DNA of 63,145 nt, taken from IMG/VR virus record IMGVR_UViG_3300020381_000001; one strand, written 5' to 3'. This document shows, piece by piece, positions 1 to 63,145 of the stretch; positions within the stretch are counted from its first letter, which is position 1, and each line of letters opens with the position of its first letter. Position numbers and translations under genes: made by a program. Under the pieces are notes generated by a model. The model did not search any database, was not told the origin of the DNA, and was given only the letters and a program-made list of their open reading frames with translations. This stretch comes from an uncultured virus (IMG/VR IMGVR_UViG_3300020381_000001) (Duplodnaviria; Heunggongvirae; Uroviricota; Caudoviricetes).

Positions 1-1
1 C

Positions 2-985
2 TGTAAACCTGTTGGAAGTGTTAAAAAGGAAGAAGTTCAGAGAGATGAATACGGTGATCCAATTGGAGGTCCAAAGATCTCAAAGAAACAGAAGGCAAAA
101 AATCTTGCAATGAATGAACCTGATAAGCAACATACTACAGATACTTCTGAAGGTATGGCATATGGTATCTCTAGAGGATCAGGTAAACCATCAGGTGCAA
201 TGTCTGCATTTGGTAAAAAGAAAAAGGAGAATCCTTATTCACTCAAGAATAAGTTGAAGATGGTAATCAAAGGTGCTGCCGAGAAGCAAAGAGCAAAGGC
301 AGGTGTAACAAGTGAAGAAATTATTTCTGAAAGACAAAAGGACAGTGACAATCAAAGATTAAGTCAGGAACGTGGTCGTTCTAACTATGGTAAAGCATCT
401 GTCAGAAACGTAAGAGCAACAGGTACAGGTGGTAATGCTGCTGATCCTGCTGAGAGACTTGTGGCAATGGACGCAAGACATAAAGCACATAAAGAAAAAC
501 GTGGTGTTAAAACAAAAGTGAAAGAAGAGGTTGGTATTACCACTCATTCTATGATGATGAAAGATAATGCAAAGAAGGAGGCAATGCTTAGAAAGAAAGA
601 ACAAGAAGCAGTATCTAAGAAGATGAAGAAAGAGGAAATAATTACTTTACAGGATGCCAATGGTAATGATTTTGTAGAAATTATTGATGTAATTTCAGCA
701 AAAAAAGTGCAATCTGATTGGAGAAATGAATTGGATGAGGGGGCAGCATGGACAAAAAAATCTGGTAAGAATAAGGAAGGTGGTTTAAATGAGAAAGGAA
801 GAAAGTCTTATGAAAGAGATAATCCTGGTTCTGACTTAAAAGCACCAAGTAAAAAGGTTGGAAATCCTCGTAGAGCATCATTCTGTGCTCGTATGAAGGG
901 AATGAAAAAGAAATTAACAAGTGCAAAAACTGCGAGTGATCCAGATTCAAGAATTAATAAGTCACTTCGTAAGTGGAACTGCTGA
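2..985 (+). CDS. Highly charged modular protein upstream of the terminase (5'-truncated), probable virion/internal head protein
   Basis: Frame is open from base 2 through the ATG at 110. K/E-rich, with a C-terminal AAWTKKSGKNKEGGLN...RRASFCARM...SLRKWNC module typical of T4-like cyanophages. Confidence 0.7.
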   Translation, partial: CKPVGSVKKEEVQRDEYGDPIGGPKISKKQKAKNLAMNEPDKQHTTDTSEGMAYGISRGSGKPSGAMSAFGKKKKENPYSLKNKLKMVIKGAAEKQRAKAGVTSEEIISERQKDSDNQRLSQERGRSNYGKASVRNVRATGTGGNAADPAERLVAMDARHKAHKEKRGVKTKVKEEVGITTHSMMMKDNAKKEAMLRKKEQEAVSKKMKKEEIITLQDANGNDFVEIIDVISAKKVQSDWRNELDEGAAWTKKSGKNKEGGLNEKGRKSYERDNPGSDLKAPSKKVGNPRRASFCARMKGMKKKLTSAKTASDPDSRINKSLRKWNC

Positions 986-991
986 TAAATT

Positions 992-2638
992 ATGAATGAT
1001 AATGTATACCTTGGCAATCCAAATTTAAAAAAAGCAAATACTCCTCATGAATTTACTGAGGAGCAGGTCATTGAATTTATTAAGTGTAAGAATGATCCTG
1101 TTTATTTTGCAAAAAATTATATAAAAATCGTTTCTCTAGATGAAGGATTAACACAGTTTCATCCTTATGATTTTCAAGAGAAATTAATTAGAAATTTTCA
1201 CGAAAATAGATTCAATATATGTAAAATGCCTAGACAGACTGGTAAATCTACCACATCTGTTTCATATCTTTTACATTATGCTGTTTTTAATGACAGTGCT
1301 AATATTGGTATTCTTGCTAACAAGGCAGCAACTGCCAGAGATTTACTAGGTAGATTACAGACTGCATATGAGAATTTACCTAAATGGATGCAACAGGGCA
1401 TTATTGCTTGGAATAAAGGATCACTGGAGTTAGAAAATGGATCTAAAATACTGGCGGCATCTACCTCTGCCTCTGCAGTTCGAGGTATGTCTTTTAACAT
1501 TCTTTTTCTGGACGAGTTTGCCTTTGTTCCTAACCATATTGCTGAGTCATTCTTTGCCTCAGTATATCCTACTATCACTTCTGGTAAAAACACCAAAGTT
1601 ATAATGGTCTCAACCCCTCACGGGATGAATCATTTTTATAGGTACTGGCATGATGCCGAAAGAGGAAAGAACGAATATATTCCAACAGATGTTCATTGGT
1701 CTGAAGTGCCAGGTAGAGATGGTGTTTGGAAACAACAAACAATTGCAAACACATCAGAACAACAGTTCAAAGTCGAGTTTGAATGTGAATTTCTTGGATC
1801 AATTAATACTTTAATAAGTCCTGCCATATTAAGAAATATGGTATATGACTCTCCAATTGCAAAGAATGCAGGATTAGATATTTACGAAAATCCAATAAAA
1901 GATCATAATTACATACTCACAGTTGACGTTGCAAGAGGACTTGGAAATGATTATTCTGCATTTATAGTTTTTGATGTAACACAATTTCCTTATAAGGTTG
2001 TAGCAAAATATCGAAATAATGAAGTAAAACCAATGTTGTTTCCAAATGTGATATTAGATGTTGCAAAAGGATATAATAATGCATACTTATTAGTTGAAGT
2101 AAATGATATTGGTGATCAAGTTGCAAGTATCCTTCAATATGATTTGGAATATGAAAACTTACTTATGGCATCTATGAGAGGGAGAGCAGGGCAAGTTGTT
2201 GGGCAAGGATTTTCGGGAAAGAAAACTCAATTAGGTGTTAGAACTACTTCAGCAGTTAAAAAACTAGGTTGTAGTAATTTAAAAACTATGATCGAAGATA
2301 GTAAGTTATTAACTTGTGATTATGAAATTATATCCGAATTAACTACGTTTGCTCAAAAACATAATTCATTTGAAGCAGAAGAAGGATGTAATGATGACTT
2401 AGCAATGTGTTTAGTATTATTTGCATGGTTAGTCGCACAAGATTATTTTAAAGAAATGACTGATAATGATATAAGAAAAAGAATATATGAAGAACAAAGA
2501 AATCAGATAGAGCAGGATATGGCACCTTTTGGATTTATTGCTAACGGATTAGATGATGAAAGTTTTGTTGATAAAGATGGAGACTTATGGCATATTGATG
2601 AATATGGTGATAGATCTTATATGTGGGATTATCAATGA
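992..2638 (+). CDS. gp17: Terminase large subunit
   Basis: Walker A PRQTGKST, Walker B LFLDEFAF, nuclease motifs TVDVARG..DYSA and NDDLAM; T4 gene order. Confidence 0.98.
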   Translation: MNDNVYLGNPNLKKANTPHEFTEEQVIEFIKCKNDPVYFAKNYIKIVSLDEGLTQFHPYDFQEKLIRNFHENRFNICKMPRQTGKSTTSVSYLLHYAVFNDSANIGILANKAATARDLLGRLQTAYENLPKWMQQGIIAWNKGSLELENGSKILAASTSASAVRGMSFNILFLDEFAFVPNHIAESFFASVYPTITSGKNTKVIMVSTPHGMNHFYRYWHDAERGKNEYIPTDVHWSEVPGRDGVWKQQTIANTSEQQFKVEFECEFLGSINTLISPAILRNMVYDSPIAKNAGLDIYENPIKDHNYILTVDVARGLGNDYSAFIVFDVTQFPYKVVAKYRNNEVKPMLFPNVILDVAKGYNNAYLLVEVNDIGDQVASILQYDLEYENLLMASMRGRAGQVVGQGFSGKKTQLGVRTTSAVKKLGCSNLKTMIEDSKLLTCDYEIISELTTFAQKHNSFEAEEGCNDDLAMCLVLFAWLVAQDYFKEMTDNDIRKRIYEEQRNQIEQDMAPFGFIANGLDDESFVDKDGDLWHIDEYGDRSYMWDYQ

Positions 2639-2725
2639 ATAAAAAATATGAGTTCAATTTTTTATATATTTGGTTGTATAAAGATAATACGATTGGACGC
2701 ACATTTTTAAAATTTAAAATATGAT

Positions 2726-2953
2726 ATGGAATTTGATGAACAAATAGAATTAGAACATTTATTATTCTCCGAAAGAAAATGTAGAGTGTGTGGTAAGATC
2801 AAAAATTTAGTAGAAGATTTTTATTTGACAAGAAAGTATAAAGGAACCTTACCTTCAGCATATTCATATGAATGTAAAACATGTACTGTACATAGAATTA
2901 CAAAAAGAAGAAAGACTAGGTTTAGAGGTGAAGATATATATCCAGATTGGTGA
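2726..2953 (+). CDS. Small zinc-ribbon protein (CxxC...CxxC)
   Basis: CRVC...FY...YECKTC pattern; 75 aa ORF between gp17 and gp18. Confidence 0.7.
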   Translation: MEFDEQIELEHLLFSERKCRVCGKIKNLVEDFYLTRKYKGTLPSAYSYECKTCTVHRITKRRKTRFRGEDIYPDW

Positions 2954-3033
2954 TGTTCACGCATTGTTTCCCCATCGTAAATACCCTTTTACATAAATAT
3001 TTTTAGATAATTTTGGATTACGAGGAGTAAGGG

Positions 3034-5235
3034 ATGGCCTTAAATTTAGCATCTCCAGGTATTCTCATAAGAGAAGTTGACCTAACGATTGGAAGAATCG
3101 ACGGGACAACTGGTAAAGTTGGGGGAATCGTAGGACCTTTTGCAAAAGGACCAGTCAATGAACCAACTCCTATTACTGGAGAAAATGATTTATTTGACCA
3201 ATTTGGTCAACCATATGATGCAGATAAACAATACGAAACATGGATGGTTGCATCCTCATACTTAGCGTATGGAGGAAGTTTAAGTGTTGTCAGAGCAGAT
3301 GACCAAGATCTTAGAAATGGATTTGTTGGTGCTGGTGCAAGTTTTAAAGTTAAAAGCACTGAACACTATCAGGAATTAGGTTATCAAGAAAATTCTTTAG
3401 TCAATGTAACACTAGCAGCACGAAATCCTGGTACTTGGTCAAATGGAATTAGGGTTGCCATTATTGATGGCATGGCTGATCAAATACTAGATCTAACTAT
3501 GACTGGTATAGCACAAACAGTAGTAGCTGGTGTTGGTATAACACAAACAGTTCCTGAAAGCACAGTTGTATCAGGATCTGGCACAACTAGTTTATTAGAT
3601 GGTCATTTCAAAGGAATTGTCACTCAAGTAGGACCTAATACCTCTGTAGGACTTAGTACTGATCAAATTTCAGTTAAATTTTTATCACATGTATCTGCTG
3701 CAGGAACTGAAACACCAAAAGACTACAACAGTATCTACAAATTTTCTCCTAACGTTAATGCAACAGTATCTACTGGTGGTACTGTGGCTGCAAATGGAAC
3801 ATTAGATTGGTTTGATCAGCAAACCTATGATGTTACTACTGCTTCAGTCGGAGGAGGAACAACAACTGTAACTGCTAAATGGAATGCAATTGCCGAAAAA
3901 CCTGGTACATCATCTTATGCTTCAGAAAGAGGTGGTAGATTTGATGAAGTTCATGTTGTGGTCATTGACGCAAAAGGAACTATTTCAGGAAATGCAGGAA
4001 CAGTATTAGAGAAACATCTTAACCTATCAAAAGCAAAAGATGCAACGTTCTCTGTAGGATCTCCATCTTACTGGAGAAAATATCTTTACACTAATTCAAC
4101 AAACATTTTTGGTCTTGGTGGTTCTGTAATAGGTGTTACAACAACTGGATTCACTGGTTCCAACTTCACTAAATTTAGTGATGGTGGATGGGATCAAGAT
4201 GCTGACGGGATTGTGTTTAATAGTTGTGGAAAAGTAAACTTAGAAATTGCAAAAGGAACTAATTATGGAGGAACGACTGGTATTGGAACTACTGGTTCAC
4301 TTGATTCTGGTTTAGGTGATTTAATTGCAGGATATCAAAAGTTTCAAAGTGACACAGTAGATAATGTAGATTTCTTATTGATGGGTTCTGGTAAGTATGG
4401 TCAGGATAGCACAAGACAATTGGCAACTACACTCATTAGTGTTGCAGAGGAGAGAAAGGATGCAGTCGCATTCATCTCACCATCAAGAGATCGTATATTA
4501 TCTGATACAAAGGATGCATTTGGAGTAACAGTTTTTGATGATCAAACAATCACTGATAATGTTGTTGAGTTTTATGACACAATAACATCATCTACCTTCG
4601 CAGTATTTGACAGTGGGTACAAATACATGTATGATAGGTTTAATGAAGTGTTCCGTTACGTCCCATTAAATGGTGACATTGCAGGAACATGTGCAAGAAA
4701 TGACATTAACGATTTCCCTTGGTTCTCACCAGCAGGTACAGACAGAGGAGCAATCTTAAATGCAGTTAAACTTCCTTATAATCCAACCAGATTACAGAGA
4801 GATAAACTTTATTCAAATAGAATAAATCCAGTTATCAACTCACCTGGTGCAGGAATTATATTATTCGGTGATAAAACTGGTTTCGCAAAAGCATCTGCAT
4901 TCGATAGAATCAATGTTCGTAGACTGTTCATCTATCTTGAAAATGGTATTGCAGCAGCTGCAAAAGACCAATTGTTTGAATTTAACGATGAAATCACAAG
5001 GGCAAACTTTGTGAACATTGTTGAACCTTTCCTAAGAGATGTTCAATCCAAGAGAGGTATTCAAGATTATGTTGTTGTTTGTGATGAGACAAATAACACA
5101 GCTTCTGTTATAGATAATAACGAGTTCATAGCAGACATCTTTGTCAAACCAGCAAGGTCAATTAACTTCATTGGTCTTACATTCGTTGCCACTCGATCTG
5201 GTGTATCGTTTGAAGAAGTTATCGGTTCCGTTTAA
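3034..5235 (+). CDS. gp18: Tail sheath protein
   Basis: N-terminal LASPGILIREVDLT, PWFSPAG, DRINVRRLF and FEFNDE motifs. Confidence 0.97.
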   Translation: MALNLASPGILIREVDLTIGRIDGTTGKVGGIVGPFAKGPVNEPTPITGENDLFDQFGQPYDADKQYETWMVASSYLAYGGSLSVVRADDQDLRNGFVGAGASFKVKSTEHYQELGYQENSLVNVTLAARNPGTWSNGIRVAIIDGMADQILDLTMTGIAQTVVAGVGITQTVPESTVVSGSGTTSLLDGHFKGIVTQVGPNTSVGLSTDQISVKFLSHVSAAGTETPKDYNSIYKFSPNVNATVSTGGTVAANGTLDWFDQQTYDVTTASVGGGTTTVTAKWNAIAEKPGTSSYASERGGRFDEVHVVVIDAKGTISGNAGTVLEKHLNLSKAKDATFSVGSPSYWRKYLYTNSTNIFGLGGSVIGVTTTGFTGSNFTKFSDGGWDQDADGIVFNSCGKVNLEIAKGTNYGGTTGIGTTGSLDSGLGDLIAGYQKFQSDTVDNVDFLLMGSGKYGQDSTRQLATTLISVAEERKDAVAFISPSRDRILSDTKDAFGVTVFDDQTITDNVVEFYDTITSSTFAVFDSGYKYMYDRFNEVFRYVPLNGDIAGTCARNDINDFPWFSPAGTDRGAILNAVKLPYNPTRLQRDKLYSNRINPVINSPGAGIILFGDKTGFAKASAFDRINVRRLFIYLENGIAAAAKDQLFEFNDEITRANFVNIVEPFLRDVQSKRGIQDYVVVCDETNNTASVIDNNEFIADIFVKPARSINFIGLTFVATRSGVSFEEVIGSV

Positions 5236-5256
5236 TTAATTTAGAGGTTTAAAACA

Positions 5257-5850
5257 ATGCCTTCACGTCAACAAATCAACAATATTCCACTAAGGAAAAT
5301 TAGTGATTTCAAAAGTAGATTGTCTGGTGGTGGTGCTAGACCAAACCTCTTTGAGGTAGAGTTAGCATTTCCAGATGCGGTTGCAATCGCAAACGATGTC
5401 TTACAGAAATCTAGATTTTTAGTTAAAGCAGCAGCACTTCCTGCTTCAACAATTGCTCCAGTCGAAATACCCTTTAGAGGTCGTATTTTAAAAGTTGCTG
5501 GAGACAGAACATTCGAAACATGGACTATCACAGTCATTAACGATTCAGATTTTGTTATTAGATCTGCGATGGAAAAATGGATGAATGTAATTAACAAACT
5601 AGAAGATGCCACAGGATTAACTGATCCAGACGAGTATCATAAAGATGCTTTCGTTCATCAGTTGGATCGTGATGGTTCAATTCTACGTTCGTATAAATTC
5701 TGGGATATTTTTCCAACTAATATTTCCACAATCGATCTTAATTATGAAACAACTGATACGATTGAACAGTTTGATGTAGAGATGCAGGTTCACTGGTGGG
5801 AAGCATTTAAGGGTACTAGCTCTCAAGCTGGTGGTGAAAATATCAGATAA
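5257..5850 (+). CDS. gp19: Tail tube protein
   Basis: GGARPNLFEV, FRGRILKVAGDRTFETWTITVIND; follows gp18. Confidence 0.96.
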   Translation: MPSRQQINNIPLRKISDFKSRLSGGGARPNLFEVELAFPDAVAIANDVLQKSRFLVKAAALPASTIAPVEIPFRGRILKVAGDRTFETWTITVINDSDFVIRSAMEKWMNVINKLEDATGLTDPDEYHKDAFVHQLDRDGSILRSYKFWDIFPTNISTIDLNYETTDTIEQFDVEMQVHWWEAFKGTSSQAGGENIR

Positions 5851-5878
5851 ATAGTAAAAATACTAGTACAATTATAAT

Positions 5879-7537
5879 ATGGCAAGGCTTTTTGGTTTTT
5901 CTGTTGAAGATAAAGAAAAAAAATCACAATCGATAGTTTCACCCGTTCCTCAAAATAATGAGGACGGGTCTGACTATTATATACAGAGTGGTTTTTATGG
6001 TTCTTATGTAGATATAGAAGGAGTATATCGAAACGAATTCGATTTAATTAAAAGATATAGAGAGATGGCATTGCATCCTGAGTGTGATGGTGCAATTGAA
6101 GATATTGTAAATGAAGCAATCGTAAGTGATTTATATGACTCACCTGTAGAAATAGAATTATCTAATTTAAATGCAAGTGATAAATTAAAAAAAATAATTA
6201 GAGAAGAATTTAAATATCTCAAAGAGATATTAGATTTTGATCGTAAGGCACATGAAATATTTCGTAATTGGTACGTAGATGGTAAAATATGTTATCTGAA
6301 AGTTATCGACCAGAAAAGACCACAGGATGGTATTCAAGATTTAAGATATATTGATTCTCTAAAAATAAAATTTATACGTAAAGAAAAAAAGAAAAATCCA
6401 AATGATTATGTCAACGTAAGAAATAATCGTGATGATGCTGGAGCAATTTTGAATCCAGAAATTGATGAATATTACATTTATACTCCTTCACCTAATTATC
6501 CAACAAATCTTGCAACAGGTGGTGGTGGTGCAAAAGGTGTTAAAATTGCAAAAGATGCAATTACTTACTGCACATCTGGATTAGTAGATCGTAATCGTGG
6601 TAGTGTATTATCATATTTACATAAAGCAATTAAAGGACTAAATCAACTTCGTATGATTGAAGATAGTTTAGTAATTTATAGAATATCTCGTGCACCAGAA
6701 AGAAGAATATTTTATATTGACGTTGGTAATCTTCCAAAGATAAAAGCAGAGCAATATCTAAAAGAGGTAATGTATCGTTATCGTAATAAGTTAGTTTATA
6801 ACGCACAAACTGGTGAAGTAAGAGATGATCGTAAGTTCATGTCAATGATGGAAGATTTCTGGTTACCACGTAGAGAAGGTGGAAGAGGAACTGAAATTAC
6901 AACTTTACCTGGTGGTCAAAACTTAGGTGAATTATCTGATATCGAGTATTTCCAAAAGAAACTTTATAGATCATTGAATGTTCCTGAGTCAAGAATTGCA
7001 TCTGATGGTGGATTTAATTTGGGAAGATCGTCTGAGATATTAAGAGATGAACTTAAATTTACGAAGTTTGTTGGACGTTTGAGAAAGAGATTTGCTCAAG
7101 TATTTAATGATATGCTTAAGACTCAATTGATTCTTAAAAATGTTATTACACCTGAAGATTGGGAAAGCATCAGAGAACATATTCAATATGATTTCTTATA
7201 TGATAATCAGTTTGCGGAATTAAAAAATTCTGAATTAATGAACGAAAGACTTGGAACTCTTGCAACAATCGAACCTTATATTGGTAAGTTTTATTCGAAT
7301 GATTATGTAAGAAGAAAAATATTACGTCAAACTGATGCAGAGATCATCGAAATTGATGAGCAGATTGAGCAGGAAATTAAAGATGGTATTATTCCAGATC
7401 CAAATGCTATAGATCCAATTACGGGAGAACCACTTGAGGGTGGTGGAGATTTAGGAGATATTCCAATGGACTCAGAAATTGATGGTGGTGTCACTGATGC
7501 ACAGTTAAATAAAGATACCAAATCGGCGGAGATATAA
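5879..7537 (+). CDS. gp20: Portal vertex protein
   Basis: YRISRAPERRIFYIDVGNLP and EDFWLPRREGGRGTEITTLPGG signatures. Confidence 0.98.
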   Translation: MARLFGFSVEDKEKKSQSIVSPVPQNNEDGSDYYIQSGFYGSYVDIEGVYRNEFDLIKRYREMALHPECDGAIEDIVNEAIVSDLYDSPVEIELSNLNASDKLKKIIREEFKYLKEILDFDRKAHEIFRNWYVDGKICYLKVIDQKRPQDGIQDLRYIDSLKIKFIRKEKKKNPNDYVNVRNNRDDAGAILNPEIDEYYIYTPSPNYPTNLATGGGGAKGVKIAKDAITYCTSGLVDRNRGSVLSYLHKAIKGLNQLRMIEDSLVIYRISRAPERRIFYIDVGNLPKIKAEQYLKEVMYRYRNKLVYNAQTGEVRDDRKFMSMMEDFWLPRREGGRGTEITTLPGGQNLGELSDIEYFQKKLYRSLNVPESRIASDGGFNLGRSSEILRDELKFTKFVGRLRKRFAQVFNDMLKTQLILKNVITPEDWESIREHIQYDFLYDNQFAELKNSELMNERLGTLATIEPYIGKFYSNDYVRRKILRQTDAEIIEIDEQIEQEIKDGIIPDPNAIDPITGEPLEGGGDLGDIPMDSEIDGGVTDAQLNKDTKSAEI

Positions 7538-7540
7538 ATA
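7533..7540 (+). promoter_or_regulatory. T4-type late promoter TATAAATA
   Basis: Exact consensus upstream of the prohead core genes. Confidence 0.75.
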
Positions 7541-7563
7541 AAATATAATGTTATAATTAAAAT

Positions 7564-7761
7564 ATGGAAGACATCATCGATTTGATAGCAACAGATTCTG
7601 CTGCATCTGAGGTTACTGATAAACTCAAAGACATTCTTTTTACAAAATCTGCAGAAAGAATTGAGAGTCAGAGACCTAATATTTCTACGTCTATGTTTGA
7701 TGAACCTGAAGTGGAAACTGAAGAGGAACCAGAACCAGAAACAACAGAGGAACCAGAATAA
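7564..7761 (+). CDS. Small acidic protein at the T4 gp67/gp68 prohead-core locus
   Basis: Lies between gp20 and gp21, with an E/P-rich tail. Confidence 0.7.
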   Translation: MEDIIDLIATDSAASEVTDKLKDILFTKSAERIESQRPNISTSMFDEPEVETEEEPEPETTEEPE

Positions 7762-8033
7762 TGGCATCAAACACAAATGTATTAGGTGCAGAAGTTGCAT
7801 TACCAGTTAATACAGGAACAGCAACAAGTTTTAGTGAAGCATCTGTTGTTCGTCTTGTAAATACAGATTCCAGTGCACATGTAGTAAGTGTTGTTGAAAC
7901 CGCTGGTGGAACTGGTATTGGAAGTTTTACAATGCCAGCAGGTTCTGTTGAATTTTTAGAAAAAAAATATACACATTGTGTTTTTGCAACTAATGCAGGT
8001 GTTAAAGGTTCAAAAGTAGGATTTACACATTAG
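7761..8033 (+). CDS. Hypothetical protein, probably virion structural
   Basis: 90 aa beta-rich ORF coupled to the previous gene inside the head operon. Confidence 0.7.
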   Translation: MASNTNVLGAEVALPVNTGTATSFSEASVVRLVNTDSSAHVVSVVETAGGTGIGSFTMPAGSVEFLEKKYTHCVFATNAGVKGSKVGFTH

Positions 8034-8037
8034 AAAA

Positions 8038-8688
8038 ATGAAATTAATTACAGAAGAAATTTCAACCGTTAAATTTATCACCGAAGGAAAAGGTGCTAAA
8101 AAGAAAATGTATATTGAAGGTGTTTTCCTACAAGGTGACATCAAAAATCGTAATGGTAGAATGTATCCAGTCGGAACTCTTTCAAAAGAAGTTGGTAGAT
8201 ACAACGAATCTTTTGTAAAAAAAGGTCGTGCACTTGGTGAACTCGGACATCCAGATGGTCCGACTGTGAATTTAGATCGTGTTTCTCATAAAATTGTATC
8301 ACTCACACAAGAGGGAAATAATTTTAAAGGTAAAGCACAACTTCTTGATACACCAATGGGTAAGATTGCAAAGTCACTCATCGGTGAAGGTGTAACACTC
8401 GGAGTTTCGTCTCGTGGTGTTGGATCATTAAAAGAAGATCGTAATGGATGCAAAGTAGTTGGTGAAGATTTTATGTTAGCAACTGCTGCAGATATCGTTG
8501 CTGATCCTTCTGCTCCTGATGCATTTGTATCTGGAATTATGGAAGGAAAGGAATGGGTTTGGGAAGGAGGAATTCTTCGTGAACATCAAGCAACAATTAC
8601 AAAAAAGAGAATCAATACTCTTGTAGATCAAGGTAGATTGGAAGAACATAAATTGGGTTTATTTACCAATTTCTTATCAAATCTATAA
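8038..8688 (+). CDS. gp21: Prohead core protease
   Basis: NRNGRMY, ALGELGHP, GVSSRGVGSL and DIVADPSAPDA motifs. Confidence 0.97.
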   Translation: MKLITEEISTVKFITEGKGAKKKMYIEGVFLQGDIKNRNGRMYPVGTLSKEVGRYNESFVKKGRALGELGHPDGPTVNLDRVSHKIVSLTQEGNNFKGKAQLLDTPMGKIAKSLIGEGVTLGVSSRGVGSLKEDRNGCKVVGEDFMLATAADIVADPSAPDAFVSGIMEGKEWVWEGGILREHQATITKKRINTLVDQGRLEEHKLGLFTNFLSNL

Positions 8689-8692
8689 GTTC

Positions 8693-8700
8693 TATAAATA
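8693..8700 (+). promoter_or_regulatory. T4-type late promoter TATAAATA
   Basis: Exact consensus upstream of gp22. Confidence 0.8.
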
Positions 8701-8740
8701 AATATAGAAAAATCTCCGAAAAGGCAACAATTTACACAAC

Positions 8741-9859
8741 ATGGAAAACGTAGTAACCAAAGGAGCTAAACCTGCAGAACCAATGCAGAAGCTTACCACA
8801 GGTGGAATATCACCATCAGTCGAGGATCTAGGCGGTCCTACACCTGAAAACTATAAACCAGACGACGACTCAGCAAAACTGAAAGATCCTGCAAATATCC
8901 TTAAGCAAGTTAAAGATATTGTAAATAAGGGAGCTAAACCAGCAGAACCTATGAAATCATCAGGCATGAAGGAAGAGGAAGCTGAAGTTGAAGGTGAAGT
9001 AGTTGCAGAAGAACCTGTTAAAGAGGAAGAAGTTGTAGCAGAAGAACCTGTTGCATCTGAAGAATCTGAAGTTGTTGCCGAAGAGGAAGAAACAGAAGAA
9101 GAAGTTGTTACTGAAACTATAGTCAATGTAGAAGAAGACATTGAGGCACTTTTAGAAGGTGAAGAACTTTCTGAAGAGTTTCAGGAAAAAGCAAAAACAA
9201 TTTTTGAAGCTGCTATCAAAACAAAAATCGCAGAAGTTAAATCAGAACTTCAAGAGCAATATGAAGCAACTATTGTAGAAGAAGTTGCTACTGTCAAATC
9301 AGAATTGACAGAAAGAATCGACGCATACCTTGAGTATGTTGCCGATGAATGGATGTCCGAAAATCAACTTGCAGTTGAAGCAGGACTCAAAACTGAAATG
9401 ACTGAATCATTCCTTACAGGAATGAAGGGTCTTTTTGAAGAACATTATGTAACTATCCCTGAAGAAAAATACGATGTACTTAATAGTATGGTAGATAAAC
9501 TTGATGAAATGGAAGGAAAACTCAACGAGCAAATTAATAAAAACGTTGCTCTAACTAAGAGATTGTCAGAATCTACTTCTGATGTAATCTTTGCAGATGT
9601 CACCGAAGGTCTTGCTGTAACACAGAAAGATAAGTTGGCGAAACTTGTAGAGAATGTTGAGTTTGATAGTGAAGACAAATACCGTGAGAAATTAGTAACA
9701 TTAAGGGAGTCTTATTTCCCAACTAATGGATCTAATATTCAAAGGAATGAAACCGAGACTTTATCTGAAGGTACAGAAACAGGTCATCAACAACCAGCAG
9801 TCACTGGTGTGATGGAATCTTATCTTCAAACTCTAGGTAGATCCGTTCCTAAAAAATGA
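8741..9859 (+). CDS. gp22: Prohead core scaffold protein
   Basis: Acidic coiled coil with KAKTIFEAA and YLEYVADEWMSEN; between gp21 and gp23. Confidence 0.95.
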   Translation: MENVVTKGAKPAEPMQKLTTGGISPSVEDLGGPTPENYKPDDDSAKLKDPANILKQVKDIVNKGAKPAEPMKSSGMKEEEAEVEGEVVAEEPVKEEEVVAEEPVASEESEVVAEEEETEEEVVTETIVNVEEDIEALLEGEELSEEFQEKAKTIFEAAIKTKIAEVKSELQEQYEATIVEEVATVKSELTERIDAYLEYVADEWMSENQLAVEAGLKTEMTESFLTGMKGLFEEHYVTIPEEKYDVLNSMVDKLDEMEGKLNEQINKNVALTKRLSESTSDVIFADVTEGLAVTQKDKLAKLVENVEFDSEDKYREKLVTLRESYFPTNGSNIQRNETETLSEGTETGHQQPAVTGVMESYLQTLGRSVPKK

Positions 9860-9907
9860 TTTTTATATCATAAATTCAAACTAAACTTTTAAAGAGGTAA
9901 ATTTCAA

Positions 9908-11344
9908 ATGCAAGCTCCTATCAATCATGAGCATCTGCAGAAGAAGTGGGCACCATTACTTGATTACGAAGGTCTAGAACCGATCAAGGATAATCACAAG
10001 AGAATGGTTACCGCACAACTTTTGGAGAACCAAGAACAAGCAATTAGAGAAGAAAGAGAATTTCTTTCAGAGGCTGTTCCAGCAAACAGCACAGGATCAT
10101 CAGGCGCATCTGCTGGTTTCAGTAATGCTGCTGGTACAAGTCCAACAGCAGGTTTCGACCCTGTTCTAATCAGTTTGATCCGTCGTTCAATGCCTAACTT
10201 GGTCGCATACGACCTAGCAGGTGTTCAACCAATGACTGGTCCTACTGGATTAATCTTCGCAATGAGATCCAAGTTCAGCACACAAGGCGGAACAGAAGCA
10301 CTATTCGACGAAGCAGATACTTCATTCTCTGCAGTCAGTGCTGGCAAAAATGGGACAGATGTTGGTAGTGGATACGTCGCTGGTGGAAGTGGTCAGTCAG
10401 TTGGTTTCGGTACAACTACACAGAAACCTAGTACTAATCCTAACCCTTCAGCACTTAACCCAGTAACAGGTGGTCTATCTGAGCAAGATGGATACAACAC
10501 TGGTATCGGTATGGATACCGAAAAGGCTGAAGCACTTGGTACAACTGGATCACCAGATTTCAACGAAATGGCATTCTCAATCGAGAAAGTCACCGTTACT
10601 GCGAAGTCCAGAGCACTAAAAGCTGAGTACTCACTAGAACTAGCTCAAGATCTTAAAGCAATCCACGGATTGAATGCAGAAGCAGAACTTGCTAACATTC
10701 TTTCTACTGAGATTCTTGCTGAGATCAACAGAGAAGTTATCAGAACAATCTATAAGGTTTCTGAAGCTGGTGCTCAAGTTAACGTTGCACAACAAGGTGT
10801 ATTCGACCTTGACATCGACTCAAATGGTAGATGGTCTGTTGAGAAGTTCAAAGGACTTATCTTCCAAATCGAAAGAGATGCAAACAGAATTGCACAGAGA
10901 ACTCGTAGAGGAAAGGGTAACATGATCCTTTGTTCTGCTGACGTTGCTTCTGCATTAACAATGGCTGGTGTACTTGATTACACTCCTGCACTTAATGCAA
11001 ACTTAAACGTTGATGACACAGGTAACACATTTGCTGGTGTTCTTCAAGGTAAGTACAGAGTATACATCGACCCATTCTCTGCTAACAGTGCTAACAATCA
11101 GTACTACGTTGTAGGTTACAAAGGTTCATCACCTTATGATGCAGGACTGTTCTACTGCCCATATGTACCATTACAGATGGTAAGAGCAGTTGGAGAGAAC
11201 TCCTTCCAGCCAAAAATTGGCTTCAAGACCAGATATGGTATTGTTGCTAACCCATTTGCTGAAGGTACAACTCAAGGTCTTGGTGCTATCAAGGCAAACA
11301 GTAACAGATACTATCAGAGAGTTACAGTTAAAAACCTTATGTAA
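9908..11344 (+). CDS. gp23: Major capsid protein
   Basis: KKWAPLL, GVQPMTGPTGLIFAMR, ELAQDLKAIHG and FQPKIGFKTRYG motifs. Confidence 0.99.
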   Translation: MQAPINHEHLQKKWAPLLDYEGLEPIKDNHKRMVTAQLLENQEQAIREEREFLSEAVPANSTGSSGASAGFSNAAGTSPTAGFDPVLISLIRRSMPNLVAYDLAGVQPMTGPTGLIFAMRSKFSTQGGTEALFDEADTSFSAVSAGKNGTDVGSGYVAGGSGQSVGFGTTTQKPSTNPNPSALNPVTGGLSEQDGYNTGIGMDTEKAEALGTTGSPDFNEMAFSIEKVTVTAKSRALKAEYSLELAQDLKAIHGLNAEAELANILSTEILAEINREVIRTIYKVSEAGAQVNVAQQGVFDLDIDSNGRWSVEKFKGLIFQIERDANRIAQRTRRGKGNMILCSADVASALTMAGVLDYTPALNANLNVDDTGNTFAGVLQGKYRVYIDPFSANSANNQYYVVGYKGSSPYDAGLFYCPYVPLQMVRAVGENSFQPKIGFKTRYGIVANPFAEGTTQGLGAIKANSNRYYQRVTVKNLM

Positions 11345-11363
11345 TGTTCAATTACATATTTCC

Positions 11364-11391
11364 AAAAGACTCCTTCGGGGGTCTTTTTTTT
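11364..11391 (+). terminator. Rho-independent terminator after gp23
   Basis: AAAAGACTCC-TTCG-GGGGTCTTTT hairpin with a UUCG loop and T-tract. Confidence 0.9.
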
Positions 11392-11407
11392 GTGTATAAA
11401 TACTTAT

Positions 11408-11542
11408 ATGAAAGATAAAAAAGCAGCTAAAAAAATAATTAGAATTGCAAAATGTTGTCCAGAGTATTACACAGAAGCAGAAGTAACTTACGCAAAAATC
11501 ATTAAAAACCGAATTAAGTATCTTGAAAAAGATTCTAAATAG
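11408..11542 (+). CDS. Small basic hypothetical protein (44 aa, not in the ORF track)
   Basis: MKDKKAAKKIIRIAKCCPEYYTEAEVTYAKII...; directly after the late promoter TATAAATA at 11395-11402. Confidence 0.6.
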   Translation: MKDKKAAKKIIRIAKCCPEYYTEAEVTYAKIIKNRIKYLEKDSK

Positions 11543-11553
11543 TTAAAAAACTG

Positions 11554-11802
11554 ATGAAACATTTTCGCAAATTCATGGAGGATATTGACTCTACTGAAAA
11601 ACCAGTGGAGAATAGAGTTGATGCTGCAAAAAAGAAATTTGAAACTCAAAAAATGAAAACAAAAAGTGAAATTGAATCGACTAAAGAAAAAATAAAAGAC
11701 TCTGGAAAAAGATCTACACCCATGTTTAACAAACATAAATCAGTTAACTTGAATAAAAGTACAGGTCAATTGCCAAGTTTCAATAAAAAGGAGAAAGAAT
11801 AG
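11554..11802 (+). CDS. Small protein with a capsid-targeting-like N-terminus
   Basis: MKHFRKFMED start; CTAAATA late-promoter-like site just upstream. Confidence 0.65.
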   Translation: MKHFRKFMEDIDSTEKPVENRVDAAKKKFETQKMKTKSEIESTKEKIKDSGKRSTPMFNKHKSVNLNKSTGQLPSFNKKEKE

Positions 11803-12026
11803 TGCCTTACCATATTAAAAAAACAAGTCTTTTAGGTTCAGCAATTCCAACTGATGGTACTGAATATTATGCTGGAGATAATAAGTGGACTAATAACTAT
11901 GAAAATCGTAAAGTATATGTAAATGAAGCAGATGCAAATTCTCAAAAAAATACGACAGTAACAACAAATCAAGGCATTACTTACCAACCTAAATGGTGGG
12001 CTAATGCTATAGTTGTGAGTGAATAA
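11802..12026 (+). CDS. Hypothetical protein
   Basis: GTG start overlapping the previous stop; fills the gap before gp3. Confidence 0.7.
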   Translation: MPYHIKKTSLLGSAIPTDGTEYYAGDNKWTNNYENRKVYVNEADANSQKNTTVTTNQGITYQPKWWANAIVVSE

Positions 12027-12028
12027 TT

Positions 12029-12577
12029 ATGGCAAGAATTTATTCTAATCAAATTGAGAATCGTAATTTTTTATCTCCTATTGGATTTAAATTTACTTTA
12101 TCTAAAACACCAAAAGTAACATTTTTTTCAAACTCAAGTCGTATACCTGAGATATCTCTTGGTACAGCATTGCAACCAAGTTACTTAAAAGACATTGATG
12201 TACCTGGTGATAAGTTACAGTATGGTGAATTTTCTCTTCGTTTCTTAGTCGATGAGAATCTAGAGAATTATATGGCAATACATAATTGGTTGACAGGACT
12301 AGGATATCCAGAGACAACAGACCAATTTAAAAAAGCAACTACAGATCAAGATAGTTTAAGAGATTCGGAAATAGTCTTTAGTGATGGTAATCTACACATA
12401 TTGAACAGCAATTTCAATACAACTGCAATTGTAAAATTTAATGATCTGTTTCCTATCAGTTTATCATCCTTGGAGTTTGAAGCTACAGATACAGATGTCA
12501 ATTACTTTACAGCAGATGCAATTTTTAAGTATACAGTGTATAATATAGTTAAACCAGACGGAAGAACTCCTTTATGA
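12029..12577 (+). CDS. gp3: Tail completion / tube terminator protein
   Basis: NRNFLSPIGFKF, PGDKL.Y..F.LRFLVDENLENY; position before uvsY. Confidence 0.9.
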   Translation: MARIYSNQIENRNFLSPIGFKFTLSKTPKVTFFSNSSRIPEISLGTALQPSYLKDIDVPGDKLQYGEFSLRFLVDENLENYMAIHNWLTGLGYPETTDQFKKATTDQDSLRDSEIVFSDGNLHILNSNFNTTAIVKFNDLFPISLSSLEFEATDTDVNYFTADAIFKYTVYNIVKPDGRTPL

Positions 12578-13005
12578 ATCTTGATGAAATTCAGGAGATG
12601 TGGCAACGTGATGCTGTCATTGATCCTGATAACCTACATGATGAGTCACTAAAAATACCTCAGTTACATTCAAAGTATTATACAATCTATAATACCATCA
12701 CTTTAATGCGCGAGAAAGCGAGAGATCAAAAAGCAAAAGTTAAATTGGAAAGATACAATTACTATACAGGAAAGGCAGATCCACAAGTTTATGAAGAAGA
12801 ACCATTTCCGTATAAGGTGAGGGAAAAGGACGCAATACAGAGGCATTTAGATGCCGATGAGAGGATGACAAAGATAGACTTAAAGATTAGATATTATGAT
12901 ACTACTCTTAAATTCTTAGAAGAAATAATACGTATAGTATCAAATCGTACATATCAAATAAAAAATGCTATTGAATGGCATAGATTCCAGTCTGGATTTA
13001 CCTAA
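12574..13005 (+). CDS. uvsY: Recombination mediator
   Basis: SLKIPQLHSKY, YYTGKA and RTYQIKNAIEW motifs. Confidence 0.93.
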   Translation: MNLDEIQEMWQRDAVIDPDNLHDESLKIPQLHSKYYTIYNTITLMREKARDQKAKVKLERYNYYTGKADPQVYEEEPFPYKVREKDAIQRHLDADERMTKIDLKIRYYDTTLKFLEEIIRIVSNRTYQIKNAIEWHRFQSGFT

Positions 13006-13032
13006 CTAAATACAATCAGATGAGCATGTATA

Positions 13033-14505
13033 ATGTCACATTTGATTATATCAAAAAAGAATGAAGTTTATCTTAAAATAGATGCGGAACCTCATATCCA
13101 TTATGAGTTATCTGATCAATTTACTTTTGATATACCAAATGCAAAATTCTCACCAGCATATAAAAATAAGTATTGGGATGGAAAAATAAGACTTTTCAAT
13201 ACTCAGAAGAAGGAAATATATATTGGATTGTTAGATAAGATAGTTCAATTTTGTAAAGATCATGAATATACTTTTGAATTTTTAGACAATAGACACTATG
13301 GTACTCCTTTCGAAGTCAATGAGGGAATATCAAAAGAAGGCGTTAAAGATTACATGACAGCAATTTCTAAATATAAACCTAGAGATTATCAAATTGAGGG
13401 AGTATACGACGCTTTAAGACATAATAGAAAGTTGTTGATATCCCCAACTGCATCGGGAAAATCTCTGATGATATATTCGATTGTGAGATATTTTGTTGAG
13501 ACAAAGAAAAGTACGTTGATAGTTGTTCCGACGACTTCCCTAGTAGAGCAAATGTATAAAGACTTTGCGGATTATGGATGGGATGTTGGTTCATTTTGCC
13601 ACAAGATATATGCAGGTAAAGAAAGAGAGACAGACTCTCAAGTTATTATTACGACTTGGCAATCAATCTACAAACTCCCCAGAAAGTATTTTGAGAGATT
13701 CTCTGTTGTAGTTGGGGATGAGGCTCACCAATTTAAATCAAAGTCATTAATATCTATAATGACTAAACTTGACAATGCAAAATATCGTTATGGTTTTACA
13801 GGAACTCTTGATGGAACGCAAACACATAAGTGGGTTTTGGAAGGATTGTTTGGTCCTTCATATAAAATTGTTAAGACGGATGAACTTATGAAGAAAGGAC
13901 ATCTCGCAAAACTAGATATCAACGTGCTTCTATTGAAACACCCACCGAATAAATTTGAAAATTTTGAAGAAGAAGTTCAGTATATTATTGGTCATGACCG
14001 AAGAAATAATTTTATCAAGAACCTTGCTCTTGATCTCAAAGGCAATACTTTGATACTATTTGCCAGAGTTGAGAAGCACGGAGAACCGCTTTACAATTTG
14101 ATAAATACTAGTAATATTATTGAAAAACGAAATGTCTTTTTTATTCATGGTGGAGTGGAAACCGAAGACCGAGAGAAAGTTCGAGAAATCACTGAACAAG
14201 AGGGTAATGCTATTATCGTTGCCTCGTACGGGACTTTTTCCACTGGGATTAATATCAAAAATTTACACAATATAATTTTTGCATCCCCGTCTAAATCAAG
14301 AATACGTAATCTTCAATCCATCGGAAGGGTTCTTAGAAAAGGAAATCAAAAAACAAGAGCTACCCTTTATGATATTGCTGATGACATTAGTTATAAATCT
14401 AGAAAAAATTATACACTCAATCATCTGATTGAAAGAATAAAAATTTATAATGAAGAAAATTTTGATTATGATATAGTAAACATACCTCTTAAAAATAATG
14501 GGTGA
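13033..14505 (+). CDS. uvsW: SF2 RNA-DNA/DNA-DNA helicase
   Basis: WDGKIRLF, PTASGKS, DEAH and QSIGRVLR motifs. Confidence 0.96.
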   Translation: MSHLIISKKNEVYLKIDAEPHIHYELSDQFTFDIPNAKFSPAYKNKYWDGKIRLFNTQKKEIYIGLLDKIVQFCKDHEYTFEFLDNRHYGTPFEVNEGISKEGVKDYMTAISKYKPRDYQIEGVYDALRHNRKLLISPTASGKSLMIYSIVRYFVETKKSTLIVVPTTSLVEQMYKDFADYGWDVGSFCHKIYAGKERETDSQVIITTWQSIYKLPRKYFERFSVVVGDEAHQFKSKSLISIMTKLDNAKYRYGFTGTLDGTQTHKWVLEGLFGPSYKIVKTDELMKKGHLAKLDINVLLLKHPPNKFENFEEEVQYIIGHDRRNNFIKNLALDLKGNTLILFARVEKHGEPLYNLINTSNIIEKRNVFFIHGGVETEDREKVREITEQEGNAIIVASYGTFSTGINIKNLHNIIFASPSKSRIRNLQSIGRVLRKGNQKTRATLYDIADDISYKSRKNYTLNHLIERIKIYNEENFDYDIVNIPLKNNG

Positions 14506-14902
14506 AGAATTTTACGCAGTTATCAAATTAGTTTCGGGAGAAGAAATTTTCTCACTCATTGTTGTGGATGATAATAACGATGATGATACTATAATAGTTC
14601 TCCAGAGTCCTGTTTTAATGTGGACAAACACAACTCCAAATGGAACTTTTATTAAAGTTAAACCATGGATGGAATTACCTGATGAAGATATTTTTATGAT
14701 TAGACTTGATAAAATTATAACTATGACTGAATCTAAAGATAATAAATTAATAAAATTATATAATCATTATATAAATGACGAAGGTGATACAATTTATAAA
14801 GAAGAAGGTTTAGTTAAACCAAATTATGAAATGGGATATATCTCCTCTGTTGCAGAAGCTAGAATGAAATTGGAAAAGGTATTTAAACTTAAAGAGACTT
14901 AA
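14498..14902 (+). CDS. Conserved cyanophage protein, possible Sm-like fold
   Basis: YAVIKLVSGEEI...KPWM pattern; conserved position between uvsW and gp55. Confidence 0.7.
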   Translation: MGEEFYAVIKLVSGEEIFSLIVVDDNNDDDTIIVLQSPVLMWTNTTPNGTFIKVKPWMELPDEDIFMIRLDKIITMTESKDNKLIKLYNHYINDEGDTIYKEEGLVKPNYEMGYISSVAEARMKLEKVFKLKET

Positions 14903-14957
14903 TAAGCTTATATCCCTTTGAACCCTTACAGAGTTATTGTACACATATTTACAGGAC

Positions 14958-14985
14958 TTGTCAAGTATGTAAAATGTGTTATAAT
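14958..14985 (+). promoter_or_regulatory. Sigma70-like promoter upstream of gp55
   Basis: TTGTCA-16 nt-TATAAT. Confidence 0.65.
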
Positions 14986-15010
14986 ATTAATATGAGAAAA
15001 ATAAAACATT

Positions 15011-15532
15011 ATGCCTAGAAAGAAATCCGAACACTATGTAAATAATAAGGAGTTACTACAGGCTATAACTGTTTATAGAGGGAGTGCGTTAGTTGCTAGA
15101 GCAGCATATCTTAAAAAATATGGTGTAGATGCACCTAAGTCAGGACCATGGGAGGGTAAACCCCCTATCTCAAACTATCTCGGTTCTTGTTTCTTGAAAA
15201 TAGCAACACATTTGTCGTATAAACCGAACTTTGTCAATTACATGTTTCGTGAGGATATGATATCTGATGGTATTGAGAACTGTGTTCAATACATACATAA
15301 CTTTGATCCTGAGAAATCCAAGAATCCTTTTGCTTATTTTACACAGGTTATACATTATGCATTTCTCAGACGTATTCAAAAGGAAAAGAAACAACTTGAT
15401 ATCAAAACAAAAATAATTGAAAGAAGTGGATTTGATGAAGTCATGGCAGTTGATGATAATGCGATGTCAGGAACCAGTTCTGATTTCAATACTATTAAAG
15501 ATAATATTCAGTATAGAAATAATAATAGATGA
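15011..15532 (+). CDS. gp55: Late-transcription sigma factor
   Basis: HYVNNKE, NFVNYMFREDMISDGIENC and NPFAYFTQ...AFLRRIQKEKKQ motifs. Confidence 0.97.
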   Translation: MPRKKSEHYVNNKELLQAITVYRGSALVARAAYLKKYGVDAPKSGPWEGKPPISNYLGSCFLKIATHLSYKPNFVNYMFREDMISDGIENCVQYIHNFDPEKSKNPFAYFTQVIHYAFLRRIQKEKKQLDIKTKIIERSGFDEVMAVDDNAMSGTSSDFNTIKDNIQYRNNNR

Positions 15533-16563
15533 AAGTTGCTATAATAACTGATACTCATTACGGTGCACGTAAGGGATCTACACATCTTCATGAATATTTT
15601 CGGTTATTTTATGATAATGTGTTTTTTCCTACTCTGGAAAAGGAAGGTATTGATACCATAATTCATATGGGAGATATATTTGATAGTCGTAAATCTATAG
15701 ACTATCAGAGTTTAGAGTGGTCAAAGGAGGTTGTCTTTGAACCAATGAGAAAGTATAAGGTGTATGCAATCACAGGTAATCATGATTGTTATTATAAGAA
15801 TACTAATCATGTAAACTCACCAGAACTTTTATTAAAAGATTATTCAAACATATCAACTTTTTCAAAAGCAACAGAAATAAATATCGATGGATTAGATATT
15901 CTTCTTTTACCTTGGATCAATTCTGAAAACTATGATAATTCATTAGATCTTATTAAAATATCTCAAAGTAAAGTTGTAATGGGACATCTTGAATTAAATG
16001 GATTCAGAGCTACTCGTGGACATATGATGGAGACGGGAATGGATGTTGATGTATTTAATAAGTTTGATGTGGTATATTCAGGACATTTTCACACTCGTTC
16101 GACAAATGGAAAAATACATTATCTGGGTAATCCATATGAAATGTATTGGAATGATGTCAATGATAAAAGGGGTTTTCATATATTTGATACGGATACCCTT
16201 ACTCATACCCCAGTTAATAATCCTTATAAATTATTTTATAACATATATTATGAAGATGATAATTATAAATTATTTAATACGACTGAATATAATAAAAAAA
16301 TTGTTAAGTTAATTGTTCGTAAAAAATCTGATCCTAAAAATTTTGAAAGATTTGTAGATAAACTTTATTCCTCTGGCATACAGGATTTAAAAATAATTGA
16401 AAACTTTATAATTGAAGAAGGTGAAAACTTTGAAATTGAAGAGGAAGAGAGTACAATCTCAATTTTAAATCGTTATATTGACGAATCTGATATTGAGTTT
16501 GATAAAAATATTATTAAAAATATTTTCCAAGACCTTTATCGACAAGCATGCGAGGTAGAGTAA
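15529..16563 (+). CDS. gp47: Recombination endonuclease subunit (Mre11/SbcD-like)
   Basis: Metallophosphoesterase motifs DTHYG, GDIFD, GNHD and SGHFH. Confidence 0.96.
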   Translation: MKVAIITDTHYGARKGSTHLHEYFRLFYDNVFFPTLEKEGIDTIIHMGDIFDSRKSIDYQSLEWSKEVVFEPMRKYKVYAITGNHDCYYKNTNHVNSPELLLKDYSNISTFSKATEINIDGLDILLLPWINSENYDNSLDLIKISQSKVVMGHLELNGFRATRGHMMETGMDVDVFNKFDVVYSGHFHTRSTNGKIHYLGNPYEMYWNDVNDKRGFHIFDTDTLTHTPVNNPYKLFYNIYYEDDNYKLFNTTEYNKKIVKLIVRKKSDPKNFERFVDKLYSSGIQDLKIIENFIIEEGENFEIEEEESTISILNRYIDESDIEFDKNIIKNIFQDLYRQACEVE

Positions 16564-16820
16564 TGTTCCTTCTTACACTTAAAAATAAAAAAGAGGAAGG
16601 AGTGTATGCTGTAGATGATGAATATGGAAATCTTGTTTTATTTCTTTTTGAGCAGGAGGACGATGCAACTCGGTATGCTATGATGTTAGAAGAAGATGAA
16701 GAAAAAGAAATGGTTGTCGTTGAAATTGATGATGATCTTGCATTAAAAACATGTAAATTGAACAATTACAAATACGCAGTAATTACACCTGATGACATTG
16801 TTATTCCACCAAAAAAATGA
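16563..16820 (+). CDS. Conserved hypothetical protein
   Basis: ATG overlaps the gp47 stop; LFEQEDDATRYAMML. Confidence 0.75.
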   Translation: MFLLTLKNKKEEGVYAVDDEYGNLVLFLFEQEDDATRYAMMLEEDEEKEMVVVEIDDDLALKTCKLNNYKYAVITPDDIVIPPKK

Positions 16821-18532
16821 TAACTTTTAAAACTATAAAATGGAAAAATTTTCTTTCAACTGGTGATCACTGGAATGAAATTAATTTTTTACAAGAAAAT
16901 ACAAACTTAATAATTGGTACAAATGGTTCAGGTAAATCAACTATGTTGGATGCTTTGACCTTTGCTCTATTCAATAAACCTTTTCGTAAGATAAACAAAT
17001 CACAGTTAATGAATACTGTAAATGAAAGAGATTGTCTTGTTGAATTAGATTTTTCTGTGAATAATCGTGATTATATTGTTCGAAGAGGAATGAAACCAAA
17101 TATATTTGATATTGAGGTTGATGGAAATTTGATGCATAGACAGGCAGACGATAGATCAAATCAGAAAATACTAGAGGAGAGTATATTAAAGGTAAATTAT
17201 AAGTCTTTTACGCAAATTGTTATATTAGGTAGTAGTACATTTGTTCCATTTATGCAGTTGAGTGGTTCAAATCGAAGGGAGGTAATAGAAGATTTGTTGG
17301 ATATACGTATTTTTTCTGCAATGAATCAATTGATTAAGGATCAAATTAGAGAAAAAAGGGAAAAGGTAAGATCTCTTGATCTTAAAAAAGATAATTTAAA
17401 AGATAAAATGACAATGCAAAAGAATTTTATCAAAGAATTGGAGGAGAGAGGTAAGAATGATATTACAATGAGTAAAGACAAAATTAATAGTTTAATTACT
17501 GAAACTGATAACTACGTTTCAACCAATGAGAATTTAGAACTTGAGGTAACTGGTCTTATAGAGGATCAGGAAAAGGTCACAGGTGCAGGAAAAAAATTAC
17601 TAAAACTTAACAATCTGAAGGGTAAATTATCCAATAAAGTAACAACACTTACTAAAGAGCATAAGTTCTTTAAAGATAATGTATCATGCCCTACATGTAC
17701 TCAACCAATAGAAGAAGAGTTTCGATTAAATAGAATTACTGACGTTCAAACTAAAGCCAAGGAACTCAAGAAGGGTTATAAAGACCTTGAAGAGACTATC
17801 AAAAAAGAGCAAGACCGAGAACGTCAGTTTCAAAAATTATCAAAGGAGATTACTAAACTCAATAATGACATTTCTAAAAATAACACTCACATCTCTTTTA
17901 ATCAGAGACAAATCAGAGATCTTGAATCAGAAATTCAAGTTACTACCGAGCAATTTAAAAACAGAAATACTGAAAATGAAAAACTAAAAGAGTTTAAAGA
18001 TAATCTTAAAAACACAATAGAAGACCTATCATCTCATAGAGAAGATATAAACCATCACGACTTTGCATATTCCTTACTCAAAGACGATGGTGTTAAAACT
18101 AAAATAATCAAAAAGTATCTACCTTTTATCAATCAACAGGTAAATAGATATCTTCAGTTGATGGATTTTTATATCAATTTTACTTTAGATGAGGAGTTTA
18201 GGGAGACTGTAAAATCTCCGATACATGAAGATTTTTCATATGCATCTTTCAGTGAAGGTGAAAAGATGAGAATTGATCTAGCACTGCTATTCACTTGGAG
18301 AGAAGTTGCAAGAGTCAAGAATTCCGTAAATACAAATCTGCTAATTATGGATGAGGTATTTGATTCATCTCTTGATGGATTTGGAACTGATGAGTTTCTT
18401 AAAATTATTCGTTATATTATAAAAGGTGCTAATATATTTGTAATATCACATAAGTCTGATTTGAATGATAAGTTTGAAAATGTAATTCAGTTTGATAAAA
18501 TTAAAGGATTTTCTAAAATAGTAAAAGAATGA
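16817..18532 (+). CDS. gp46: Recombination ATPase subunit (Rad50/SbcC-like)
   Basis: Walker A GTNGSGKST, CPTC zinc hook, FSEGEKMRIDLA and LIMDEVFD. Confidence 0.97.
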   Translation: MITFKTIKWKNFLSTGDHWNEINFLQENTNLIIGTNGSGKSTMLDALTFALFNKPFRKINKSQLMNTVNERDCLVELDFSVNNRDYIVRRGMKPNIFDIEVDGNLMHRQADDRSNQKILEESILKVNYKSFTQIVILGSSTFVPFMQLSGSNRREVIEDLLDIRIFSAMNQLIKDQIREKREKVRSLDLKKDNLKDKMTMQKNFIKELEERGKNDITMSKDKINSLITETDNYVSTNENLELEVTGLIEDQEKVTGAGKKLLKLNNLKGKLSNKVTTLTKEHKFFKDNVSCPTCTQPIEEEFRLNRITDVQTKAKELKKGYKDLEETIKKEQDRERQFQKLSKEITKLNNDISKNNTHISFNQRQIRDLESEIQVTTEQFKNRNTENEKLKEFKDNLKNTIEDLSSHREDINHHDFAYSLLKDDGVKTKIIKKYLPFINQQVNRYLQLMDFYINFTLDEEFRETVKSPIHEDFSYASFSEGEKMRIDLALLFTWREVARVKNSVNTNLLIMDEVFDSSLDGFGTDEFLKIIRYIIKGANIFVISHKSDLNDKFENVIQFDKIKGFSKIVKE

Positions 18533-18702
18533 ACACACCTAACTGGCAACACCACTCTAAAAAAGAAAAGAAACGAACGTTAAAACCACAAGCTTTAAGG
18601 CAAGCAAGAAAACGTCGTGGACAGTTGTTAAAGTGTCTACTCAACCGTCCCAAGGGGCGGTTTCGTTGTTATGATAGGTATATCAGATACAAATCCTCAT
18701 GA
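18529..18702 (+). CDS. Small basic hypothetical protein (57 aa, not in the ORF track)
   Basis: MNTPNWQHHSKKEKKRTLKPQALRQAR...; ATGA overlaps with both neighbours. Confidence 0.6.
   Translation: MNTPNWQHHSKKEKKRTLKPQALRQARKRRGQLLKCLLNRPKGRFRCYDRYIRYKSS
18617..18675 (+). promoter_or_regulatory. Palindromic motif, stem-loop and extended -10 (early promoter)
   Basis: GTGGACAGTT-N4-AAGTGTCTAC, hairpin AACCGTCC-CAAG-GGGCGGTT, then TGtTATGAT. Confidence 0.55.
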
Positions 18703-20915
18703 CAGTTCAATACGAAATCAAATCACAACTTGCAAAACTTCTTGCCACAGAAGACCTTATTGTAGAGCACAAGAAAGTTGAGACTGCATCATTCAATATT
18801 GTAAGTCGAGTATTGACTTTACCTATGTGGGAAAACACAACAGAAGATGTTGTTGATATGTTGGTAAGTCATGAGGTAGGACATGCACTCTATACTCCAA
18901 ATGAAGAGTGGTATAAAGAATATAAGATCAATCCAAGTGTTGTTAATGTTGTAGAAGATGCTCGTATTGAGAAGTTAATGAAACGTCGTTATGATGGTAT
19001 TACAAAGACTTTCTTCAAAGGATATACAGAGTTACATGATCAAGATTTCTTTGATGTAAAGAAAAAAGATATTTCTAAGTTAACTCTTGTTGATCGTATC
19101 AACCTATTCTTTAAGATTGGATCACACTACAGAATCTCATTCACAGACTATGAGAAGACACTTGTAAATCGTGTTGCAGCATGTGAAACATTTAAAGATG
19201 TATTAGAAGTATCTAAGATAATTTATGAATATTGCCTAGACGAAATTGAGAAAAGAAAAGAAGAAGAGAAAACAGAACAACAAGCAGAATTAGATCTGGA
19301 AGGTGGTGATGGTCAAGATGGTGGTGGTACAGGAGCAGAACTCGAAGATGTAAGAGATGATTGGTATGATGAAGATGGTAATATGACTGAACCTGATGAA
19401 GATGATTCTGATGTTGAGAGTCATCAAGTTATACCAGAAGGGGCTAGTAGTTCTGGTATTCAAATGGGAACTGGTGAATCTGAAATTGCTGAGACTGCTG
19501 AAAGTCTTGAGAGAGCATTAAAAAGTCTTGCAGTTATGGAGGGTATTGAGAATCATTATTTAGAATTACCAGATGTAGATACAGATCAAATCATTATCGA
19601 CAATGATGTTATTCATGCAATATGTGATGCTCACTTCGCATCCACTCGTAATGACTTTGAGGATAAAAGTAAGATGCCTATAGGTAGTGAGAGAGATTGG
19701 GAATTGTATAGTTTGCAAGAATCCGTCAAGGTTATGGCAGAAGCAGATGTTGAGTTTCTTAAATTTAAAAAAGATGCACAGAAAGAAGTCAACTATCTTG
19801 TTAAAGAATTTGAGATGAAGAAGTCTGCAGGTGCCTATGCTCGTGCTACTACAAGTCGTACTGGTATTCTTGACACAAGTAAATTACACACTTACAAATA
19901 CAATGAAGATCTATTCAAGAAAGTTTCTATTATTCCAGACGGTAAGAATCATGGATTAATATTTGTTCTAGATTGGTCTGGTTCAATGTCTCGTGAGATG
20001 TTAGATACTATCAAACAACTTTACAATCTAATCTGGTTCTGCAACAAAGTTCAAATACCTTTTGAGGTTTATGCTTTCACTGAAAACTTTCCTAATCAAG
20101 ATGAAAATGGTATACCGAAAGAATCTTATGAACCAAAGAATGGATTGTTCACAGTCAGACCAGGTTTTAGTTTGATGAATTTATTTACCAGTAAAGTTCG
20201 TGGTAAAAACTTAGAAAAGCAATTAAAAAACATATTTTGTATTGCTACAGCATTTAATAATTTTAATGGAGGTAGAGTCGTTCCTTTTGGCATGAGTTTA
20301 TCAGGCACACCACTTAATGAGTCAATCGTAGCACTACACAAAATCATTCCACAGTTCCGTAAAGAGAATGGTGTTGAGAAAGTTAATTGTGTAATACTTA
20401 CAGATGGTGAAGCATATTCTTTAAACTATCATCAAGAAGTTCAAAGGAACTGGGAAGATAAACCATACATGGGATCACGTTCATTAGATACCAGTTGTTT
20501 CCTACGTAATCGTAAGACAGGTAAAACATATAAGACAGGTGACTCATGGCATTCATTCACACCAGTTCTACTCAAAGACCTTCGTGATAGTTTTCCTGAT
20601 GTAAACTTTGTTGGTATTCGTATCATGGCACCAAGAGACCTTTCGAGTTTCCTTCGTGTCAACTGTGATGATTACAACAGTTCAGAGGTTGAGCAGCATA
20701 GACTTACTTGGAGAAAGACAAAAGCAGTTGCAATCAAAGGATCTGGATATCATGTTTACTTTGGATTATCATCTTCTGCCCTTGCAAATGATTCTGAATT
20801 TGAGGTCGAAGATGGTGCAACCAAGGCACAAATCAAGAGAGCATTTACTAAGTCATTAACTGCAAAGAAAATGAATAAGAAAATCTTGAATGAGTTTGTA
20901 ACTATGATTGCCTAA
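18699..20915 (+). CDS. CobT-like protein: N-terminal HExxH metallopeptidase-like domain and C-terminal VWA domain
   Basis: HEVGH, NVVEDARIE, acidic linker, MIDAS DWSGS, SGTPL and LTDGE. Confidence 0.85.
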   Translation: MTVQYEIKSQLAKLLATEDLIVEHKKVETASFNIVSRVLTLPMWENTTEDVVDMLVSHEVGHALYTPNEEWYKEYKINPSVVNVVEDARIEKLMKRRYDGITKTFFKGYTELHDQDFFDVKKKDISKLTLVDRINLFFKIGSHYRISFTDYEKTLVNRVAACETFKDVLEVSKIIYEYCLDEIEKRKEEEKTEQQAELDLEGGDGQDGGGTGAELEDVRDDWYDEDGNMTEPDEDDSDVESHQVIPEGASSSGIQMGTGESEIAETAESLERALKSLAVMEGIENHYLELPDVDTDQIIIDNDVIHAICDAHFASTRNDFEDKSKMPIGSERDWELYSLQESVKVMAEADVEFLKFKKDAQKEVNYLVKEFEMKKSAGAYARATTSRTGILDTSKLHTYKYNEDLFKKVSIIPDGKNHGLIFVLDWSGSMSREMLDTIKQLYNLIWFCNKVQIPFEVYAFTENFPNQDENGIPKESYEPKNGLFTVRPGFSLMNLFTSKVRGKNLEKQLKNIFCIATAFNNFNGGRVVPFGMSLSGTPLNESIVALHKIIPQFRKENGVEKVNCVILTDGEAYSLNYHQEVQRNWEDKPYMGSRSLDTSCFLRNRKTGKTYKTGDSWHSFTPVLLKDLRDSFPDVNFVGIRIMAPRDLSSFLRVNCDDYNSSEVEQHRLTWRKTKAVAIKGSGYHVYFGLSSSALANDSEFEVEDGATKAQIKRAFTKSLTAKKMNKKILNEFVTMIA

Positions 20916-20938
20916 ATATAAAAAAAGTGCCTATAGAG

Positions 20939-21424
20939 ATGAAGACCTATAACGAGTTCATGCAAGAGAGTAGTCTCTCTCGAATCAAAAGTAAATCTGA
21001 TAAGGGTGGCATGGCTATCCTATCAGGTTCGAGGGGTGACAAGTCAAAGAAAGAAAATAAAGCAAGAGCAAAGCAATTAGATAAAGATATTCGTGGTAAG
21101 GGTTTACCAGGTGCCACTAAGGTCACTGGATCATATGTAGAGAAAGATAAGTCTGGTAAAGAAACAAAAGTAAAGGAGAGATCTCACGTTGTCACATCTG
21201 GAAAGATGGGTAAGAGAAAATTTAAAAAGGCAGTGAAGTCACTTGGTAAGAAGTATGGACAGGACTCTGTGTTGACACAAACTAAAAAAAGTGGTAGACT
21301 ACAGGCAACACGAAAAGGTGGTCTCGGAAAAGCAAAAGGAATAGGTGTTGGTAAATTCAAACCACAAGGTAAAAACCCAGAAGGGCAATCACAAATCAAA
21401 GGTAAGACTTTTACTTATGGATAA
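20939..21424 (+). CDS. Basic protein with a T4 internal-protein capsid-targeting sequence
   Basis: MKTYNEFMQE start, GKKYGQDSVL motif, late promoter CTAAATA at 20912-20918. Confidence 0.75.
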   Translation: MKTYNEFMQESSLSRIKSKSDKGGMAILSGSRGDKSKKENKARAKQLDKDIRGKGLPGATKVTGSYVEKDKSGKETKVKERSHVVTSGKMGKRKFKKAVKSLGKKYGQDSVLTQTKKSGRLQATRKGGLGKAKGIGVGKFKPQGKNPEGQSQIKGKTFTYG

Positions 21425-21641
21425 CAAAATTGATAACTCCAATTGGAGAGAAGACTACAAAAAATATACAAGTAACAAGATGGAACTTGACTTGTTAGAG
21501 AATGGACCTAAGAGTTTATCTCAATCATGGCATCTTCAAGCATTGTATTCAAATTGGAAAAAGGTTAAGGGTATTAAAGATCCAGAACCACTTAACTTAC
21601 AATCATCATTTAAAGAATGGAATGATAGAGTAGACACTTAA
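21417..21641 (+). CDS. Conserved hypothetical protein
   Basis: WREDYK..., LLENGPKSLSQSW; ATG at 21417. Confidence 0.7.
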   Translation: MDNKIDNSNWREDYKKYTSNKMELDLLENGPKSLSQSWHLQALYSNWKKVKGIKDPEPLNLQSSFKEWNDRVDT

Positions 21642-21688
21642 ATAAGTGGCACACTATGTGTTGTATTGACATTGACATATACTATAAT
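21630..21688 (+). promoter_or_regulatory. Palindromic motif plus sigma70-like promoter
   Basis: GTAGACACTT-N4-AAGTGGCACA, then TTGTAT-16 nt-TATAAT. Confidence 0.6.
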
Positions 21689-21714
21689 AAGTATAACAAA
21701 CAAACAACTACATC

Positions 21715-22824
21715 ATGCCTTACACTCCCTTCACTGTTAAAATGACCGAAGAGCAAATTACTGATAAATTAGTATCACTTTATGGGTCAGAAATTACTAC
21801 AGCAGATATCAAAGCATTCTGCTCTATGAATGATATTCATTACAATACCGTAACCAAAAAATTACAGAAATATAAAGTATCCAAAGGTAAGTGGAATCTT
21901 GAGGTTACACAGGAAGCAGTTGAGCAGATTGAGAAAACATTCAATGCTCCATCAGCACCAGTCCAAGAGAAAAACTTAGTGCCATCAAAAGACAATACAT
22001 TTGTTCCTTTCGGTGGTTTCAAAGATGTCAAAAAGATTATTCAATCTAAGCAATTCTATCCTGCATTTATTACAGGATTGTCAGGTAATGGTAAAACATT
22101 CTCTGTTGAGCAAGCATGTGCCCAACTAAATAGAGAGTTAATTAGAGTCAACATAACAATAGAGACAGATGAAGACGATCTTATTGGTGGGTTTCGTCTT
22201 GTTGATGGCAACACTGTTTGGCACAATGGACCAGTTATCGAATCTTTGGAGAGGGGAGCTATACTCCTTTTAGATGAAATCGATTTAGCATCAAACAAGA
22301 TTCTATGTTTACAATCTATTCTTGAAGGTAAAGGTATCTTCTTGAAGAAGATAGGTAGATGGGTAAAACCTGCTGCAGGATTCAATGTGATTGCTACTGC
22401 AAACACAAAAGGTAAAGGATCTGACGATGGTAGATTCATAGGAACTAATGTTCTTAATGAAGCATTCCTTGAAAGATTCCCTGTGACCTTTGAGCAATCA
22501 TATCCATCAGTTAAGATTGAAGAGAAATTATTGAATCTACATGCTGAAAGTGTCAATGTTACTGATGATAAGTTCATCAAGAAACTTGTTGATTGGGCAG
22601 ACATCATTCGTAAGACATTCTATGATGGTGGTATTGAAGAGATTATCAGTACTCGTCGTCTTGTTCACATCATTCGTGCATTCTCTATCTTTAAAGATAA
22701 GGCAAAGGCAATCCAAGTTTGTACAAATCGTTTTGATGATGATACTAAGCAATCATTCATGGAACTTTATGACAAAGTAGATGCTGACTTTAACTTACCA
22801 GTTGACCAACAGTCAGGAGAGTGA
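21715..22824 (+). CDS. cobS: CobS-like MoxR-type AAA+ ATPase
   Basis: GLSGNGKT, LLLDEID, ATANTKGKG, NEAFLERF and ISTRRL motifs. Confidence 0.9.
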   Translation: MPYTPFTVKMTEEQITDKLVSLYGSEITTADIKAFCSMNDIHYNTVTKKLQKYKVSKGKWNLEVTQEAVEQIEKTFNAPSAPVQEKNLVPSKDNTFVPFGGFKDVKKIIQSKQFYPAFITGLSGNGKTFSVEQACAQLNRELIRVNITIETDEDDLIGGFRLVDGNTVWHNGPVIESLERGAILLLDEIDLASNKILCLQSILEGKGIFLKKIGRWVKPAAGFNVIATANTKGKGSDDGRFIGTNVLNEAFLERFPVTFEQSYPSVKIEEKLLNLHAESVNVTDDKFIKKLVDWADIIRKTFYDGGIEEIISTRRLVHIIRAFSIFKDKAKAIQVCTNRFDDDTKQSFMELYDKVDADFNLPVDQQSGE

Positions 22825-22830
22825 TATAAT
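22802..22830 (+). promoter_or_regulatory. Sigma70-like promoter
   Basis: TTGACC-17 nt-TATAAT with a TG extension. Confidence 0.7.
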
Positions 22831-23461
22831 GAACTCATGGAGTCTGTTATATGATGTCTTAAATGGAACACTTGACAAGGAGTACCCTATAGTGGATAAA
22901 AAGAAAAAAGATCCTGAGTTAGATAGGATTGAAAGAATGGGTGGATTTGAATGGACACCAGGTTCACCATGGCCACCAAGAGATCCAGAGGAAGATGGTC
23001 TTGACTATGAGAATAGTTTATATGAAACTTGCTCTGGTGATGATCTTATGGCAGATGTAGATGATCAAAGATCACATCATTTTTCATATTATGATGATGG
23101 ATTTACAATACAAGTAAAAGAACAAATGGCACACTATTTTAAATATCACGAAAAGGAAATTTTAAAAGACATTGAGGAATACGTATCTCAAACATATCAA
23201 GGACATTATACAGGCACTCAACATGAGTATCGTAATGTCCAAACACTTGATTTGATGGCTTCTAAAGATCTAGCATCTGCATTTTGTCAAGCAAACATAT
23301 TAAAATATGGAAGTAGATATGGAAATAAAGATGGTAAAAATAAAAAAGACTTGATGAAAGTGATACATTATGCTATGCTATTATTACACTTTGATGGTCA
23401 CTATAAAAAATCAGATATAACATCTGGAAATATTGACATGATCGACCACAACATGCCTTAA
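22829..23461 (+). CDS. DUF3310/SaV-like domain protein with a variable N-terminus
   Basis: HY...QTLD...FCQANILKYGSRYGNKDG...DLMKVIHY. The start codon is uncertain. Confidence 0.7.
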   Translation: MNSWSLLYDVLNGTLDKEYPIVDKKKKDPELDRIERMGGFEWTPGSPWPPRDPEEDGLDYENSLYETCSGDDLMADVDDQRSHHFSYYDDGFTIQVKEQMAHYFKYHEKEILKDIEEYVSQTYQGHYTGTQHEYRNVQTLDLMASKDLASAFCQANILKYGSRYGNKDGKNKKDLMKVIHYAMLLLHFDGHYKKSDITSGNIDMIDHNMP

Positions 23462-23463
23462 CA

Positions 23464-24147
23464 ATGAAACTACGTGAATCTATGAAATTAACAGACAGCA
23501 CTCTTACAGTTCTTAAAAACTTCGCTGGTATTAATAATTCTATCCTTGTAAAACAAGGTAGTAAACTTCGCACAATATCTGTTGCTAAAAATATTCTAGC
23601 AGAAGCAGATATAACAGAGGATTTTCCAAAAGATGTTGCAATATACGATCTTAATCAATTTTTAAATGGATTGAGTCTACATCAAGATCCTAATCTGGAT
23701 TTTAGTGCAGATTCGTATTTAACTATTAAGGAAGGTAAAAGAAGAGTAAAATATTTCTTTGCAGATCCACAAGTTATTATTGCACCACCAGAAAAAGAAA
23801 TATCTCTTCCAAGTGAAGATGTTTGCTTTCAATTAGAAAGTGTAACTTTAGAAAAATTACTTAAGGCAGCAGCAGTTTATCAACTTCCAGATTTTGCAGC
23901 AGTTGGTGAAAATGGTGTTGTAAAACTAGTTGTTCGTGATAAGAAGAATGATACATCAAATGAGTTTGCAGTAGTTGTAGGTGAAACGGATAAGGAATTT
24001 ACTTTCAATTTTAAAGTTGAAAATATTAAGATAATACCTGGTGCATATGATGTTGTAATTTCATCTAAACTTCTTGCAAAATTTACTAATTCAAGTTATA
24101 ATCTTATTTACTACATAGCATTAGAACCAGACTCTACTTTTGAATAA
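23464..24147 (+). CDS. gp45: DNA polymerase sliding clamp
   Basis: MKL...TLTVLKNFAGINNSI, AIYDLNQFL and YYIALEPDS motifs. Confidence 0.96.
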   Translation: MKLRESMKLTDSTLTVLKNFAGINNSILVKQGSKLRTISVAKNILAEADITEDFPKDVAIYDLNQFLNGLSLHQDPNLDFSADSYLTIKEGKRRVKYFFADPQVIIAPPEKEISLPSEDVCFQLESVTLEKLLKAAAVYQLPDFAAVGENGVVKLVVRDKKNDTSNEFAVVVGETDKEFTFNFKVENIKIIPGAYDVVISSKLLAKFTNSSYNLIYYIALEPDSTFE

Positions 24148-24320
24148 TGAAGTATCATCTTTACGACGAACAAGAGAGACATAAAGGAAGATTTGATTCT
24201 GTTTATGAACTTAGAAAGTTTCTCTGTGATCGTAAGTATGATATTAACTGTGATAAAGATATAGGTTGCACATTTGATTATATTAAGTCAATAAAATGGT
24301 TTTTTGAAATTGAGGAGTAA
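24147..24320 (+). CDS. Small hypothetical protein (57 aa, not in the ORF track)
   Basis: MKYHLYDEQERHKGRFDSVYELRKFLCDRKY...; ATG overlaps the gp45 stop. Confidence 0.65.
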   Translation: MKYHLYDEQERHKGRFDSVYELRKFLCDRKYDINCDKDIGCTFDYIKSIKWFFEIEE

Positions 24321-24323
24321 AGT

Positions 24324-24791
24324 ATGAATCGTAAAAAATTTGAAAAAGTTGCTTTAGTTACAGGTGGGTTTGATCCTTTACATAGTGGTCATATTTCTTA
24401 TTTGAAAAATGCAAAGGATTTAGCACCACATCTTATAGTTGGAATTAATTCTGATGAGTGGTTAGAGAGAAAAAAGAAAAATAAATTTCAAAATTGGGCA
24501 GAAAGAGCAGATATAATTAGACATTTAAATATGGTTGATGCTGTAATTTCATGGGATGATAAAGATGATTCTGCTTGTGGTGCGATAAAAAAATGTTTAG
24601 AACTGGCAGATAAAGTTATATTCTGTAATGGTGGTGATAGGAATCATGAAAATACATTGGAAGTTATGGGTTATGGTGTTGATCATAGAGTTGAGTTTAA
24701 ATATAGTATAGGTGGAGATAATAAAATGAATAGTAGTTCTTGGATACTCCAAGAATACTTTGATAGGCAACGTAAACTATTGGGGATTTAA
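24324..24791 (+). CDS. Cytidylyltransferase-family nucleotidyltransferase (TagD/RfaE-like)
   Basis: TGGFDPLHSGH (HxGH), VGINSDEWL, NGGDR and NSSSWIL motifs. Confidence 0.88.
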   Translation: MNRKKFEKVALVTGGFDPLHSGHISYLKNAKDLAPHLIVGINSDEWLERKKKNKFQNWAERADIIRHLNMVDAVISWDDKDDSACGAIKKCLELADKVIFCNGGDRNHENTLEVMGYGVDHRVEFKYSIGGDNKMNSSSWILQEYFDRQRKLLGI

Positions 24792-25024
24792 TGGCATTAT
24801 CAGAAACAGTAAAGTCATCTCTTAGAGATGCACAAGAAGATTTAAGAAATGCTCTTGCTTGTGCAGCAAGAACAGAAAAACCATTTGTCAGTAAGCACAT
24901 TGCTGATATATTAGCAAATATTGATAACCTTATAGATGCAAGTGATGTTATTGAAAAAATTGAAAATCGTAAAGATGGTGATACTGGATTTTTTGGACCT
25001 TTCTTTAACAACGATATATTATGA
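24791..25024 (+). CDS. Conserved hypothetical protein
   Basis: LRNALACAARTEKP; coupled ORF. Confidence 0.75.
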   Translation: MALSETVKSSLRDAQEDLRNALACAARTEKPFVSKHIADILANIDNLIDASDVIEKIENRKDGDTGFFGPFFNNDIL

Positions 25025-25104
25025 ATAACATAGGATTAGAAGTTGTTTTCTGGACAATACTAGCACTTTATCTTTTAGCAAAGTTGGGAGTGTTTAAAAA
25101 ATGA
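25021..25104 (+). CDS. 27-aa single-TM microprotein
   Basis: MNNIGLEVVFWTILALYLLAKLGVFKK; ATGA overlaps at both ends. Confidence 0.55.
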   Translation: MNNIGLEVVFWTILALYLLAKLGVFKK

Positions 25105-25325
25105 AATTGACACAAGAAATTATTGATCAAATACAAGAAGCAATGCTTCATACAAATCTGAAAGGTGAAATAAACTGGAAGGATGGTGATGATATTGAAG
25201 TACAGATTGCAGGTACTTTTGCAAAAGATAAATTTATTGTACTTAAAAACTCATCTAAAAATCCTTGGGTTCCTGCAGATCCTCATCCTAGATTCGATTA
25301 CGAAAAAAAGGAGTTTAAAATTTGA
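25101..25325 (+). CDS. Hypothetical protein
   Basis: Coupled ORF in a dense gene run. Confidence 0.7.
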   Translation: MKLTQEIIDQIQEAMLHTNLKGEINWKDGDDIEVQIAGTFAKDKFIVLKNSSKNPWVPADPHPRFDYEKKEFKI

Positions 25326-25555
25326 AAAAGATATTGTCAAACAATAAAATGTGTGCTAATATATGGAAGGTATGGAAGTATTCTCTCGGTTCATTCCAAG
25401 ATGAAACTACCAAAAAGTATGATGATATTGTCTGTATAATCAGATCTTTTATCTTCTTACAACTTGTGATTACCAATTGTTTTATCGTTGCAGGAAACAT
25501 TCGACACTGGAACGATCATCATACACCTCCTTATTATGAACATATTCGTGACTGA
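25322..25555 (+). CDS. Hypothetical membrane-associated protein
   Basis: WKVWKYSLGSF.D..T..YD...IRS...TNCFIVAGNIRHW. The start may be the downstream ATG. Confidence 0.7.
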   Translation: MKKILSNNKMCANIWKVWKYSLGSFQDETTKKYDDIVCIIRSFIFLQLVITNCFIVAGNIRHWNDHHTPPYYEHIRD

Positions 25556-26036
25556 TCCTGATCCTGTTGCTTCTGCTCAAGTATTACCTGACAAGCACAT
25601 TGTCAAGATGCCACTAGAAACCTGTCAAATGCTTGCTATTGTAGCATCAGAAAAGTGGGGTCATGGTTTCGGTGTATTACCTAAACTTGATGGTACTCCA
25701 TACAAGACAGAGAAAGGTGCATTCCGTAATCATCCTTGTACCGTCTGGGCACAAGATAATTACACATGGTTAATACTTCATGGTCTTGCACTATGCTATG
25801 AATACACTCATAGGTATGGTAAGAAACATAGTTGCCAATCAACTATTGCACACTGCACACAAATATTTCCACTACAAAAATCTGATCCTAAAGAATTTAC
25901 AAGGGCAATGCCTGATGAGTATAAACATGACACAAGCATTGACACTTTTACTGCTTACAAAAATTACATTAGCAGCAAACCTTGGGTTGCATCTAATTAT
26001 CTTCGTGACCCATCCAAAAAACCAAATTGGTTATAA
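25536..26036 (+). CDS. Pyrimidine-dimer DNA glycosylase / endonuclease V-like protein
   Basis: MNIFVTD..P..SA..LPDKHIVKMPLETCQML, NHPCTVW and EYTHRYGKKH motifs. Confidence 0.75.
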   Translation: MNIFVTDPDPVASAQVLPDKHIVKMPLETCQMLAIVASEKWGHGFGVLPKLDGTPYKTEKGAFRNHPCTVWAQDNYTWLILHGLALCYEYTHRYGKKHSCQSTIAHCTQIFPLQKSDPKEFTRAMPDEYKHDTSIDTFTAYKNYISSKPWVASNYLRDPSKKPNWL

Positions 26037-26039
26037 CTT

Positions 26040-26279
26040 ATGATTAACTTTATTTTTTCAGCATGCCCACCAGTTTATACTTTACCTGGCACTTGGAATG
26101 ACCCAGATACGATTGCTAAATGCAATGATACATTGATTCCACATTTCACATTTAATCCTGATTATACTTTTGGTATATCAATCGCAGTGATTACTGTTCT
26201 GTTAGCAGGGTATGGTGTGTATAAAGGATTCTTTGCTAATAAAAATTTAACAGACCCTTGGGATGATCATGACGATTAA
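26040..26279 (+). CDS. psbN: PsbN-like photosystem II assembly protein with an N-terminal extension
   Basis: TM helix followed by GYGVYKGF...LTDPWDDHDD, matching the marine cyanobacterial PsbN C-terminus. Confidence 0.8.
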   Translation: MINFIFSACPPVYTLPGTWNDPDTIAKCNDTLIPHFTFNPDYTFGISIAVITVLLAGYGVYKGFFANKNLTDPWDDHDD

Positions 26280-26505
26280 TACTCAAGGGATGTCATATGG
26301 TAATGGTGGTAGTGGTAGAAGTATTAAAGAGCAACGTGATGCTATATCACCTTTGAAGGTGAATAAAATGAATCTTCTATCTGATGCACTTAAGGTGGAA
26401 CTTAAAGAACTTATAAATGAAGTTCTTGATGAAAGAGAGTTAGAGAAGAAGATGAATGGTCCTTATGATTTTTATGATGATGACAAATTTAATTCAAAAA
26501 AATGA
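26269..26505 (+). CDS. Hypothetical protein
   Basis: ORF with LKVELKELINEVLDERE coiled coil. Confidence 0.65.
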   Translation: MTINTQGMSYGNGGSGRSIKEQRDAISPLKVNKMNLLSDALKVELKELINEVLDERELEKKMNGPYDFYDDDKFNSKK

Positions 26506-26695
26506 TCCAAGATACTTTTCAGAGACAAGTGATATACCTTATGATCGTCACCACTATAAGATAGTTTGCAAAGATCAATCTTTTGTGGTAGAATCTTGGA
26601 ATGAAGTCCAAGAGTATTGGTGGAATAGACGAGGGTTTAATTCACCAGTTATTGAGGTTATTGACAAACCAAAATCTAAAAAAGGTTTTAAATGA
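26456..26695 (+). CDS. Hypothetical protein
   Basis: DPRYFSETSDIPYDRHHYK. The start is likely a downstream ATG. Confidence 0.65.
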   Translation: MVLMIFMMMTNLIQKNDPRYFSETSDIPYDRHHYKIVCKDQSFVVESWNEVQEYWWNRRGFNSPVIEVIDKPKSKKGFK

Positions 26696-27633
26696 GTGAT
26701 TTTATATGGGTTGAAAAATATAGACCCAAAACAATTGATGAATGTATCTTACCTGAAGGTATTAAGAAAACTTTTCAGGATTTTCTAGATGCAGGTGAGA
26801 TACCAAATATGTTATTGTCAGGTCCACCAGGTATTGGCAAGACTACAGTAGCAAAAGCATTATGTAATGAATTAGGAGCAGATTTCTATGTCATTAATGG
26901 ATCGGATGAAGGACGTTTTCTTGACACTGTTCGGACGAACGCCAAGAACTTCGCATCTACCGTCTCTCTTACGAGTGACTCGAAACATAAAGTCATCATC
27001 ATTGATGAAGCAGACAATACCACTTCCGATGTACAACTCCTTCTCAGAGCGAGTATTGAGGAATTCTCCAGAAACTGTAGGTTTATCTTTACCTGCAACT
27101 ACAAAAACAAGATTATTGAGCCACTGCATTCTCGTTGCTCTGTTGTTGACTTCTCAGTTAATAAAAAAGACAAACCAGCAATAGCAGCACAATTCTTTTC
27201 TCGAATCAATCATATATTAGAAACTGAAAGGGTAGAGTCTGATAAGAAAGTTATAATACAATTAATCAATAAACATTTTCCTGATTGGAGGAGAGTGTTA
27301 AATGAGTGTCAAAGATATTCTGTAAGTGGTAAAATAGATAGTGGAATACTCGCAGCATTTTCTGATGTTGCTGTGGATGATCTAGTCAAAAATCTTAAAC
27401 AAAAAAACTTTTCTGAGGTTCGTAAATGGGTCGTTGCTAATCTAGATAATGATCCCACAGTTTTACTTCGAAGAATTTATGATACTTTATATGATACAAT
27501 GATACCAACCAGTATTCCTGCAGCAGTATTAGTGATTGCTAAGTATCAATATCAAATGGCATTTGTTGCAGATCAAGAGATAAATCTCTTAGCAGCACTT
27601 ACAGAGATTATGGTGGAGTGTGAGTTCAAATGA
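26692..27633 (+). CDS. gp44: Clamp loader large subunit
   Basis: WVEKYRP, GPPGIGKT, IIDEAD and PLHSRC motifs. Confidence 0.97.
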   Translation: MSDFIWVEKYRPKTIDECILPEGIKKTFQDFLDAGEIPNMLLSGPPGIGKTTVAKALCNELGADFYVINGSDEGRFLDTVRTNAKNFASTVSLTSDSKHKVIIIDEADNTTSDVQLLLRASIEEFSRNCRFIFTCNYKNKIIEPLHSRCSVVDFSVNKKDKPAIAAQFFSRINHILETERVESDKKVIIQLINKHFPDWRRVLNECQRYSVSGKIDSGILAAFSDVAVDDLVKNLKQKNFSEVRKWVVANLDNDPTVLLRRIYDTLYDTMIPTSIPAAVLVIAKYQYQMAFVADQEINLLAALTEIMVECEFK

Positions 27634-27767
27634 AGATACTTGAATACCTCGTTCTAATAGGTGTAATTATATTCTTAGGATTTGTATTCCTTATTGAGAT
27701 AATAGATTTATTTTTTATCAGACCTATCTTTAGATTATTTAAAAAGAAAAAACGAAGGAGAAAATGA
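27630..27767 (+). CDS. 45-aa membrane microprotein with a basic tail
   Basis: Hydrophobic stretch followed by KKKKRRRK; ATGA-coupled. Confidence 0.55.
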   Translation: MKILEYLVLIGVIIFLGFVFLIEIIDLFFIRPIFRLFKKKKRRRK

Positions 27768-27859
27768 ATCTATTTGGACTTATTGGAATTTTTGTGCTAA
27801 TATCAGGTATTGCATCTGGTTTTGTTGCATACTTCGCTATTATGGACTTATTAAAATGA
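27764..27859 (+). CDS. 31-aa membrane microprotein
   Basis: MNLFGLIGIFVLISGIASGFVAYFAIMDLLK; AAGGAG RBS; ATGA-coupled. Confidence 0.55.
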   Translation: MNLFGLIGIFVLISGIASGFVAYFAIMDLLK

Positions 27860-28062
27860 AAAACATGTCAAAATTAAAACACCAAATTAAATCAAGTTGG
27901 TATTACATTTTTTGGGGAACTGCGTCTGTTGCTGTTGTGGTAGGCCAGATTTATATTGGTGCTGGTTATCGTATGATGACTAAAAGTGTAAATGATCTCA
28001 CAGAAGTTTTTACTCTTATTAAAGAAAATGATGAAATAAGGAGATATCCTAATTTATATTAA
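27856..28062 (+). CDS. Small membrane protein
   Basis: One TM segment; coupled ORF. Confidence 0.65.
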   Translation: MKNMSKLKHQIKSSWYYIFWGTASVAVVVGQIYIGAGYRMMTKSVNDLTEVFTLIKENDEIRRYPNLY

Positions 28063-28943
28063 TGTCAATTAAATCTCTTAAGACACCATTGAGATATCCT
28101 GGTGGCAAATCAAAAGCAATTAAAACACTTTCTAAATGGTATCCTAAAAATATATCAGAGTATCGTGAACCATTTATTGGTGGTGGATCTATTGCTATTG
28201 ATATAACAAAAAGATATCCTAGAATACCCATATGGATAAATGATCTTTATATTCCATTATATAATTTCTGGGTGCAACTAAGAGATAATGGGGATGAACT
28301 ATCTGAAAGGGTTCTTGAAGAAAAACAAAATACACTTGATGCTGGAGATCCAGAAAAGATAACTGCCAGAGCAAAGGACTTGTTTAATCAATGTAAAGAG
28401 GAGATTGATAGTTATAATTATTTGGAACAGGCAGTTGCATTTTTTATTATGAATAAGTGTAGTTTTTCTGGACTCACAGAGAATAGTACTTTTTCACAAA
28501 CAGCATCAAACTCTAATTTTTCATTAGTAGGTGCACGTAAACTTAAAGATTTTTCTAAATTAATTAGATATTGGAAGATCACAAACTTAGATTATTCTGA
28601 AGTTATGAACTCATATGCAACTGGGGATGCATTTGTATTTTTAGATCCACCATATGATATTAAAGATTTCTTATATGGTAAGAATCGTGAGATGCACAAA
28701 TCATTTGATCATGATAGATTTGCAGGAGAGGTATATAAATGTAAATCTAAATTTATGGTTACATATAATTTAAATGATCGTTTGTGTGAACTATATAAAA
28801 ACTATAATTTAAAAGAATGGAAGTTGAGATATTCAATGGCACATCGAGGAGATAAAGGAACTGAAGAAAATATAAAAACAGAACTGTTAGTAACAAATTA
28901 TGATATACATCCTGTAACACCACTTGAACAACTACTTACATAA
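28062..28943 (+). CDS. dam: DNA adenine methyltransferase (D12 class)
   Basis: LRYPGGKS, EPFIGGGS and FLDPPY motifs. Confidence 0.92.
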   Translation: MSIKSLKTPLRYPGGKSKAIKTLSKWYPKNISEYREPFIGGGSIAIDITKRYPRIPIWINDLYIPLYNFWVQLRDNGDELSERVLEEKQNTLDAGDPEKITARAKDLFNQCKEEIDSYNYLEQAVAFFIMNKCSFSGLTENSTFSQTASNSNFSLVGARKLKDFSKLIRYWKITNLDYSEVMNSYATGDAFVFLDPPYDIKDFLYGKNREMHKSFDHDRFAGEVYKCKSKFMVTYNLNDRLCELYKNYNLKEWKLRYSMAHRGDKGTEENIKTELLVTNYDIHPVTPLEQLLT

Positions 28944-29323
28944 TGGAACTCAAAGACTGGTTAAACTCTATCAATCAAACAAAGAAAAACTTAATTGATG
29001 AAGATCCATCAATTGAGAAGGAGTATCCACCTTACATTATTAATCGTTGTTACTCAGGTCACCTTGATGCGATAATGTTTGCAAATGAAATGAATAAGTA
29101 TAATTTCTTATCAAAGAAGATGCAATATGACTTTTTTATAAATATACTCAGAGTTAAGAAACGATTTTCTCCTTGGCTTCGTAAGGATGAGATCAAAGAT
29201 CTAGATTATGTAAAACGTTATTATGGTTATAGTAACGAAAAAGCAAAACAGATTCTAAAACTTCTTTCCAAAGAACAACTTAATTTTATAAAATCTAAAT
29301 TTGAAACTGGAGGATCGAAATGA
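28943..29323 (+). CDS. gp62: Clamp loader small subunit
   Basis: YPPYIINR, ANEMN, QYDF, KKRFSPW and YYGYSNEKA motifs. Confidence 0.93.
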   Translation: MELKDWLNSINQTKKNLIDEDPSIEKEYPPYIINRCYSGHLDAIMFANEMNKYNFLSKKMQYDFFINILRVKKRFSPWLRKDEIKDLDYVKRYYGYSNEKAKQILKLLSKEQLNFIKSKFETGGSK

Positions 29324-29751
29324 GTGTCGTTAAGGAACCAGAAGTGAGCTGGTCATCTGATCAGATGATTGAAATTTCACTTAGTGAACCAGATGATTTC
29401 TTAAAGGTAAGAGAAACTCTTACAAGAATTGGAGTAGCATCACGAAAAGAAAAGAAAATATATCAGTCATGTCATATACTACATAAGCAGGGAAGATATT
29501 ATATTGTTCATTTTAAAGAATTATTTGCACTTGATGGTAAACATGCAAATTTAACTCAAAATGATATTCAACGTCGTAATCGTATAGTTCAACTGTTAGT
29601 TGATTGGGGATTAGTAGACATTTTAAATGGTGATAAAATACAAGACATAGCACCTCTCAATCAAATCAAAGTACTATCTTATAAAGATAAGGGTGATTGG
29701 ATATTGGAAACAAAATATAATATCGGAAGTAAAAAAAAGAAGACTGACTAG
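29320..29751 (+). CDS. regA: Translational repressor
   Basis: DDFLKVRETLTRIGVAS...YQSCHILHKQGRYYIVHFKELF. Confidence 0.97.
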   Translation: MSVVKEPEVSWSSDQMIEISLSEPDDFLKVRETLTRIGVASRKEKKIYQSCHILHKQGRYYIVHFKELFALDGKHANLTQNDIQRRNRIVQLLVDWGLVDILNGDKIQDIAPLNQIKVLSYKDKGDWILETKYNIGSKKKKTD

Positions 29752-29831
29752 GCATTTCTTTTTGTTAAGATATCCTGACATAGGTATAAATTTTTTGATA
29801 GATAATAATGAGAAATATGGAGGCAATGCTT

Positions 29832-29984
29832 ATGCACAATTCGATATCATTTAACAGTTTAAATTCATGGGTTCCTTTCAACTCATCTAATTCAGATCCA
29901 ATAGATGATTATTTTGAATGTATTGTTGAATGTAGAGACGGAGATAAATCATGTGCATTAGAGTGTAGAGCACTTCTAGAATAG
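29832..29984 (+). CDS. 50-aa four-cysteine microprotein (not in the ORF track)
   Basis: GGAGG RBS; MHNSISFN...DYFECIVECRDGDKSCALECRALLE; followed by its own terminator. Confidence 0.7.
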   Translation: MHNSISFNSLNSWVPFNSSNSDPIDDYFECIVECRDGDKSCALECRALLE

Positions 29985-30005
29985 GAGTAAACAAATGAAT
30001 CCTTA

Positions 30006-30040
30006 GAAAAAGGGGGGGGTTTACCACCCTTCTTTTTTTT
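30006..30040 (+). terminator. Rho-independent terminator
   Basis: G-rich/C-rich hairpin followed by T8. Confidence 0.8.
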
Positions 30041-30063
30041 GTCTTTTATGGTTAAATAGTATT

Positions 30064-30110
30064 GGATGCCGAAAGGATCCACATTTAACACTCGCTTACT
30101 AAGGAGAACT
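30064..30110 (+). promoter_or_regulatory. Candidate ROSE-like RNA thermometer in the hsp20 5' UTR
   Basis: GAAA-capped hairpin, then CUCGCUU-ACU-AAGGAG pairing the SD with a bulged G. Confidence 0.55.
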
Positions 30111-30542
30111 ATGAACTTACAAAGATATCACTCTGCAAATTTACCAGAGTTGATGAAAATAATTTCAAAGAACGGTATAGGTATGGACGATTACTTAGAC
30201 CGATTTTTTAATTCTTACGAAACCACAACAAACTATCCACCTTACAATTTAATTCAGGTAAATAATGTTGAGTCTATGCTTGAGATTGCTCTTGCAGGAT
30301 TCACTAAAAAAGAACTTAAAGTTTATACTGAATATGGAAAACTTATCGTTGAAGGACAAAAAGAAACTAAGGAGACAGAATCCGAGTATGTCCATCAGGG
30401 ACTGGCTCAAAGATCTTTCTCAAGAGCATGGACACTCTCAGATGATGTTGAAGTCAGGGATGTCTCATTTAAAGATGGACTTCTTACCGTCAAATTGGGT
30501 AAGATAGTACCAGACCATCATGCTCGTAAGGACTACCTCTAA
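30111..30542 (+). CDS. hsp20: Small heat-shock protein
   Basis: NYPPYNL, EIALAGF, HQGLAQRSF and DGLLTVKL motifs; AAGGAG RBS before ATG 30111. Confidence 0.95.
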   Translation: MNLQRYHSANLPELMKIISKNGIGMDDYLDRFFNSYETTTNYPPYNLIQVNNVESMLEIALAGFTKKELKVYTEYGKLIVEGQKETKETESEYVHQGLAQRSFSRAWTLSDDVEVRDVSFKDGLLTVKLGKIVPDHHARKDYL

Positions 30543-30568
30543 ATATAATTGAGTTCGAGATGGAACTT

Positions 30569-30606
30569 AGGGATCTTGACGATCCCTTTTTTTATGGTAT
30601 AATATA
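30569..30606 (+). repeat. 38-bp terminator/promoter cassette, copy 1
   Basis: AGGGATCTTGACGATCCCTTTTTTTATGGTATAATATA, identical to 31645-31682. Confidence 0.95.
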
Positions 30607-30662
30607 TGTGTTAGTCAAGTTTCGACGAAAATTAACACTTAAGTTATTACTAAGAGGTTATT

Positions 30663-31655
30663 ATGCCAAAATTTAGAAGGTTACCTTCAGAAAACTCCTG
30701 TCCTAAAGTGGATTGGTTTACTCATTTAGATCGTCCAAAAGGAAGAACTTATAAATGCATTAGACGTGAAGTTATTAATTTAGATCATATTGAAAGACAT
30801 AATGAAAATGGTCAAATAGTAAATCTTGCTCGTCAATTAGGAACAGATAAAGAAAATTGTTTATTGATTGCAAATAATATTAAAGTTAATGGGGTATTAC
30901 TCGATGCTCAACCCCCTTTTATTAGCACTGAAAATGTTCTTTTTGATGGGTTTACTAGATTTGATGCATTTAAATTACTTGGAATTACACATTGGGTTTA
31001 CAATGTTGTAGAACCTAAGAAAGGATTTACTTGGGAAGATGTGAGAGATGAAATTGGATTAGGTGCAAATAATCATCCTCCATCTAAATCTGCTTCAGAA
31101 AAAGATTTTGAAAGAAGACTTTGTTATTGGATATCATTACAAGATAAAACTCCTACTCATGGTGCTTGTATAGATTGGATTAACAATATTCCTAATTCAT
31201 TTACTGATGAAAGAATTGCTAAAATTGCGAGAAATTCTCTTAATACCAATGCTACTAAAAATAGCATGGAATCTCTAGAAGCACCAGATGTTATTCGAAA
31301 AACAAATGAATTGGTAAATTTAAATGAAAAGACTAAAGTAATACCAGTTAATATTTCTGGTAATAAAACATACTTTCATCGTGTTGCCTTTGAAAAAATT
31401 AATTCTATTTGTAATAAAAAAGTATCTGATACTTATATGGTAGGATATACTAAAAATATTTCAGCAGAAGACGTTGCTGAAGTTAGAGAGAACGGACTTG
31501 AATATGCTGAGAGGATAAATGAAAATTTTGAAAATGTTTTTCAAGAACGTTTAAAAAAAGGAGAATCCTTTAAATTAATAGATATCAAAGCTTTTGCACC
31601 ACAAATTATTGGAGTAGAGGATGGTTTAGTTGATATAGATAAAAAGGGATCTTGA
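30663..31655 (+). CDS. ParB/Srx-like N-terminal domain protein
   Basis: IANNIKVNG...QPP......LFDGFTR pattern; GAGG RBS. Confidence 0.6.
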   Translation: MPKFRRLPSENSCPKVDWFTHLDRPKGRTYKCIRREVINLDHIERHNENGQIVNLARQLGTDKENCLLIANNIKVNGVLLDAQPPFISTENVLFDGFTRFDAFKLLGITHWVYNVVEPKKGFTWEDVRDEIGLGANNHPPSKSASEKDFERRLCYWISLQDKTPTHGACIDWINNIPNSFTDERIAKIARNSLNTNATKNSMESLEAPDVIRKTNELVNLNEKTKVIPVNISGNKTYFHRVAFEKINSICNKKVSDTYMVGYTKNISAEDVAEVRENGLEYAERINENFENVFQERLKKGESFKLIDIKAFAPQIIGVEDGLVDIDKKGS

Positions 31656-31682
31656 CGATCCCTTTTTTTATGGTATAATATA
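31645..31682 (+). repeat. 38-bp terminator/promoter cassette, copy 2
   Basis: Identical to 30569-30606; it also supplies the stop codon of the enclosed gene. Confidence 0.95.
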
Positions 31683-31684
31683 AA

Positions 31685-31754
31685 GGTCAGAGAAATACTG
31701 ACTGCGGTAATCCCCTTCGGTAGGTTCAGGATTAGCGGCGATAGGAATCTACCA
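31685..31754 (+). ncRNA. Candidate pseudoknotted structured RNA / 5' leader
   Basis: GC-rich intergenic island with three helices, two of them crossing; begins at the predicted transcription start. Confidence 0.55.
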
Positions 31755-31775
31755 CAAAAAAATTAACAAAATTAA

Positions 31776-32042
31776 ATGGATAAAAATATACAGTGCATCA
31801 TCTTACATAATGGTTCAGTTTTGATATCAGAAATTGAAGAAGCATTCGGTGATATACCTGGTGAACCTGATTGTAGATTAATTAGTCCTTTTAAACTAAT
31901 TAAGACTAAAGACATATACATTTTAGAACCATGGTTGGATTTTAGTAATCAATCTGTTACAATGATGAGGTCAGGTGATGCTATTACATTTGTTGAACCA
32001 AATGGTGAATTACTTGACAAATATATTAAATTGACATCTTAA
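31776..32042 (+). CDS. Conserved hypothetical protein upstream of gp43
   Basis: GEPDCRLISPF...LEPW...TFVEP. Confidence 0.75.
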   Translation: MDKNIQCIILHNGSVLISEIEEAFGDIPGEPDCRLISPFKLIKTKDIYILEPWLDFSNQSVTMMRSGDAITFVEPNGELLDKYIKLTS

Positions 32043-34543
32043 TGAGGTTTTACACCAACGTCCAAATGGTTGGAGACAACTTTCTAGTTCGTGGTTATGA
32101 AGATGGTAAACATTTCATGACTCGTGAGAAGTTTTATCCTACACTCTTTGTTTCATCAAAAAGAAAAACAAAATACAAAACCCTTGAAGGGGAGTATGTT
32201 GAATCTGTAGAACCTGGTTCTGTAAGAGATTGTCGTGAGTTTATCAAGAGATATTCTGAGGTAGAAAACTTTAAGGTGTATGGTAATGATCGATATATCT
32301 ATCAATATATTTCGGAACAATATCCCGAAGAAGAAATTAAATTTGATGTAAGTAAGATAAAGATTACCACTTTAGATATTGAGGTTAAGTCTGAGAATGG
32401 ATTCCCTGATGTAGAATCTGCTTCTCAGGAGATATTACTTATCTCAATACAGGATTATAATACAAAACAGATTCGTACTTGGGGTCAAGGACCTTTTAAT
32501 AATAAACAGCAGAATGTAATATACAAAGGATTTAATACTGAGTATGAATTATTAAATGATTTTATTAATTGGTGGATGGTAGAAGATAATACACCAGAGG
32601 TTATTACTGGATGGAATAGTGAATTGTATGATATACCATATCTTACACGTAGACTTGATCGTGTTCTTGGAGAGAAGTTAAAGAAAAGATTATCACCTTG
32701 GGGTTTGGTGACTGAAGATGAAATTTATATTGCAGGACGTAAGAACATTACATATGATATTGGTGGCATCACACAATTAGATTATCTGAATCTTTATAAG
32801 AAGTTTACTTATAAGGCACAAGAGTCATATCGATTGGACTATATTGCATCTGTAGAACTAGGACAGAAGAAATTAGATCACTCAGAGTTTGATACATTCA
32901 AAGACTTTTATACAAATGGTTGGCAGAAGTTTGTAGAATACAACATCATTGACGTAGAACTTGTTGACCGTCTGGAAGACAAGATGAAACTGATTGAACT
33001 TGCAATTGTTATGGCATATGACGCCAAAGCAAACTATGCGGATGTTTTCTCTCAGGTTCGTATGTGGGATACAATTATTTACAACTATCTGAAGAAAAGG
33101 AATATTGTCATACCTCCAAAGGAGAGGTCAAGTAAATCTGAAAAGTATGCAGGTGCATATGTAAAAGAACCAATACCAGGCAAGTATGATTGGGTAGTTT
33201 CTTTCGACTTGAATAGTCTATATCCGCATTTGATTATGCAGTACAATATTTCACCAGAAACTTTACTTGAACAAAGGCATCCATCTGTTACAGTTGATAA
33301 AATTCTCGATGAAGATATTACATTTGAAATGTATAAGGATAATGCCGTATGTGCGAATGGTGCGATGTATCGTAAAGATAAAAGGGGGTTTCTTCCAGAA
33401 CTTATGGAGAAGATCTATAAAGATCGTACCATTTATAAAAAGAAAATGTTGGAGGCAAAGCAACAGTATGAGAAAACAAAAACCAAAACATTGGAGAAGG
33501 AGATCGCAAGGTGCAATAATATCCAAATGGCACGGAAGATCCAACTTAACTCTGCTTATGGTGCTATTGGTAATCAATACTTTCGTTATTACAAACTTGC
33601 GAACGCAGAGGCCATCACTCTATCTGGACAAGTATCAATCAGATGGATTGAAAACAAAATGAATGCTTTCATTAACAAAATACTAAAAACGGAGGATAAA
33701 GATTATGTTATTGCTAGTGATACTGACAGCATCTATCTCAACTTGGGTGATCTTGTCAATAGGATATACAAAGGGAGAGAAAAGACTGCTGAGAGCGTTG
33801 TGTCGTTCCTTAATAAGATCTGTGAGATGGAATTTGAGAAGTATATTGAGAGTTCTTATGAAACGTTGGCGAAATACGTAAATGCTTATGATAATAAGAT
33901 GGTGATGAAACGTGAGAATATTGCGGAACGTGGTATATGGACAGCAAAGAAAAGATATATTCTAAACGTGTGGGATAGTGAGGGTGTAAGATATGATGAA
34001 CCCAAACTGAAGATGATGGGTATTGAGGCAGTCAAGTCATCAACTCCTGCACCTTGTCGGACAATGATTAAGAGTGGACTTAAACTGATGATGAATGGTA
34101 CAGAAGAACAGGTAATTACATTTATTGATGAGTCACGTAAAAAATTTAAGTCACTCCCACCTGAAGATATTGCCTTCCCAAGAACAGCAAATAATTTGCA
34201 GAAGTATAAAGCACATTCAACAATATATGCAAAAGGAACTCCAATACATGTTAGAGGTGCATTATTATTCAATCATTATGTAAAACAAAAGAAGTTGGAT
34301 AATAAATATTCACTTATTAGTAATGGTGAAAAGGTTAAATTTATTTACTTGAAAAAACCAAATATCATACAAGAAAATGTGATATCTTTTATTCAAGATT
34401 TTCCACATGAACTTGGACTTGACAAATACATAGATTATGATCTACAATTTGAGAAGAGTTTCGTTGAACCACTCAAGGCAATACTTGATGCGATTGGATG
34501 GAATGTTGAAAAAACTGTAAACCTTGAATTATTTTTTACATAA
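32042..34543 (+). CDS. gp43: Family B DNA polymerase
   Basis: Exonuclease DIE, SFDLNSLYPH, KIQLNSAYG and SDTDS motifs. Confidence 0.99.
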   Translation: MRFYTNVQMVGDNFLVRGYEDGKHFMTREKFYPTLFVSSKRKTKYKTLEGEYVESVEPGSVRDCREFIKRYSEVENFKVYGNDRYIYQYISEQYPEEEIKFDVSKIKITTLDIEVKSENGFPDVESASQEILLISIQDYNTKQIRTWGQGPFNNKQQNVIYKGFNTEYELLNDFINWWMVEDNTPEVITGWNSELYDIPYLTRRLDRVLGEKLKKRLSPWGLVTEDEIYIAGRKNITYDIGGITQLDYLNLYKKFTYKAQESYRLDYIASVELGQKKLDHSEFDTFKDFYTNGWQKFVEYNIIDVELVDRLEDKMKLIELAIVMAYDAKANYADVFSQVRMWDTIIYNYLKKRNIVIPPKERSSKSEKYAGAYVKEPIPGKYDWVVSFDLNSLYPHLIMQYNISPETLLEQRHPSVTVDKILDEDITFEMYKDNAVCANGAMYRKDKRGFLPELMEKIYKDRTIYKKKMLEAKQQYEKTKTKTLEKEIARCNNIQMARKIQLNSAYGAIGNQYFRYYKLANAEAITLSGQVSIRWIENKMNAFINKILKTEDKDYVIASDTDSIYLNLGDLVNRIYKGREKTAESVVSFLNKICEMEFEKYIESSYETLAKYVNAYDNKMVMKRENIAERGIWTAKKRYILNVWDSEGVRYDEPKLKMMGIEAVKSSTPAPCRTMIKSGLKLMMNGTEEQVITFIDESRKKFKSLPPEDIAFPRTANNLQKYKAHSTIYAKGTPIHVRGALLFNHYVKQKKLDNKYSLISNGEKVKFIYLKKPNIIQENVISFIQDFPHELGLDKYIDYDLQFEKSFVEPLKAILDAIGWNVEKTVNLELFFT

Positions 34544-34737
34544 TGGATTTACCTATTGATGATAAAGATCTTGCAACCATAGTTGAGGCACTAAATCCTC
34601 AGAGACCCAAGGTATCATACCTACTGGAGGATGCAACATTATATAAAAAACTGAAATTAGTGAAGGATGTCAGAGAAACAAATCCTGATGGTCCTTATAA
34701 AAAAATACTTCGTGAACAACATGGAATGGTAATTTAA
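34543..34737 (+). CDS. Hypothetical protein
   Basis: Coupled ORF between gp43 and uvsX. Confidence 0.7.
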   Translation: MDLPIDDKDLATIVEALNPQRPKVSYLLEDATLYKKLKLVKDVRETNPDGPYKKILREQHGMVI

Positions 34738-35744
34738 TGGATTTTTTAAAAGAGATAGTAAATGAGATTGGTGATGAGTACACCCAAATTGCAGCAGACA
34801 TAGATGAAACAGAAAGATTCATCGACACAGGATCATACATCTTTAATGCAGTGGTTAGCGGTTCCATTTATGGTGGGGTATCTAGTAATAAGATCACTGC
34901 CATTGCTGGTGAAACTAGTACTGGTAAAACTTATTTTGCCCTTGCTGTTGTCAAGAACTTTTTGGACACTAATCCTGATGGGTATTGCCTCTATTTTGAT
35001 ACTGAAGCAGCAATTACCAAAGGATTATTGGAGTCTCGTGGAATTGATACGACACGGTTGGTTGTTGTGAATGTCGTAACAATTGAAGAGTTTAGAAGTA
35101 AAGCACTTCGTGCAGTAGATATATATCTTAAGTCAGAAGAAGAGGATCGCAAACCTTGTATGTTTGTGTTAGACTCTCTAGGTATGCTCTCTACAGAAAA
35201 AGAAATAAGAGATGCATTAGATGATAAGCAAGTTCGTGACATGACCAAATCTCAACTTGTGAAGGGAGCATTTAGAATGCTTACTTTAAAACTTGGTCAA
35301 GCAAATATTCCACTTATAGTTACAAACCACACTTACGATGTTATCGGATCTTATGTCCCAACTAAAGAAATGGGAGGCGGCAGTGGCCTCAAGTATGCCG
35401 CGTCTACAATCATTTATCTCAGCAAAAAAAAGGAAAAGGATAAGACAGAAGTTGTTGGAAACATTATTAAAGCTAAGACAGCTAAAAGCAGACTCTCAAA
35501 AGAAAATCAACAAGTCGAAATAAGACTCTATTATGATGAGAGAGGTCTTGATCGTTACTATGGTCTTCTTGAATTAGGAGAACTTGGTGGACTCTGGAAG
35601 AACACTGCTGGAAGATATGAGATTGATGGTAAAAAAATATATGCCAAACAAATATATGCAGAACCAGAAAAATATTTTACAGAAGATGTAATGGGTAAGT
35701 TAGACGAAATTTCCAAAAAACAGTTTTCTTATGGAACGAATTGA
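34737..35744 (+). CDS. uvsX: RecA-like recombinase
   Basis: AGETSTGKT, VLDSLGML and MGGGSGLKYAAS motifs. Confidence 0.96.
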   Translation: MDFLKEIVNEIGDEYTQIAADIDETERFIDTGSYIFNAVVSGSIYGGVSSNKITAIAGETSTGKTYFALAVVKNFLDTNPDGYCLYFDTEAAITKGLLESRGIDTTRLVVVNVVTIEEFRSKALRAVDIYLKSEEEDRKPCMFVLDSLGMLSTEKEIRDALDDKQVRDMTKSQLVKGAFRMLTLKLGQANIPLIVTNHTYDVIGSYVPTKEMGGGSGLKYAASTIIYLSKKKEKDKTEVVGNIIKAKTAKSRLSKENQQVEIRLYYDERGLDRYYGLLELGELGGLWKNTAGRYEIDGKKIYAKQIYAEPEKYFTEDVMGKLDEISKKQFSYGTN

Positions 35745-37107
35745 ATCTACAATTCTTAAAAACTTAATACATAAAGAGGAATATGCACGTAAAGTAATTC
35801 CTTTTATTCAACCTGATTACTTTGAGGATAGAAAAGAAAAGGTAGTGTTTGAGGAGATAATATCTTTTATTGTTAAGTATGGATCATCCATCACAATTGA
35901 AGCACTAAATATTGAGGTTGAAAATAGAACTGATTTAACTGATACTGAATCGAAAGAAATTTATGAGATGAATCAAAATCTTGTGAAATCTCCAGTAGAT
36001 GATCAATGGTTGCTTGATTCTACAGAGAAATGGTGTCGTGATCGTGCAATATATCTTGCATTAATGGAATCAGTTCATATTGCTGATGGGAATGATGATA
36101 AAAAGAATCGTGATGCGATTCCAAATATCTTATCAGATGCACTATCAGTTTCTTTTGATAATAATATTGGTCATGATTACTTACTAAACTACGAAGACAG
36201 GTATGAGTTTTATCACAAGAAAGAAGAAAAAATTTCATTCGATCTTGAGTATTTTAACAAAATTACGAAAGGTGGTTTACCTAACAAGACTCTTAATATC
36301 GCACTTGCTGGTACGGGTGTCGGGAAGTCTTTATTCATGTGCCATTTTGCTAGCTCCGTGTTGCTCCAAGGACGGAACGTACTCTACATTACAATGGAAA
36401 TGGCAGAGGAAAAAATTGCTGAACGAATTGATGCAAACCTTTTAGATGTCTCAATACAGAATCTAACTGATTTACCAAAGAAGATGTTTGAAAATAAAGT
36501 GACTTCCGTGTCAAAGAAAACACAAGGTCATTTAATTATCAAAGAATATCCAACCGCAGGAGCACATAGTGGACATTTCAAAGGTTTACTTAATGAACTT
36601 TCGTTGAAAAAATCTTTTAAACCTGATATAATATTCATAGATTATTTAAATATATGTGCATCCTCACGTTACAAGGCAGGATCTAATGTCAATTCTTACT
36701 CGTATATTAAAGCCATTGCTGAAGAACTCCGTGGTCTTGCAGTTGAGACTAATGTACCTATCTTCTCCGCTACTCAGACGACTCGTTCTGGTTTCGGTAG
36801 TAGTGATGTTGATCTTACTGACACAAGCGAGTCGTTCGGTCTTCCCGCCACTGCTGATCTTATGTTTGCTCTTATTAGTACAGAGGAGCTTGAGGGGTTA
36901 AATCAAATAATGGTAAAACAACTTAAGAACCGATACAACGACCCTACTATTTTTAAGAGATTTGTAATAGGAATAGATCGTGCAAAGATGAGATTATATG
37001 ACTGTGAGCAAAAAGCACAGGAAGATATTCTTGACAATGGAAAGGAAGAGGAGTATAATAAAGAAGATACAAAACCTAAAAAGTCATTTGCAGAATTTAA
37101 ATTTTGA
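35731..37107 (+). CDS. gp41: Replicative DNA helicase
   Basis: AGTGVGKS, IDYLNIC, ATQTTRSG, SESFGLPATAD and KQLKNRY motifs. Confidence 0.97.
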   Translation: MERIESTILKNLIHKEEYARKVIPFIQPDYFEDRKEKVVFEEIISFIVKYGSSITIEALNIEVENRTDLTDTESKEIYEMNQNLVKSPVDDQWLLDSTEKWCRDRAIYLALMESVHIADGNDDKKNRDAIPNILSDALSVSFDNNIGHDYLLNYEDRYEFYHKKEEKISFDLEYFNKITKGGLPNKTLNIALAGTGVGKSLFMCHFASSVLLQGRNVLYITMEMAEEKIAERIDANLLDVSIQNLTDLPKKMFENKVTSVSKKTQGHLIIKEYPTAGAHSGHFKGLLNELSLKKSFKPDIIFIDYLNICASSRYKAGSNVNSYSYIKAIAEELRGLAVETNVPIFSATQTTRSGFGSSDVDLTDTSESFGLPATADLMFALISTEELEGLNQIMVKQLKNRYNDPTIFKRFVIGIDRAKMRLYDCEQKAQEDILDNGKEEEYNKEDTKPKKSFAEFKF

Positions 37108-37328
37108 TAGTCCAAAGAGTTAAATGGTCAAGTGCTGTTGTAATTCTGATTGCAATGGTATTTCATGTTATGGGTTGGACTCCTTGGAATAGCATTCTGC
37201 AAATGATTGGTGCTGCTGGATGGGTTTATGTTGGTTTTAAATCAGGAGAACGAGCAATTATCTTAAACTTTCTTCCACAATTTTTTATTATTATTCCTGG
37301 TCTTATTGTTCTTTATCATACAAAGTAA
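37104..37328 (+). CDS. Small multi-TM membrane protein
   Basis: Three hydrophobic segments; TTG start. Confidence 0.65.
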   Translation: MIVQRVKWSSAVVILIAMVFHVMGWTPWNSILQMIGAAGWVYVGFKSGERAIILNFLPQFFIIIPGLIVLYHTK

Positions 37329-37337
37329 ATTTTAATT

Positions 37338-37799
37338 ATGTCTGGAGACTACAACACACACAACAATCAACAACCAAATATAAATTACACTGATAATAAA
37401 GTTGACCTCAAAAAATACGCTATATTCGTGGATGGTGTCACATCCGATCCCAGTAAGGATTATCAATCTTTCCTTGAGAGTCTTAGTACCCTTGACGGAA
37501 AAGGTGCCAATATTCACAGGCTTCTTACTGCTGCTGTTGGGATTAGTGCTGAAGGTGGTGAGTTTATGGAGATCGTTAAGAAAGTTATTTTCCAAGGAAA
37601 ACCTTGGAACGATGATAATCGTGAGCACCTTGTTATTGAGTTGGGTGATGTTTGTTGGTACGTCATGCAGGCTTGTGCTGCCTTGAATGTAACTCTTGAT
37701 GAAGTGATAGAAGGTAATGTTAATAAATTAAAGAAGAGATATCCTGGTGGAGATTTCGATGTACACTATTCAGAAAACCGTAAGGAGGGAGACCGATGA
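37338..37799 (+). CDS. mazG: MazG nucleoside triphosphate pyrophosphohydrolase
   Basis: AEGGEFMEIVKK, ELGDVCWY and NVNKLKKRYP motifs. Confidence 0.93.
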   Translation: MSGDYNTHNNQQPNINYTDNKVDLKKYAIFVDGVTSDPSKDYQSFLESLSTLDGKGANIHRLLTAAVGISAEGGEFMEIVKKVIFQGKPWNDDNREHLVIELGDVCWYVMQACAALNVTLDEVIEGNVNKLKKRYPGGDFDVHYSENRKEGDR

Positions 37800-37999
37800 G
37801 AGAACAACTAATTAGAGCACTTTTAGCACATGCTAATGGAGACATTCAAAAACATGTTGCAAACGTAGAGGTTTATTTAACTAACCCTGCAGGTATCGGT
37901 GAGCATTCTGACATTACAGAAGCAATCGAAACTGAATTGAATATAATTGCCAAGTATCAAGATCAGATAGACATTATCAATAAATACTTCAAAAAGTAA
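37796..37999 (+). CDS. Conserved hypothetical protein
   Basis: ANVEVYLTNPAGIGEHSDI. Confidence 0.8.
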   Translation: MREQLIRALLAHANGDIQKHVANVEVYLTNPAGIGEHSDITEAIETELNIIAKYQDQIDIINKYFKK

Positions 38000-38008
38000 A
38001 TATTGGCA

Positions 38009-39616
38009 ATGGCTACCAAGATAACTACTGATGATATAGAAACTTATCTTGAGAAGTTAGGTAAGAAGGATTCTAAAGGCAAGGTTTATTTTGAGAGAAT
38101 ATTATTTAATATAAAAACTGCAAAAACAGGTGGTATACAGATTGTCTTAGATAGTCCTGATCATGAACAACTTTTAAAAAATTTTAAAAGTAAAATGATT
38201 AAAACTTTGATGGAAAAGTTTAAAGGTGGTTCTTTAGAAAAGAGAGTAGAAAAACTAAAAGGTGTAAACAAAAAAATAGATAATCCAGTTATTAGATTAA
38301 GATATCTTGATAATGGTGTAAGTCCAAGGTATATTGATTTTGATGTAAAAGAATATCCATCTAAAAAAGATGCTAAAGGTGGAAAGGTAGTTCCTCCAAC
38401 TATATCAGAACCAGCAACTAGGTTGATATTTAATGCAGCATTAAAATCTAAAGGTGAAATATTTCAAACCGCAGAAGACATCATAGTAAATGATGTTTAC
38501 AAAGATTTAGAAAAACTTTTTGGTAAACAATTTAGTCATAAGTTAGATAGTTGGATTTATACATTTCTTAAACAAAATGAATTGTTTTTTAAATATTATG
38601 GTTCAACTAAATGGTCTAAATTTAAACATAAAGATTATAAAAATGAAGATGATATGCAAGTATTTTTTTCAAAACATCTAAAAACTTTAACTATTTCTTC
38701 TACTAAAAAAGTGGGAAGAAATTATACACAATGGAATCCTGCTGATATTTGGGCAGTTAAAACAAAAGATCAAAAAAGTCTTGAAGATGAAATTACAAAG
38801 CAAACAGAAAATCCAAGTCCAGATAATTTATTGAAATTAAATGGTCATTTAATTAGATTGATTGAAAAAAAAGAATTGGTTGGAATATCCCTTAAAAAAA
38901 TTGATTCTGGTGGTAGTTTTAAACTATTCAATGTTGATACATCAAAAAATTTAACCAAACTTAAAACTTGGAAAGCATTGGATGAATTTGAAATGAAAGA
39001 TATTCGTTTTCAAATTCGAAATGTTTTTGAAAATAATCCTGGACAAGCTGATGCAAGAGCTGGTGCAAAAGCTTTTGGTGGTAAAGGTGTTGCAGCAACT
39101 ACTTATATTTACTTTGGTGAAAAATTTAGAGTTGATGTTACTAGAGGATCTGACGGACAATTGCAGTTTAATTCACAAATAGAAGGTGAGAAAGGAGCAC
39201 AAGGAGGACAATCACCAATTCAACCTCTTCTTAAAAGGTTAAAACATCAAAAATCTGGTGTAACTTTTGATAATAAATATAAGTCTTATCCTCAAAATGC
39301 AAATGAGTTTACTAAAATTATAAAGAATAACACATCTAAAGAGTATAAACAATACAAGGAATGGTTTAATTTAGTTTACAAACATCCTAAAAACAATTAT
39401 AAAGTTTCAATGAAATTTGAAGATTGGGCAAATAGTGTATATATGGCATATGAATCTCGTCAAAAAGAAGGTATAGCAAAAATGTCACTTTTAAATTTCT
39501 GGCACGATGCTCTAAAATATCATGATAAACAACCAGTATTTTGGACAGATATATTATACTTTGGTTTAAAGATTACAACTAAAGGACAATTCGGACCTCA
39601 CGCAAAGATATCTTAA
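38009..39616 (+). CDS. Hypothetical protein, putative PD-(D/E)xK-like nuclease
   Basis: WNPADIW...LVGISLKK motif; Lys-rich. Confidence 0.55.
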   Translation: MATKITTDDIETYLEKLGKKDSKGKVYFERILFNIKTAKTGGIQIVLDSPDHEQLLKNFKSKMIKTLMEKFKGGSLEKRVEKLKGVNKKIDNPVIRLRYLDNGVSPRYIDFDVKEYPSKKDAKGGKVVPPTISEPATRLIFNAALKSKGEIFQTAEDIIVNDVYKDLEKLFGKQFSHKLDSWIYTFLKQNELFFKYYGSTKWSKFKHKDYKNEDDMQVFFSKHLKTLTISSTKKVGRNYTQWNPADIWAVKTKDQKSLEDEITKQTENPSPDNLLKLNGHLIRLIEKKELVGISLKKIDSGGSFKLFNVDTSKNLTKLKTWKALDEFEMKDIRFQIRNVFENNPGQADARAGAKAFGGKGVAATTYIYFGEKFRVDVTRGSDGQLQFNSQIEGEKGAQGGQSPIQPLLKRLKHQKSGVTFDNKYKSYPQNANEFTKIIKNNTSKEYKQYKEWFNLVYKHPKNNYKVSMKFEDWANSVYMAYESRQKEGIAKMSLLNFWHDALKYHDKQPVFWTDILYFGLKITTKGQFGPHAKIS

Positions 39617-39617
39617 T

Positions 39618-40796
39618 ATGGCAACTAACGCTCAAGAAACAGCAAAACAAGAAAACGGATCAAGAGTATTTTTTGAATCTGTTATAGAAAAGGGTAAAGA
39701 ACCATCTGCAAAAGAAATGCTAAAGATATATGATGGTTATAGTATAGAATGGAAGATAACATATCAAAAACAAGTTGATGCTGTAAAAAGTTATATTGGA
39801 AAACAGAAAGGATATGAATACTCCAGAGATAGAGGTATAATGCCTTTTATTGAAAACATAGCAAAAACTGATTGTGGTGTATCAGTTAAGGACAGATGGG
39901 ATCCTATGGATATTGTAATGGTAAAGAAAAATATGAAGAAGACTATAGAAGGAACGATTCGTGAATTGACAAATATGAAAGGTATGTCAAAAGATGCCAA
40001 TCTTCTTATTTTGAATGCTTATATGAGAGAGGCATTAAAGGATAAAATTTTAATAGGAATTTCTTTAAAGGCGATTAAATTAAATAAGTTAAAAGCAAAT
40101 GTAGAATTGGCAAATATGAGAGATGATAAGTCTACTCGTGTTAATATTAAACCCATTGATGGATCTCTAAAATGCACACTTACATTAGGTAAAAAGGCAA
40201 ATTACTTGTTTGATACTGGAGAATTAGGATTTGATTTAAAAACAGAATCTGGTGCAGAAATACATGGTCAGACACGTAGTTTTCAATATTCGAAAGCAAG
40301 AAATGTAAGTCAGACTGATTTAACTCCGAAAGGTAGAGATGCTGGTGCTAAACTTGGTAAAGTTTCCAGTATTGCGTTAGATGATTTTTTAGAGAGTAAC
40401 AGTTTAGAAAGACCTTCATCTGCATCTAGACATCCACATATCCCTTTAGTTGGTAAATGGAAAGATACTGATAAGAAATATTGGATAGATTTGTATAATG
40501 AATTAAAAGATTCTACTTATGAAATAGACTTTGGTGAGATTGCAGTCTATGAAAATAATGTTAAGATAGGAGATACGTTTGAAGAAATATTAAATAAATC
40601 AATTGAATATGAAACTGGAAATAAGGATAGAAGTTCTGCTGGAAGATTTTCTTCTAAATTAATTTCTATGGAATGGGCACATATATGGTCAGAAATAGCA
40701 TCAAAAGATAAACTAGAAGAGTGGTGTAGAGTTCTATATTATGGTGCTAAAAAAGAATTTTCTTCTAACAACGGTCCTTTTTTGAAAATATACTAA
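39618..40796 (+). CDS. Hypothetical protein, distant paralog of the upstream gene (putative nuclease)
   Basis: QE motif, WDPMDIV...LIGISLKA, C-terminal GPFLKIY versus GPHAKIS. Confidence 0.55.
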   Translation: MATNAQETAKQENGSRVFFESVIEKGKEPSAKEMLKIYDGYSIEWKITYQKQVDAVKSYIGKQKGYEYSRDRGIMPFIENIAKTDCGVSVKDRWDPMDIVMVKKNMKKTIEGTIRELTNMKGMSKDANLLILNAYMREALKDKILIGISLKAIKLNKLKANVELANMRDDKSTRVNIKPIDGSLKCTLTLGKKANYLFDTGELGFDLKTESGAEIHGQTRSFQYSKARNVSQTDLTPKGRDAGAKLGKVSSIALDDFLESNSLERPSSASRHPHIPLVGKWKDTDKKYWIDLYNELKDSTYEIDFGEIAVYENNVKIGDTFEEILNKSIEYETGNKDRSSAGRFSSKLISMEWAHIWSEIASKDKLEEWCRVLYYGAKKEFSSNNGPFLKIY

Positions 40797-41020
40797 TGAA
40801 TAAAACAATCGAACAACTAATACAATCCTTTGAACCTCGGTCAAGAAATCGAAAACAAATCTTTAATGATTTTTTACATCATTGTTTTATGACCATTGAT
40901 AAAACGATTACTTCTGAAAAACGTAAACGTAATCAGGATAAATATATTATTATGAGGCAAAATCTCATTAACTATCTTATCGCCAACGAAAGAAAAGTAA
41001 CACCCAAACTTTATAAATGA
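40796..41020 (+). CDS. Hypothetical protein
   Basis: Coupled ORF. Confidence 0.6.
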   Translation: MNKTIEQLIQSFEPRSRNRKQIFNDFLHHCFMTIDKTITSEKRKRNQDKYIIMRQNLINYLIANERKVTPKLYK

Positions 41021-42231
41021 AATCATTTTTCCAATTTTTTACTGAATCACAGGCAGTTCAACAAGCCACACGTATGGGTTTAAAGACTGATGGTCATGGA
41101 GGGTGGTATGATAAGAAGGGAGAATTTGTAGCAAAAACAGAGAAAGGACAACTTAAATTTTTTAATAAAAGACAGAAGATAGGTAAGCAAGATCCACCAC
41201 AATCAGAAAAAGAAAGAAAATTATCACAAACAACATCTGCGTCTGCAGCAAAAGCAGAACCTGCATCACAGGCAGAAAAACCAATTGAGATGATTCCACC
41301 AGAGGTGGAGAAAACTAAGGGAACTTTGACAATTGCATTTGGTAGATTTAATCCACCAACCACAGGACATCAAAAACTTTTAGATACTGTTGCAACATCT
41401 TCTGATGATGGTGATTATGTAATTGTTCCATCAAGGAGTCAAGATAAGAAAAAAAATCCATTAGATGCTGATAGTAAAGTTGAAGTTATGAAACAAATGT
41501 TTCCAAATCATAGTGGAAAGATTGTTAATGATCCTGCGAATAGAACTATATTTGATGTAATGAAAAAAGCACATGCTGATGGATATGCAAATGTTAGAAT
41601 TGTTGGTGGTAGTGATCGTGTTGGAGAGTTTGAGAAATTAACTGGAACTTATAATAAAAAACTTTATGATTTTGATAAAATTGAAGTTCGTTCTGCTGGA
41701 GATCGTGATGCTGATGGTGAAGGATTAGAGGGAATGTCTGCATCAAAGCAAAGAAAGTATGCAGCAGATAATGATTTGAAAGGATTTTTACAAGGTGTAC
41801 CAACCTCTATGAATCGTGAAATGGCAAAACAATTATTTCAAAATGTTCGTGCTGGAATGAAGATTGAGGAGGGATGGAACTTATGGCAGATTGCACCTAA
41901 GTTTGATTGGAAAAATTTAAGAGAGAATTATATCAACAAAAAGATATTTAAGATGGGACAAATTGTAGAGAATGTTAATACAGGTTTAATTGGTAAGATT
42001 ATTCGTAGAGGAACAAGTTATTTGATATGTGTTACAGAAGATAAAATCATGTTTAAATCGTGGATAAAAGATGTATCTGAGGCAGTTGTAAATGGATCTG
42101 ATGTGGGTGGAGTTCCACCAGATCAAAGATTAGTTGGTACTGATTCACATCGTAAATATGTAGAGACAATGGTGCCTGGAAGTTCTTACGGAAAACAATT
42201 CATAAATAAATATAGAAAAAAGAAAAATTGA
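41017..42231 (+). CDS. HIGH-family nucleotidyltransferase with a capsid-targeting-like N-terminus
   Basis: MKSFFQFFTE start, FGRFNPPTTGHQKL, KNPL, VGGSDR and MSASKQR motifs. Confidence 0.8.
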   Translation: MKSFFQFFTESQAVQQATRMGLKTDGHGGWYDKKGEFVAKTEKGQLKFFNKRQKIGKQDPPQSEKERKLSQTTSASAAKAEPASQAEKPIEMIPPEVEKTKGTLTIAFGRFNPPTTGHQKLLDTVATSSDDGDYVIVPSRSQDKKKNPLDADSKVEVMKQMFPNHSGKIVNDPANRTIFDVMKKAHADGYANVRIVGGSDRVGEFEKLTGTYNKKLYDFDKIEVRSAGDRDADGEGLEGMSASKQRKYAADNDLKGFLQGVPTSMNREMAKQLFQNVRAGMKIEEGWNLWQIAPKFDWKNLRENYINKKIFKMGQIVENVNTGLIGKIIRRGTSYLICVTEDKIMFKSWIKDVSEAVVNGSDVGGVPPDQRLVGTDSHRKYVETMVPGSSYGKQFINKYRKKKN

Positions 42232-42239
42232 CACGAAAA

Positions 42240-43835
42240 ATGGGTAACATAATATCTGAAGATGCTGCTAATGCACCACAAGCGGGAACTGGTGCTGCAG
42301 ATAAAATTCGTAAATCAGCACGTCAACTTGCATATGATGTTAGATATAAAGTCAAGCAAGGATTTAAGGATGGCCAGAAAGCAGATCCAGTTTCTTTGAA
42401 AAGAGCTTATCTTTCTCAATTAGGGAAATCCCCTGCACCTGGTAATGTGAAGCAGTTGGCTAAAAAAATGTTAGTTGGTGAGGAGTATGATTTTGTTGAT
42501 GTGTCAAATAGTATTTCGAAGTTGGTTAATAAGGCATTTATAGAGCATCATCAGAAAGATAAAGATGGTAATACAATCCCACATGAAGATGAGATAAAAG
42601 AAGAATCTGAAGGTGGAAAGTATAAAATTCGTGTTAAAGATAAGAAGAGTGGTAAGTCATATGTTCGTATGGCAGATCGTGCAAAGATTTCAGAATTAAG
42701 AAAGAATCCAAATATTGCATCTGTTGAAATGACTGGATATGGAACTCCATATGAAGGTGAGAAGAAAAAGGGAGAACAAACTGCAAAAACAAAATCAGGT
42801 AAAGGTTTAGATCCAGTTGGAAAAGAAGACGGTGATGTCAACAATGATGGTAAAAAAGATAAAACAGATTCTTATCTAATGAATCGTCGTAAGGCAATTG
42901 GTAAGGCAATGACAAAGGAAGAGTTCATTGGTGAAGTCGCAGAAACAGATAAGGTTGATGCGAACACTAAAAAAATTGATGTGATGAAGGGTAAGAATAG
43001 TATTAAAATAAATCCTGATATGAAAGAAGAGAAACATGATGATAAGAAAAAAGAAGAGGAGGATGAAGGTAGTTTTGATGCAATGAAAACATTGAAACCT
43101 AAAGAGGGTGGTGATCCAAGAGAAATGCCTACACTTGTCAGATTAATGAAAAATAAATTGAGAGCTAAAGGTTTGAATATGTCATTCAAATTAAATGGTG
43201 AATTAGTTGATGAGATGTATGGTTCTGGTGATGAAGAAAAACCTGATAAGTCAATCGAAACCCAAGAGAAAAAAGCAAACCAAATCAAAAAAATGGTATT
43301 GCGTAAGAAAATTCAGGCAGTAGCTTCTGGTGCAGGAAAAGAAATCATGGCATCAAAGGAAGTTGATGGTGAATTAGTTGAGCAAGAGAAGTCTTATTAC
43401 ATAGACAAGGAAGCAGAAAAACGAGGAATGGAAAGAGAATCTCGTAGAGCACAAAACAAAGCAGCAGCAAAAGAAAGAGCAGCACAAAAAAGAAGATCAG
43501 AAAGAAATCAACTTAGAAGACAGGGACAGTATGGTGCACAAGGAAAATATTATGTAACTAAACATATGGAGAAAGAGGAAGTTAATCCAACAGTTCAGTC
43601 AGCATTGGATTCTCTAAACTCAATAGTAAAAAAAAACTCTAATCTAGGTGAAGAAGGGTATGACATCGCAAGAGACCAAGGAAAAGTAAGACCATCTAAG
43701 GATAAAAAAGATGCGACTACAATGCCAGTAAGTGATGAAATGAAAAAGACACAGAAGGTAAATACAGGACCTTCTGCGGCTGAAATTGTGAGACAGAAGT
43801 ATGGCAAAGCAATTATGGGTATGGGTAAAAAATAA
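42240..43835 (+). CDS. Highly charged modular protein, probable internal head protein
   Basis: K/E-rich; LDPVGKEDGDVNNDG module; repeated GELVxE; late-promoter-like ATAAATA upstream. Confidence 0.7.
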   Translation: MGNIISEDAANAPQAGTGAADKIRKSARQLAYDVRYKVKQGFKDGQKADPVSLKRAYLSQLGKSPAPGNVKQLAKKMLVGEEYDFVDVSNSISKLVNKAFIEHHQKDKDGNTIPHEDEIKEESEGGKYKIRVKDKKSGKSYVRMADRAKISELRKNPNIASVEMTGYGTPYEGEKKKGEQTAKTKSGKGLDPVGKEDGDVNNDGKKDKTDSYLMNRRKAIGKAMTKEEFIGEVAETDKVDANTKKIDVMKGKNSIKINPDMKEEKHDDKKKEEEDEGSFDAMKTLKPKEGGDPREMPTLVRLMKNKLRAKGLNMSFKLNGELVDEMYGSGDEEKPDKSIETQEKKANQIKKMVLRKKIQAVASGAGKEIMASKEVDGELVEQEKSYYIDKEAEKRGMERESRRAQNKAAAKERAAQKRRSERNQLRRQGQYGAQGKYYVTKHMEKEEVNPTVQSALDSLNSIVKKNSNLGEEGYDIARDQGKVRPSKDKKDATTMPVSDEMKKTQKVNTGPSAAEIVRQKYGKAIMGMGKK

Positions 43836-44203
43836 TGCCAGCATTATCTAAGAAACAACAAAAGTTTTTTGGAATTGTTCGTGCCATACAAAAGGGAGAG
43901 CAAGCTCCAACCACACCTGAGACTGCAAAAGCTGCAGCAGATATGAAGAAGGGTGACGTTAAAAAGTTTGCATCTACAAAACACAAAGGTCTTCCTGAGA
44001 AGAAAAGAATAAAAGAGCAATTATCATATCAACATTTCATTAAAAAAGCAAAACAATCTTCAGAAAAAATGAAACAAGATAAACAGAAAAATAGAGAAAT
44101 GGCAGCAGCATCTGCCTACCAAGATAAAAAAGGAAAAGGAATTAAGTTCTACGACAAGAAAGGAGCAGGTAGAATGAAGGATGGTAAAAAAATTTACGAT
44201 TAG
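43835..44203 (+). CDS. Basic protein (DUF3008-like)
   Basis: MPALSKKQQKF...FASTKHKGLPEK. Confidence 0.7.
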   Translation: MPALSKKQQKFFGIVRAIQKGEQAPTTPETAKAAADMKKGDVKKFASTKHKGLPEKKRIKEQLSYQHFIKKAKQSSEKMKQDKQKNREMAAASAYQDKKGKGIKFYDKKGAGRMKDGKKIYD

Positions 44204-44233
44204 TCGCTATATAATATAGTATACTAATTAATT

Positions 44234-44422
44234 ATGACTAAATTTTTACTACCTATTGCTATCAACATTATAGACAAAGCAGTAGATAAAATTCCAGAAG
44301 ACCTAGAGGAAAAAATCAAGGTGTTCGTTATCGCACTTCTTAAGAAGGCTGCTGCCAAATCAGGCAACAAAGTAGATGATAAACTAGTGGAGGCACTAGA
44401 GAAGGCTCTACTAGGTTCTTAA
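44234..44422 (+). CDS. Small helical hypothetical protein
   Basis: SGNKVDDKLVEAL motif. Confidence 0.7.
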   Translation: MTKFLLPIAINIIDKAVDKIPEDLEEKIKVFVIALLKKAAAKSGNKVDDKLVEALEKALLGS

Positions 44423-44425
44423 GTT

Positions 44426-44433
44426 TATAAATA
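44426..44433 (+). promoter_or_regulatory. T4-type late promoter TATAAATA
   Basis: Exact consensus. Confidence 0.75.
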
Positions 44434-44465
44434 TCTTTAGTAAAAAAGATTAATCGGGGAAAACA

Positions 44466-45569
44466 ATGTCTCTTTGGGGAAATAACGATAATAAACTTTC
44501 AGATGGAACAGTATCGGTGAACCATGCTAACCGTACTGTGATTGGAAGTGGAACTACCTTTGGAGGTGGTGTTGGGTATGCGGCCACTGGTGACATCATA
44601 AGATTTGGTGCACCATTTGGTGGAGTTACTGGTTACTTTGGGGAAGCAGTTATTATAGGTATCGCAGGAACTCAATCAATTGTAATTGATTCAACTGCAG
44701 GTTTGAGTCCACAAGAAATAGACTCTCAACAATATCAGATAACACAGTCTCCAAAGTCTTCTGTTACTGATGCAGCATTTAATAAGTTTTCAAGGGCAGT
44801 CACTCAACGTGGAGATCTTAAATTATCAACAACTATTAATGCAAATGTTGCTATCGGTGCTACTACGATAGTCGTTAATAGTGATGCTGCTACTGCAGGG
44901 GTAGGAACAGACGATGTTGTTGTAATACATCATCCTAATGTAAGATCTCAATTTGCAGAAGTTTATAGTGGACCAAGTGGTGTTTCAGCAGGAGTCAGCA
45001 CCGTCATTATTAAAAAAGCTTTAAAAGCAATAAACGGTACATATAAAACTGACGGTAGTGCATACAACTCTGGAGTTAGTGTAGTAAACCTACAAGACGC
45101 AACTGTTCGTTCAATTCTTGATGGTGAAGCATTCGCATCAGGAATTAGAGATCTAGGAAAAGGAGATACATTCACAGCTGGTACTAATAGTATTGGTATT
45201 GGAACTATCCAATTCTTAACTGATGGTGTAACTGCATCTGTCACTTTAGATACTCCATTAACTCAAACCATTGCTGCTAATCCTTTTGGAGCAACAGTAA
45301 TCGTAAAGAGAGGTGGTATCGCTGGTGGTGAAATTGACTTTAGAGGTAAAGAAAGTATCTCTGGTGATGAAACACAAGTTGTTGGTGTCGCAACTGCAGG
45401 TGTAAGGAATGCAAATCAAACTGCTTTTGAAACAGGAGCAGGATGGGTTGGTGTTCAAACCTACAGAGACTTTGAAGGAAATCTAAGAGTTAAAAAAGAA
45501 ATATTGGTTGCGATGTCTGGAATTCAGACTGGTAATACACCAATCTACGATGGAAACCCATTTGCATAA
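44466..45569 (+). CDS. Virion structural protein
   Basis: MSLWG N-terminus, AGWVGV.TY.D..GNLRVK.EILVAMS C-terminus; G/T/V-rich; late promoter upstream. Confidence 0.8.
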   Translation: MSLWGNNDNKLSDGTVSVNHANRTVIGSGTTFGGGVGYAATGDIIRFGAPFGGVTGYFGEAVIIGIAGTQSIVIDSTAGLSPQEIDSQQYQITQSPKSSVTDAAFNKFSRAVTQRGDLKLSTTINANVAIGATTIVVNSDAATAGVGTDDVVVIHHPNVRSQFAEVYSGPSGVSAGVSTVIIKKALKAINGTYKTDGSAYNSGVSVVNLQDATVRSILDGEAFASGIRDLGKGDTFTAGTNSIGIGTIQFLTDGVTASVTLDTPLTQTIAANPFGATVIVKRGGIAGGEIDFRGKESISGDETQVVGVATAGVRNANQTAFETGAGWVGVQTYRDFEGNLRVKKEILVAMSGIQTGNTPIYDGNPFA

Positions 45570-45575
45570 TATGGT

Positions 45576-45947
45576 ATGAAGTTTGATGAATTGAATGAGA
45601 GTAACTACTTGCTCTTTGCTATAAAATTCTATGATAATCCACAATCAGTCACAAAGGAAGACTTTGAGGATGATTTGAAACGGATTAAATATATTAAACG
45701 ATTGTTAAAAAGATATCAAAACAATGGTGAACTTAAAGTTCATCTGATACTTAATCATTTAACAGTGTTGTTTAACGTCTTTAATGAAGCAGCAGTTCCT
45801 ATATTATTTTACAATTTAGAGAAAGATCTCTGGCCAAGTATAAAAAGTTTTTTAATTTTTTTAGGTAGAATACCAGAGTATCCAAGAACTCAAATCAATG
45901 ATATCGAAGAAGATCCTGAGTGTTTATCTCAATTACGTTCTCTGTAA
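45576..45947 (+). CDS. Conserved T4-like hypothetical protein
   Basis: YDNPQ...EDFEDDLKRIKYIKRLL...LILNH. Confidence 0.8.
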   Translation: MKFDELNESNYLLFAIKFYDNPQSVTKEDFEDDLKRIKYIKRLLKRYQNNGELKVHLILNHLTVLFNVFNEAAVPILFYNLEKDLWPSIKSFLIFLGRIPEYPRTQINDIEEDPECLSQLRSL

Positions 45948-46468
45948 TGGACATCGAAAGATTTATTAAAAAAATAAGAGATATAAAAGAAGCTGCACCA
46001 ACAAATTCTTCTGGTGCTGATGGATTCAGTAGCACTGCAACTGCTTCAGGTCCTGTAGCTGGATATGATAAAAGATTATTCACTCCAACTGATGATCTAC
46101 TTTCTCAGGATTATCAAACACCAGGTGAATCTGGTTTATCATTGTATAGATTTTCTGATGTATATCCTGTTGAAAAAGTTACTGAATTGGATGTTGATGA
46201 TATGGTAGATGCATCAAAAAAATATGATAAATTAGTTGATGAACAAAGATTTGGTAGAAGAAATTATATGCAAGATAAGTTACAAAAAGTTATTGATACA
46301 ATTAGATCACTGAAGGAAGAGATGGGTGCTGGTGGAATACCAGCTAACAATGCGAGTAGTGGTAATATTGCAGGACTACCACCTGATCAACCACCAGTTA
46401 AAAAGAAAAAAAAGTATATCTATGGTGGTCATGGATCAAGAAAAATGTGGTTGGCTAATAAGAAATAA
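45947..46468 (+). CDS. Hypothetical protein
   Basis: APTNS..., GPVAGYD, GNIAGLPPDQPPV. Confidence 0.75.
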   Translation: MDIERFIKKIRDIKEAAPTNSSGADGFSSTATASGPVAGYDKRLFTPTDDLLSQDYQTPGESGLSLYRFSDVYPVEKVTELDVDDMVDASKKYDKLVDEQRFGRRNYMQDKLQKVIDTIRSLKEEMGAGGIPANNASSGNIAGLPPDQPPVKKKKKYIYGGHGSRKMWLANKK

Positions 46469-46498
46469 TAAATATATTGGAAGTATAAACACCTAGAA

Positions 46499-46885
46499 GT
46501 GGAAGACAATAATAACGTCAATGCTGCAATACTCGAAAGACTTGAGAAAGTTGTTCAATCTCTACAGGAAAACTCTGTGAAGATGGGGCAACTTCTTGCT
46601 GTTCATGACGAGAAGTTAACTAAACAAGATCGTATTGATGCAGTATTATTTGAGAAGATTGAGCAGGTGGATGTAAAATTAGATCGTCATGCTAATGATA
46701 TTAAGAAAGGATGTGAGAGAGATATAAGACTTGTAGACAGTCGTTTGAGGTTAATAGAGAAGAAGATGTGGTCAATATTTGGTGGTCTTGCTATAATATC
46801 TTTTGTTGTAAGTCCAATAGGTCAAAGAATTATTAAACCAGTGTTGACTCAAGCACCAGTTTCGAGTATAATAATAGAAAAGTAA
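46499..46885 (+). CDS. Coiled-coil protein with a C-terminal TM segment
   Basis: LLAVHDEKL coiled coil and WSIFGGLAIISFVV. Confidence 0.75.
   Translation: MEDNNNVNAAILERLEKVVQSLQENSVKMGQLLAVHDEKLTKQDRIDAVLFEKIEQVDVKLDRHANDIKKGCERDIRLVDSRLRLIEKKMWSIFGGLAIISFVVSPIGQRIIKPVLTQAPVSSIIIEK
46844..46872 (+). promoter_or_regulatory. Sigma70-like promoter for the primase/nrd operon
   Basis: TTGACT-17 nt-TATAAT. Confidence 0.7.
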
Positions 46886-46897
46886 TTAAACTTTATA

Positions 46898-47371
46898 ATG
46901 AGTGATGTGAATTTCAAGAAACATCGTGTCTTTCGTGAGACAGATGATGTTATCTTTTATGATATATCTGTGGATGAATCGAATGCTGCTGACCTTGTAG
47001 TTCATACAGGTGCTGCTACATCACCACCAGAAGATTGTGTCGGAGCAAAACAATTTTATATTCATGGATTTCAAGATGACTATAATCGTGTAGTATCTGG
47101 TGAAAGAACATTCGAGTTAGTCAACTATGATTGGAAGTATCCATATCATATAGTCCATCTGAATCGTGCTAGTGGTGCGTTAGTGATACCTCGTGGTACA
47201 TTTCATCGTTCAGTGTCGGGAGAGAAGGGGTCGATTGTAATTAATCAGGCAAAGAGATATGAAGGATTTGATCCAACTGCAGAGTTCTATCCAGTATCTT
47301 GCTCAGAGAATAGAGAGTTATACAATGTTCTTAGGACAGAAACACCAGTAGTACATACTTTAGGTGAGTAA
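46898..47371 (+). CDS. Cupin-fold-like conserved protein
   Basis: FYIH..QDD.NRVVSG.R.FEL and LVIPRGTFHRS cupin-like motifs. Confidence 0.7.
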   Translation: MSDVNFKKHRVFRETDDVIFYDISVDESNAADLVVHTGAATSPPEDCVGAKQFYIHGFQDDYNRVVSGERTFELVNYDWKYPYHIVHLNRASGALVIPRGTFHRSVSGEKGSIVINQAKRYEGFDPTAEFYPVSCSENRELYNVLRTETPVVHTLGE

Positions 47372-48342
47372 TGGATATTGTCGATTCAAAATATATTGGG
47401 TTAATATCATCAAGACTTCAAAAGTTTAAGAGAGTTAAGGCAGACCTCTATAACTTTCGTTGTCCGATCTGTGGTGACTCTCAGAAGCACAAGAACAAGG
47501 CAAGAGGTTATATCTACCCATTAAAGGCAGATATGAACTTCAAGTGCCATAACTGTGGAGCATCGACCACCTTTAATAATTTCTTAAAGACAATTGATAC
47601 AACACTTCATAAGCAATATGTTATGGAGAAGTTTAAGGAGAGGAATGTTGGTAAAGGTTCTATAATACCAGAACCAAAGTTCAACTTCAAAAAACCAGTA
47701 TTTAGAAAAAAGTTAGACTTACCAAGGGCATCAGAGGTTCTGATAGCAAAGGAATATCTTGAAAAGAGAAAATTAGATCCAAGTAAATTTTTCTTTACAA
47801 ATAAATTTAAAGAGTGGACGAATACACACAAAAAAACATTTGACAATATTACTAAAGATGAGAGCAGGATTGTAATTCCATTATACGATATTGAGAATAA
47901 TTTAATAGGGTTTCAAGGAAGAAGTTTGGTTCCTAACTCTGTTAAATACATTACCGTGATGATTAATGAAGAAGCACCAAAAATTTATGGACTTGATAAA
48001 GTCAAGACTGAAAAACCTATTTACATCCTCGAAGGACCATTCGACTCCACCCTCGTGGAGAACTCGGTTGCTATGTGCGGTTCCGATCTTGATATTCGGA
48101 CGTTTGGTTGGTGCAATTATATTTGGGTTTTTGATAACGAACCTCGTAACAGAGAAATCGTCGAACGAATCAGTAAGACCATTAACAGAGGAGATCAGGT
48201 AGTTATCTGGCCATCAAACATCGAAGAAAAAGATGTCAACGATATGGTATTGTATGGACATAATGTGATGAGTGTGTTACAATCAAGCACATATTCAGGA
48301 TTAAAAGCAAAAATTAAATTCAATTATTGGAAAAAGGTATGA
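47371..48342 (+). CDS. gp61: DNA primase
   Basis: CPICGDS...CHNCG zinc finger, EGPFDS, DNEPRN and KDVNDM motifs. Confidence 0.97.
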   Translation: MDIVDSKYIGLISSRLQKFKRVKADLYNFRCPICGDSQKHKNKARGYIYPLKADMNFKCHNCGASTTFNNFLKTIDTTLHKQYVMEKFKERNVGKGSIIPEPKFNFKKPVFRKKLDLPRASEVLIAKEYLEKRKLDPSKFFFTNKFKEWTNTHKKTFDNITKDESRIVIPLYDIENNLIGFQGRSLVPNSVKYITVMINEEAPKIYGLDKVKTEKPIYILEGPFDSTLVENSVAMCGSDLDIRTFGWCNYIWVFDNEPRNREIVERISKTINRGDQVVIWPSNIEEKDVNDMVLYGHNVMSVLQSSTYSGLKAKIKFNYWKKV

Positions 48343-50633
48343 GCAACGGCACTAAGGTAGTCAAAAGAAATGGAACAATCCAACCATTAAACCTTGAAAA
48401 GATGCACGTAATGGTAGAAGAGGCGTGTAAGAACCTTGCAGGAGTCTCTGCGAGTCAAGTGGAGATTCAGTCAGGAATCCAATTTTATGATGGTATAAGC
48501 ACCGCAGAGATACAGGAGATACTGATTCGTTCAGCAAGTGATCTAATTGATTTGGATCATCCTAATTATCAATATGTTGCTGCACGTCTTCTTCTATTTT
48601 CTTTAAGAAAGAATTTGTATGGTAGAATACATGAACTTCCTAATTTAAAAGATCATATATCTAAATGTGTTCATAAAGGAATATATGATTCAGAAATAAT
48701 TGATTATTATAGTGATGAAGAATTTGATAAATTAGAATCATTTCTAGATCATGATCGTGATTATCTATTCACTTATGCAGGTTTAAGACAGGTTGTAGAT
48801 AAGTATCTTGTACAAGATAGAAGTTGTGGTGATCTATACGAAACCCCACAGTTCATGTATTTACTCATATCTGCTACTATTTTCTCTAAATATCCACAGG
48901 AAGAAAGATTAGATTACGTTAAAAAATACTACGATGCCATCTCCAAACACAAAATCAACATCCCCACGCCTATTATGGCGGGAGTTAGAACTCCACTTCG
49001 ACAATATGCTAGCTGTGTTCTTGTTGATATTGATGACACCCTCGATAGCATCTTTAGTTCTGATATGGCTATCGGCAAATATGTTGCACAAAGGGCGGGT
49101 ATCGGTATCAACGCGGGTCGCATCCGTGGGATCAACGCTAAAATCAGAGACGGAGAAGTACAGCACACGGGCGTTGTACCTTTCCTCAAAAAGTTTGAAA
49201 GTACTGTCAGATGTTGCACTCAAAACGGCATTAGAGGTGGATCAGCGACTGTCCACTTCCCGATCTGGCACCAAGAAATAGAGGACATCATAGTTCTCAA
49301 AAACAATAAAGGTACTGAAGATAATCGAGTTCGTAAACTTGACTACAGTATTCAATTAAGTTCATTATTTTACCAGAGGTTTATTGACGATGAGAGCATT
49401 AGTTTATTCAGTCCTCATTCTGTTCCTGGGTTGTATGATGCTTTTGGCACTACATCCTTTGATGAGTTATATGTTGCTTATGAAGCAGACGATAGAATCC
49501 CAAGAAAAACTATTAAAGCACAAGAACTCATCCTTGCCCTATTGAAAGAAAGAGCAGAAACTGGTAGACTATATTTGATGAATATTGATCATTGTAATAC
49601 TCACTCATCATTCATTGATAAAGTTGAGATGAGTAATCTATGTCAGGAAATCACATTACCAACCAAACCTATACAACATATCGATGACGAAACTGGTGAA
49701 ATTGCTCTCTGCATCCTTTCTGCTATTAACATTGGGAAGATACGTGATCTTACCGATCTCGAAGTTCTTTGTGATCTTGCTGTTAGGAGTCTTGACGAAC
49801 TCATTGATTTTCAGGGATATCCCGTCAAAGCAGCAGAACTCGCTACAAGGGCACGTAGATCCCTTGGTATCGGATATATCGGTTTAGCACATTATCTTGC
49901 CAAGCAAGGTGTCAAGTATGAGGATCCAAAAGCATGGCAATTGGTACATGATATGACCGAGGCATTTCAATATTATTTGATAAAGTCCACAGTGAACCTT
50001 GCAAAAGAAAAAGGTGCTTGTGAATATTCTTCTAGAACTAAATATGGTCAGGGGATACTTCCCATAGACACTTATAAAAAAGATGTCGATGAACTTGTGC
50101 CAAACAATTTAAAATATGATTGGGATTCTCTTAGGTCACTTGTCTTGGAACACGGAGTCAGGAACAGCACTTTGTCCGCACAAATGCCTTCGGAGAGCAG
50201 TTCCGTTGTGTCAAACGCAACAAATGGAATCGAGCCACCTAGAGGATACCTGTCCACTAAGAAGTCAAAGAAAGGACCTCTTAAGCAAATTGTCCCTCAA
50301 TATGGAACTTTAAAAAATAATTATACCCTCTTGTGGGAAATGCCTAACAATACTGGATACATTAATATTGTTTCCGTGATGCAAAAATTCTTTGACCAAG
50401 CAATTTCTGGTAACTGGAGTTACAATCCAGAGCATTTCCCTGACAATGAAGTTCCAGTTTCAGTAATGGCACAAGATTGGTTGACTACATATAAGTACGG
50501 TTGGAAGACGAGTTATTATCAAAACACATATGACATTAAAACAGATGAAGTTGAGGAAACTCCTTCACTTGACAGTTTAGTGTCCGAAATTTTAGACACA
50601 TCGGAGGAAGAGTGTGAATCCTGCAAAATTTAA
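48339..50633 (+). CDS. nrdA: Class Ia ribonucleotide reductase alpha subunit
   Basis: ATP cone VVKRNG, SNLCQEI, MPSESSS, KTSYY and C-terminal CESC. Confidence 0.98.
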   Translation: MSNGTKVVKRNGTIQPLNLEKMHVMVEEACKNLAGVSASQVEIQSGIQFYDGISTAEIQEILIRSASDLIDLDHPNYQYVAARLLLFSLRKNLYGRIHELPNLKDHISKCVHKGIYDSEIIDYYSDEEFDKLESFLDHDRDYLFTYAGLRQVVDKYLVQDRSCGDLYETPQFMYLLISATIFSKYPQEERLDYVKKYYDAISKHKINIPTPIMAGVRTPLRQYASCVLVDIDDTLDSIFSSDMAIGKYVAQRAGIGINAGRIRGINAKIRDGEVQHTGVVPFLKKFESTVRCCTQNGIRGGSATVHFPIWHQEIEDIIVLKNNKGTEDNRVRKLDYSIQLSSLFYQRFIDDESISLFSPHSVPGLYDAFGTTSFDELYVAYEADDRIPRKTIKAQELILALLKERAETGRLYLMNIDHCNTHSSFIDKVEMSNLCQEITLPTKPIQHIDDETGEIALCILSAINIGKIRDLTDLEVLCDLAVRSLDELIDFQGYPVKAAELATRARRSLGIGYIGLAHYLAKQGVKYEDPKAWQLVHDMTEAFQYYLIKSTVNLAKEKGACEYSSRTKYGQGILPIDTYKKDVDELVPNNLKYDWDSLRSLVLEHGVRNSTLSAQMPSESSSVVSNATNGIEPPRGYLSTKKSKKGPLKQIVPQYGTLKNNYTLLWEMPNNTGYINIVSVMQKFFDQAISGNWSYNPEHFPDNEVPVSVMAQDWLTTYKYGWKTSYYQNTYDIKTDEVEETPSLDSLVSEILDTSEEECESCKI

Positions 50634-51807
50634 GATCTCATCTACAGATAGGAGTACTATGCCAAAAGTTAAAGGTATGACAGTATTCAACACTGAAGAG
50701 GTTAATACTAAGAAACAACCCATGTTTTTTGGTCAACCATTAGGTGTTCAGAGATATGATAATTTCAAATACCAACAATTTGAGAATTTAACAAAACAAC
50801 AGTTAGGATATTTCTGGAGACCAGAAGAAGTTTCTTTGCAGAAGGATCGTGGTGACTATCAATCATTACGTCCAGAGCAAAAGCACATCTATACTTCAAA
50901 TCTTAAGTATCAAATAATGTTGGACTCTGTGCAGGGTCGTGCACCAGGTATGGCATTCCTACCATATTGTTCTCTTCCTGAGTTAGAAGCATGTATGGAG
51001 GTGTGGTCATTTATGGAGATGATACATTCACGTTCTTACACTTATGTGATCAAGAATGTTTATCCAGATCCATCGGAGGTGTTTGATAAGATACTATCTG
51101 ATGATCGTATTCTACAACGTGCTGCGAGTGTGACAGAATCATATGACAAATTCATCAACTACGCACAGGAATGGGGTCAGGGACGTATGTGGGAAGAAGA
51201 TTGGAAATCATCACCAACATCAGTCTGGACTCGTAAAGATTTAAAAAGACACTTATACAGGGCAGTCGCTAATGTCAACATTTTGGAAGGTATCCGCTTT
51301 TATGTATCTTTCGCTTGTAGTTTTGCTTTTGGTGAGCTTAAACTCATGGAAGGATCTGCGAAAATCATATCACTTATTGCAAGAGATGAGAACCAGCATC
51401 TGGCAATAACTCAAAACATAATTAATAATTGGAGAAAAGGTGATGATCCTGAGATGAAGGAGATTGTGAAAGAAGAAGAACAGTGGACATACCAAATGTT
51501 TGATCGTTGTGTAAATGAAGAGAAGGTATGGGCAGAGTATCTATTTAAAGATGGTAGTATGATTGGTTTGAATGATAAATTACTTCATCAATACGTTGAA
51601 TGGATTGCAAATAAGAGGATGAAATCAATTGGTCTAAAACCTGTATATGACATTCCAGCAAGAAACAATCCATTACCTTGGACACAGCATTGGATCTCAT
51701 CAAAGGGTTTACAAGTGGCACCACAAGAGACAGAAGTAGAGTCATATATAGTGGGAGGAATCAAACAAGATGTGAAAAAGGACACATTTAGTGGTTTCAA
51801 ACTTTAA
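50614..51807 (+). CDS. nrdB: Class Ia ribonucleotide reductase beta subunit
   Basis: FWRPEE, EMIHSRSY, LEGIRFYVSF, RDENQH and APQETEVESY motifs. Confidence 0.98.
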   Translation: MNPAKFKISSTDRSTMPKVKGMTVFNTEEVNTKKQPMFFGQPLGVQRYDNFKYQQFENLTKQQLGYFWRPEEVSLQKDRGDYQSLRPEQKHIYTSNLKYQIMLDSVQGRAPGMAFLPYCSLPELEACMEVWSFMEMIHSRSYTYVIKNVYPDPSEVFDKILSDDRILQRAASVTESYDKFINYAQEWGQGRMWEEDWKSSPTSVWTRKDLKRHLYRAVANVNILEGIRFYVSFACSFAFGELKLMEGSAKIISLIARDENQHLAITQNIINNWRKGDDPEMKEIVKEEEQWTYQMFDRCVNEEKVWAEYLFKDGSMIGLNDKLLHQYVEWIANKRMKSIGLKPVYDIPARNNPLPWTQHWISSKGLQVAPQETEVESYIVGGIKQDVKKDTFSGFKL

Positions 51808-51818
51808 ATAAAATTATT

Positions 51819-52028
51819 ATGGAAGATAAAGATATCCTTGAAGAACTCAAGGAAAGAATAAAGGAAGGTCCTGTTATCTTTACACCAGATAACGATTTTC
51901 TGGATAGATTAAATCCAACGAATGATGATCTTGAATTAAGCAAAGATTCTATCATAGATGCAGCTGCTAGTCATGATCAAATTATAAATAAACTTAATGA
52001 TGATGAAAACCTTGACCAATCCATTTAA
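51819..52028 (+). CDS. Acidic hypothetical protein
   Basis: ORF after nrdB. Confidence 0.55.
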   Translation: MEDKDILEELKERIKEGPVIFTPDNDFLDRLNPTNDDLELSKDSIIDAAASHDQIINKLNDDENLDQSI

Positions 52029-52173
52029 TTTTGTGAAAAACACTCGTCAATCTTACAGTAAATTTTATCAAAAAGAATTTACTGAAGTTGAAGTTCAAGT
52101 AGATAGTGAAGATCCTGCGTGGATTCCGCTAGATACTTTACTTGCTATTATGGAAAAGTATGAGTCAGTATGA
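51997..52173 (+). CDS. Small hypothetical protein (not in the ORF track)
   Basis: NPFNFVKNTRQSY...TEVEVQ...EDPAWIPLDTLLAI; TATAAATA at 51983-51990. Confidence 0.6.
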   Translation: MMMKTLTNPFNFVKNTRQSYSKFYQKEFTEVEVQVDSEDPAWIPLDTLLAIMEKYESV

Positions 52174-52615
52174 AAATCCTTGGATTTATGAAAATGAAAT
52201 ATTTGATAGTGATCTAATTAAAGATTATTATGGATTTGTTTATTTGATAACGGGTCAGACCACAGGTAGAAGGTACATAGGTAGGAAATATTTTTGGCAA
52301 AAGAGAAAACCAAGAACAGGATCGAAGAGAAGAGTTACATCCGAAAGTGATTGGAAAAAATATTACGGGAGTTGCCCAGAGTTAAAAGAAGATATAAAGA
52401 AGTATGGTAAGTTAGATTATAAAAGACAAATATTAAGTTTACATGAAACAAAAGGTTTTGTTAACTTTGAAGAGACAAAACAACTATTTTTAAATAATGT
52501 ATTAAGTGAGTCTCTTGACGATGGAAAACCTTTATACTATAATAGTAACATTCTAGGACGCTACATGCGGAAAGACTATGGACAATTTCAATCAAACATT
52601 AAAAATAAGTCATGA
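52160..52615 (+). CDS. GIY-YIG endonuclease (T4 endonuclease II-like)
   Basis: GFVYLIT...RYIGRK, ESDWKKYYGS and YYNSNI motifs. Confidence 0.85.
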   Translation: MSQYENPWIYENEIFDSDLIKDYYGFVYLITGQTTGRRYIGRKYFWQKRKPRTGSKRRVTSESDWKKYYGSCPELKEDIKKYGKLDYKRQILSLHETKGFVNFEETKQLFLNNVLSESLDDGKPLYYNSNILGRYMRKDYGQFQSNIKNKS

Positions 52616-52781
52616 TTGGGCACTCCATCGTATACAAGTATTATGTGAAACCTATGATGTAGAATCCGTTGGTAATGCCTGTTCAATTCATAGTGAATTT
52701 GAAGAGTGGTTTGAACCTGAATCGGAGGAACTTGATATCTTTTCACTTACTTACATTGGAGAAGGAAGTGAATATGCTTAA
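52578..52781 (+). CDS. Hypothetical protein
   Basis: Downstream of the promoter TTGACG-17 nt-TATAAT (52515-52543). Confidence 0.65.
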   Translation: MDNFNQTLKISHDWALHRIQVLCETYDVESVGNACSIHSEFEEWFEPESEELDIFSLTYIGEGSEYA

Positions 52782-52938
52782 TGATGAACAAATGAAACTT
52801 AGACAACAAACTTTAAGTATTTTACTTAAGAATTTTGATGACAATCGTGCCATCTATGAGTGTGCAGATGAGTGGACAAGTAAGTTTAAAACCACTTCTG
52901 GACTTGTAAAATATTACAAAACTTATTTTGCTAAATAA
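52774..52938 (+). CDS. Hypothetical protein
   Basis: AAGGAAG RBS; IYECADEW. Confidence 0.65.
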   Translation: MLNDEQMKLRQQTLSILLKNFDDNRAIYECADEWTSKFKTTSGLVKYYKTYFAK

Positions 52939-52960
52939 GAGTGCGTTCTAGTATCGAAAA

Positions 52961-53377
52961 ATGGTAGATAAAAAACCAGAACAAAAGGTTGAAGAGAAAC
53001 CAAAAAATCTCTTGGCAAAAATTAAAGAGAGTGTTGATGATAAGGAAGAGCAACTAGCATTTCTATCTACAATTGTAAGACTTTCTGTTCTTGTATGGTC
53101 TGCAGGAATCTTGACTTTAGCATATGTTAAGTTACCAGCAGCATTTAACATACCAGAACAAAAACTGGATCCAACTTTCATAGCTTCTGTCTTCACAGGA
53201 ACTTTAGCTACCTTTGGCGTTGCTGCTGCAGGTAAGAAGAAGGGTGCAGCTGCTGCTAGTGCTAACATATCTAAAAAAGATATGGAGTTTCTGATTGCTA
53301 AGGCATCTGAAACTGCACCAGCACAAACTATTAGGATTGAACAAGGTCCTGTGAAAATCGTACCAGATACAAAATAA
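52961..53377 (+). CDS. Two-TM membrane protein
   Basis: LVWSAGILTLAYV...DPTFIASVFTGTLATFGV; CTAAATA upstream. Confidence 0.75.
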   Translation: MVDKKPEQKVEEKPKNLLAKIKESVDDKEEQLAFLSTIVRLSVLVWSAGILTLAYVKLPAAFNIPEQKLDPTFIASVFTGTLATFGVAAAGKKKGAAAASANISKKDMEFLIAKASETAPAQTIRIEQGPVKIVPDTK

Positions 53378-54057
53378 TGGATCAAGATGAAGCGATGTTT
53401 GGACCAGAGGTTAAAATTTCTAATCCGACACCACCAAAAAAACCAAAAAATTCTATAAACTTAGGTAAGTGGTTTGCACTTGGACTTGGTGGAATTTTTG
53501 GTCTATCTCATATAGGGATGATAGGTTTACTTGTGTCTAGGCAACAAGAAGCACCACTACCTACGATTAATATTCCTACAACAGATTACTCTACCTATCA
53601 GGCAGAGGTGACTAAAGATGGATATAGGATTTCTTATAAAGCAAATGATCCTAAAACAGCATTTATTTCTAAGGACATCAAAGAGAAAGGTGGTTTCTTA
53701 GGACTTGCAAATGAAACAACTCAAATTACAGAAGAGTACTTTATGGATGGTCAGACTAACCAAGGTGGTTCTGTTTCAAATGCTAGATCTTGGTTAGATC
53801 AGAAACCTGGTTTGACACAAGCACAAGCAGAAGAGATAAATACTGCACGAAAAAGTGAAGCCTGTATCAAAGCAGTTGGATCCGCAGAGGGTACAGGCAA
53901 ATTGGTTGGGACTAGTGTTGGTGCTGCTGCTGCTCCTACTCTTTCCACTATTCCCTTTGTTGGTTGGGTTGCTGCTGGTTGGGTAGCAATGTTTGGTGGT
54001 AATCAGGGTGCCGAGATTGGTGGTAACATGGCAGAAGATTTGAATAAAAATTGTTAA
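53377..54057 (+). CDS. Membrane protein with a C-terminal glycine zipper
   Basis: N-terminal TM segment; GTSVGAAAA...IPFVGWVAAGW...GAEIGG. Confidence 0.75.
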   Translation: MDQDEAMFGPEVKISNPTPPKKPKNSINLGKWFALGLGGIFGLSHIGMIGLLVSRQQEAPLPTINIPTTDYSTYQAEVTKDGYRISYKANDPKTAFISKDIKEKGGFLGLANETTQITEEYFMDGQTNQGGSVSNARSWLDQKPGLTQAQAEEINTARKSEACIKAVGSAEGTGKLVGTSVGAAAAPTLSTIPFVGWVAAGWVAMFGGNQGAEIGGNMAEDLNKNC

Positions 54058-54680
54058 TGAATTTATGGAGTAACTACAAAGATGTCTTACATAAAACATT
54101 CCCTCTGCATAACTCAGTAGGGAGTGTTTGGGCACAATGGGAAGGAAAGGGGACACATCTAACTGCAAAAACATATACAACCCCATATATAATAAAGAGT
54201 AGAGAGGTAGAAATCTGGAATGAAAAATCTTGCATTTATAACAACATCATCTATCCTAAAACAGGCAGTAATCTTCCATGTTTTGGTATGGATCTTATGG
54301 GATTTAATGAGAATCGGGTCATCATAGTATTTGACTTCCAACATCCTGTAGAAAACTATTTGTTCTCTGTAGAAGGATTACCAAAAGGAAAGGGTGACTA
54401 TCGTTTTTTTGAACCAGGTAATCATTTTTCTGAAAATATTTACATACAATATTGTAAAATGTCAGAGATTAATGAACACCTTGAAATGTTCACAACTTAC
54501 TTGACAAAGTACAAGGAGATGATGGATTTGGAAAAACCAACTGGTAAAGATACGAGTGTTTATAAAGATTTTGATACTTATATGACTAAATTGGATCCAG
54601 TTGGAGGATATCTTTCTAGTAAGTTTGGTAAAGAAAAAGCAGAAAGTCTTGTAAATGATTTTCTATTTTGTTTAAAGTAA
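54057..54680 (+). CDS. pebS: Phycoerythrobilin synthase (ferredoxin-dependent bilin reductase)
   Basis: YPKTG..LPCFGMDLM, VIIVFDFQHP, YRFFE.GNHFS and DFDTYMT.LDPV motifs typical of cyanophage PebS. Confidence 0.9.
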   Translation: MNLWSNYKDVLHKTFPLHNSVGSVWAQWEGKGTHLTAKTYTTPYIIKSREVEIWNEKSCIYNNIIYPKTGSNLPCFGMDLMGFNENRVIIVFDFQHPVENYLFSVEGLPKGKGDYRFFEPGNHFSENIYIQYCKMSEINEHLEMFTTYLTKYKEMMDLEKPTGKDTSVYKDFDTYMTKLDPVGGYLSSKFGKEKAESLVNDFLFCLK

Positions 54681-54765
54681 CATATAGTGAGGGAACTAAA
54701 ACATTAATGCGTAAAAATACTTAGTTGCTATAATAAATATAATTGTAATGTGGAGTTGAAAGATC

Positions 54766-54927
54766 ATGTCCCACTATACTGTCGGATATCACGACATTAG
54801 TAATAATCATTATGAGATATGTGAGTATGCAGACGATGCATATAACGCAATAAGGCAAGCAAGAGAGGATTTACCTGATACAAATGGTAGTCCTCTTTCT
54901 TGTGAGTATTGTTTAAAGGAGGAATAA
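54766..54927 (+). CDS. 53-aa hypothetical protein (not in the ORF track)
   Basis: GGAG RBS; MSHYTVGYHD...HYEICEYADDAYNAI. Confidence 0.7.
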   Translation: MSHYTVGYHDISNNHYEICEYADDAYNAIRQAREDLPDTNGSPLSCEYCLKEE

Positions 54928-54928
54928 G

Positions 54929-55033
54929 ATGAAAAATTTACCCATCAGATCCACCTTTGTTATTGTTATAACAATTGGAACTGCACTGTGGTTCTATCCA
55001 CACTATGCTTGGTCATATCCAATATTAGTATGA
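54929..55033 (+). CDS. 34-aa membrane microprotein
   Basis: AGGAGG RBS; one hydrophobic segment. Confidence 0.55.
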   Translation: MKNLPIRSTFVIVITIGTALWFYPHYAWSYPILV

Positions 55034-55062
55034 GTATAAATACTTATAGATACTAATTTAGA

Positions 55063-55566
55063 ATGAAACAATTTAATACTTTTATCTTAGATACAACAAT
55101 CTATATTTTAAACTTTCTCTACAGGGGTAGAGACTTTCAAAGATTTTGGGTTCTCGAAGTTATTGCAAGAGCACCTTACTTTGCGTTCATTTCCGTACTT
55201 CATTTTCGTGAATCACTTGGATTACGAGGTGAAGAACATATATATTTGATGAAGGAACACTTCTATCAGGCACTCAATGAAACAGAACATCTGGAAGAAA
55301 TGGAAGTTAGGGAAGGAAATAAGTATTGGATCGATAGGTTCTTTGCCAAGCATCTTGTTTTATTTTATTTTTGGGTCATGGTTGGCTACTATCTTGTTGA
55401 TCCTGTTAACGCTTATGACATCAACATGAAAATTGAAAAACATGCCTTTGAAACTTATGTGAAGTATAGTGCATATAACCCCTTGGACACTAAGATTTCA
55501 GAGATTGCTCAAGACGAATATGAGCATTCTAAAGAATTGCAAAAGGCAATGTTAATGATCGCATAG
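55063..55566 (+). CDS. ptox: Plastoquinol terminal oxidase
   Basis: RFWVLEVIARAPYF, NETEHL, IEKHAFETY and DEYEH di-iron motifs; late promoter at 55035-55042. Confidence 0.95.
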   Translation: MKQFNTFILDTTIYILNFLYRGRDFQRFWVLEVIARAPYFAFISVLHFRESLGLRGEEHIYLMKEHFYQALNETEHLEEMEVREGNKYWIDRFFAKHLVLFYFWVMVGYYLVDPVNAYDINMKIEKHAFETYVKYSAYNPLDTKISEIAQDEYEHSKELQKAMLMIA

Positions 55567-55592
55567 ATAATACTAATCATAGTCATTAGTTT

Positions 55593-55892
55593 ATGTTATC
55601 AACTCAATATCGATTAAGATTGGAAGCAATCTGTAAATCAATTGCAGCAGGAACAGAGGTAAGTATGGAAGACATGATATGGGCACAAAAATTATCTAAA
55701 GCAAATACTTCAGCAAGAGGTATGTTAAACAAGGCTCGTCGGATGAGTACAAATCCAGACGAGTCTTTTCTTAATCACTTGAATATTGGAGACCCCGATT
55801 CAAGTAATCACCGTAGGGGTTTCTTTAAACCAGAAGATGTGGTAGACTGGTTTCATCAAGAACGATCAGATGATTGGAGACAACGAGATTGA
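55593..55892 (+). CDS. Conserved hypothetical protein
   Basis: MLSTQYRLRLE...DMIWAQKL...DDWRQRD. Confidence 0.8.
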   Translation: MLSTQYRLRLEAICKSIAAGTEVSMEDMIWAQKLSKANTSARGMLNKARRMSTNPDESFLNHLNIGDPDSSNHRRGFFKPEDVVDWFHQERSDDWRQRD

Positions 55893-56134
55893 TTCGACTT
55901 TTAAAATTATTAGGAAATATTGTTGACCCAAGTTGGTGGACAGATCTTATTGGTGAAAAATCAGGAGCATATGATCGTGCGAGAAAACCAAACAAGTTTA
56001 AAGAATGGAAGTTAAAACAACCTCTATGGAAACAATTCTTTATAGAAGTTTTAATGTTTACATTAATTGCACTAGCATTTGAACCATTGTTAAATATGGT
56101 AGGTATGTCAATGTTACCTTGGAGGTGGTTTTGA
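55874..56134 (+). CDS. Hypothetical membrane protein
   Basis: C-terminal hydrophobic segment; start uncertain. Confidence 0.6.
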   Translation: METTRLIRLLKLLGNIVDPSWWTDLIGEKSGAYDRARKPNKFKEWKLKQPLWKQFFIEVLMFTLIALAFEPLLNMVGMSMLPWRWF

Positions 56135-56442
56135 TTAAATTTAATTTTGAAAAACAATTTGGTGAAGGCACTGATCCTTGGTATGCAAAGGCAGAGAGGT
56201 GGGCAAAGAAACAAAAGAACCCATTTACTCGACATTTGCTTCTTGGTATGATACAATGGTTGAAAGAAAAATGGATTGACGTAAAGGTTGCAAACACAAT
56301 GAGGGATATTGATAGACAGTCAGAAGAAATTAAAAAAATTTGGGAAGAAGATAAACCAGAAACAACTATAACAACCACACCATCAGAGGTAGAGGGTTTA
56401 GATGATATAGAAATATCTTACAATAAGTATTATCATGAATAA
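56119..56442 (+). CDS. Hypothetical protein
   Basis: FEKQFGEGTDPWYAKAERWA; start uncertain. Confidence 0.65.
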   Translation: MEVVLIKFNFEKQFGEGTDPWYAKAERWAKKQKNPFTRHLLLGMIQWLKEKWIDVKVANTMRDIDRQSEEIKKIWEEDKPETTITTTPSEVEGLDDIEISYNKYYHE

Positions 56443-56704
56443 ATTGTTAATCATACCGATATTCTTTTTGACAATGTGTGCTCCTGCACCCGTGACTCCA
56501 CCTGCAGGAGCGATTCCACAAGAGCAGATGGAACAGATATGGGAGGCATTAGAATATGCAAAAGAATATGATATGTTACAAAATAGAACAGAACCTGATG
56601 ACGATATAAATAGTGCACTAGATAATTTTTGGGAGGATAAAGATGGGAGCAATGGTTCCACCGAGTCGGAAGAGTTGTTACAACTTTCGAGTGACGGAGA
56701 TTAA
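56435..56704 (+). CDS. Secreted/lipoprotein-like hypothetical protein
   Basis: Signal-like N-terminus ending LTMC. Confidence 0.6.
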   Translation: MNKLLIIPIFFLTMCAPAPVTPPAGAIPQEQMEQIWEALEYAKEYDMLQNRTEPDDDINSALDNFWEDKDGSNGSTESEELLQLSSDGD

Positions 56705-57107
56705 TCGTGTTGTTGACGGGGATACTATTGATGTCACCATTGATCTTGGGTTTGATTTATACAAGAAAGAGAGAGTTAGAATTGCAGGAGTTGATACGCC
56801 AGAGAAAAGAACAAGAGATCTGGAAGAGAAGGCACTGGGATTAGATGCTACAAACTGGATGAAAGATCAATTAGAAGGAGCAATTGATGGAGATGATGAA
56901 CTCACTATACGCACTGAACTCAAAGGTGGCATGGGTAAGTATGGTAGGCTTCTTGGTTGGCTATATATTGGCGATGCTGATGTATCACTCAACGAACAAA
57001 TGATCACTGAAGGTTATGCTTGGGAGTATGATGGTGGTACAAAACAAAAAAACTTCGAGGAACTACGTGAAATACGTAGGTCATTCGGAACGTTAAATGA
57101 GGGTTAA
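56643..57107 (+). CDS. Thermonuclease (SNase-like)
   Basis: RVVDGDTID, RVRIAGVDTPE, GKYGRLLG and LNEQMITEGYA motifs. Confidence 0.9.
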   Translation: MGAMVPPSRKSCYNFRVTEINRVVDGDTIDVTIDLGFDLYKKERVRIAGVDTPEKRTRDLEEKALGLDATNWMKDQLEGAIDGDDELTIRTELKGGMGKYGRLLGWLYIGDADVSLNEQMITEGYAWEYDGGTKQKNFEELREIRRSFGTLNEG

Positions 57108-57111
57108 ACAA

Positions 57112-57369
57112 ATGTTACAAAAAATCGTAAATGGAATCGCTATTGCAAGTGGTGTTGTGTCTATCACCGTCGTTGGTATTGCTGGTTACGTATATATTCG
57201 TAAAGATGCAATTATCGAAAATGTCAAAAGTAAGGTAATGGAATCAGTATTACCTGGTGGAATTGGTGGAGCACTTGGTGGAGGATTAGGTTTACCTTCC
57301 CCATCAACAGGAGTGCCATCATCACCTAAGACACCATCACCATCACTACCAGTACCTATGCCTTTCTAA
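57112..57369 (+). CDS. Membrane-anchored Pro/Gly-rich protein
   Basis: N-terminal TM segment and low-complexity tail. Confidence 0.7.
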   Translation: MLQKIVNGIAIASGVVSITVVGIAGYVYIRKDAIIENVKSKVMESVLPGGIGGALGGGLGLPSPSTGVPSSPKTPSPSLPVPMPF

Positions 57370-57623
57370 TGGACATACAAAAGATTGCTGTCGGTGTATG
57401 TGCGGTTGGAACTGCATGTGTAGTTGGTGGCACTGCTGTGGTTGATCAAGTTACTAATGGATCTGCAAAGAGAAGAGATGCTACTGTCGAAGCAATTGTT
57501 GAGGAACTGAAACCTTTTATCAAACAACAGATTAAAGATAGTTTTCCATCATCTACTGGTGGAGTGATGGGATTACAACAACCTCAAGTTGATTATAGGA
57601 AAGAAGTGAATGGATCCAATTGA
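57369..57623 (+). CDS. Hypothetical membrane-anchored protein
   Basis: N-terminal hydrophobic segment. Confidence 0.65.
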   Translation: MDIQKIAVGVCAVGTACVVGGTAVVDQVTNGSAKRRDATVEAIVEELKPFIKQQIKDSFPSSTGGVMGLQQPQVDYRKEVNGSN

Positions 57624-58365
57624 AGAAATTAATATACCAAACATACCAATTAGTCAGATAGGATCACGATCATGGATGTATCGTATTCCATCTGTCCCAA
57701 ATAATGATCCACCTGTAACTATACAGTTGGGTTTTCCTATTGTTGAATTACCTGGTTGTGTTGAAGCACATCCAGACAATAAAATAGGGGCAAATTATTT
57801 ACCCCTTGATCGTAATTTAGTAGATGATGATCCAAATGGTGTTCAGATATTGTGCCCAAATGGTGAGTATCCATCATATGATGCACTTAATTTTGAACCA
57901 GAACAAATAATTCCTACAGTTCCAGCACCACCTCCACCAGTTGCACCGCCTGCACCAGAGATTCCTCCTACTGGTGGTCTTGTTACAGAAGAAGAAACAC
58001 CTTGTCCTGGTCCTGGTCAATTGAGAGTTGGAGATCTTACACAGTCAGGTGATGAGAGAGTTATTGGTCATCGACTTCTTCAGGATGGTAAAACCTGTGA
58101 GACATTATATGAACCTACTTCAGTAGTCGAAAAATATCTCCCACCACTAAATCAAACATCGACTGTGACAGCACTTGCAGTTGTAGCAACAGCAGGAGCA
58201 GCAGCGACACCATTATTGATAAGAATTATTAAACCTGTAGTTAAAAAGACATGGGCAAAGATTCAGAAAAAATTAGGTAAAGAAGTTAAGAGACCTTCTA
58301 TGTTAGATATAAAAACAGATAAGTATCGTGAAAAGAAAGGACTTCCACCTATAAAGAGAAAGTAA
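57610..58365 (+). CDS. Pro/Cys-containing protein with a C-terminal TM segment and basic tail
   Basis: PGCVEAH, CPGP...CETLYE, ALAVVATAGAAA, KPVVKK. Confidence 0.75.
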   Translation: MDPIEEINIPNIPISQIGSRSWMYRIPSVPNNDPPVTIQLGFPIVELPGCVEAHPDNKIGANYLPLDRNLVDDDPNGVQILCPNGEYPSYDALNFEPEQIIPTVPAPPPPVAPPAPEIPPTGGLVTEEETPCPGPGQLRVGDLTQSGDERVIGHRLLQDGKTCETLYEPTSVVEKYLPPLNQTSTVTALAVVATAGAAATPLLIRIIKPVVKKTWAKIQKKLGKEVKRPSMLDIKTDKYREKKGLPPIKRK

Positions 58366-58366
58366 T

Positions 58367-59137
58367 CTATTTTTTATTCCACCATTTCCACCCTTTTGAA
58401 ATAGGTTTTAAATCTTCAGCTGTACCCTTTGGTATTATTTTTGATTTTTCTGGTTTTATCTCTTCTGATTTTGGTTTTGGTTTTGGTTTTGGTTTTGGTT
58501 TTGGTGTGATCTGATGATTATGTGGAGCAACAACACCAGCAGGATTTACTAATACAACATCAGCACATACACTATAGTATGGTGACTTTGGATGGAACAT
58601 GATTCCCGCTTTTTTTAATTCGCCACAATTTTTTAATCTGGCGATCTCAAAGTCTAATCTTTTATTTGCAACTGCTTGCGTCATCAAATTAATATTTGCT
58701 TGTGCTGCTTCTTTACATTGTGCTTGCAGATCTTTATCAAGTGGTTTTGACCATGTAGCAGAAAAACCTAATGAAAGTGAGTAGTTATCTTTTTGGTTTG
58801 TTCTTGTAGGAATTTCATATAAAATTTGACCAGGATTATCTGGAATATTATCATCATCATTATCTGCGTTGTTGTAGACTGGATCGAGGTACAGACTTTC
58901 GAACGGTTTTTTGTATGAAACCGATCCATTTGCGTATGGTGTAAGGTTCATGGTAGGTCCTTGACATTGTATGCCAGCACCATAAGTATTAGTTATATAT
59001 GGACCTTGTAAAACTTGAATTGCCTGGTTGGTCACTGAGCCCGATGAATTCGCAATCGGGTTTGCTGTTGCACTTACACCACCTACATCAGTTGCGAATG
59101 AAGGGGATGCTGTTCCTAATGTAAGTATCGCAATCAG
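58367..59137 (-). CDS. Secreted hypothetical protein, probable non-AUG start
   Basis: Signal peptide begins at the upstream stop (CTGA overlap); VSATANPIANSSGSVTNQA and RLDFEIARLKNC. Confidence 0.7.
   Translation of the reverse strand: MIAILTLGTASPSFATDVGGVSATANPIANSSGSVTNQAIQVLQGPYITNTYGAGIQCQGPTMNLTPYANGSVSYKKPFESLYLDPVYNNADNDDDNIPDNPGQILYEIPTRTNQKDNYSLSLGFSATWSKPLDKDLQAQCKEAAQANINLMTQAVANKRLDFEIARLKNCGELKKAGIMFHPKSPYYSVCADVVLVNPAGVVAPHNHQITPKPKPKPKPKPKSEEIKPEKSKIIPKGTAEDLKPISKGWKWWNKK
58469..58504. repeat. (TTTTGG)6 perfect microsatellite encoding a PK repeat
   Basis: Six identical hexamers. Confidence 0.9.
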
Positions 59138-59577
59138 TTTGAGAACTGACTGGTTGTGTTTGTGACACTTTGGATTTCTGTGGTGCGCTGTATTATTGTT
59201 TGCGTCTTGAGCCCTGGTCCAGAATAACTTTCCGTAAATTGGAACCCTCCTACTGGAGATGTTACTGTGAAGTTTGGTTTTGTACTTAGGTCTAAACCAG
59301 TCCATGTCGAAGTCACTCCTTCAATAGTATTACTAGTCGTTATATTTGCTGTTGGTGATATCGATGTTCCATCCATTTGTACATTTGTACCAGTAATTAC
59401 ATACTGATATCCTGTATCGTAGTTCATCGAATTTATGGTCTCCGTTACCGTACTCGTAGTTTCGGTAGTTGAAGTCATTGCGCCCTGGGTGAAATTAGGG
59501 ACCACTGGAACAGCAGTCGCAGTCCTCGCACTCGCAAGGACAAACACACCCACAGCTAGGACAAGTATCTTTTTCAT
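59134..59577 (-). CDS. Secreted Thr-rich hypothetical protein
   Basis: Signal peptide, AVPVVPNFTQG, GGFQFTESYSGPG. Confidence 0.8.
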   Translation of the reverse strand: MKKILVLAVGVFVLASARTATAVPVVPNFTQGAMTSTTETTSTVTETINSMNYDTGYQYVITGTNVQMDGTSISPTANITTSNTIEGVTSTWTGLDLSTKPNFTVTSPVGGFQFTESYSGPGLKTQTIIQRTTEIQSVTNTTSQFSN

Positions 59578-59595
59578 TTGTCATTATAGCACAAA

Positions 59596-60156
59596 TTATT
59601 GGATAGTCAACGTAGTCACTACCTGACCCGTAGCTGTAGTACCCGCGCCGCCAGCTGTTAGAGAAATCGCACCGTCTGTGGCAATAGTTCCAGCGAGTGA
59701 ACCTGCATGACCACCAGAAGATGTTACAGTGTTACCATATGCTGGCATATCCATAACTGTTCCATATGAGTTAATCTCAGGAGCAGCATTGTCACCTGTC
59801 ACAGCAGCAGTGTATGTGTGTGCAGTAACATCAACACCAGATCCAATAGTATTTGTTGCGTCACCTAATGTGAAACTTTCCGTTAGCGAGAAAGCATCAC
59901 CAGCTGTGGTAACTGTATAAACACCATCAGTGTGACCTGCTGCTGCTGTTGCACCAGTTTGAGCAGCAATACCACCCATAGTACTAGCAGTGAGGTTTGT
60001 ACCTTGAACACTGTAGGTTGAACCAATTCTTGTTGCATCTGTTGCTGCAGCATCAACACGAAGTTGAGTTGATGCAGAAATTGTATGTGTTATATCGGCC
60101 ATTGCTGGTGCACTAAATCCACCAAGCATTAATAATATAGGTAAGAGTTTTTTCAT
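59596..60156 (-). CDS. Secreted Ala/Gly/Thr-rich hypothetical protein
   Basis: Signal peptide APAMA|DI; GGHAGSLAGTI...AGGAGTTATGQ. Confidence 0.8.
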   Translation of the reverse strand: MKKLLPILLMLGGFSAPAMADITHTISASTQLRVDAAATDATRIGSTYSVQGTNLTASTMGGIAAQTGATAAAGHTDGVYTVTTAGDAFSLTESFTLGDATNTIGSGVDVTAHTYTAAVTGDNAAPEINSYGTVMDMPAYGNTVTSSGGHAGSLAGTIATDGAISLTAGGAGTTATGQVVTTLTIQ

Positions 60157-60184
60157 CTGTAAAAATACCTATTACTTACTGCTC

Positions 60185-60213
60185 TATTTAGTTTAAAAAA
60201 AAGTGTATAAATA
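60185..60213. promoter_or_regulatory. Back-to-back late promoters
   Basis: CTAAATA on the minus strand (60185-60191) and TATAAATA on the plus strand (60206-60213). Confidence 0.6.
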
Positions 60214-60244
60214 AACCAGTACAAATATTAATTAATTACTTATT

Positions 60245-60514
60245 ATGTCTGAACAACAAGATCATTTAAAAAACCTTTTGGCGCAAAGGGATGGGTTAGT
60301 AAATGAAATAAATGACCTGAATTCTCAAGCTGCATCAAAGAGGGAATTGTTACTAAGAGCTGCAGGAGCTATCGAATACTTGCAACAAATTGGAGTAGCA
60401 CTTCCAGAACCAGAAGAAGCACCACCAACAGAAGGTGAGACACCAGCAGTTGAAGGTGAAGTAGTTAATGCAGAAGGAAGTGTACCAACACCAGTACAAA
60501 CTAATTTTAACTAA
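60245..60514 (+). CDS. Coiled-coil hypothetical protein
   Basis: GAIEYLQQIGV motif and acidic tail; late promoter upstream. Confidence 0.75.
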   Translation: MSEQQDHLKNLLAQRDGLVNEINDLNSQAASKRELLLRAAGAIEYLQQIGVALPEPEEAPPTEGETPAVEGEVVNAEGSVPTPVQTNFN

Positions 60515-60518
60515 AGGG

Positions 60519-60547
60519 TTGACAAATAATATAAACACTGTTATATT
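60519..60547 (+). promoter_or_regulatory. Sigma70-like promoter of the structured RNA/talC unit
   Basis: TTGACA-17 nt-TATATT with a TG extension. Confidence 0.75.
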
Positions 60548-60553
60548 ATATTT

Positions 60554-60743
60554 GTTGGACGCAACATAGGGAGTGACTGAATAAACTTACTGGCATAGTG
60601 CTGGTTAAGGTGATGAGACACAGGTGGTGCTGCTGCGAAAGCAGAATCGACTTACCAGTCGGGTCTCAGGCAAAAACGTATTTACTCTGTAGTAATGCCC
60701 GTTTTTTGTTGGTACACAGGAATCCAACCTCCCCCCTTTTTTT
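60554..60743 (+). ncRNA. Large structured RNA, probably the manA RNA motif
   Basis: GC-rich ~190 nt intergenic region. Stems GTTG/CAAC, TGAGAC/GTCTCA, CTGC-GAAA-GCAG, CGACT/AGTCG, GGCAT/ATGCC and GTTGG/CCAAC; upstream of talC. Family name is from recall. Confidence 0.65.
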
Positions 60744-60758
60744 ATCTTTATTAATTAA

Positions 60759-61409
60759 ATGAAAATATTTTTAGATACTGCTGATACAACTGCGATACAA
60801 GAAGGATTTAATACAGGTTTAATTGATGGTGTTACAACCAATCCAACTCTTATTAGAAAAGGTGGAAGAGATCCAGAGGAAGTATATAAAGAACTAATTG
60901 CTATGGGTGTCTCCGATGTAAGTATGGAGGTTGTTGGTAATAGAAAAGAAATGTATATGGAAGGTGAGAGACTTTCAAAAAAATTTGGAAGTTATGCAAC
61001 TATTAAAGTTCCTTGTACACCTGATGGACTTGCAGTATGTAGAGAACTAACAAAACTGATAGTTAGAGTCAATGTAACTCTTATATTTTCACCATCACAG
61101 GCAATACTTGCTGCCAAAGCAGGTGCAGCATACGTATCACCATTTGTAGGAAGAGTTGATGACAATTCTTTTGGTGGTTTGTGTTTGATCAAAGACATTG
61201 CAAACATCTATGAAAAACAAAATTGGAAGAACACTGAAATACTTGGAGCATCAATACGTAATGTTAGAGATGTAGGTCGTGCATTTGAGTATGGGGCAAA
61301 CATATGTACTTTGCCACCGACTGTGTTTAATAAAATGTATAATCATATATTAACTGATAAGGGGTTAGAGTTGTTTGAAAATGATTGGAAATCTGTATCA
61401 AATTTTTAA
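60759..61409 (+). CDS. talC: Transaldolase (TalC/Fsa family)
   Basis: IFLDTAD, GVTTNPTL, IKVP, NVTLIFS and YVSPFVGR motifs. Confidence 0.96.
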   Translation: MKIFLDTADTTAIQEGFNTGLIDGVTTNPTLIRKGGRDPEEVYKELIAMGVSDVSMEVVGNRKEMYMEGERLSKKFGSYATIKVPCTPDGLAVCRELTKLIVRVNVTLIFSPSQAILAAKAGAAYVSPFVGRVDDNSFGGLCLIKDIANIYEKQNWKNTEILGASIRNVRDVGRAFEYGANICTLPPTVFNKMYNHILTDKGLELFENDWKSVSNF

Positions 61410-61410
61410 T

Positions 61411-61761
61411 ATGAATAAGTTACTAATAGCAGTTTTATCTGCTTCTTCACTATCACTTGTATCTCATGCAGACACTTTTTTTAATGCTGAAATAAATGGG
61501 GTTTATCCAGAGGGAAAATATTCGGTTGGAACTGTAGAACTACAGTATGGTTATAAAGATAATGATAATAAAAAGAGTTGGTATATCTCTGGTGGTCCTA
61601 TCGCAACTGACACAGCATTTACTGATGAGTTAGAATATACATTTGGTGGATTTCTTGGTGGTGCATATCGAATCAATGATAAAACTGCTGTGTATGGGGA
61701 GATATTTGGAGACACTAATGAGACTGTCATTGGGAAAACTGGATTTACTTATACGTTTTGA
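61411..61761 (+). CDS. Small outer-membrane beta-barrel protein 1
   Basis: Signal peptide, amphipathic strands, C-terminal GFTYTF beta-signal. Confidence 0.7.
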   Translation: MNKLLIAVLSASSLSLVSHADTFFNAEINGVYPEGKYSVGTVELQYGYKDNDNKKSWYISGGPIATDTAFTDELEYTFGGFLGGAYRINDKTAVYGEIFGDTNETVIGKTGFTYTF

Positions 61762-61780
61762 AATACTAATAAATGTATCG

Positions 61781-61810
61781 CTTGACACAATCTTAACCTT
61801 GTGTTAAACT
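61781..61810 (+). promoter_or_regulatory. Sigma70-like promoter overlapped by a Pho-box-like triple repeat
   Basis: TTGACA-17 nt-TAAACT; CTTGACAC-AAT-CTTAACCT-TGT-GTTAAACT. Confidence 0.6.
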
Positions 61811-61820
61811 AAATACCATT

Positions 61821-61912
61821 ACAAAGGACTCGAAAGATCGTAACCCTGCGTAGATAAAAAGACCCCCATGTCGGGGTGGTCTAACATCCGCAGGATTTTT
61901 TCTTGCGAGAAA
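61821..61912 (+). ncRNA. Candidate structured 5' leader RNA
   Basis: Nested stems CTCGAAAGA/TCTTGCGAG, CCTGCG/CGCAGG and GACC-CCC/GGG-GGTC. Confidence 0.5.
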
Positions 61913-61924
61913 CTAAAAACAAAA

Positions 61925-62284
61925 ATGATTAAATCACTCTTAGCAGTAGCAGCAGTCTCTGCATTCTCAGCACCTGTATTAGCAGGTCCTTACGTCGGTA
62001 TCGACACAAAAACTAAGTTCACAGGTTCTAACTACTCTTCCACAGAATTTGAAGGAACTCTCGGTTACGAAGGTAAAGTTGGTACTACTAAGTACTTTGT
62101 AGAAGGTGGTCCTGTTACAACTCTAGACGATGGTGAAGATTCAGAAACAGAATTCTTCATTGCATCTGGTGTAGGTTTCCCTATCACAGATTCAGTTGGT
62201 GCTAAAGCATCCATCAAGTATGAATCAAATGATGGTGGAGATAACAAGTACGAAGTCAAAACTGGGCTAAAGTACAAGTTCTAA
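61925..62284 (+). CDS. Small outer-membrane beta-barrel protein 2
   Basis: Signal peptide ...APVLA|GPYV, GYEG, YFVEGGP, C-terminal GLKYKF. Confidence 0.8.
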   Translation: MIKSLLAVAAVSAFSAPVLAGPYVGIDTKTKFTGSNYSSTEFEGTLGYEGKVGTTKYFVEGGPVTTLDDGEDSETEFFIASGVGFPITDSVGAKASIKYESNDGGDNKYEVKTGLKYKF

Positions 62285-62302
62285 ATCACACTTGACTAAC
62301 TC

Positions 62303-62332
62303 AAGACCTCTACATTGTAGGGGTCTTTTTTT
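62303..62332 (+). terminator. Rho-independent terminator
   Basis: AAGACCTCTAC-ATT-GTAGGGGTCTT followed by a T-tract. Confidence 0.85.
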
Positions 62333-62379
62333 ATGTCAAGATTCCGTAACAATAAATATGTTACAGGAGGTTAAGACAA

Positions 62380-62553
62380 ATGTTACACTTATTAGGTAGA
62401 GGACAAGCACCAGAATGGGACGAAGATAAACACGATATAGATGAGGTCTTTGCCTTTCTGTGTTACAGGGGAATACACTATGCGAAGTGGGTATTCGTAG
62501 GTGATATCTTTGGGCAAAATTGGAATGTAAAGAATCCAAGACAAGAAGATTAA
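62380..62553 (+). CDS. 57-aa protein with a DUF4278-like LxYRGxxY motif (not in the ORF track)
   Basis: AGGAGG RBS; ...FLCYRGIHYAKW... Confidence 0.6.
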   Translation: MLHLLGRGQAPEWDEDKHDIDEVFAFLCYRGIHYAKWVFVGDIFGQNWNVKNPRQED

Positions 62554-62609
62554 GAGAGGGTAAACGGTATTCTAAGATACATTTACTTTACAAAAAGTAA
62601 TAGACAATC

Positions 62610-62632
62610 AAGGCCCAACAAGGGTCTTTTTT
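62610..62632 (+). terminator. Rho-independent terminator
   Basis: AAGGCCC-AACAA-GGGTCTT followed by a T-tract. Confidence 0.75.
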
Positions 62633-62722
62633 ATGTCAGGAAACCAAAATTAAGACAAGTTTAATAATGTATTAAGGATTACATAACGTGTATAATATAA
62701 GAAGGTTTATTCTAGAAAAACT

Positions 62723-63082
62723 ATGAAAGCATTAGCAGTCGGCCTGCTCGCACTTGGTGTATCAGCACCAGCATTCGCAGGACCATACGTTTCATCCAAG
62801 GTAGCAGCCAAGGGTGAGAACTCAGATTATGAAAAGACAGAAGTAGAAGTACGTCTTGGATACGAAACAAAAACAGGTAATTTAAAACCTTACATCGAAG
62901 TCGGCCCTAACTGGGAGATGAAAAATGGTGAGGATGATGCAGATTTCTTTAAAGCACTTGAAGTTGGAACTAAGATTAAGTTAAGTGACAACATCAGCTC
63001 TAAGGTTAAAGCAGAATATGTATTCGACGACGACGGAGACGTTGAATGGAAATATGAAGCTGGATTCACATACGATCTATAA
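62723..63082 (+). CDS. Small outer-membrane beta-barrel protein 3
   Basis: Signal peptide ...APAFA|GPYV, RLGYE, PYIEVGP, C-terminal GFTYDL. Confidence 0.8.
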   Translation: MKALAVGLLALGVSAPAFAGPYVSSKVAAKGENSDYEKTEVEVRLGYETKTGNLKPYIEVGPNWEMKNGEDDADFFKALEVGTKIKLSDNISSKVKAEYVFDDDGDVEWKYEAGFTYDL

Positions 63083-63087
63083 AGACG

Positions 63088-63145
63088 ATGAAAATCCTAC
63101 CACTAGTCGGGGCTGCACTGTTAGGTGCATCCCCCTTTTCGGTGA
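63088..63145 (+). CDS. Start of a further secreted protein (3'-truncated)
   Basis: MKILPLVGAALLGASPFSV... signal peptide running off the window. Confidence 0.5.
   Translation, partial: MKILPLVGAALLGASPFSV

Follow-up and report, generated by a model that had tools for sequence, protein, structure and literature searches.

RNA thermometers of the ROSE-like class are found in the 5′ untranslated region (UTR) of ibpA- or hsp20-type genes and consist of two to four hairpins, the 3′-proximal one of which contains the Shine–Dalgarno (SD) sequence (PMC3669281). The Pseudomonas ibpA thermometers described in the same work have two hairpins, the second of which pairs a U(U/C)GCU motif imperfectly with the SD, and leave the AUG free; heating melts hairpin II, hairpin I stays closed, and translation is the step that is regulated (Krajewski et al. 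2013, PMC3669281). In that account, hairpin II is sufficient for regulation by itself, and mutations that stabilise it, including the deletion of a single G (G39), abolish induction. The thermometer of Synechocystis hsp17 is named there as well (PMC3669281).

In T4-like cyanophages, hsp20 is one of the 25 core genes common to all 16 genomes compared (PMC3037559). Our search of the full-text literature, in which subscription journals are mostly outside coverage, returned no account of a phage hsp20 preceded by an RNA thermometer or a ROSE element, in agreement with the first-pass annotation of this DNA, which had suggested that such an element was undescribed for cyanophages. The text of an in-vitro study of the small heat-shock protein (sHSP) of S-ShM2 contains neither ‘UTR’ nor ‘thermometer’ (PMC5028025), and a 2024 review treats a phage RNA structure that responds to temperature as still a matter of speculation (PMC10884466).

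Here we analyse the leader of hsp20 in an uncultured virus of the Caudoviricetes (IMG/VR record IMGVR_UViG_3300020381_000001), whose whole 63,145-nt sequence we call the window. The leader is 47 nt long and has two hairpins. On the basis of our comparative analysis we consider it probable, with some reserve, that it is a short ROSE-type riboregulator that would release the SD in response to temperature.

The hsp20 locus and its leader

The gene lies in a block of T4-like cyanophage replication genes, recognised by Pfam as those for a Dam methylase, a gp62-like clamp loader and RegA, and forms a transcription unit of its own (Table 1). The elements that the first-pass annotation had marked in the leader (the hairpins, the anti-SD, the SD and the ATG) all recur in our analysis at the same positions. 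The start codon occupies 30111–30113, and hairpin 2 ends 4 nt upstream of it.

Table 1 Features in and around the hsp20 leader, in window coordinates
Feature	Position	Strand	Basis or remark
Small ORF (58 aa)	29808–29984		Between the regA block and the terminator
Intrinsic-terminator-like hairpin with T run	30006–30040	+	Terminator scan and sequence; ends the upstream transcription unit
AT-rich promoter-like box TTAAATAG, TGG just 5′	30052–30059	+	Sequence; conservation
Hairpin 1	30064–30080	+	RNAfold; relatives; covariation counts
Spacer between the hairpins (10 nt, A/C-rich, unpaired)	30081–30090	+	Alignment; folds
Hairpin 2 (proposed sensor)	30091–30106	+	RNAfold; relatives; likeness to ibpA
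hsp20 (143 aa, IbpA-like small heat-shock protein)	30111–30542	+	Pfam HSP20, E = 5e-14
Terminator-like hairpin closing the monocistronic hsp20 unit	30569–30587	+	Terminator scan

Both hairpins appear in the RNAfold minimum-energy structure of the window leader. As a single sequence, the leader folds no better than chance (−11.1 kcal/mol, z = −1.48, with 16 of 200 shuffles as good). An outer helix present in our first fold (30056–30060 with 30108–30112) was dropped, as it draws on promoter bases that are probably untranscribed.

Comparison across viral hsp20 leaders

For comparison we assembled 246 viral hsp20 loci, consisting of the best 80 IMG/VR matches to each of three Hsp20 queries (those of the window, S-SKS1 and RB11-B; best 80 each out of more than 1,400 candidate stretches) and six named phages (S-SKS1, S-PRM1, S-CAM9, P-HM1, RB11-B and P-SSM2). 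Eleven loci with less than 90 nt upstream were left out, and 235 were analysed. The Hsp20 proteins of the sampled loci are 54–100% identical to that of the window, and the 234 loci in which hairpin 1 could be parsed contain 128 distinct transcribed leaders. Leader lengths range from 45 to 55 nt, and the spacer between the hairpins differs in both sequence and length among relatives.

A covariance model was built from 150 distinct leaders, after exclusion of a row identical to that of the window and of a near-duplicate. It gave a single match in the 63-kb window (30052–30116, 65.5 bits) and one match in each of 95 out of 95 sources that were at least three edits apart, always at the hsp20 leader. 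In the model-fitted alignment, 98.9% of cells pair compared with 94.6% in shuffles, 32 cells are changed on both sides compared with 5.5 expected, and covariation is 0.164 compared with 0.093 (none of 500 shuffles reaching the observed value in any of the three), figures that overstate independence, given the kinship of the sequences and an alignment biased towards the model. When the partners were slid by one to three columns as a control, pairing was at most 66%. It is this comparison, and not the single fold, that places the two-hairpin leader beyond chance.

Hairpin 1 reads GGAU-G-CC/GAAA/GG-AUCC in the window, with six pairs, a bulged G30068 and a GAAA tetraloop. Its form, stem-G-CC-loop-GG-stem, recurs in 234 of the 235 leaders, the one exception (locus L074) having one apical pair fewer. 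Each of the four stem pairs adjoining the bulge changes on both sides among relatives, and the stem types include GGAU/GUCC, UGUC/GACA, GAAU/GUUC, GUAC/GUAC, GGUU/GACC and GAUC/GAUC. The loops are UUCG (119), GAAA (64) or GUAA (30), UUCG and GNRA being stable tetraloops. Judged from these substitutions, hairpin 1 is a stable, covarying 5′ stem-loop that probably lies at the 5′ end of the mRNA; the GAAA-capped 5′ hairpin that had been proposed from the window alone is therefore in place, and kept with covariation by its relatives.

A buried Shine–Dalgarno sequence in hairpin 2

Hairpin 2 of the window (CUC-G-CUU/ACU/AAGGAG, with ACU as the loop) pairs the anti-SD UCGCU at 30092–30096 with the SD AAGGAG at 30101–30106 and leaves G30094 bulged; a bulged G opposite the SD is a feature of ROSE elements. 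In all 235 viral leaders, U(U/C)GCU stands 18–25 nt upstream of the ATG and is followed by GGAG; the UCGCU form is present in all but three loci, which have UUGCU. Every one of the 235 leaders also parses as a hairpin of 5–8 bp in which the UYGCU motif leaves its G unpaired and the 3′ arm contains the SD, but the hairpin parsers demand pairing, so that ‘all paired’ is partly true by construction and the variation is the informative part.

That variation is considerable outside the core. The loops comprise 28 different sequences of 3–5 nt; the outer C–G pair becomes G–C in the GUCGCUU/GAGGAC form, a compensatory change; the inner U–A pair becomes A–U in one instance; and the single UUGCU form has three extra A–U pairs. 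The four core pairs are invariant across relatives, as expected for an SD plus its partner, and conservation of the SD alone would partly yield their conservation. The aligned sequences thus show a conserved hairpin 2 in which the SD is buried by pairing, about a bulged G, with a U(U/C)GCU that is invariant. This bears out the first-pass annotation, which had read the same pairing of UCGCU just before the AUG from the window; its expectation that hsp20 leaders would conserve UYGCU and covary holds for the anti-SD, which is invariant (235/235), and for hairpin 1, which covaries.

Strong SD sequences are rare in the window phage, yet that of hsp20 is invariant among the leaders compared. AGGAG or GGAGG occurs at 6 of the 87 plus-strand ORFs of at least 70 aa, and any SD-like 4-mer at 18 of them. 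The predicted unpaired probability of the hsp20 SD is 0.04, 0.09 and 0.19 at 15, 25 and 37 °C, respectively, and its value at 15 °C would be the second lowest predicted accessibility among 20 SD-bearing starts (median 0.40). When the leader is folded without its promoter, the hsp20 ATG is unpaired at 30–50 °C, and at 5–25 °C a weak downstream helix touches it.

Promoter box and transcription start

An AT-rich box with the core TAAWTA is conserved 4–6 nt before the first hairpin, in variants that include TATAAATA and TATAATTA and, in the window, GTTAAATA. Of 234 loci, 196 have it immediately 5′ of hairpin 1. In 32 further loci, an extra 5′ hairpin stands between the box and hairpin 1, and the distance from the box to the first hairpin is unchanged. 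Because the box keeps its distance to whichever hairpin comes first, it supports a transcription start at the base of the first hairpin. The box was not seen in four loci of the S-PRM1/S-CAM9 type and two others among the 234.

The first-pass annotation had described this box as late-promoter-like. The box itself is present and conserved; its assignment to the late class is doubtful, because the hsp20 of P-HM2, which has the same leader (56.7 bits with the covariance model), is listed as a middle gene in both light and dark (Thompson et al. 2016, PMC5082946, supplementary file 6). The T4 late consensus and a sigma-70 −10 element describe the box about equally well, and as a recurrent motif of the window the box is not beyond chance: TATAAATA occurs 9 times (7.7 expected), TWAAWTAGTA 5 times (1.9 expected, with 6 of 100 shuffles as high) and GGTTAAATA once. 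Four marine RNA libraries compared with positions 29800–30700 contain assembled contigs of relatives over hsp20, a kind of sequence that cannot show 5′ ends; one loose end carries the leader of a relative, and 29986–30047 is uncovered, which has no bearing on the 5′ end.

Relation to Rfam ROSE families

Across all Rfam models, the sole sense-strand match to the leader was ROSE_3 (RF02523), which aligns both hairpins at 18.0 bits (E = 0.91 on a 1.5-kb stretch and 0.061 on 101 nt). The ROSE likeness raised in the first-pass annotation thus holds as to the family that is matched and not as to the score, which falls below the ROSE_3 gathering score of 43 bits. Six of 20 relatives also match ROSE_3, at 19.9–27.9 bits and again below 43, and the other 14 have no match at E up to 10. 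On the same 1.5-kb and 101-nt stretches of the window, neither ROSE (RF00435) nor ROSE_2 (RF01832) matched at E up to 10, and Lambda_thermo gave no match. As a positive control, ROSE_3 scored 64.6 bits on the ibpA leader of Pseudomonas carbonaria, in which hairpin 1 is GGAU-G-CC...GG-GUCC and hairpin 2 is CUCGCUGA...UCAGGAG. In the E. coli leader, CUCGCUG-AUUU-CAGGAG precedes the ibpA ATG and forms six pairs with a bulged G. Of the features that define the ROSE-like class, the phage leader has the position in the 5′ UTR of an sHSP gene, the number of hairpins, the UYGCU anti-SD, the bulged G and the free AUG.

Origin of the gene and a second viral clade

The best NCBIfam matches of the window Hsp20 are IbpA (82.5 bits) and IbpB (79.1 bits), both under their cut-offs. 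Among 185,579 species genomes, the nearest loci are two contigs of metagenome-assembled genomes (MAGs) with phage-like DNA, followed by gamma- and alpha-proteobacterial genes at 29–41% identity; the best 80 genome loci kept, from a scan by one peptide pattern, include no cyanobacteria. Cyanophage sHSPs have been placed beside bacterial class A and not with those of the host (Maaroufi and Tanguay 2013, PMC3827213), in a text in which the words ‘promoter’ and ‘untranslated’ are absent. In the simplest reading, the gene and its leader were probably acquired together from a proteobacterial ibpA-type locus.

The leader also extends beyond the cyanophage sample. One marine contig of 2 kb (L275), assigned to an archaeal MAG by binning, encodes an Hsp20 that is 35% identical to that of the window, behind a leader with the same two hairpins in the UUGCU form. 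Its 24 IMG/VR relatives are AT-rich viral contigs of up to 340 kb, and all 24 have CUUGCU and then AGGAG before the ATG. The cyanophage covariance model matches 21 of the 24 at E up to 10, and in several of them the bulged-G hairpin is the minimum-energy structure. Judged by sequence, the UUGCU form therefore occurs throughout these members of a second viral hsp20 clade, distant from the cyanophage one.

Proposed mechanism and alternative explanations

In the mechanism that we propose, the hsp20 mRNA would start at or just 5′ of hairpin 1 and carry a leader of the short ROSE type. Hairpin 1 would shield the 5′ end or stabilise the message, and aid the folding of hairpin 2. In the cold, the weak hairpin 2 would keep the SD from the 30S subunit; warming, or any other opening of hairpin 2, would free the SD and allow more Hsp20 to be made without new transcription. 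Because related phages keep the leader, chaperone output is probably set at translation.

Nearest-neighbour prediction for the isolated hairpin 2 of the window gives ΔG values of −3.7, −2.5 and −1.1 kcal/mol at 15, 25 and 37 °C. Across the 235 leaders, the median ΔG37 is −1.5 kcal/mol (range −4.2 to −0.7), and ΔG is predicted to reach zero at a median of about 49 °C; the same calculation yields −4.1 kcal/mol and 68 °C for E. coli, and −5.5 kcal/mol and 80 °C for P. carbonaria. Over the ensemble of the complete leader, most of the SD pairing persists even at 50 °C, and the change is gradual, with no sharp transition. On these predictions, which give a crude scale, hairpin 2 may be tuned some 20 °C colder than the enteric elements, suiting hosts that live at about 10–30 °C. 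Alternatively, it may be too weak to repress alone at 20 °C, may be largely open by then, or may need a protein.

Such a protein could be Hsp20 itself. The IbpA proteins of E. coli, Cedecea and Vibrio are reported to repress their own translation through the ibpA 5′ UTR, with R93, R97 and K98 needed (PMC10474464). By analogy, free phage Hsp20 would bind its own leader and repress it, and aggregates would titrate Hsp20 away and lift the repression. The leader would then sense protein damage, in place of temperature or in addition to it. Equivalents of R93 and R97 (LAQ-R-SF/NF-x-R) are present in all six aligned phage Hsp20 proteins, the weakness of the phage hairpin makes an extra repressor plausible, and hairpin 1, bulged G included, is more closely conserved in sequence than a purely stabilising role would require. 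The arginine at R93, however, is common to many alpha-crystallin domains and is for that reason hardly informative. At the position of K98 the phage proteins have A, S, V or E, and the K98A change lost repression in E. coli (PMC10474464). We therefore regard self-regulation as a possibility of some weight, short of a probable one. A leader that senses nothing, in which hairpin 1 stabilises the mRNA and hairpin 2 fixes a low translation rate inherited with the gene, would account for the gradual predicted melting, which has no switch, and for a hairpin that is weak at ocean temperatures; 5′ stem-loops have been suggested to protect mRNAs in Pseudomonas (PMC3669281). Yet the bulged G is strictly kept, and the helix is never perfect in any of the 235 leaders, which fits selection for marginal stability, the hallmark of thermometers, and deletion of the corresponding G in Pseudomonas abolished induction (PMC3669281), so that we consider a non-sensing leader unlikely.

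Three further readings concern the same stretch of DNA. A Pho box bound by host PhoB has been proposed for the hsp20 of S-PM2d, in which ATTCAAACTCGCTTAAATA at −31 of S-PM2d130 (hsp20) is tabled as putative (Rihtman et al. 2024, PMC10976474, Table 2) and hsp20 rose under phosphate limitation. The fragments used for EMSA in that study were 004, 133, 134 and 136, and the hsp20 site is not among them (PMC10976474). Moreover, the TTAA half of the PyTTAAPyPyT/A repeats falls in the variable loop of hairpin 2 (28 sequences), and the window, with ACU as its loop, lacks it; the invariant parts are UCGCU and GGAG instead. We rejected the Pho box on these grounds and hold it to be highly improbable. A leader that codes for an N-terminal extension of Hsp20, as annotated in some records, is next to impossible in our judgement. 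The window frame is open from an ATG at 30066, and hsp20 as annotated in P-HM1 and P-HM2 begins within the leader or upstream of it, but within 60 nt, 79 of the 150 distinct leaders are interrupted by an in-frame stop, only 34 of the 150 have an open in-frame ATG, the lengths of 45–55 nt are spread over the three residues modulo 3 (60, 78 and 96), and the covariation is of the RNA type. A RegA operator at the leader was considered as well: regA lies upstream of hsp20 in the window, P-HM1, P-HM2 and RB11-B, but is not its neighbour in P-SSM2 or S-SKS1.

The short ROSE-type riboregulator remains the reading that we prefer. A broader version of it, which we put forward only tentatively, is a dual sensor: a ROSE thermometer retuned to roughly 20 °C below the enteric elements and also bound by free phage Hsp20, a device that would have moved with its gene from proteobacteria into cyanophages and at least one other marine virus lineage. 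If this were so, chaperone synthesis in infected cells would track both sea temperature and the misfolded-protein load of the dying host.

T4-like cyanophages rank with the most abundant marine viruses. Were their hsp20 to carry a conserved riboregulator, this would be the first description of a ROSE-type element from a virus, and a case in which a gene moved between phyla along with its RNA switch. Such a regulator would give a molecular handle on how temperature and host stress affect cyanophage infection, which is relevant to warming oceans, and would offer a 47-nt candidate switch for low-temperature use in cyanobacteria. The analysis also corrects the hsp20 start codons in some phage records.

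Comparison with known systems

The phage leader is built like the Pseudomonas ibpA ROSE-like element: both have two hairpins, a stable hairpin I with a bulged G (GGAU-G-CC...GG-GUCC), an unpaired spacer, a hairpin II formed by UYGCU and the SD with a G bulged out, a free AUG and an IbpA-type gene downstream. They differ in that the phage element scores 18–28 bits on ROSE_3, against a gathering score of 43 bits, and in that its hairpin II is shorter and weaker (six pairs, with ΔG37 of about −1.5 as opposed to −5.5 kcal/mol). The loop of the phage hairpin I is a 4-nt UUCG or GNRA, an AT-rich phage box stands in place of a sigma-32 promoter, and the carrier is a virus of cyanobacteria. With E. 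coli ibpA, the phage locus shares a six-pair, bulged-G SD hairpin, the protein family and the equivalents of R93 and R97, whereas the window gives no ROSE_2 match and the phage proteins lack a counterpart of K98; the leader in E. coli is reportedly longer and contains more hairpins.

The cyanobacterial hsp17 thermometer is likewise a short 5′ UTR structure on a small heat-shock gene in a cyanobacterial cell. That type is said to be a single hairpin with an internal loop and to be without UYGCU, and the phage did not copy this device of its host. The lambda cIII thermometer (Lambda_thermo in Rfam) is comparable as a structure in a phage mRNA that makes translation sensitive to temperature; it is distinct in having two alternative folds of the whole leader, with translation favoured at physiological temperature, and no chaperone target. 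Among these systems, the hsp20 leader, as far as sequence and predicted structure allow it to be classed, is ROSE-like, short of the Rfam score cut-off, and would represent a new kind of carrier for such an element.

Start codons and leader variants of hsp20

In the records of the cyanophages P-HM1 (locus L084, position 534) and P-HM2 (L353, position 358), the annotated start of hsp20 lies either within hairpin 1 of the leader (GTG) or ahead of the promoter box (ATG), whereas alignment places the start in both phages at the ATG 3' of the Shine–Dalgarno sequence. The annotated starts therefore give Hsp20 a spurious N-terminal extension. A comparable open frame begins at 30066 in the window.

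In Serratia, Budvicia and Leminorella (loci L315, L298, L302 and L295, at about 773–865), the gene 3' of the ibpA-like match has a two-hairpin leader of its own, which contains CUCGCUU...AAGGAG and is matched at 22–28 bits by the cyanophage model, the covariance model built from 150 distinct viral hsp20 leaders. This downstream gene is probably ibpB, encoding a protein that begins MR.

L329–L352, from viral contigs, and L275, from a marine contig binned to an archaeal MAG, form a second viral hsp20 clade; the contigs are AT-rich and reach 340 kb. This clade carries a UUGCU version of the leader. Its hsp20 adjoins a small protease-adaptor-like gene in one contig and a peroxiredoxin gene in another. 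Cyanophage-type hsp20 genes (62–63% identity) were also found in L249 and L250, two MAGs that carry the labels Thermoplasmata archaeon and Paceibacterota, and in L249 the full leader is present as well (77 bits). Most likely, the hsp20 genes of both MAGs represent phage DNA that was binned or scaffolded into them.

Other features of the window

Three further features are listed in the table below. The near-consensus promoter overlaps the terminator 3' of hsp20 and is followed by a 330-aa ORF at 30663; neither this ORF nor the 58-aa ORF has a Pfam match. The manA motif is the sole Rfam family that exceeds its gathering score in the window, and a partial manA motif lies upstream of purL in the cyanophage P-SSM2 (L086, 1–129). 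Across the whole window, the exact TATAAATA sites are not more numerous than by chance (9 versus 7.7 expected), although all nine are on the + strand, and no tRNA genes were found.

Additional features annotated in the window
Feature	Position	Strand	Description
58-aa ORF	29808–29984	+	Between regA and terminator; four cysteines in last 23 residues
Sigma-70-type promoter, near-consensus	30576–30603	+	TTGACG, 16 nt, TATAAT; TG before −10; 11/12 matches
manA RNA motif, full-length	60553–60738	+	Rfam RF01745, 189 bits

Comparison with classical ROSE elements

The leader has three hairpins, like that of classical ROSE elements, in 32 of the viral hsp20 loci (L183, L186, L193 and L211 among them). 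Its additional hairpin, which is GC-rich and of the GUCAGAGG...CCUUUGAC type, separates hairpin 1 from the promoter box.

Follow-up and report, generated by a model that had tools for sequence, protein, structure and literature searches.

The GC-rich island at 31685-31754 of the window (by which we mean the whole stretch of DNA analyzed here, 63,145 nt in length) encodes a folded RNA that belongs to a large, phage-only and uncatalogued family, and that is a self-contained, portable RNA module, not a private switch of the DNA polymerase operon. An earlier, sequence-only reading of this DNA had placed a structured RNA with a pseudoknot just behind a -10 box; both the fold and the promoter, which is of the sigma-70 type, are borne out. 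The same reading had taken the RNA for a leader controlling the gp43-uvsX-gp41 run. The element does head that operon in the window, but control of the run is unsupported, most copies of the family preceding tRNAs or unrelated genes.

Locus and fold of the element

The sequence of 31685-31754 agrees with the helices originally assigned to it, and P1, P2 and P3 stand at the positions proposed for them (Table 1). The promoter matches its consensus at 11 of 12 positions and is interlocked with the terminator of the upstream gene, the -35 box TTGACG being located in the loop and 3' arm of the latter; that terminator in turn forms the opening part of a 34-nt cassette combining terminator and promoter. 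An identical cassette, scored as a terminator, lies at 30570-30603, which brings the total in the window to exactly two where chance would predict none. The leader behind this twin is different and carries no knot, indicating that the knot is not simply a part of the promoter. The start of the transcript is predicted at the base of P1. No ORF of 40 or more aa overlaps the island on either strand; the first start codon lies 22 nt past the knot, and the stop codon of the DUF6561 gene that it opens overlaps the start of gp43. The presence of a manA RNA in the same window identifies its source as a T4-like cyanophage.

Table 1. Coordinates of the element and of associated features in the window
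Feature	Position	Strand	Details
Intrinsic terminator of upstream gene	31646..31670	+	stem GGGATC/GATCCC, loop TTGAC, T-run
Sigma-70-type promoter	31652..31679	+	-35 TTGACG (31652-57), 16-nt spacer with TG, -10 TATAAT (31674-79)
P1, 5'-terminal hairpin	31685..31703	+	GGTCAG (31685-90), loop AGAAATA, CTGACT (31698-703)
P2, 5' strand	31705..31713	+	C G (G) TAATCC; TAATCC at 31708-13
Loop L1	31714..31718	+	CCUUC
P3, 5' strand	31719..31727	+	GGTAGGTTC
Single A between P3 5' strand and P2 3' strand	31728	+	invariant
P2, 3' strand	31729..31737	+	GGATTA (G) C G; GGATTA at 31729-34
Linker	31735-44	+	GCGGCGATAG
Loop L3	31738..31744	+	GCGAUAG, almost invariant
P3, 3' strand	31745..31753	+	GAATCTACC
A-rich unstructured spacer up to ATG at 31776	31754..31775	+	from sequence and folding
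88-aa DUF6561 protein, first gene of the transcript	31776..32042	+	Pfam PF20198, E 3.1e-24; phrog_483
Family B DNA polymerase, gp43-like	32042..34543	+	ORF and profile matches
RecA-like UvsX	34737-35744	+	downstream of gp43
DnaB-like gp41	35731-37107	+	downstream of UvsX
manA RNA (RF01745)	60553-60738		Rfam scan

Thermodynamics alone cannot tell the element from a chance sequence: both the 70-nt and the 111-nt stretch have an MFE z-score of -0.56, 45 and 51 of 200 shuffles fold equally well, and nested folding displays P2 or P3, never both together. The structure is proven by covariation among relatives. A 23-nt degenerate pattern drawn from the 3' half of the element gave at least 120 matches in IMG/VR, and among the matches listed we retained 113 distinct copies, including that of the window, after dropping duplicates, copies with short flanks and three loci that repeat named records. 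Pairs were counted in these listed copies in register from invariant anchors, without an alignment fitted to the structure. The nine positions of P3 are paired in 104-113 of the 113 listed copies and the six positions of P2 in 111-113; individual P3 positions show as many as six pair types. P2 is extended by two further pairs, C31705-G31737 and G31706-C31736, across a G31707/G31735 mismatch that is itself kept in 102 of the 113; the second of these added pairs switches from G-C to U-A in 22.

The copies fall into two length classes, a long one (that of the window) with nine P3 pairs and a short one with eight, and the loss of one entire P3 base pair from the short class is itself a compensatory event. 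MAFFT applied to all 115 sequences misaligned the two classes, and class-wise ungapped alignments were used in its place together with the anchor counts. The long-class alignment (A2, 60 rows, into which the window's row fits without gaps) has 99.6% of its cells paired and double changes at 10 of 17 pairs, with none of 500 shuffles scoring as high and slid controls reaching 21-50%; the short-class alignment (A3, 51 rows) gives 99.6%, 10 of 16, none of 500 and 17-51%. The H-type pseudoknot that had been proposed, with P3 crossing P2, is thus upheld by compensatory changes in two independent classes, and the collection of homologs with a covariation check, suggested at the same time, returned strong covariation in both. 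G-U wobbles are frequent and A-C oppositions almost absent, which argues that selection acts on the RNA of the + strand. As regards P1, a hairpin of at least 5 bp ends exactly at the C of CUGC in 96 of the 113 listed copies, while most other offsets give 15-47 (the offset of +1 gives 71), and its stem sequences vary (GUUGA/UCAAC, GUGGUU/GACCAC, GUCAG/CUGAC and GCCAG/CUGGC, among others).

The loops of the knot (CUGC, CCCUU, A and GGCGAUAG) are near-invariant. Part of this could have been imposed by the first search pattern, which forced TTCAGG, GGC and ATAGGAA, and a second IMG/VR scan was therefore anchored on the 5' half only. It returned at least 120 matches, 99 of them distinct among the matches listed, of which 93 are real elements and six are chance. 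The 3'-half motif is exact in 88 of these 93 listed elements, and the other five differ from it by one change; its persistence under a pattern anchored elsewhere implies that the loops are truly near-invariant. Likewise A31728, which belonged to the first pattern, is kept in 88 of the 93 elements listed from the 5'-anchored scan, and the CCUU of L1 is invariant in the family though the first pattern did not force it. In these sequences the loops are conserved as strictly as the stems; L1 is suspected of forming major-groove triples with P3.

The view that the element belongs to no named family holds: cmscan against Rfam 15, which includes wcaG, manA and PhotoRC, gave no match at the element, and at gathering thresholds the manA RNA at 60553 was the only match in the whole window. 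A permissive scan of 31550-31900 (E up to 10) yielded 11 sub-threshold matches (E 0.16-7; 13.7-21.9 bits, against gathering scores of 48-115), all to unrelated sRNA, miRNA and snoRNA models and mostly on the terminator. Riboswitch families without an Rfam match at the site include glutamine, preQ1, SAM-II/V, ZTP, fluoride and guanidine-III, and ribozyme families include hammerhead, twister, pistol, hatchet and HDV. Inspection by eye against consensus ribozyme features, those of HDV-like and pistol folds among them, likewise led to rejection, as the topology does not fit. ARAGORN found no tRNA in the window. Nor does the knot mimic a tRNA by offering an unpaired CCA terminus, since the last two C of CUACC form covarying pairs within P3 (columns 20-54 and 21-53), and many copies terminate in CUACUUU, without CCA. 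As a general intrinsic terminator P3 was also rejected, a T-rich tail (at least five T near the end of P3) occurring in only 18 of the 113 listed copies, with a clear U-run in one of them (L127).

Distribution, promoter spacing and neighboring genes

By blastn the element was recovered from 59 records of the phage collection at 81-91% identity, with flanks that are not conserved. Some 14 named cyanophages carry it: P-SSM2, P-SSM5, S-SKS1, many ACG-2014f isolates, S-SM2, Bellamy, S-B43, S-B05, S-H68, RB11-B, S-SCSM2R and SynMITS9220M01, alongside two single-cell "Marine virus" records. One of these, S-SKS1, is of a different genus, outside the Kyanoviridae. Exactly one true copy was present in each of the five records searched for copy number, and one in the window, whose element carries all the parts that define the family, namely P1, CUGC, the P2/P3 knot with its CCCUU and GGCGAUAG loops, and a promoter of its own. 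A covariance model of the knot (R1), built with the window's row in its training set, scored 83.3 bits at 31700-31755 of the window, itself a training sequence, and 54.1 bits in S-SM2. Its best matches in Syn9, S-PM2 and P-SSM4 were unconvincing (11.7-13.5 bits, E 0.12-0.34), and P-HM2 gave no match at all. Absence from these four model cyanophages marks the element as accessory; an accessory distribution was counted against reading it as a stand-alone RNA.

Among bacterial and archaeal genomes totaling 596 billion bases, the pattern matched 73 loci, about the number estimated for chance. Of the 71 that could be scored, 69 are chance matches without the pairings, and the remaining two (L153 and L194) are real and lie on small MAG contigs; no cellular or cyanobacterial homolog bearing the pattern was found in these 596 billion bases. 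A search of the accessible literature found no description of the element. PMC10690425 catalogues 10,006 viral structured RNAs, and the element may figure among its 8,495 IMG/VR candidates; in the readable tables of that paper, to which our search extended, the motif, six contig identifiers and text on DUF6561/AIRS were not found.

The relation of the element to its promoter is rigid. In 87 of the 113 listed copies the last base of a TAnnnT hexamer lies exactly 6 nt ahead of the first G of P1, and 81 of these 87 also have a -35 box (at least four of six positions matching) at a spacing of 16-18 nt. This fixed spacing persists even where the promoter sits inside the end of the upstream gene. 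On the downstream side, a tRNA gene identified by ARAGORN starts 2-6 nt after P3 in 61 of the 113 listed copies (50 tRNA-Arg(UCU) and 11 tRNA-Pro(UGG)); the linker from P3 to tRNA +1 measures 3 or 4 nt in 57 of these 61 (range 2-6), and at position -1 58 of the 61 have U or A and none has G. Four further listed copies have a tRNA at a greater distance, 44 have none, and in four the flank is too short to tell. Copies without a tRNA belong mostly to the AT-rich long class, as does that of the window, keep the same invariant core and have an ATG about 15-25 nt after the knot; in their tRNA-linked relatives the linker of 2-6 nt replaces the A-rich spacer. The first ORFs behind tRNA-less copies represent many unrelated clusters (DUF6561-like, PurM, a PurM-associated ORF and others), and among the listed loci only three besides the window (L038, L045 and L122) have its DUF6561 gene downstream.

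The named phages present the same diversity. The element lies upstream of purM in P-SSM2, upstream of small hypothetical genes in S-SKS1 and after gp41/MazG in ACG-2014f; it heads the tRNA array that follows nrdB in S-B43, S-H68, S-B05 and RB11-B, stands before a tRNA-Pro in S-SCSM2R and SynMITS9220M01, and heads the second tRNA sub-array of S-SM2. These differing neighborhoods, combined with the fixed promoter spacing, argue that the conserved unit comprises the promoter, P1 and the knot, and that what follows is interchangeable.

Transcription is thinly documented in public RNA data. In four marine RNA-type libraries, contigs of relatives (word shares 0.05-0.17) cover the element, and two studies contribute three contigs (X3 record 6; X8 records 12 and 13) that stop at 31686-31688, a weak hint that fits a transcript start at P1, these contigs being derived from relatives, with unreliable ends and possible carry-over of DNA. 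Opposing contigs extend beyond P1 on its 5' side: X3 record 5 covers 31645-31717, one X8 contig has an additional 24 nt ahead of 31674, and X3 contigs have 52 nt ahead of 31702. Depth over 31638-31773 sums the contigs of many relatives and says nothing on expression, and the uncovered bins beside it are uninformative.

Candidate roles of the RNA domain

We tentatively favor, at somewhat less than an even chance, the reading that the folded RNA domain is itself the product: an early RNA whose 5' end P1 would cap, which RNase P would trim wherever it precedes a tRNA, and which would act on a partner through its invariant loops. The module consists of a consensus sigma-70-type early promoter, P1 from the predicted first base of the transcript, an unpaired UG and the H-type pseudoknot. 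It would be transcribed early by the host RNA polymerase, and P1 would shield the 5' end; an RNA transcribed from the base of P1 would open with this hairpin and lack any 5' overhang. In tRNA-linked copies, cleavage by RNase P at tRNA +1 would free an RNA of about 55-75 nt with a 3' tail of only 2-6 nt. Bacterial 3' exonucleases need longer single-stranded tails, and with both of its ends in or beside helices the putative product would have the design of a stable RNA. The linker of 3-4 nt is moreover tighter than genome compaction alone requires, and was for this reason counted in favor of release by RNase P, as was the composition of position -1. In tRNA-less copies, including that of the window, the RNA would either remain the 5' end of an mRNA or be cut off within the A/U-rich spacer; in the window the promoter would additionally drive the DUF6561-gp43-uvsX-gp41 replication operon, and the knot is not a gp43-specific regulator there.

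The partner, a protein or possibly a small ligand, would be one common to infections of Prochlorococcus and Synechococcus. The varied downstream genes, the single copy per genome and loops as strict as the stems together suggest that the domain itself acts on such a common partner, presumably in trans, and of the models considered we take the best supported to be a stand-alone RNA that RNase P trims. As a corollary of the 44 listed copies with neither a tRNA nor a general terminator, in which the knot is physically a 5' UTR, a role in cis would fit these equally well. Small RNAs derived from tRNA precursors or matured by RNase P are known in the C4 RNA of phages P1 and P7, the 3'ETS-leuZ of E. 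coli and the stable RNAs C and D of T4. The likeness to them lies in a phage-encoded RNA, not itself a tRNA, that is co-transcribed with tRNAs and putatively released by the tRNA machinery; the present RNA differs in being a 5' leader whose knot lies 3-4 nt from tRNA +1, and bears no sequence relation to them.

An unlikely alternative, though the one to be taken most seriously, is that of a transcription element acting in cis, in which the nascent knot would bind the very RNA polymerase that made it and confer resistance to pausing or termination over a tRNA array or a long operon. The RNAs of HK022 putL/putR and of Bacillus EAR are processive antiterminators of this kind, and share with the element a folded, promoter-proximal RNA that is encoded in cis and for which the identity of the downstream gene is irrelevant. 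Such a role would accord with the fixed distance strictly beside the promoter, with positions at the head of tRNA arrays and of a long replication operon, with one copy per genome serving one special operon, and with the indifference to what follows. The put RNA, however, consists of two stem-loops and no knot, whereas EAR contains a pseudoknot; the fold here is unlike that of put and other than that of either system, and no antiterminator RNA in Rfam matches the site. In addition, a simple scan shows no + strand terminator that would have to be overcome in 31700-45000, the 13 kb that follow the element; the usual reason to protect untranslated transcripts would be gone if cyanobacteria are without Rho, which to our knowledge they lack; and antitermination does not need a spacing of 3-4 nt to tRNA +1.

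We consider it also unlikely that the element serves to stabilize its transcript in cis, with P1 and the knot acting like an xrRNA or a 5' stabilizer hairpin and blocking 5'-end-dependent attack by RNase E or RNase J. According to the accessible part of PMC8682795, cyanobacteria possess both enzymes and both are essential, which lends the idea some weight, as do the position of P1 at the predicted +1 without a 5' overhang and the placing of the knot 15-25 nt before the start codon in mRNA-linked copies. Yet a hairpin alone would do for this purpose and the invariant loops would be unexplained; the element occurs once per genome despite many early promoters, the twin cassette at 30570 having no knot; and in 61 of the 113 listed copies it would protect a tRNA precursor from which RNase P severs it 3-4 nt later.

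The proximity of knot and tRNA may also be read in the opposite sense. Bacterial RNase P may cut poorly when only 2-6 single-stranded leader bases are available, its protein recognizing the leader, and the knot could then gate processing instead of being released by it. On this account, which we regard as improbable, the folded knot, perhaps driven by a ligand or protein, would limit the access of RNase P to the first tRNA. The 3-4 nt linker in 57 of the 61 tRNA-linked listed copies and an aptamer-like core with invariant loops speak for it, and the accessible part of PMC7897497 describes a synthetic riboswitch that regulates RNase P by hiding or exposing the 5' leader. The designed RNA resembles the natural one in placing a structured 5' leader against tRNA +1, where it can hide the single-stranded leader, and differs, as far as that account goes, in being synthetic and ligand-driven, while many natural copies of the knot have no tRNA. 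The 44 tRNA-less listed copies, that of the window among them, keep the same core, which a gate on tRNA maturation cannot explain.

It is very improbable that the element is a leader specific to gp43-uvsX-gp41, whether autoregulatory in the style of T4 genes 32 and 43 or a riboswitch, as the sequence-only reading had suggested. What commends this idea is that the window's element heads that very operon, an A-rich spacer separating it from the first ATG, and that the three DUF6561 loci noted above share its first gene. The T4 gene 32 mRNA carries an autoregulatory pseudoknot, which PMC10690425 also mentions. It too is of the H type and opens the leader of a phage mRNA, and the element resembles it in general topology and, in the window, in the unstructured A-rich stretch before the start codon. 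An unstructured A/U-rich region indeed runs from the knot to the ribosome-binding site in the window and in other mRNA-linked copies, but not in the 61 tRNA-linked copies of the 113 listed, and no gene 32 homolog lies downstream in any locus examined, most copies preceding tRNAs. In place of gene 32 one finds DUF6561 and gp43 (in the window), purM (in P-SSM2) and tRNAs or hypothetical genes elsewhere. The operator of gene 43 in T4 and RB69 is a hairpin that overlaps or adjoins the gene 43 ribosome-binding site and is bound by the polymerase; here the knot ends at 31753 and the gp43 ATG lies at 32042, 288 nt past it and behind the 88-aa ORF. An operator of either type is argued against by these unrelated contexts and by Syn9, S-PM2, P-HM2 and P-SSM4, which have no copy; some phages accordingly possess gp43 without the knot. 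As to a riboswitch, the invariant loops and covarying stems look aptamer-like, but there is no expression platform, only 3-4 nt separating the knot from the tRNA, no general terminator being present and the start codon lying well beyond the knot, so that a classical riboswitch is unlikely.

Least credible of all, and scarcely to be entertained, is an element acting as DNA (a replication origin or a protein-binding site) with an incidental RNA fold: it is single-copy, adjacent to a promoter and often near genes of replication or nucleotide metabolism, but compensation that keeps G-U and not A-C points to selection on one RNA strand, and a GC-rich, folded region does not resemble an unwinding element. 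This reading and the gp43-specific one are largely excluded.

Relation to other cyanophage RNAs and significance

The nearest kin in kind are manA (RF01745) and wcaG (RF01761), which the accessible part of Weinberg et al. 2010 (PMC2864571) presents as orphan structured RNAs of T4-like cyanophages, located in the 5' regions of varied genes. The new element shares with them its viruses and habitat, its varied and unrelated downstream genes and its orphan status. It has no likeness to them in sequence or fold, and differs in being much smaller, in consisting of a single H-type knot, in its fixed distance from a promoter and in usually abutting a tRNA. It constitutes a third, very well supported class of cyanophage RNA beside manA and wcaG. 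For annotation, the family corrects the tempting label of a DNA polymerase operon regulator.

T4-like cyanophages are among the most abundant viruses of the ocean. The anatomy of this RNA is sharply defined, with an exact (predicted) transcript start, one occurrence per genome and a knot set 3-4 nt from the first base of a tRNA, and it opens several questions: whether small RNAs are derived from leaders with the aid of RNase P, whether a natural leader gates the maturation of a tRNA, and which host target early phage RNAs may have. These are directly testable in the culturable pairs P-SSM2/NATL1A and S-SM2/WH8017. It is possible, though we would not call it probable, that the family represents a new class of phage small RNA that employs RNase P as the maker of its 3' end, a stable, early decoy or effector released from the front of a tRNA precursor and capturing a conserved host factor, or else a natural gate that couples a cellular signal to the access of RNase P. 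If this is true, the captured factor of marine picocyanobacteria might be a ribonuclease, RNA polymerase or a ribosomal component.

Twin promoter cassettes in the window

Two identical copies of a 34-nt cassette lie 1.1 kb apart in the viral genome, each composed of an intrinsic terminator hairpin with the -35 box embedded in it, together with a TG-extended -10 box. Of the two, the second alone has the knot (the P2/P3 H-type pseudoknot) behind it. Since similar 'CCCTTTTTTTATGnTATAAT' arrangements are found upstream of many family copies from IMG/VR loci, among the matches listed, the combination of terminator and promoter looks like a standard early-promoter unit in this phage group. The leader behind the knot-less twin precedes a gene of 330 aa (phrog_27790), and a hairpin GTGTTA...TAACAC is possible at its extreme 5' end; this may be a second early transcript with a hairpin at its 5' terminus.

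Coordinates of features in the window and at related phage loci (for the phages, positions within the locus)
Feature	Sequence	Position	Strand	Remarks
34-nt cassette, two identical copies	window	30570-30603 and 31646-31679		
Leader of knot-less twin promoter	window	30604-30662	+	
manA RNA (RF01745), full-length	window	60553-60738	+	189.1 bits, E 3.5e-51
End of upstream small ORF	S-SKS1, S-SCSM2R, SynMITS9220M01	about 2440-2475		
tRNA-Arg	S-SM2	1295-1368		annotated start 1349
tRNA-Pro	S-SM2	2555-2628		annotated start 2609
Short hairpin and shared stretch	ACG-2014f, S-B43	2630-2700 (each locus)		just 3' of first tRNA-Arg

Sequences flanking the knot

The small ORFs upstream of the knot in S-SKS1, S-SCSM2R and SynMITS9220M01 have a common tail, ...KY(N/G/D)W(Q/E)HW(A/E)PF(D/N)..., whose P-F-D codons make up the -35 TTGACA of the promoter; gene end and promoter therefore overlap, and move as a block with the knot. 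On the downstream side, the tRNA features listed in the S-SM2 record (GU071095.1) are placed ~54 nt downstream of the actual tRNA sequences, and the distance from knot to tRNA-Pro in this phage, too, is therefore 3-4 nt, not 57 nt. One aberrant copy, at IMG/VR locus L119, has no tRNA behind it, and its two P3 strands, 3' and 5', are no longer complementary (GGTAG versus CCAGG); this copy is probably recombinant or decaying.

A shared stretch in the tRNA array

ACG-2014f and S-B43 are alike in carrying a short hairpin and then a common stretch, CCAUAGG(A/G)U(A)UGACAGAA, both within a long gap free of genes that follows the first tRNA and measures about 470 nt in the one and about 1 kb in the other, respectively. 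This stretch may constitute a further conserved RNA in the tRNA array.
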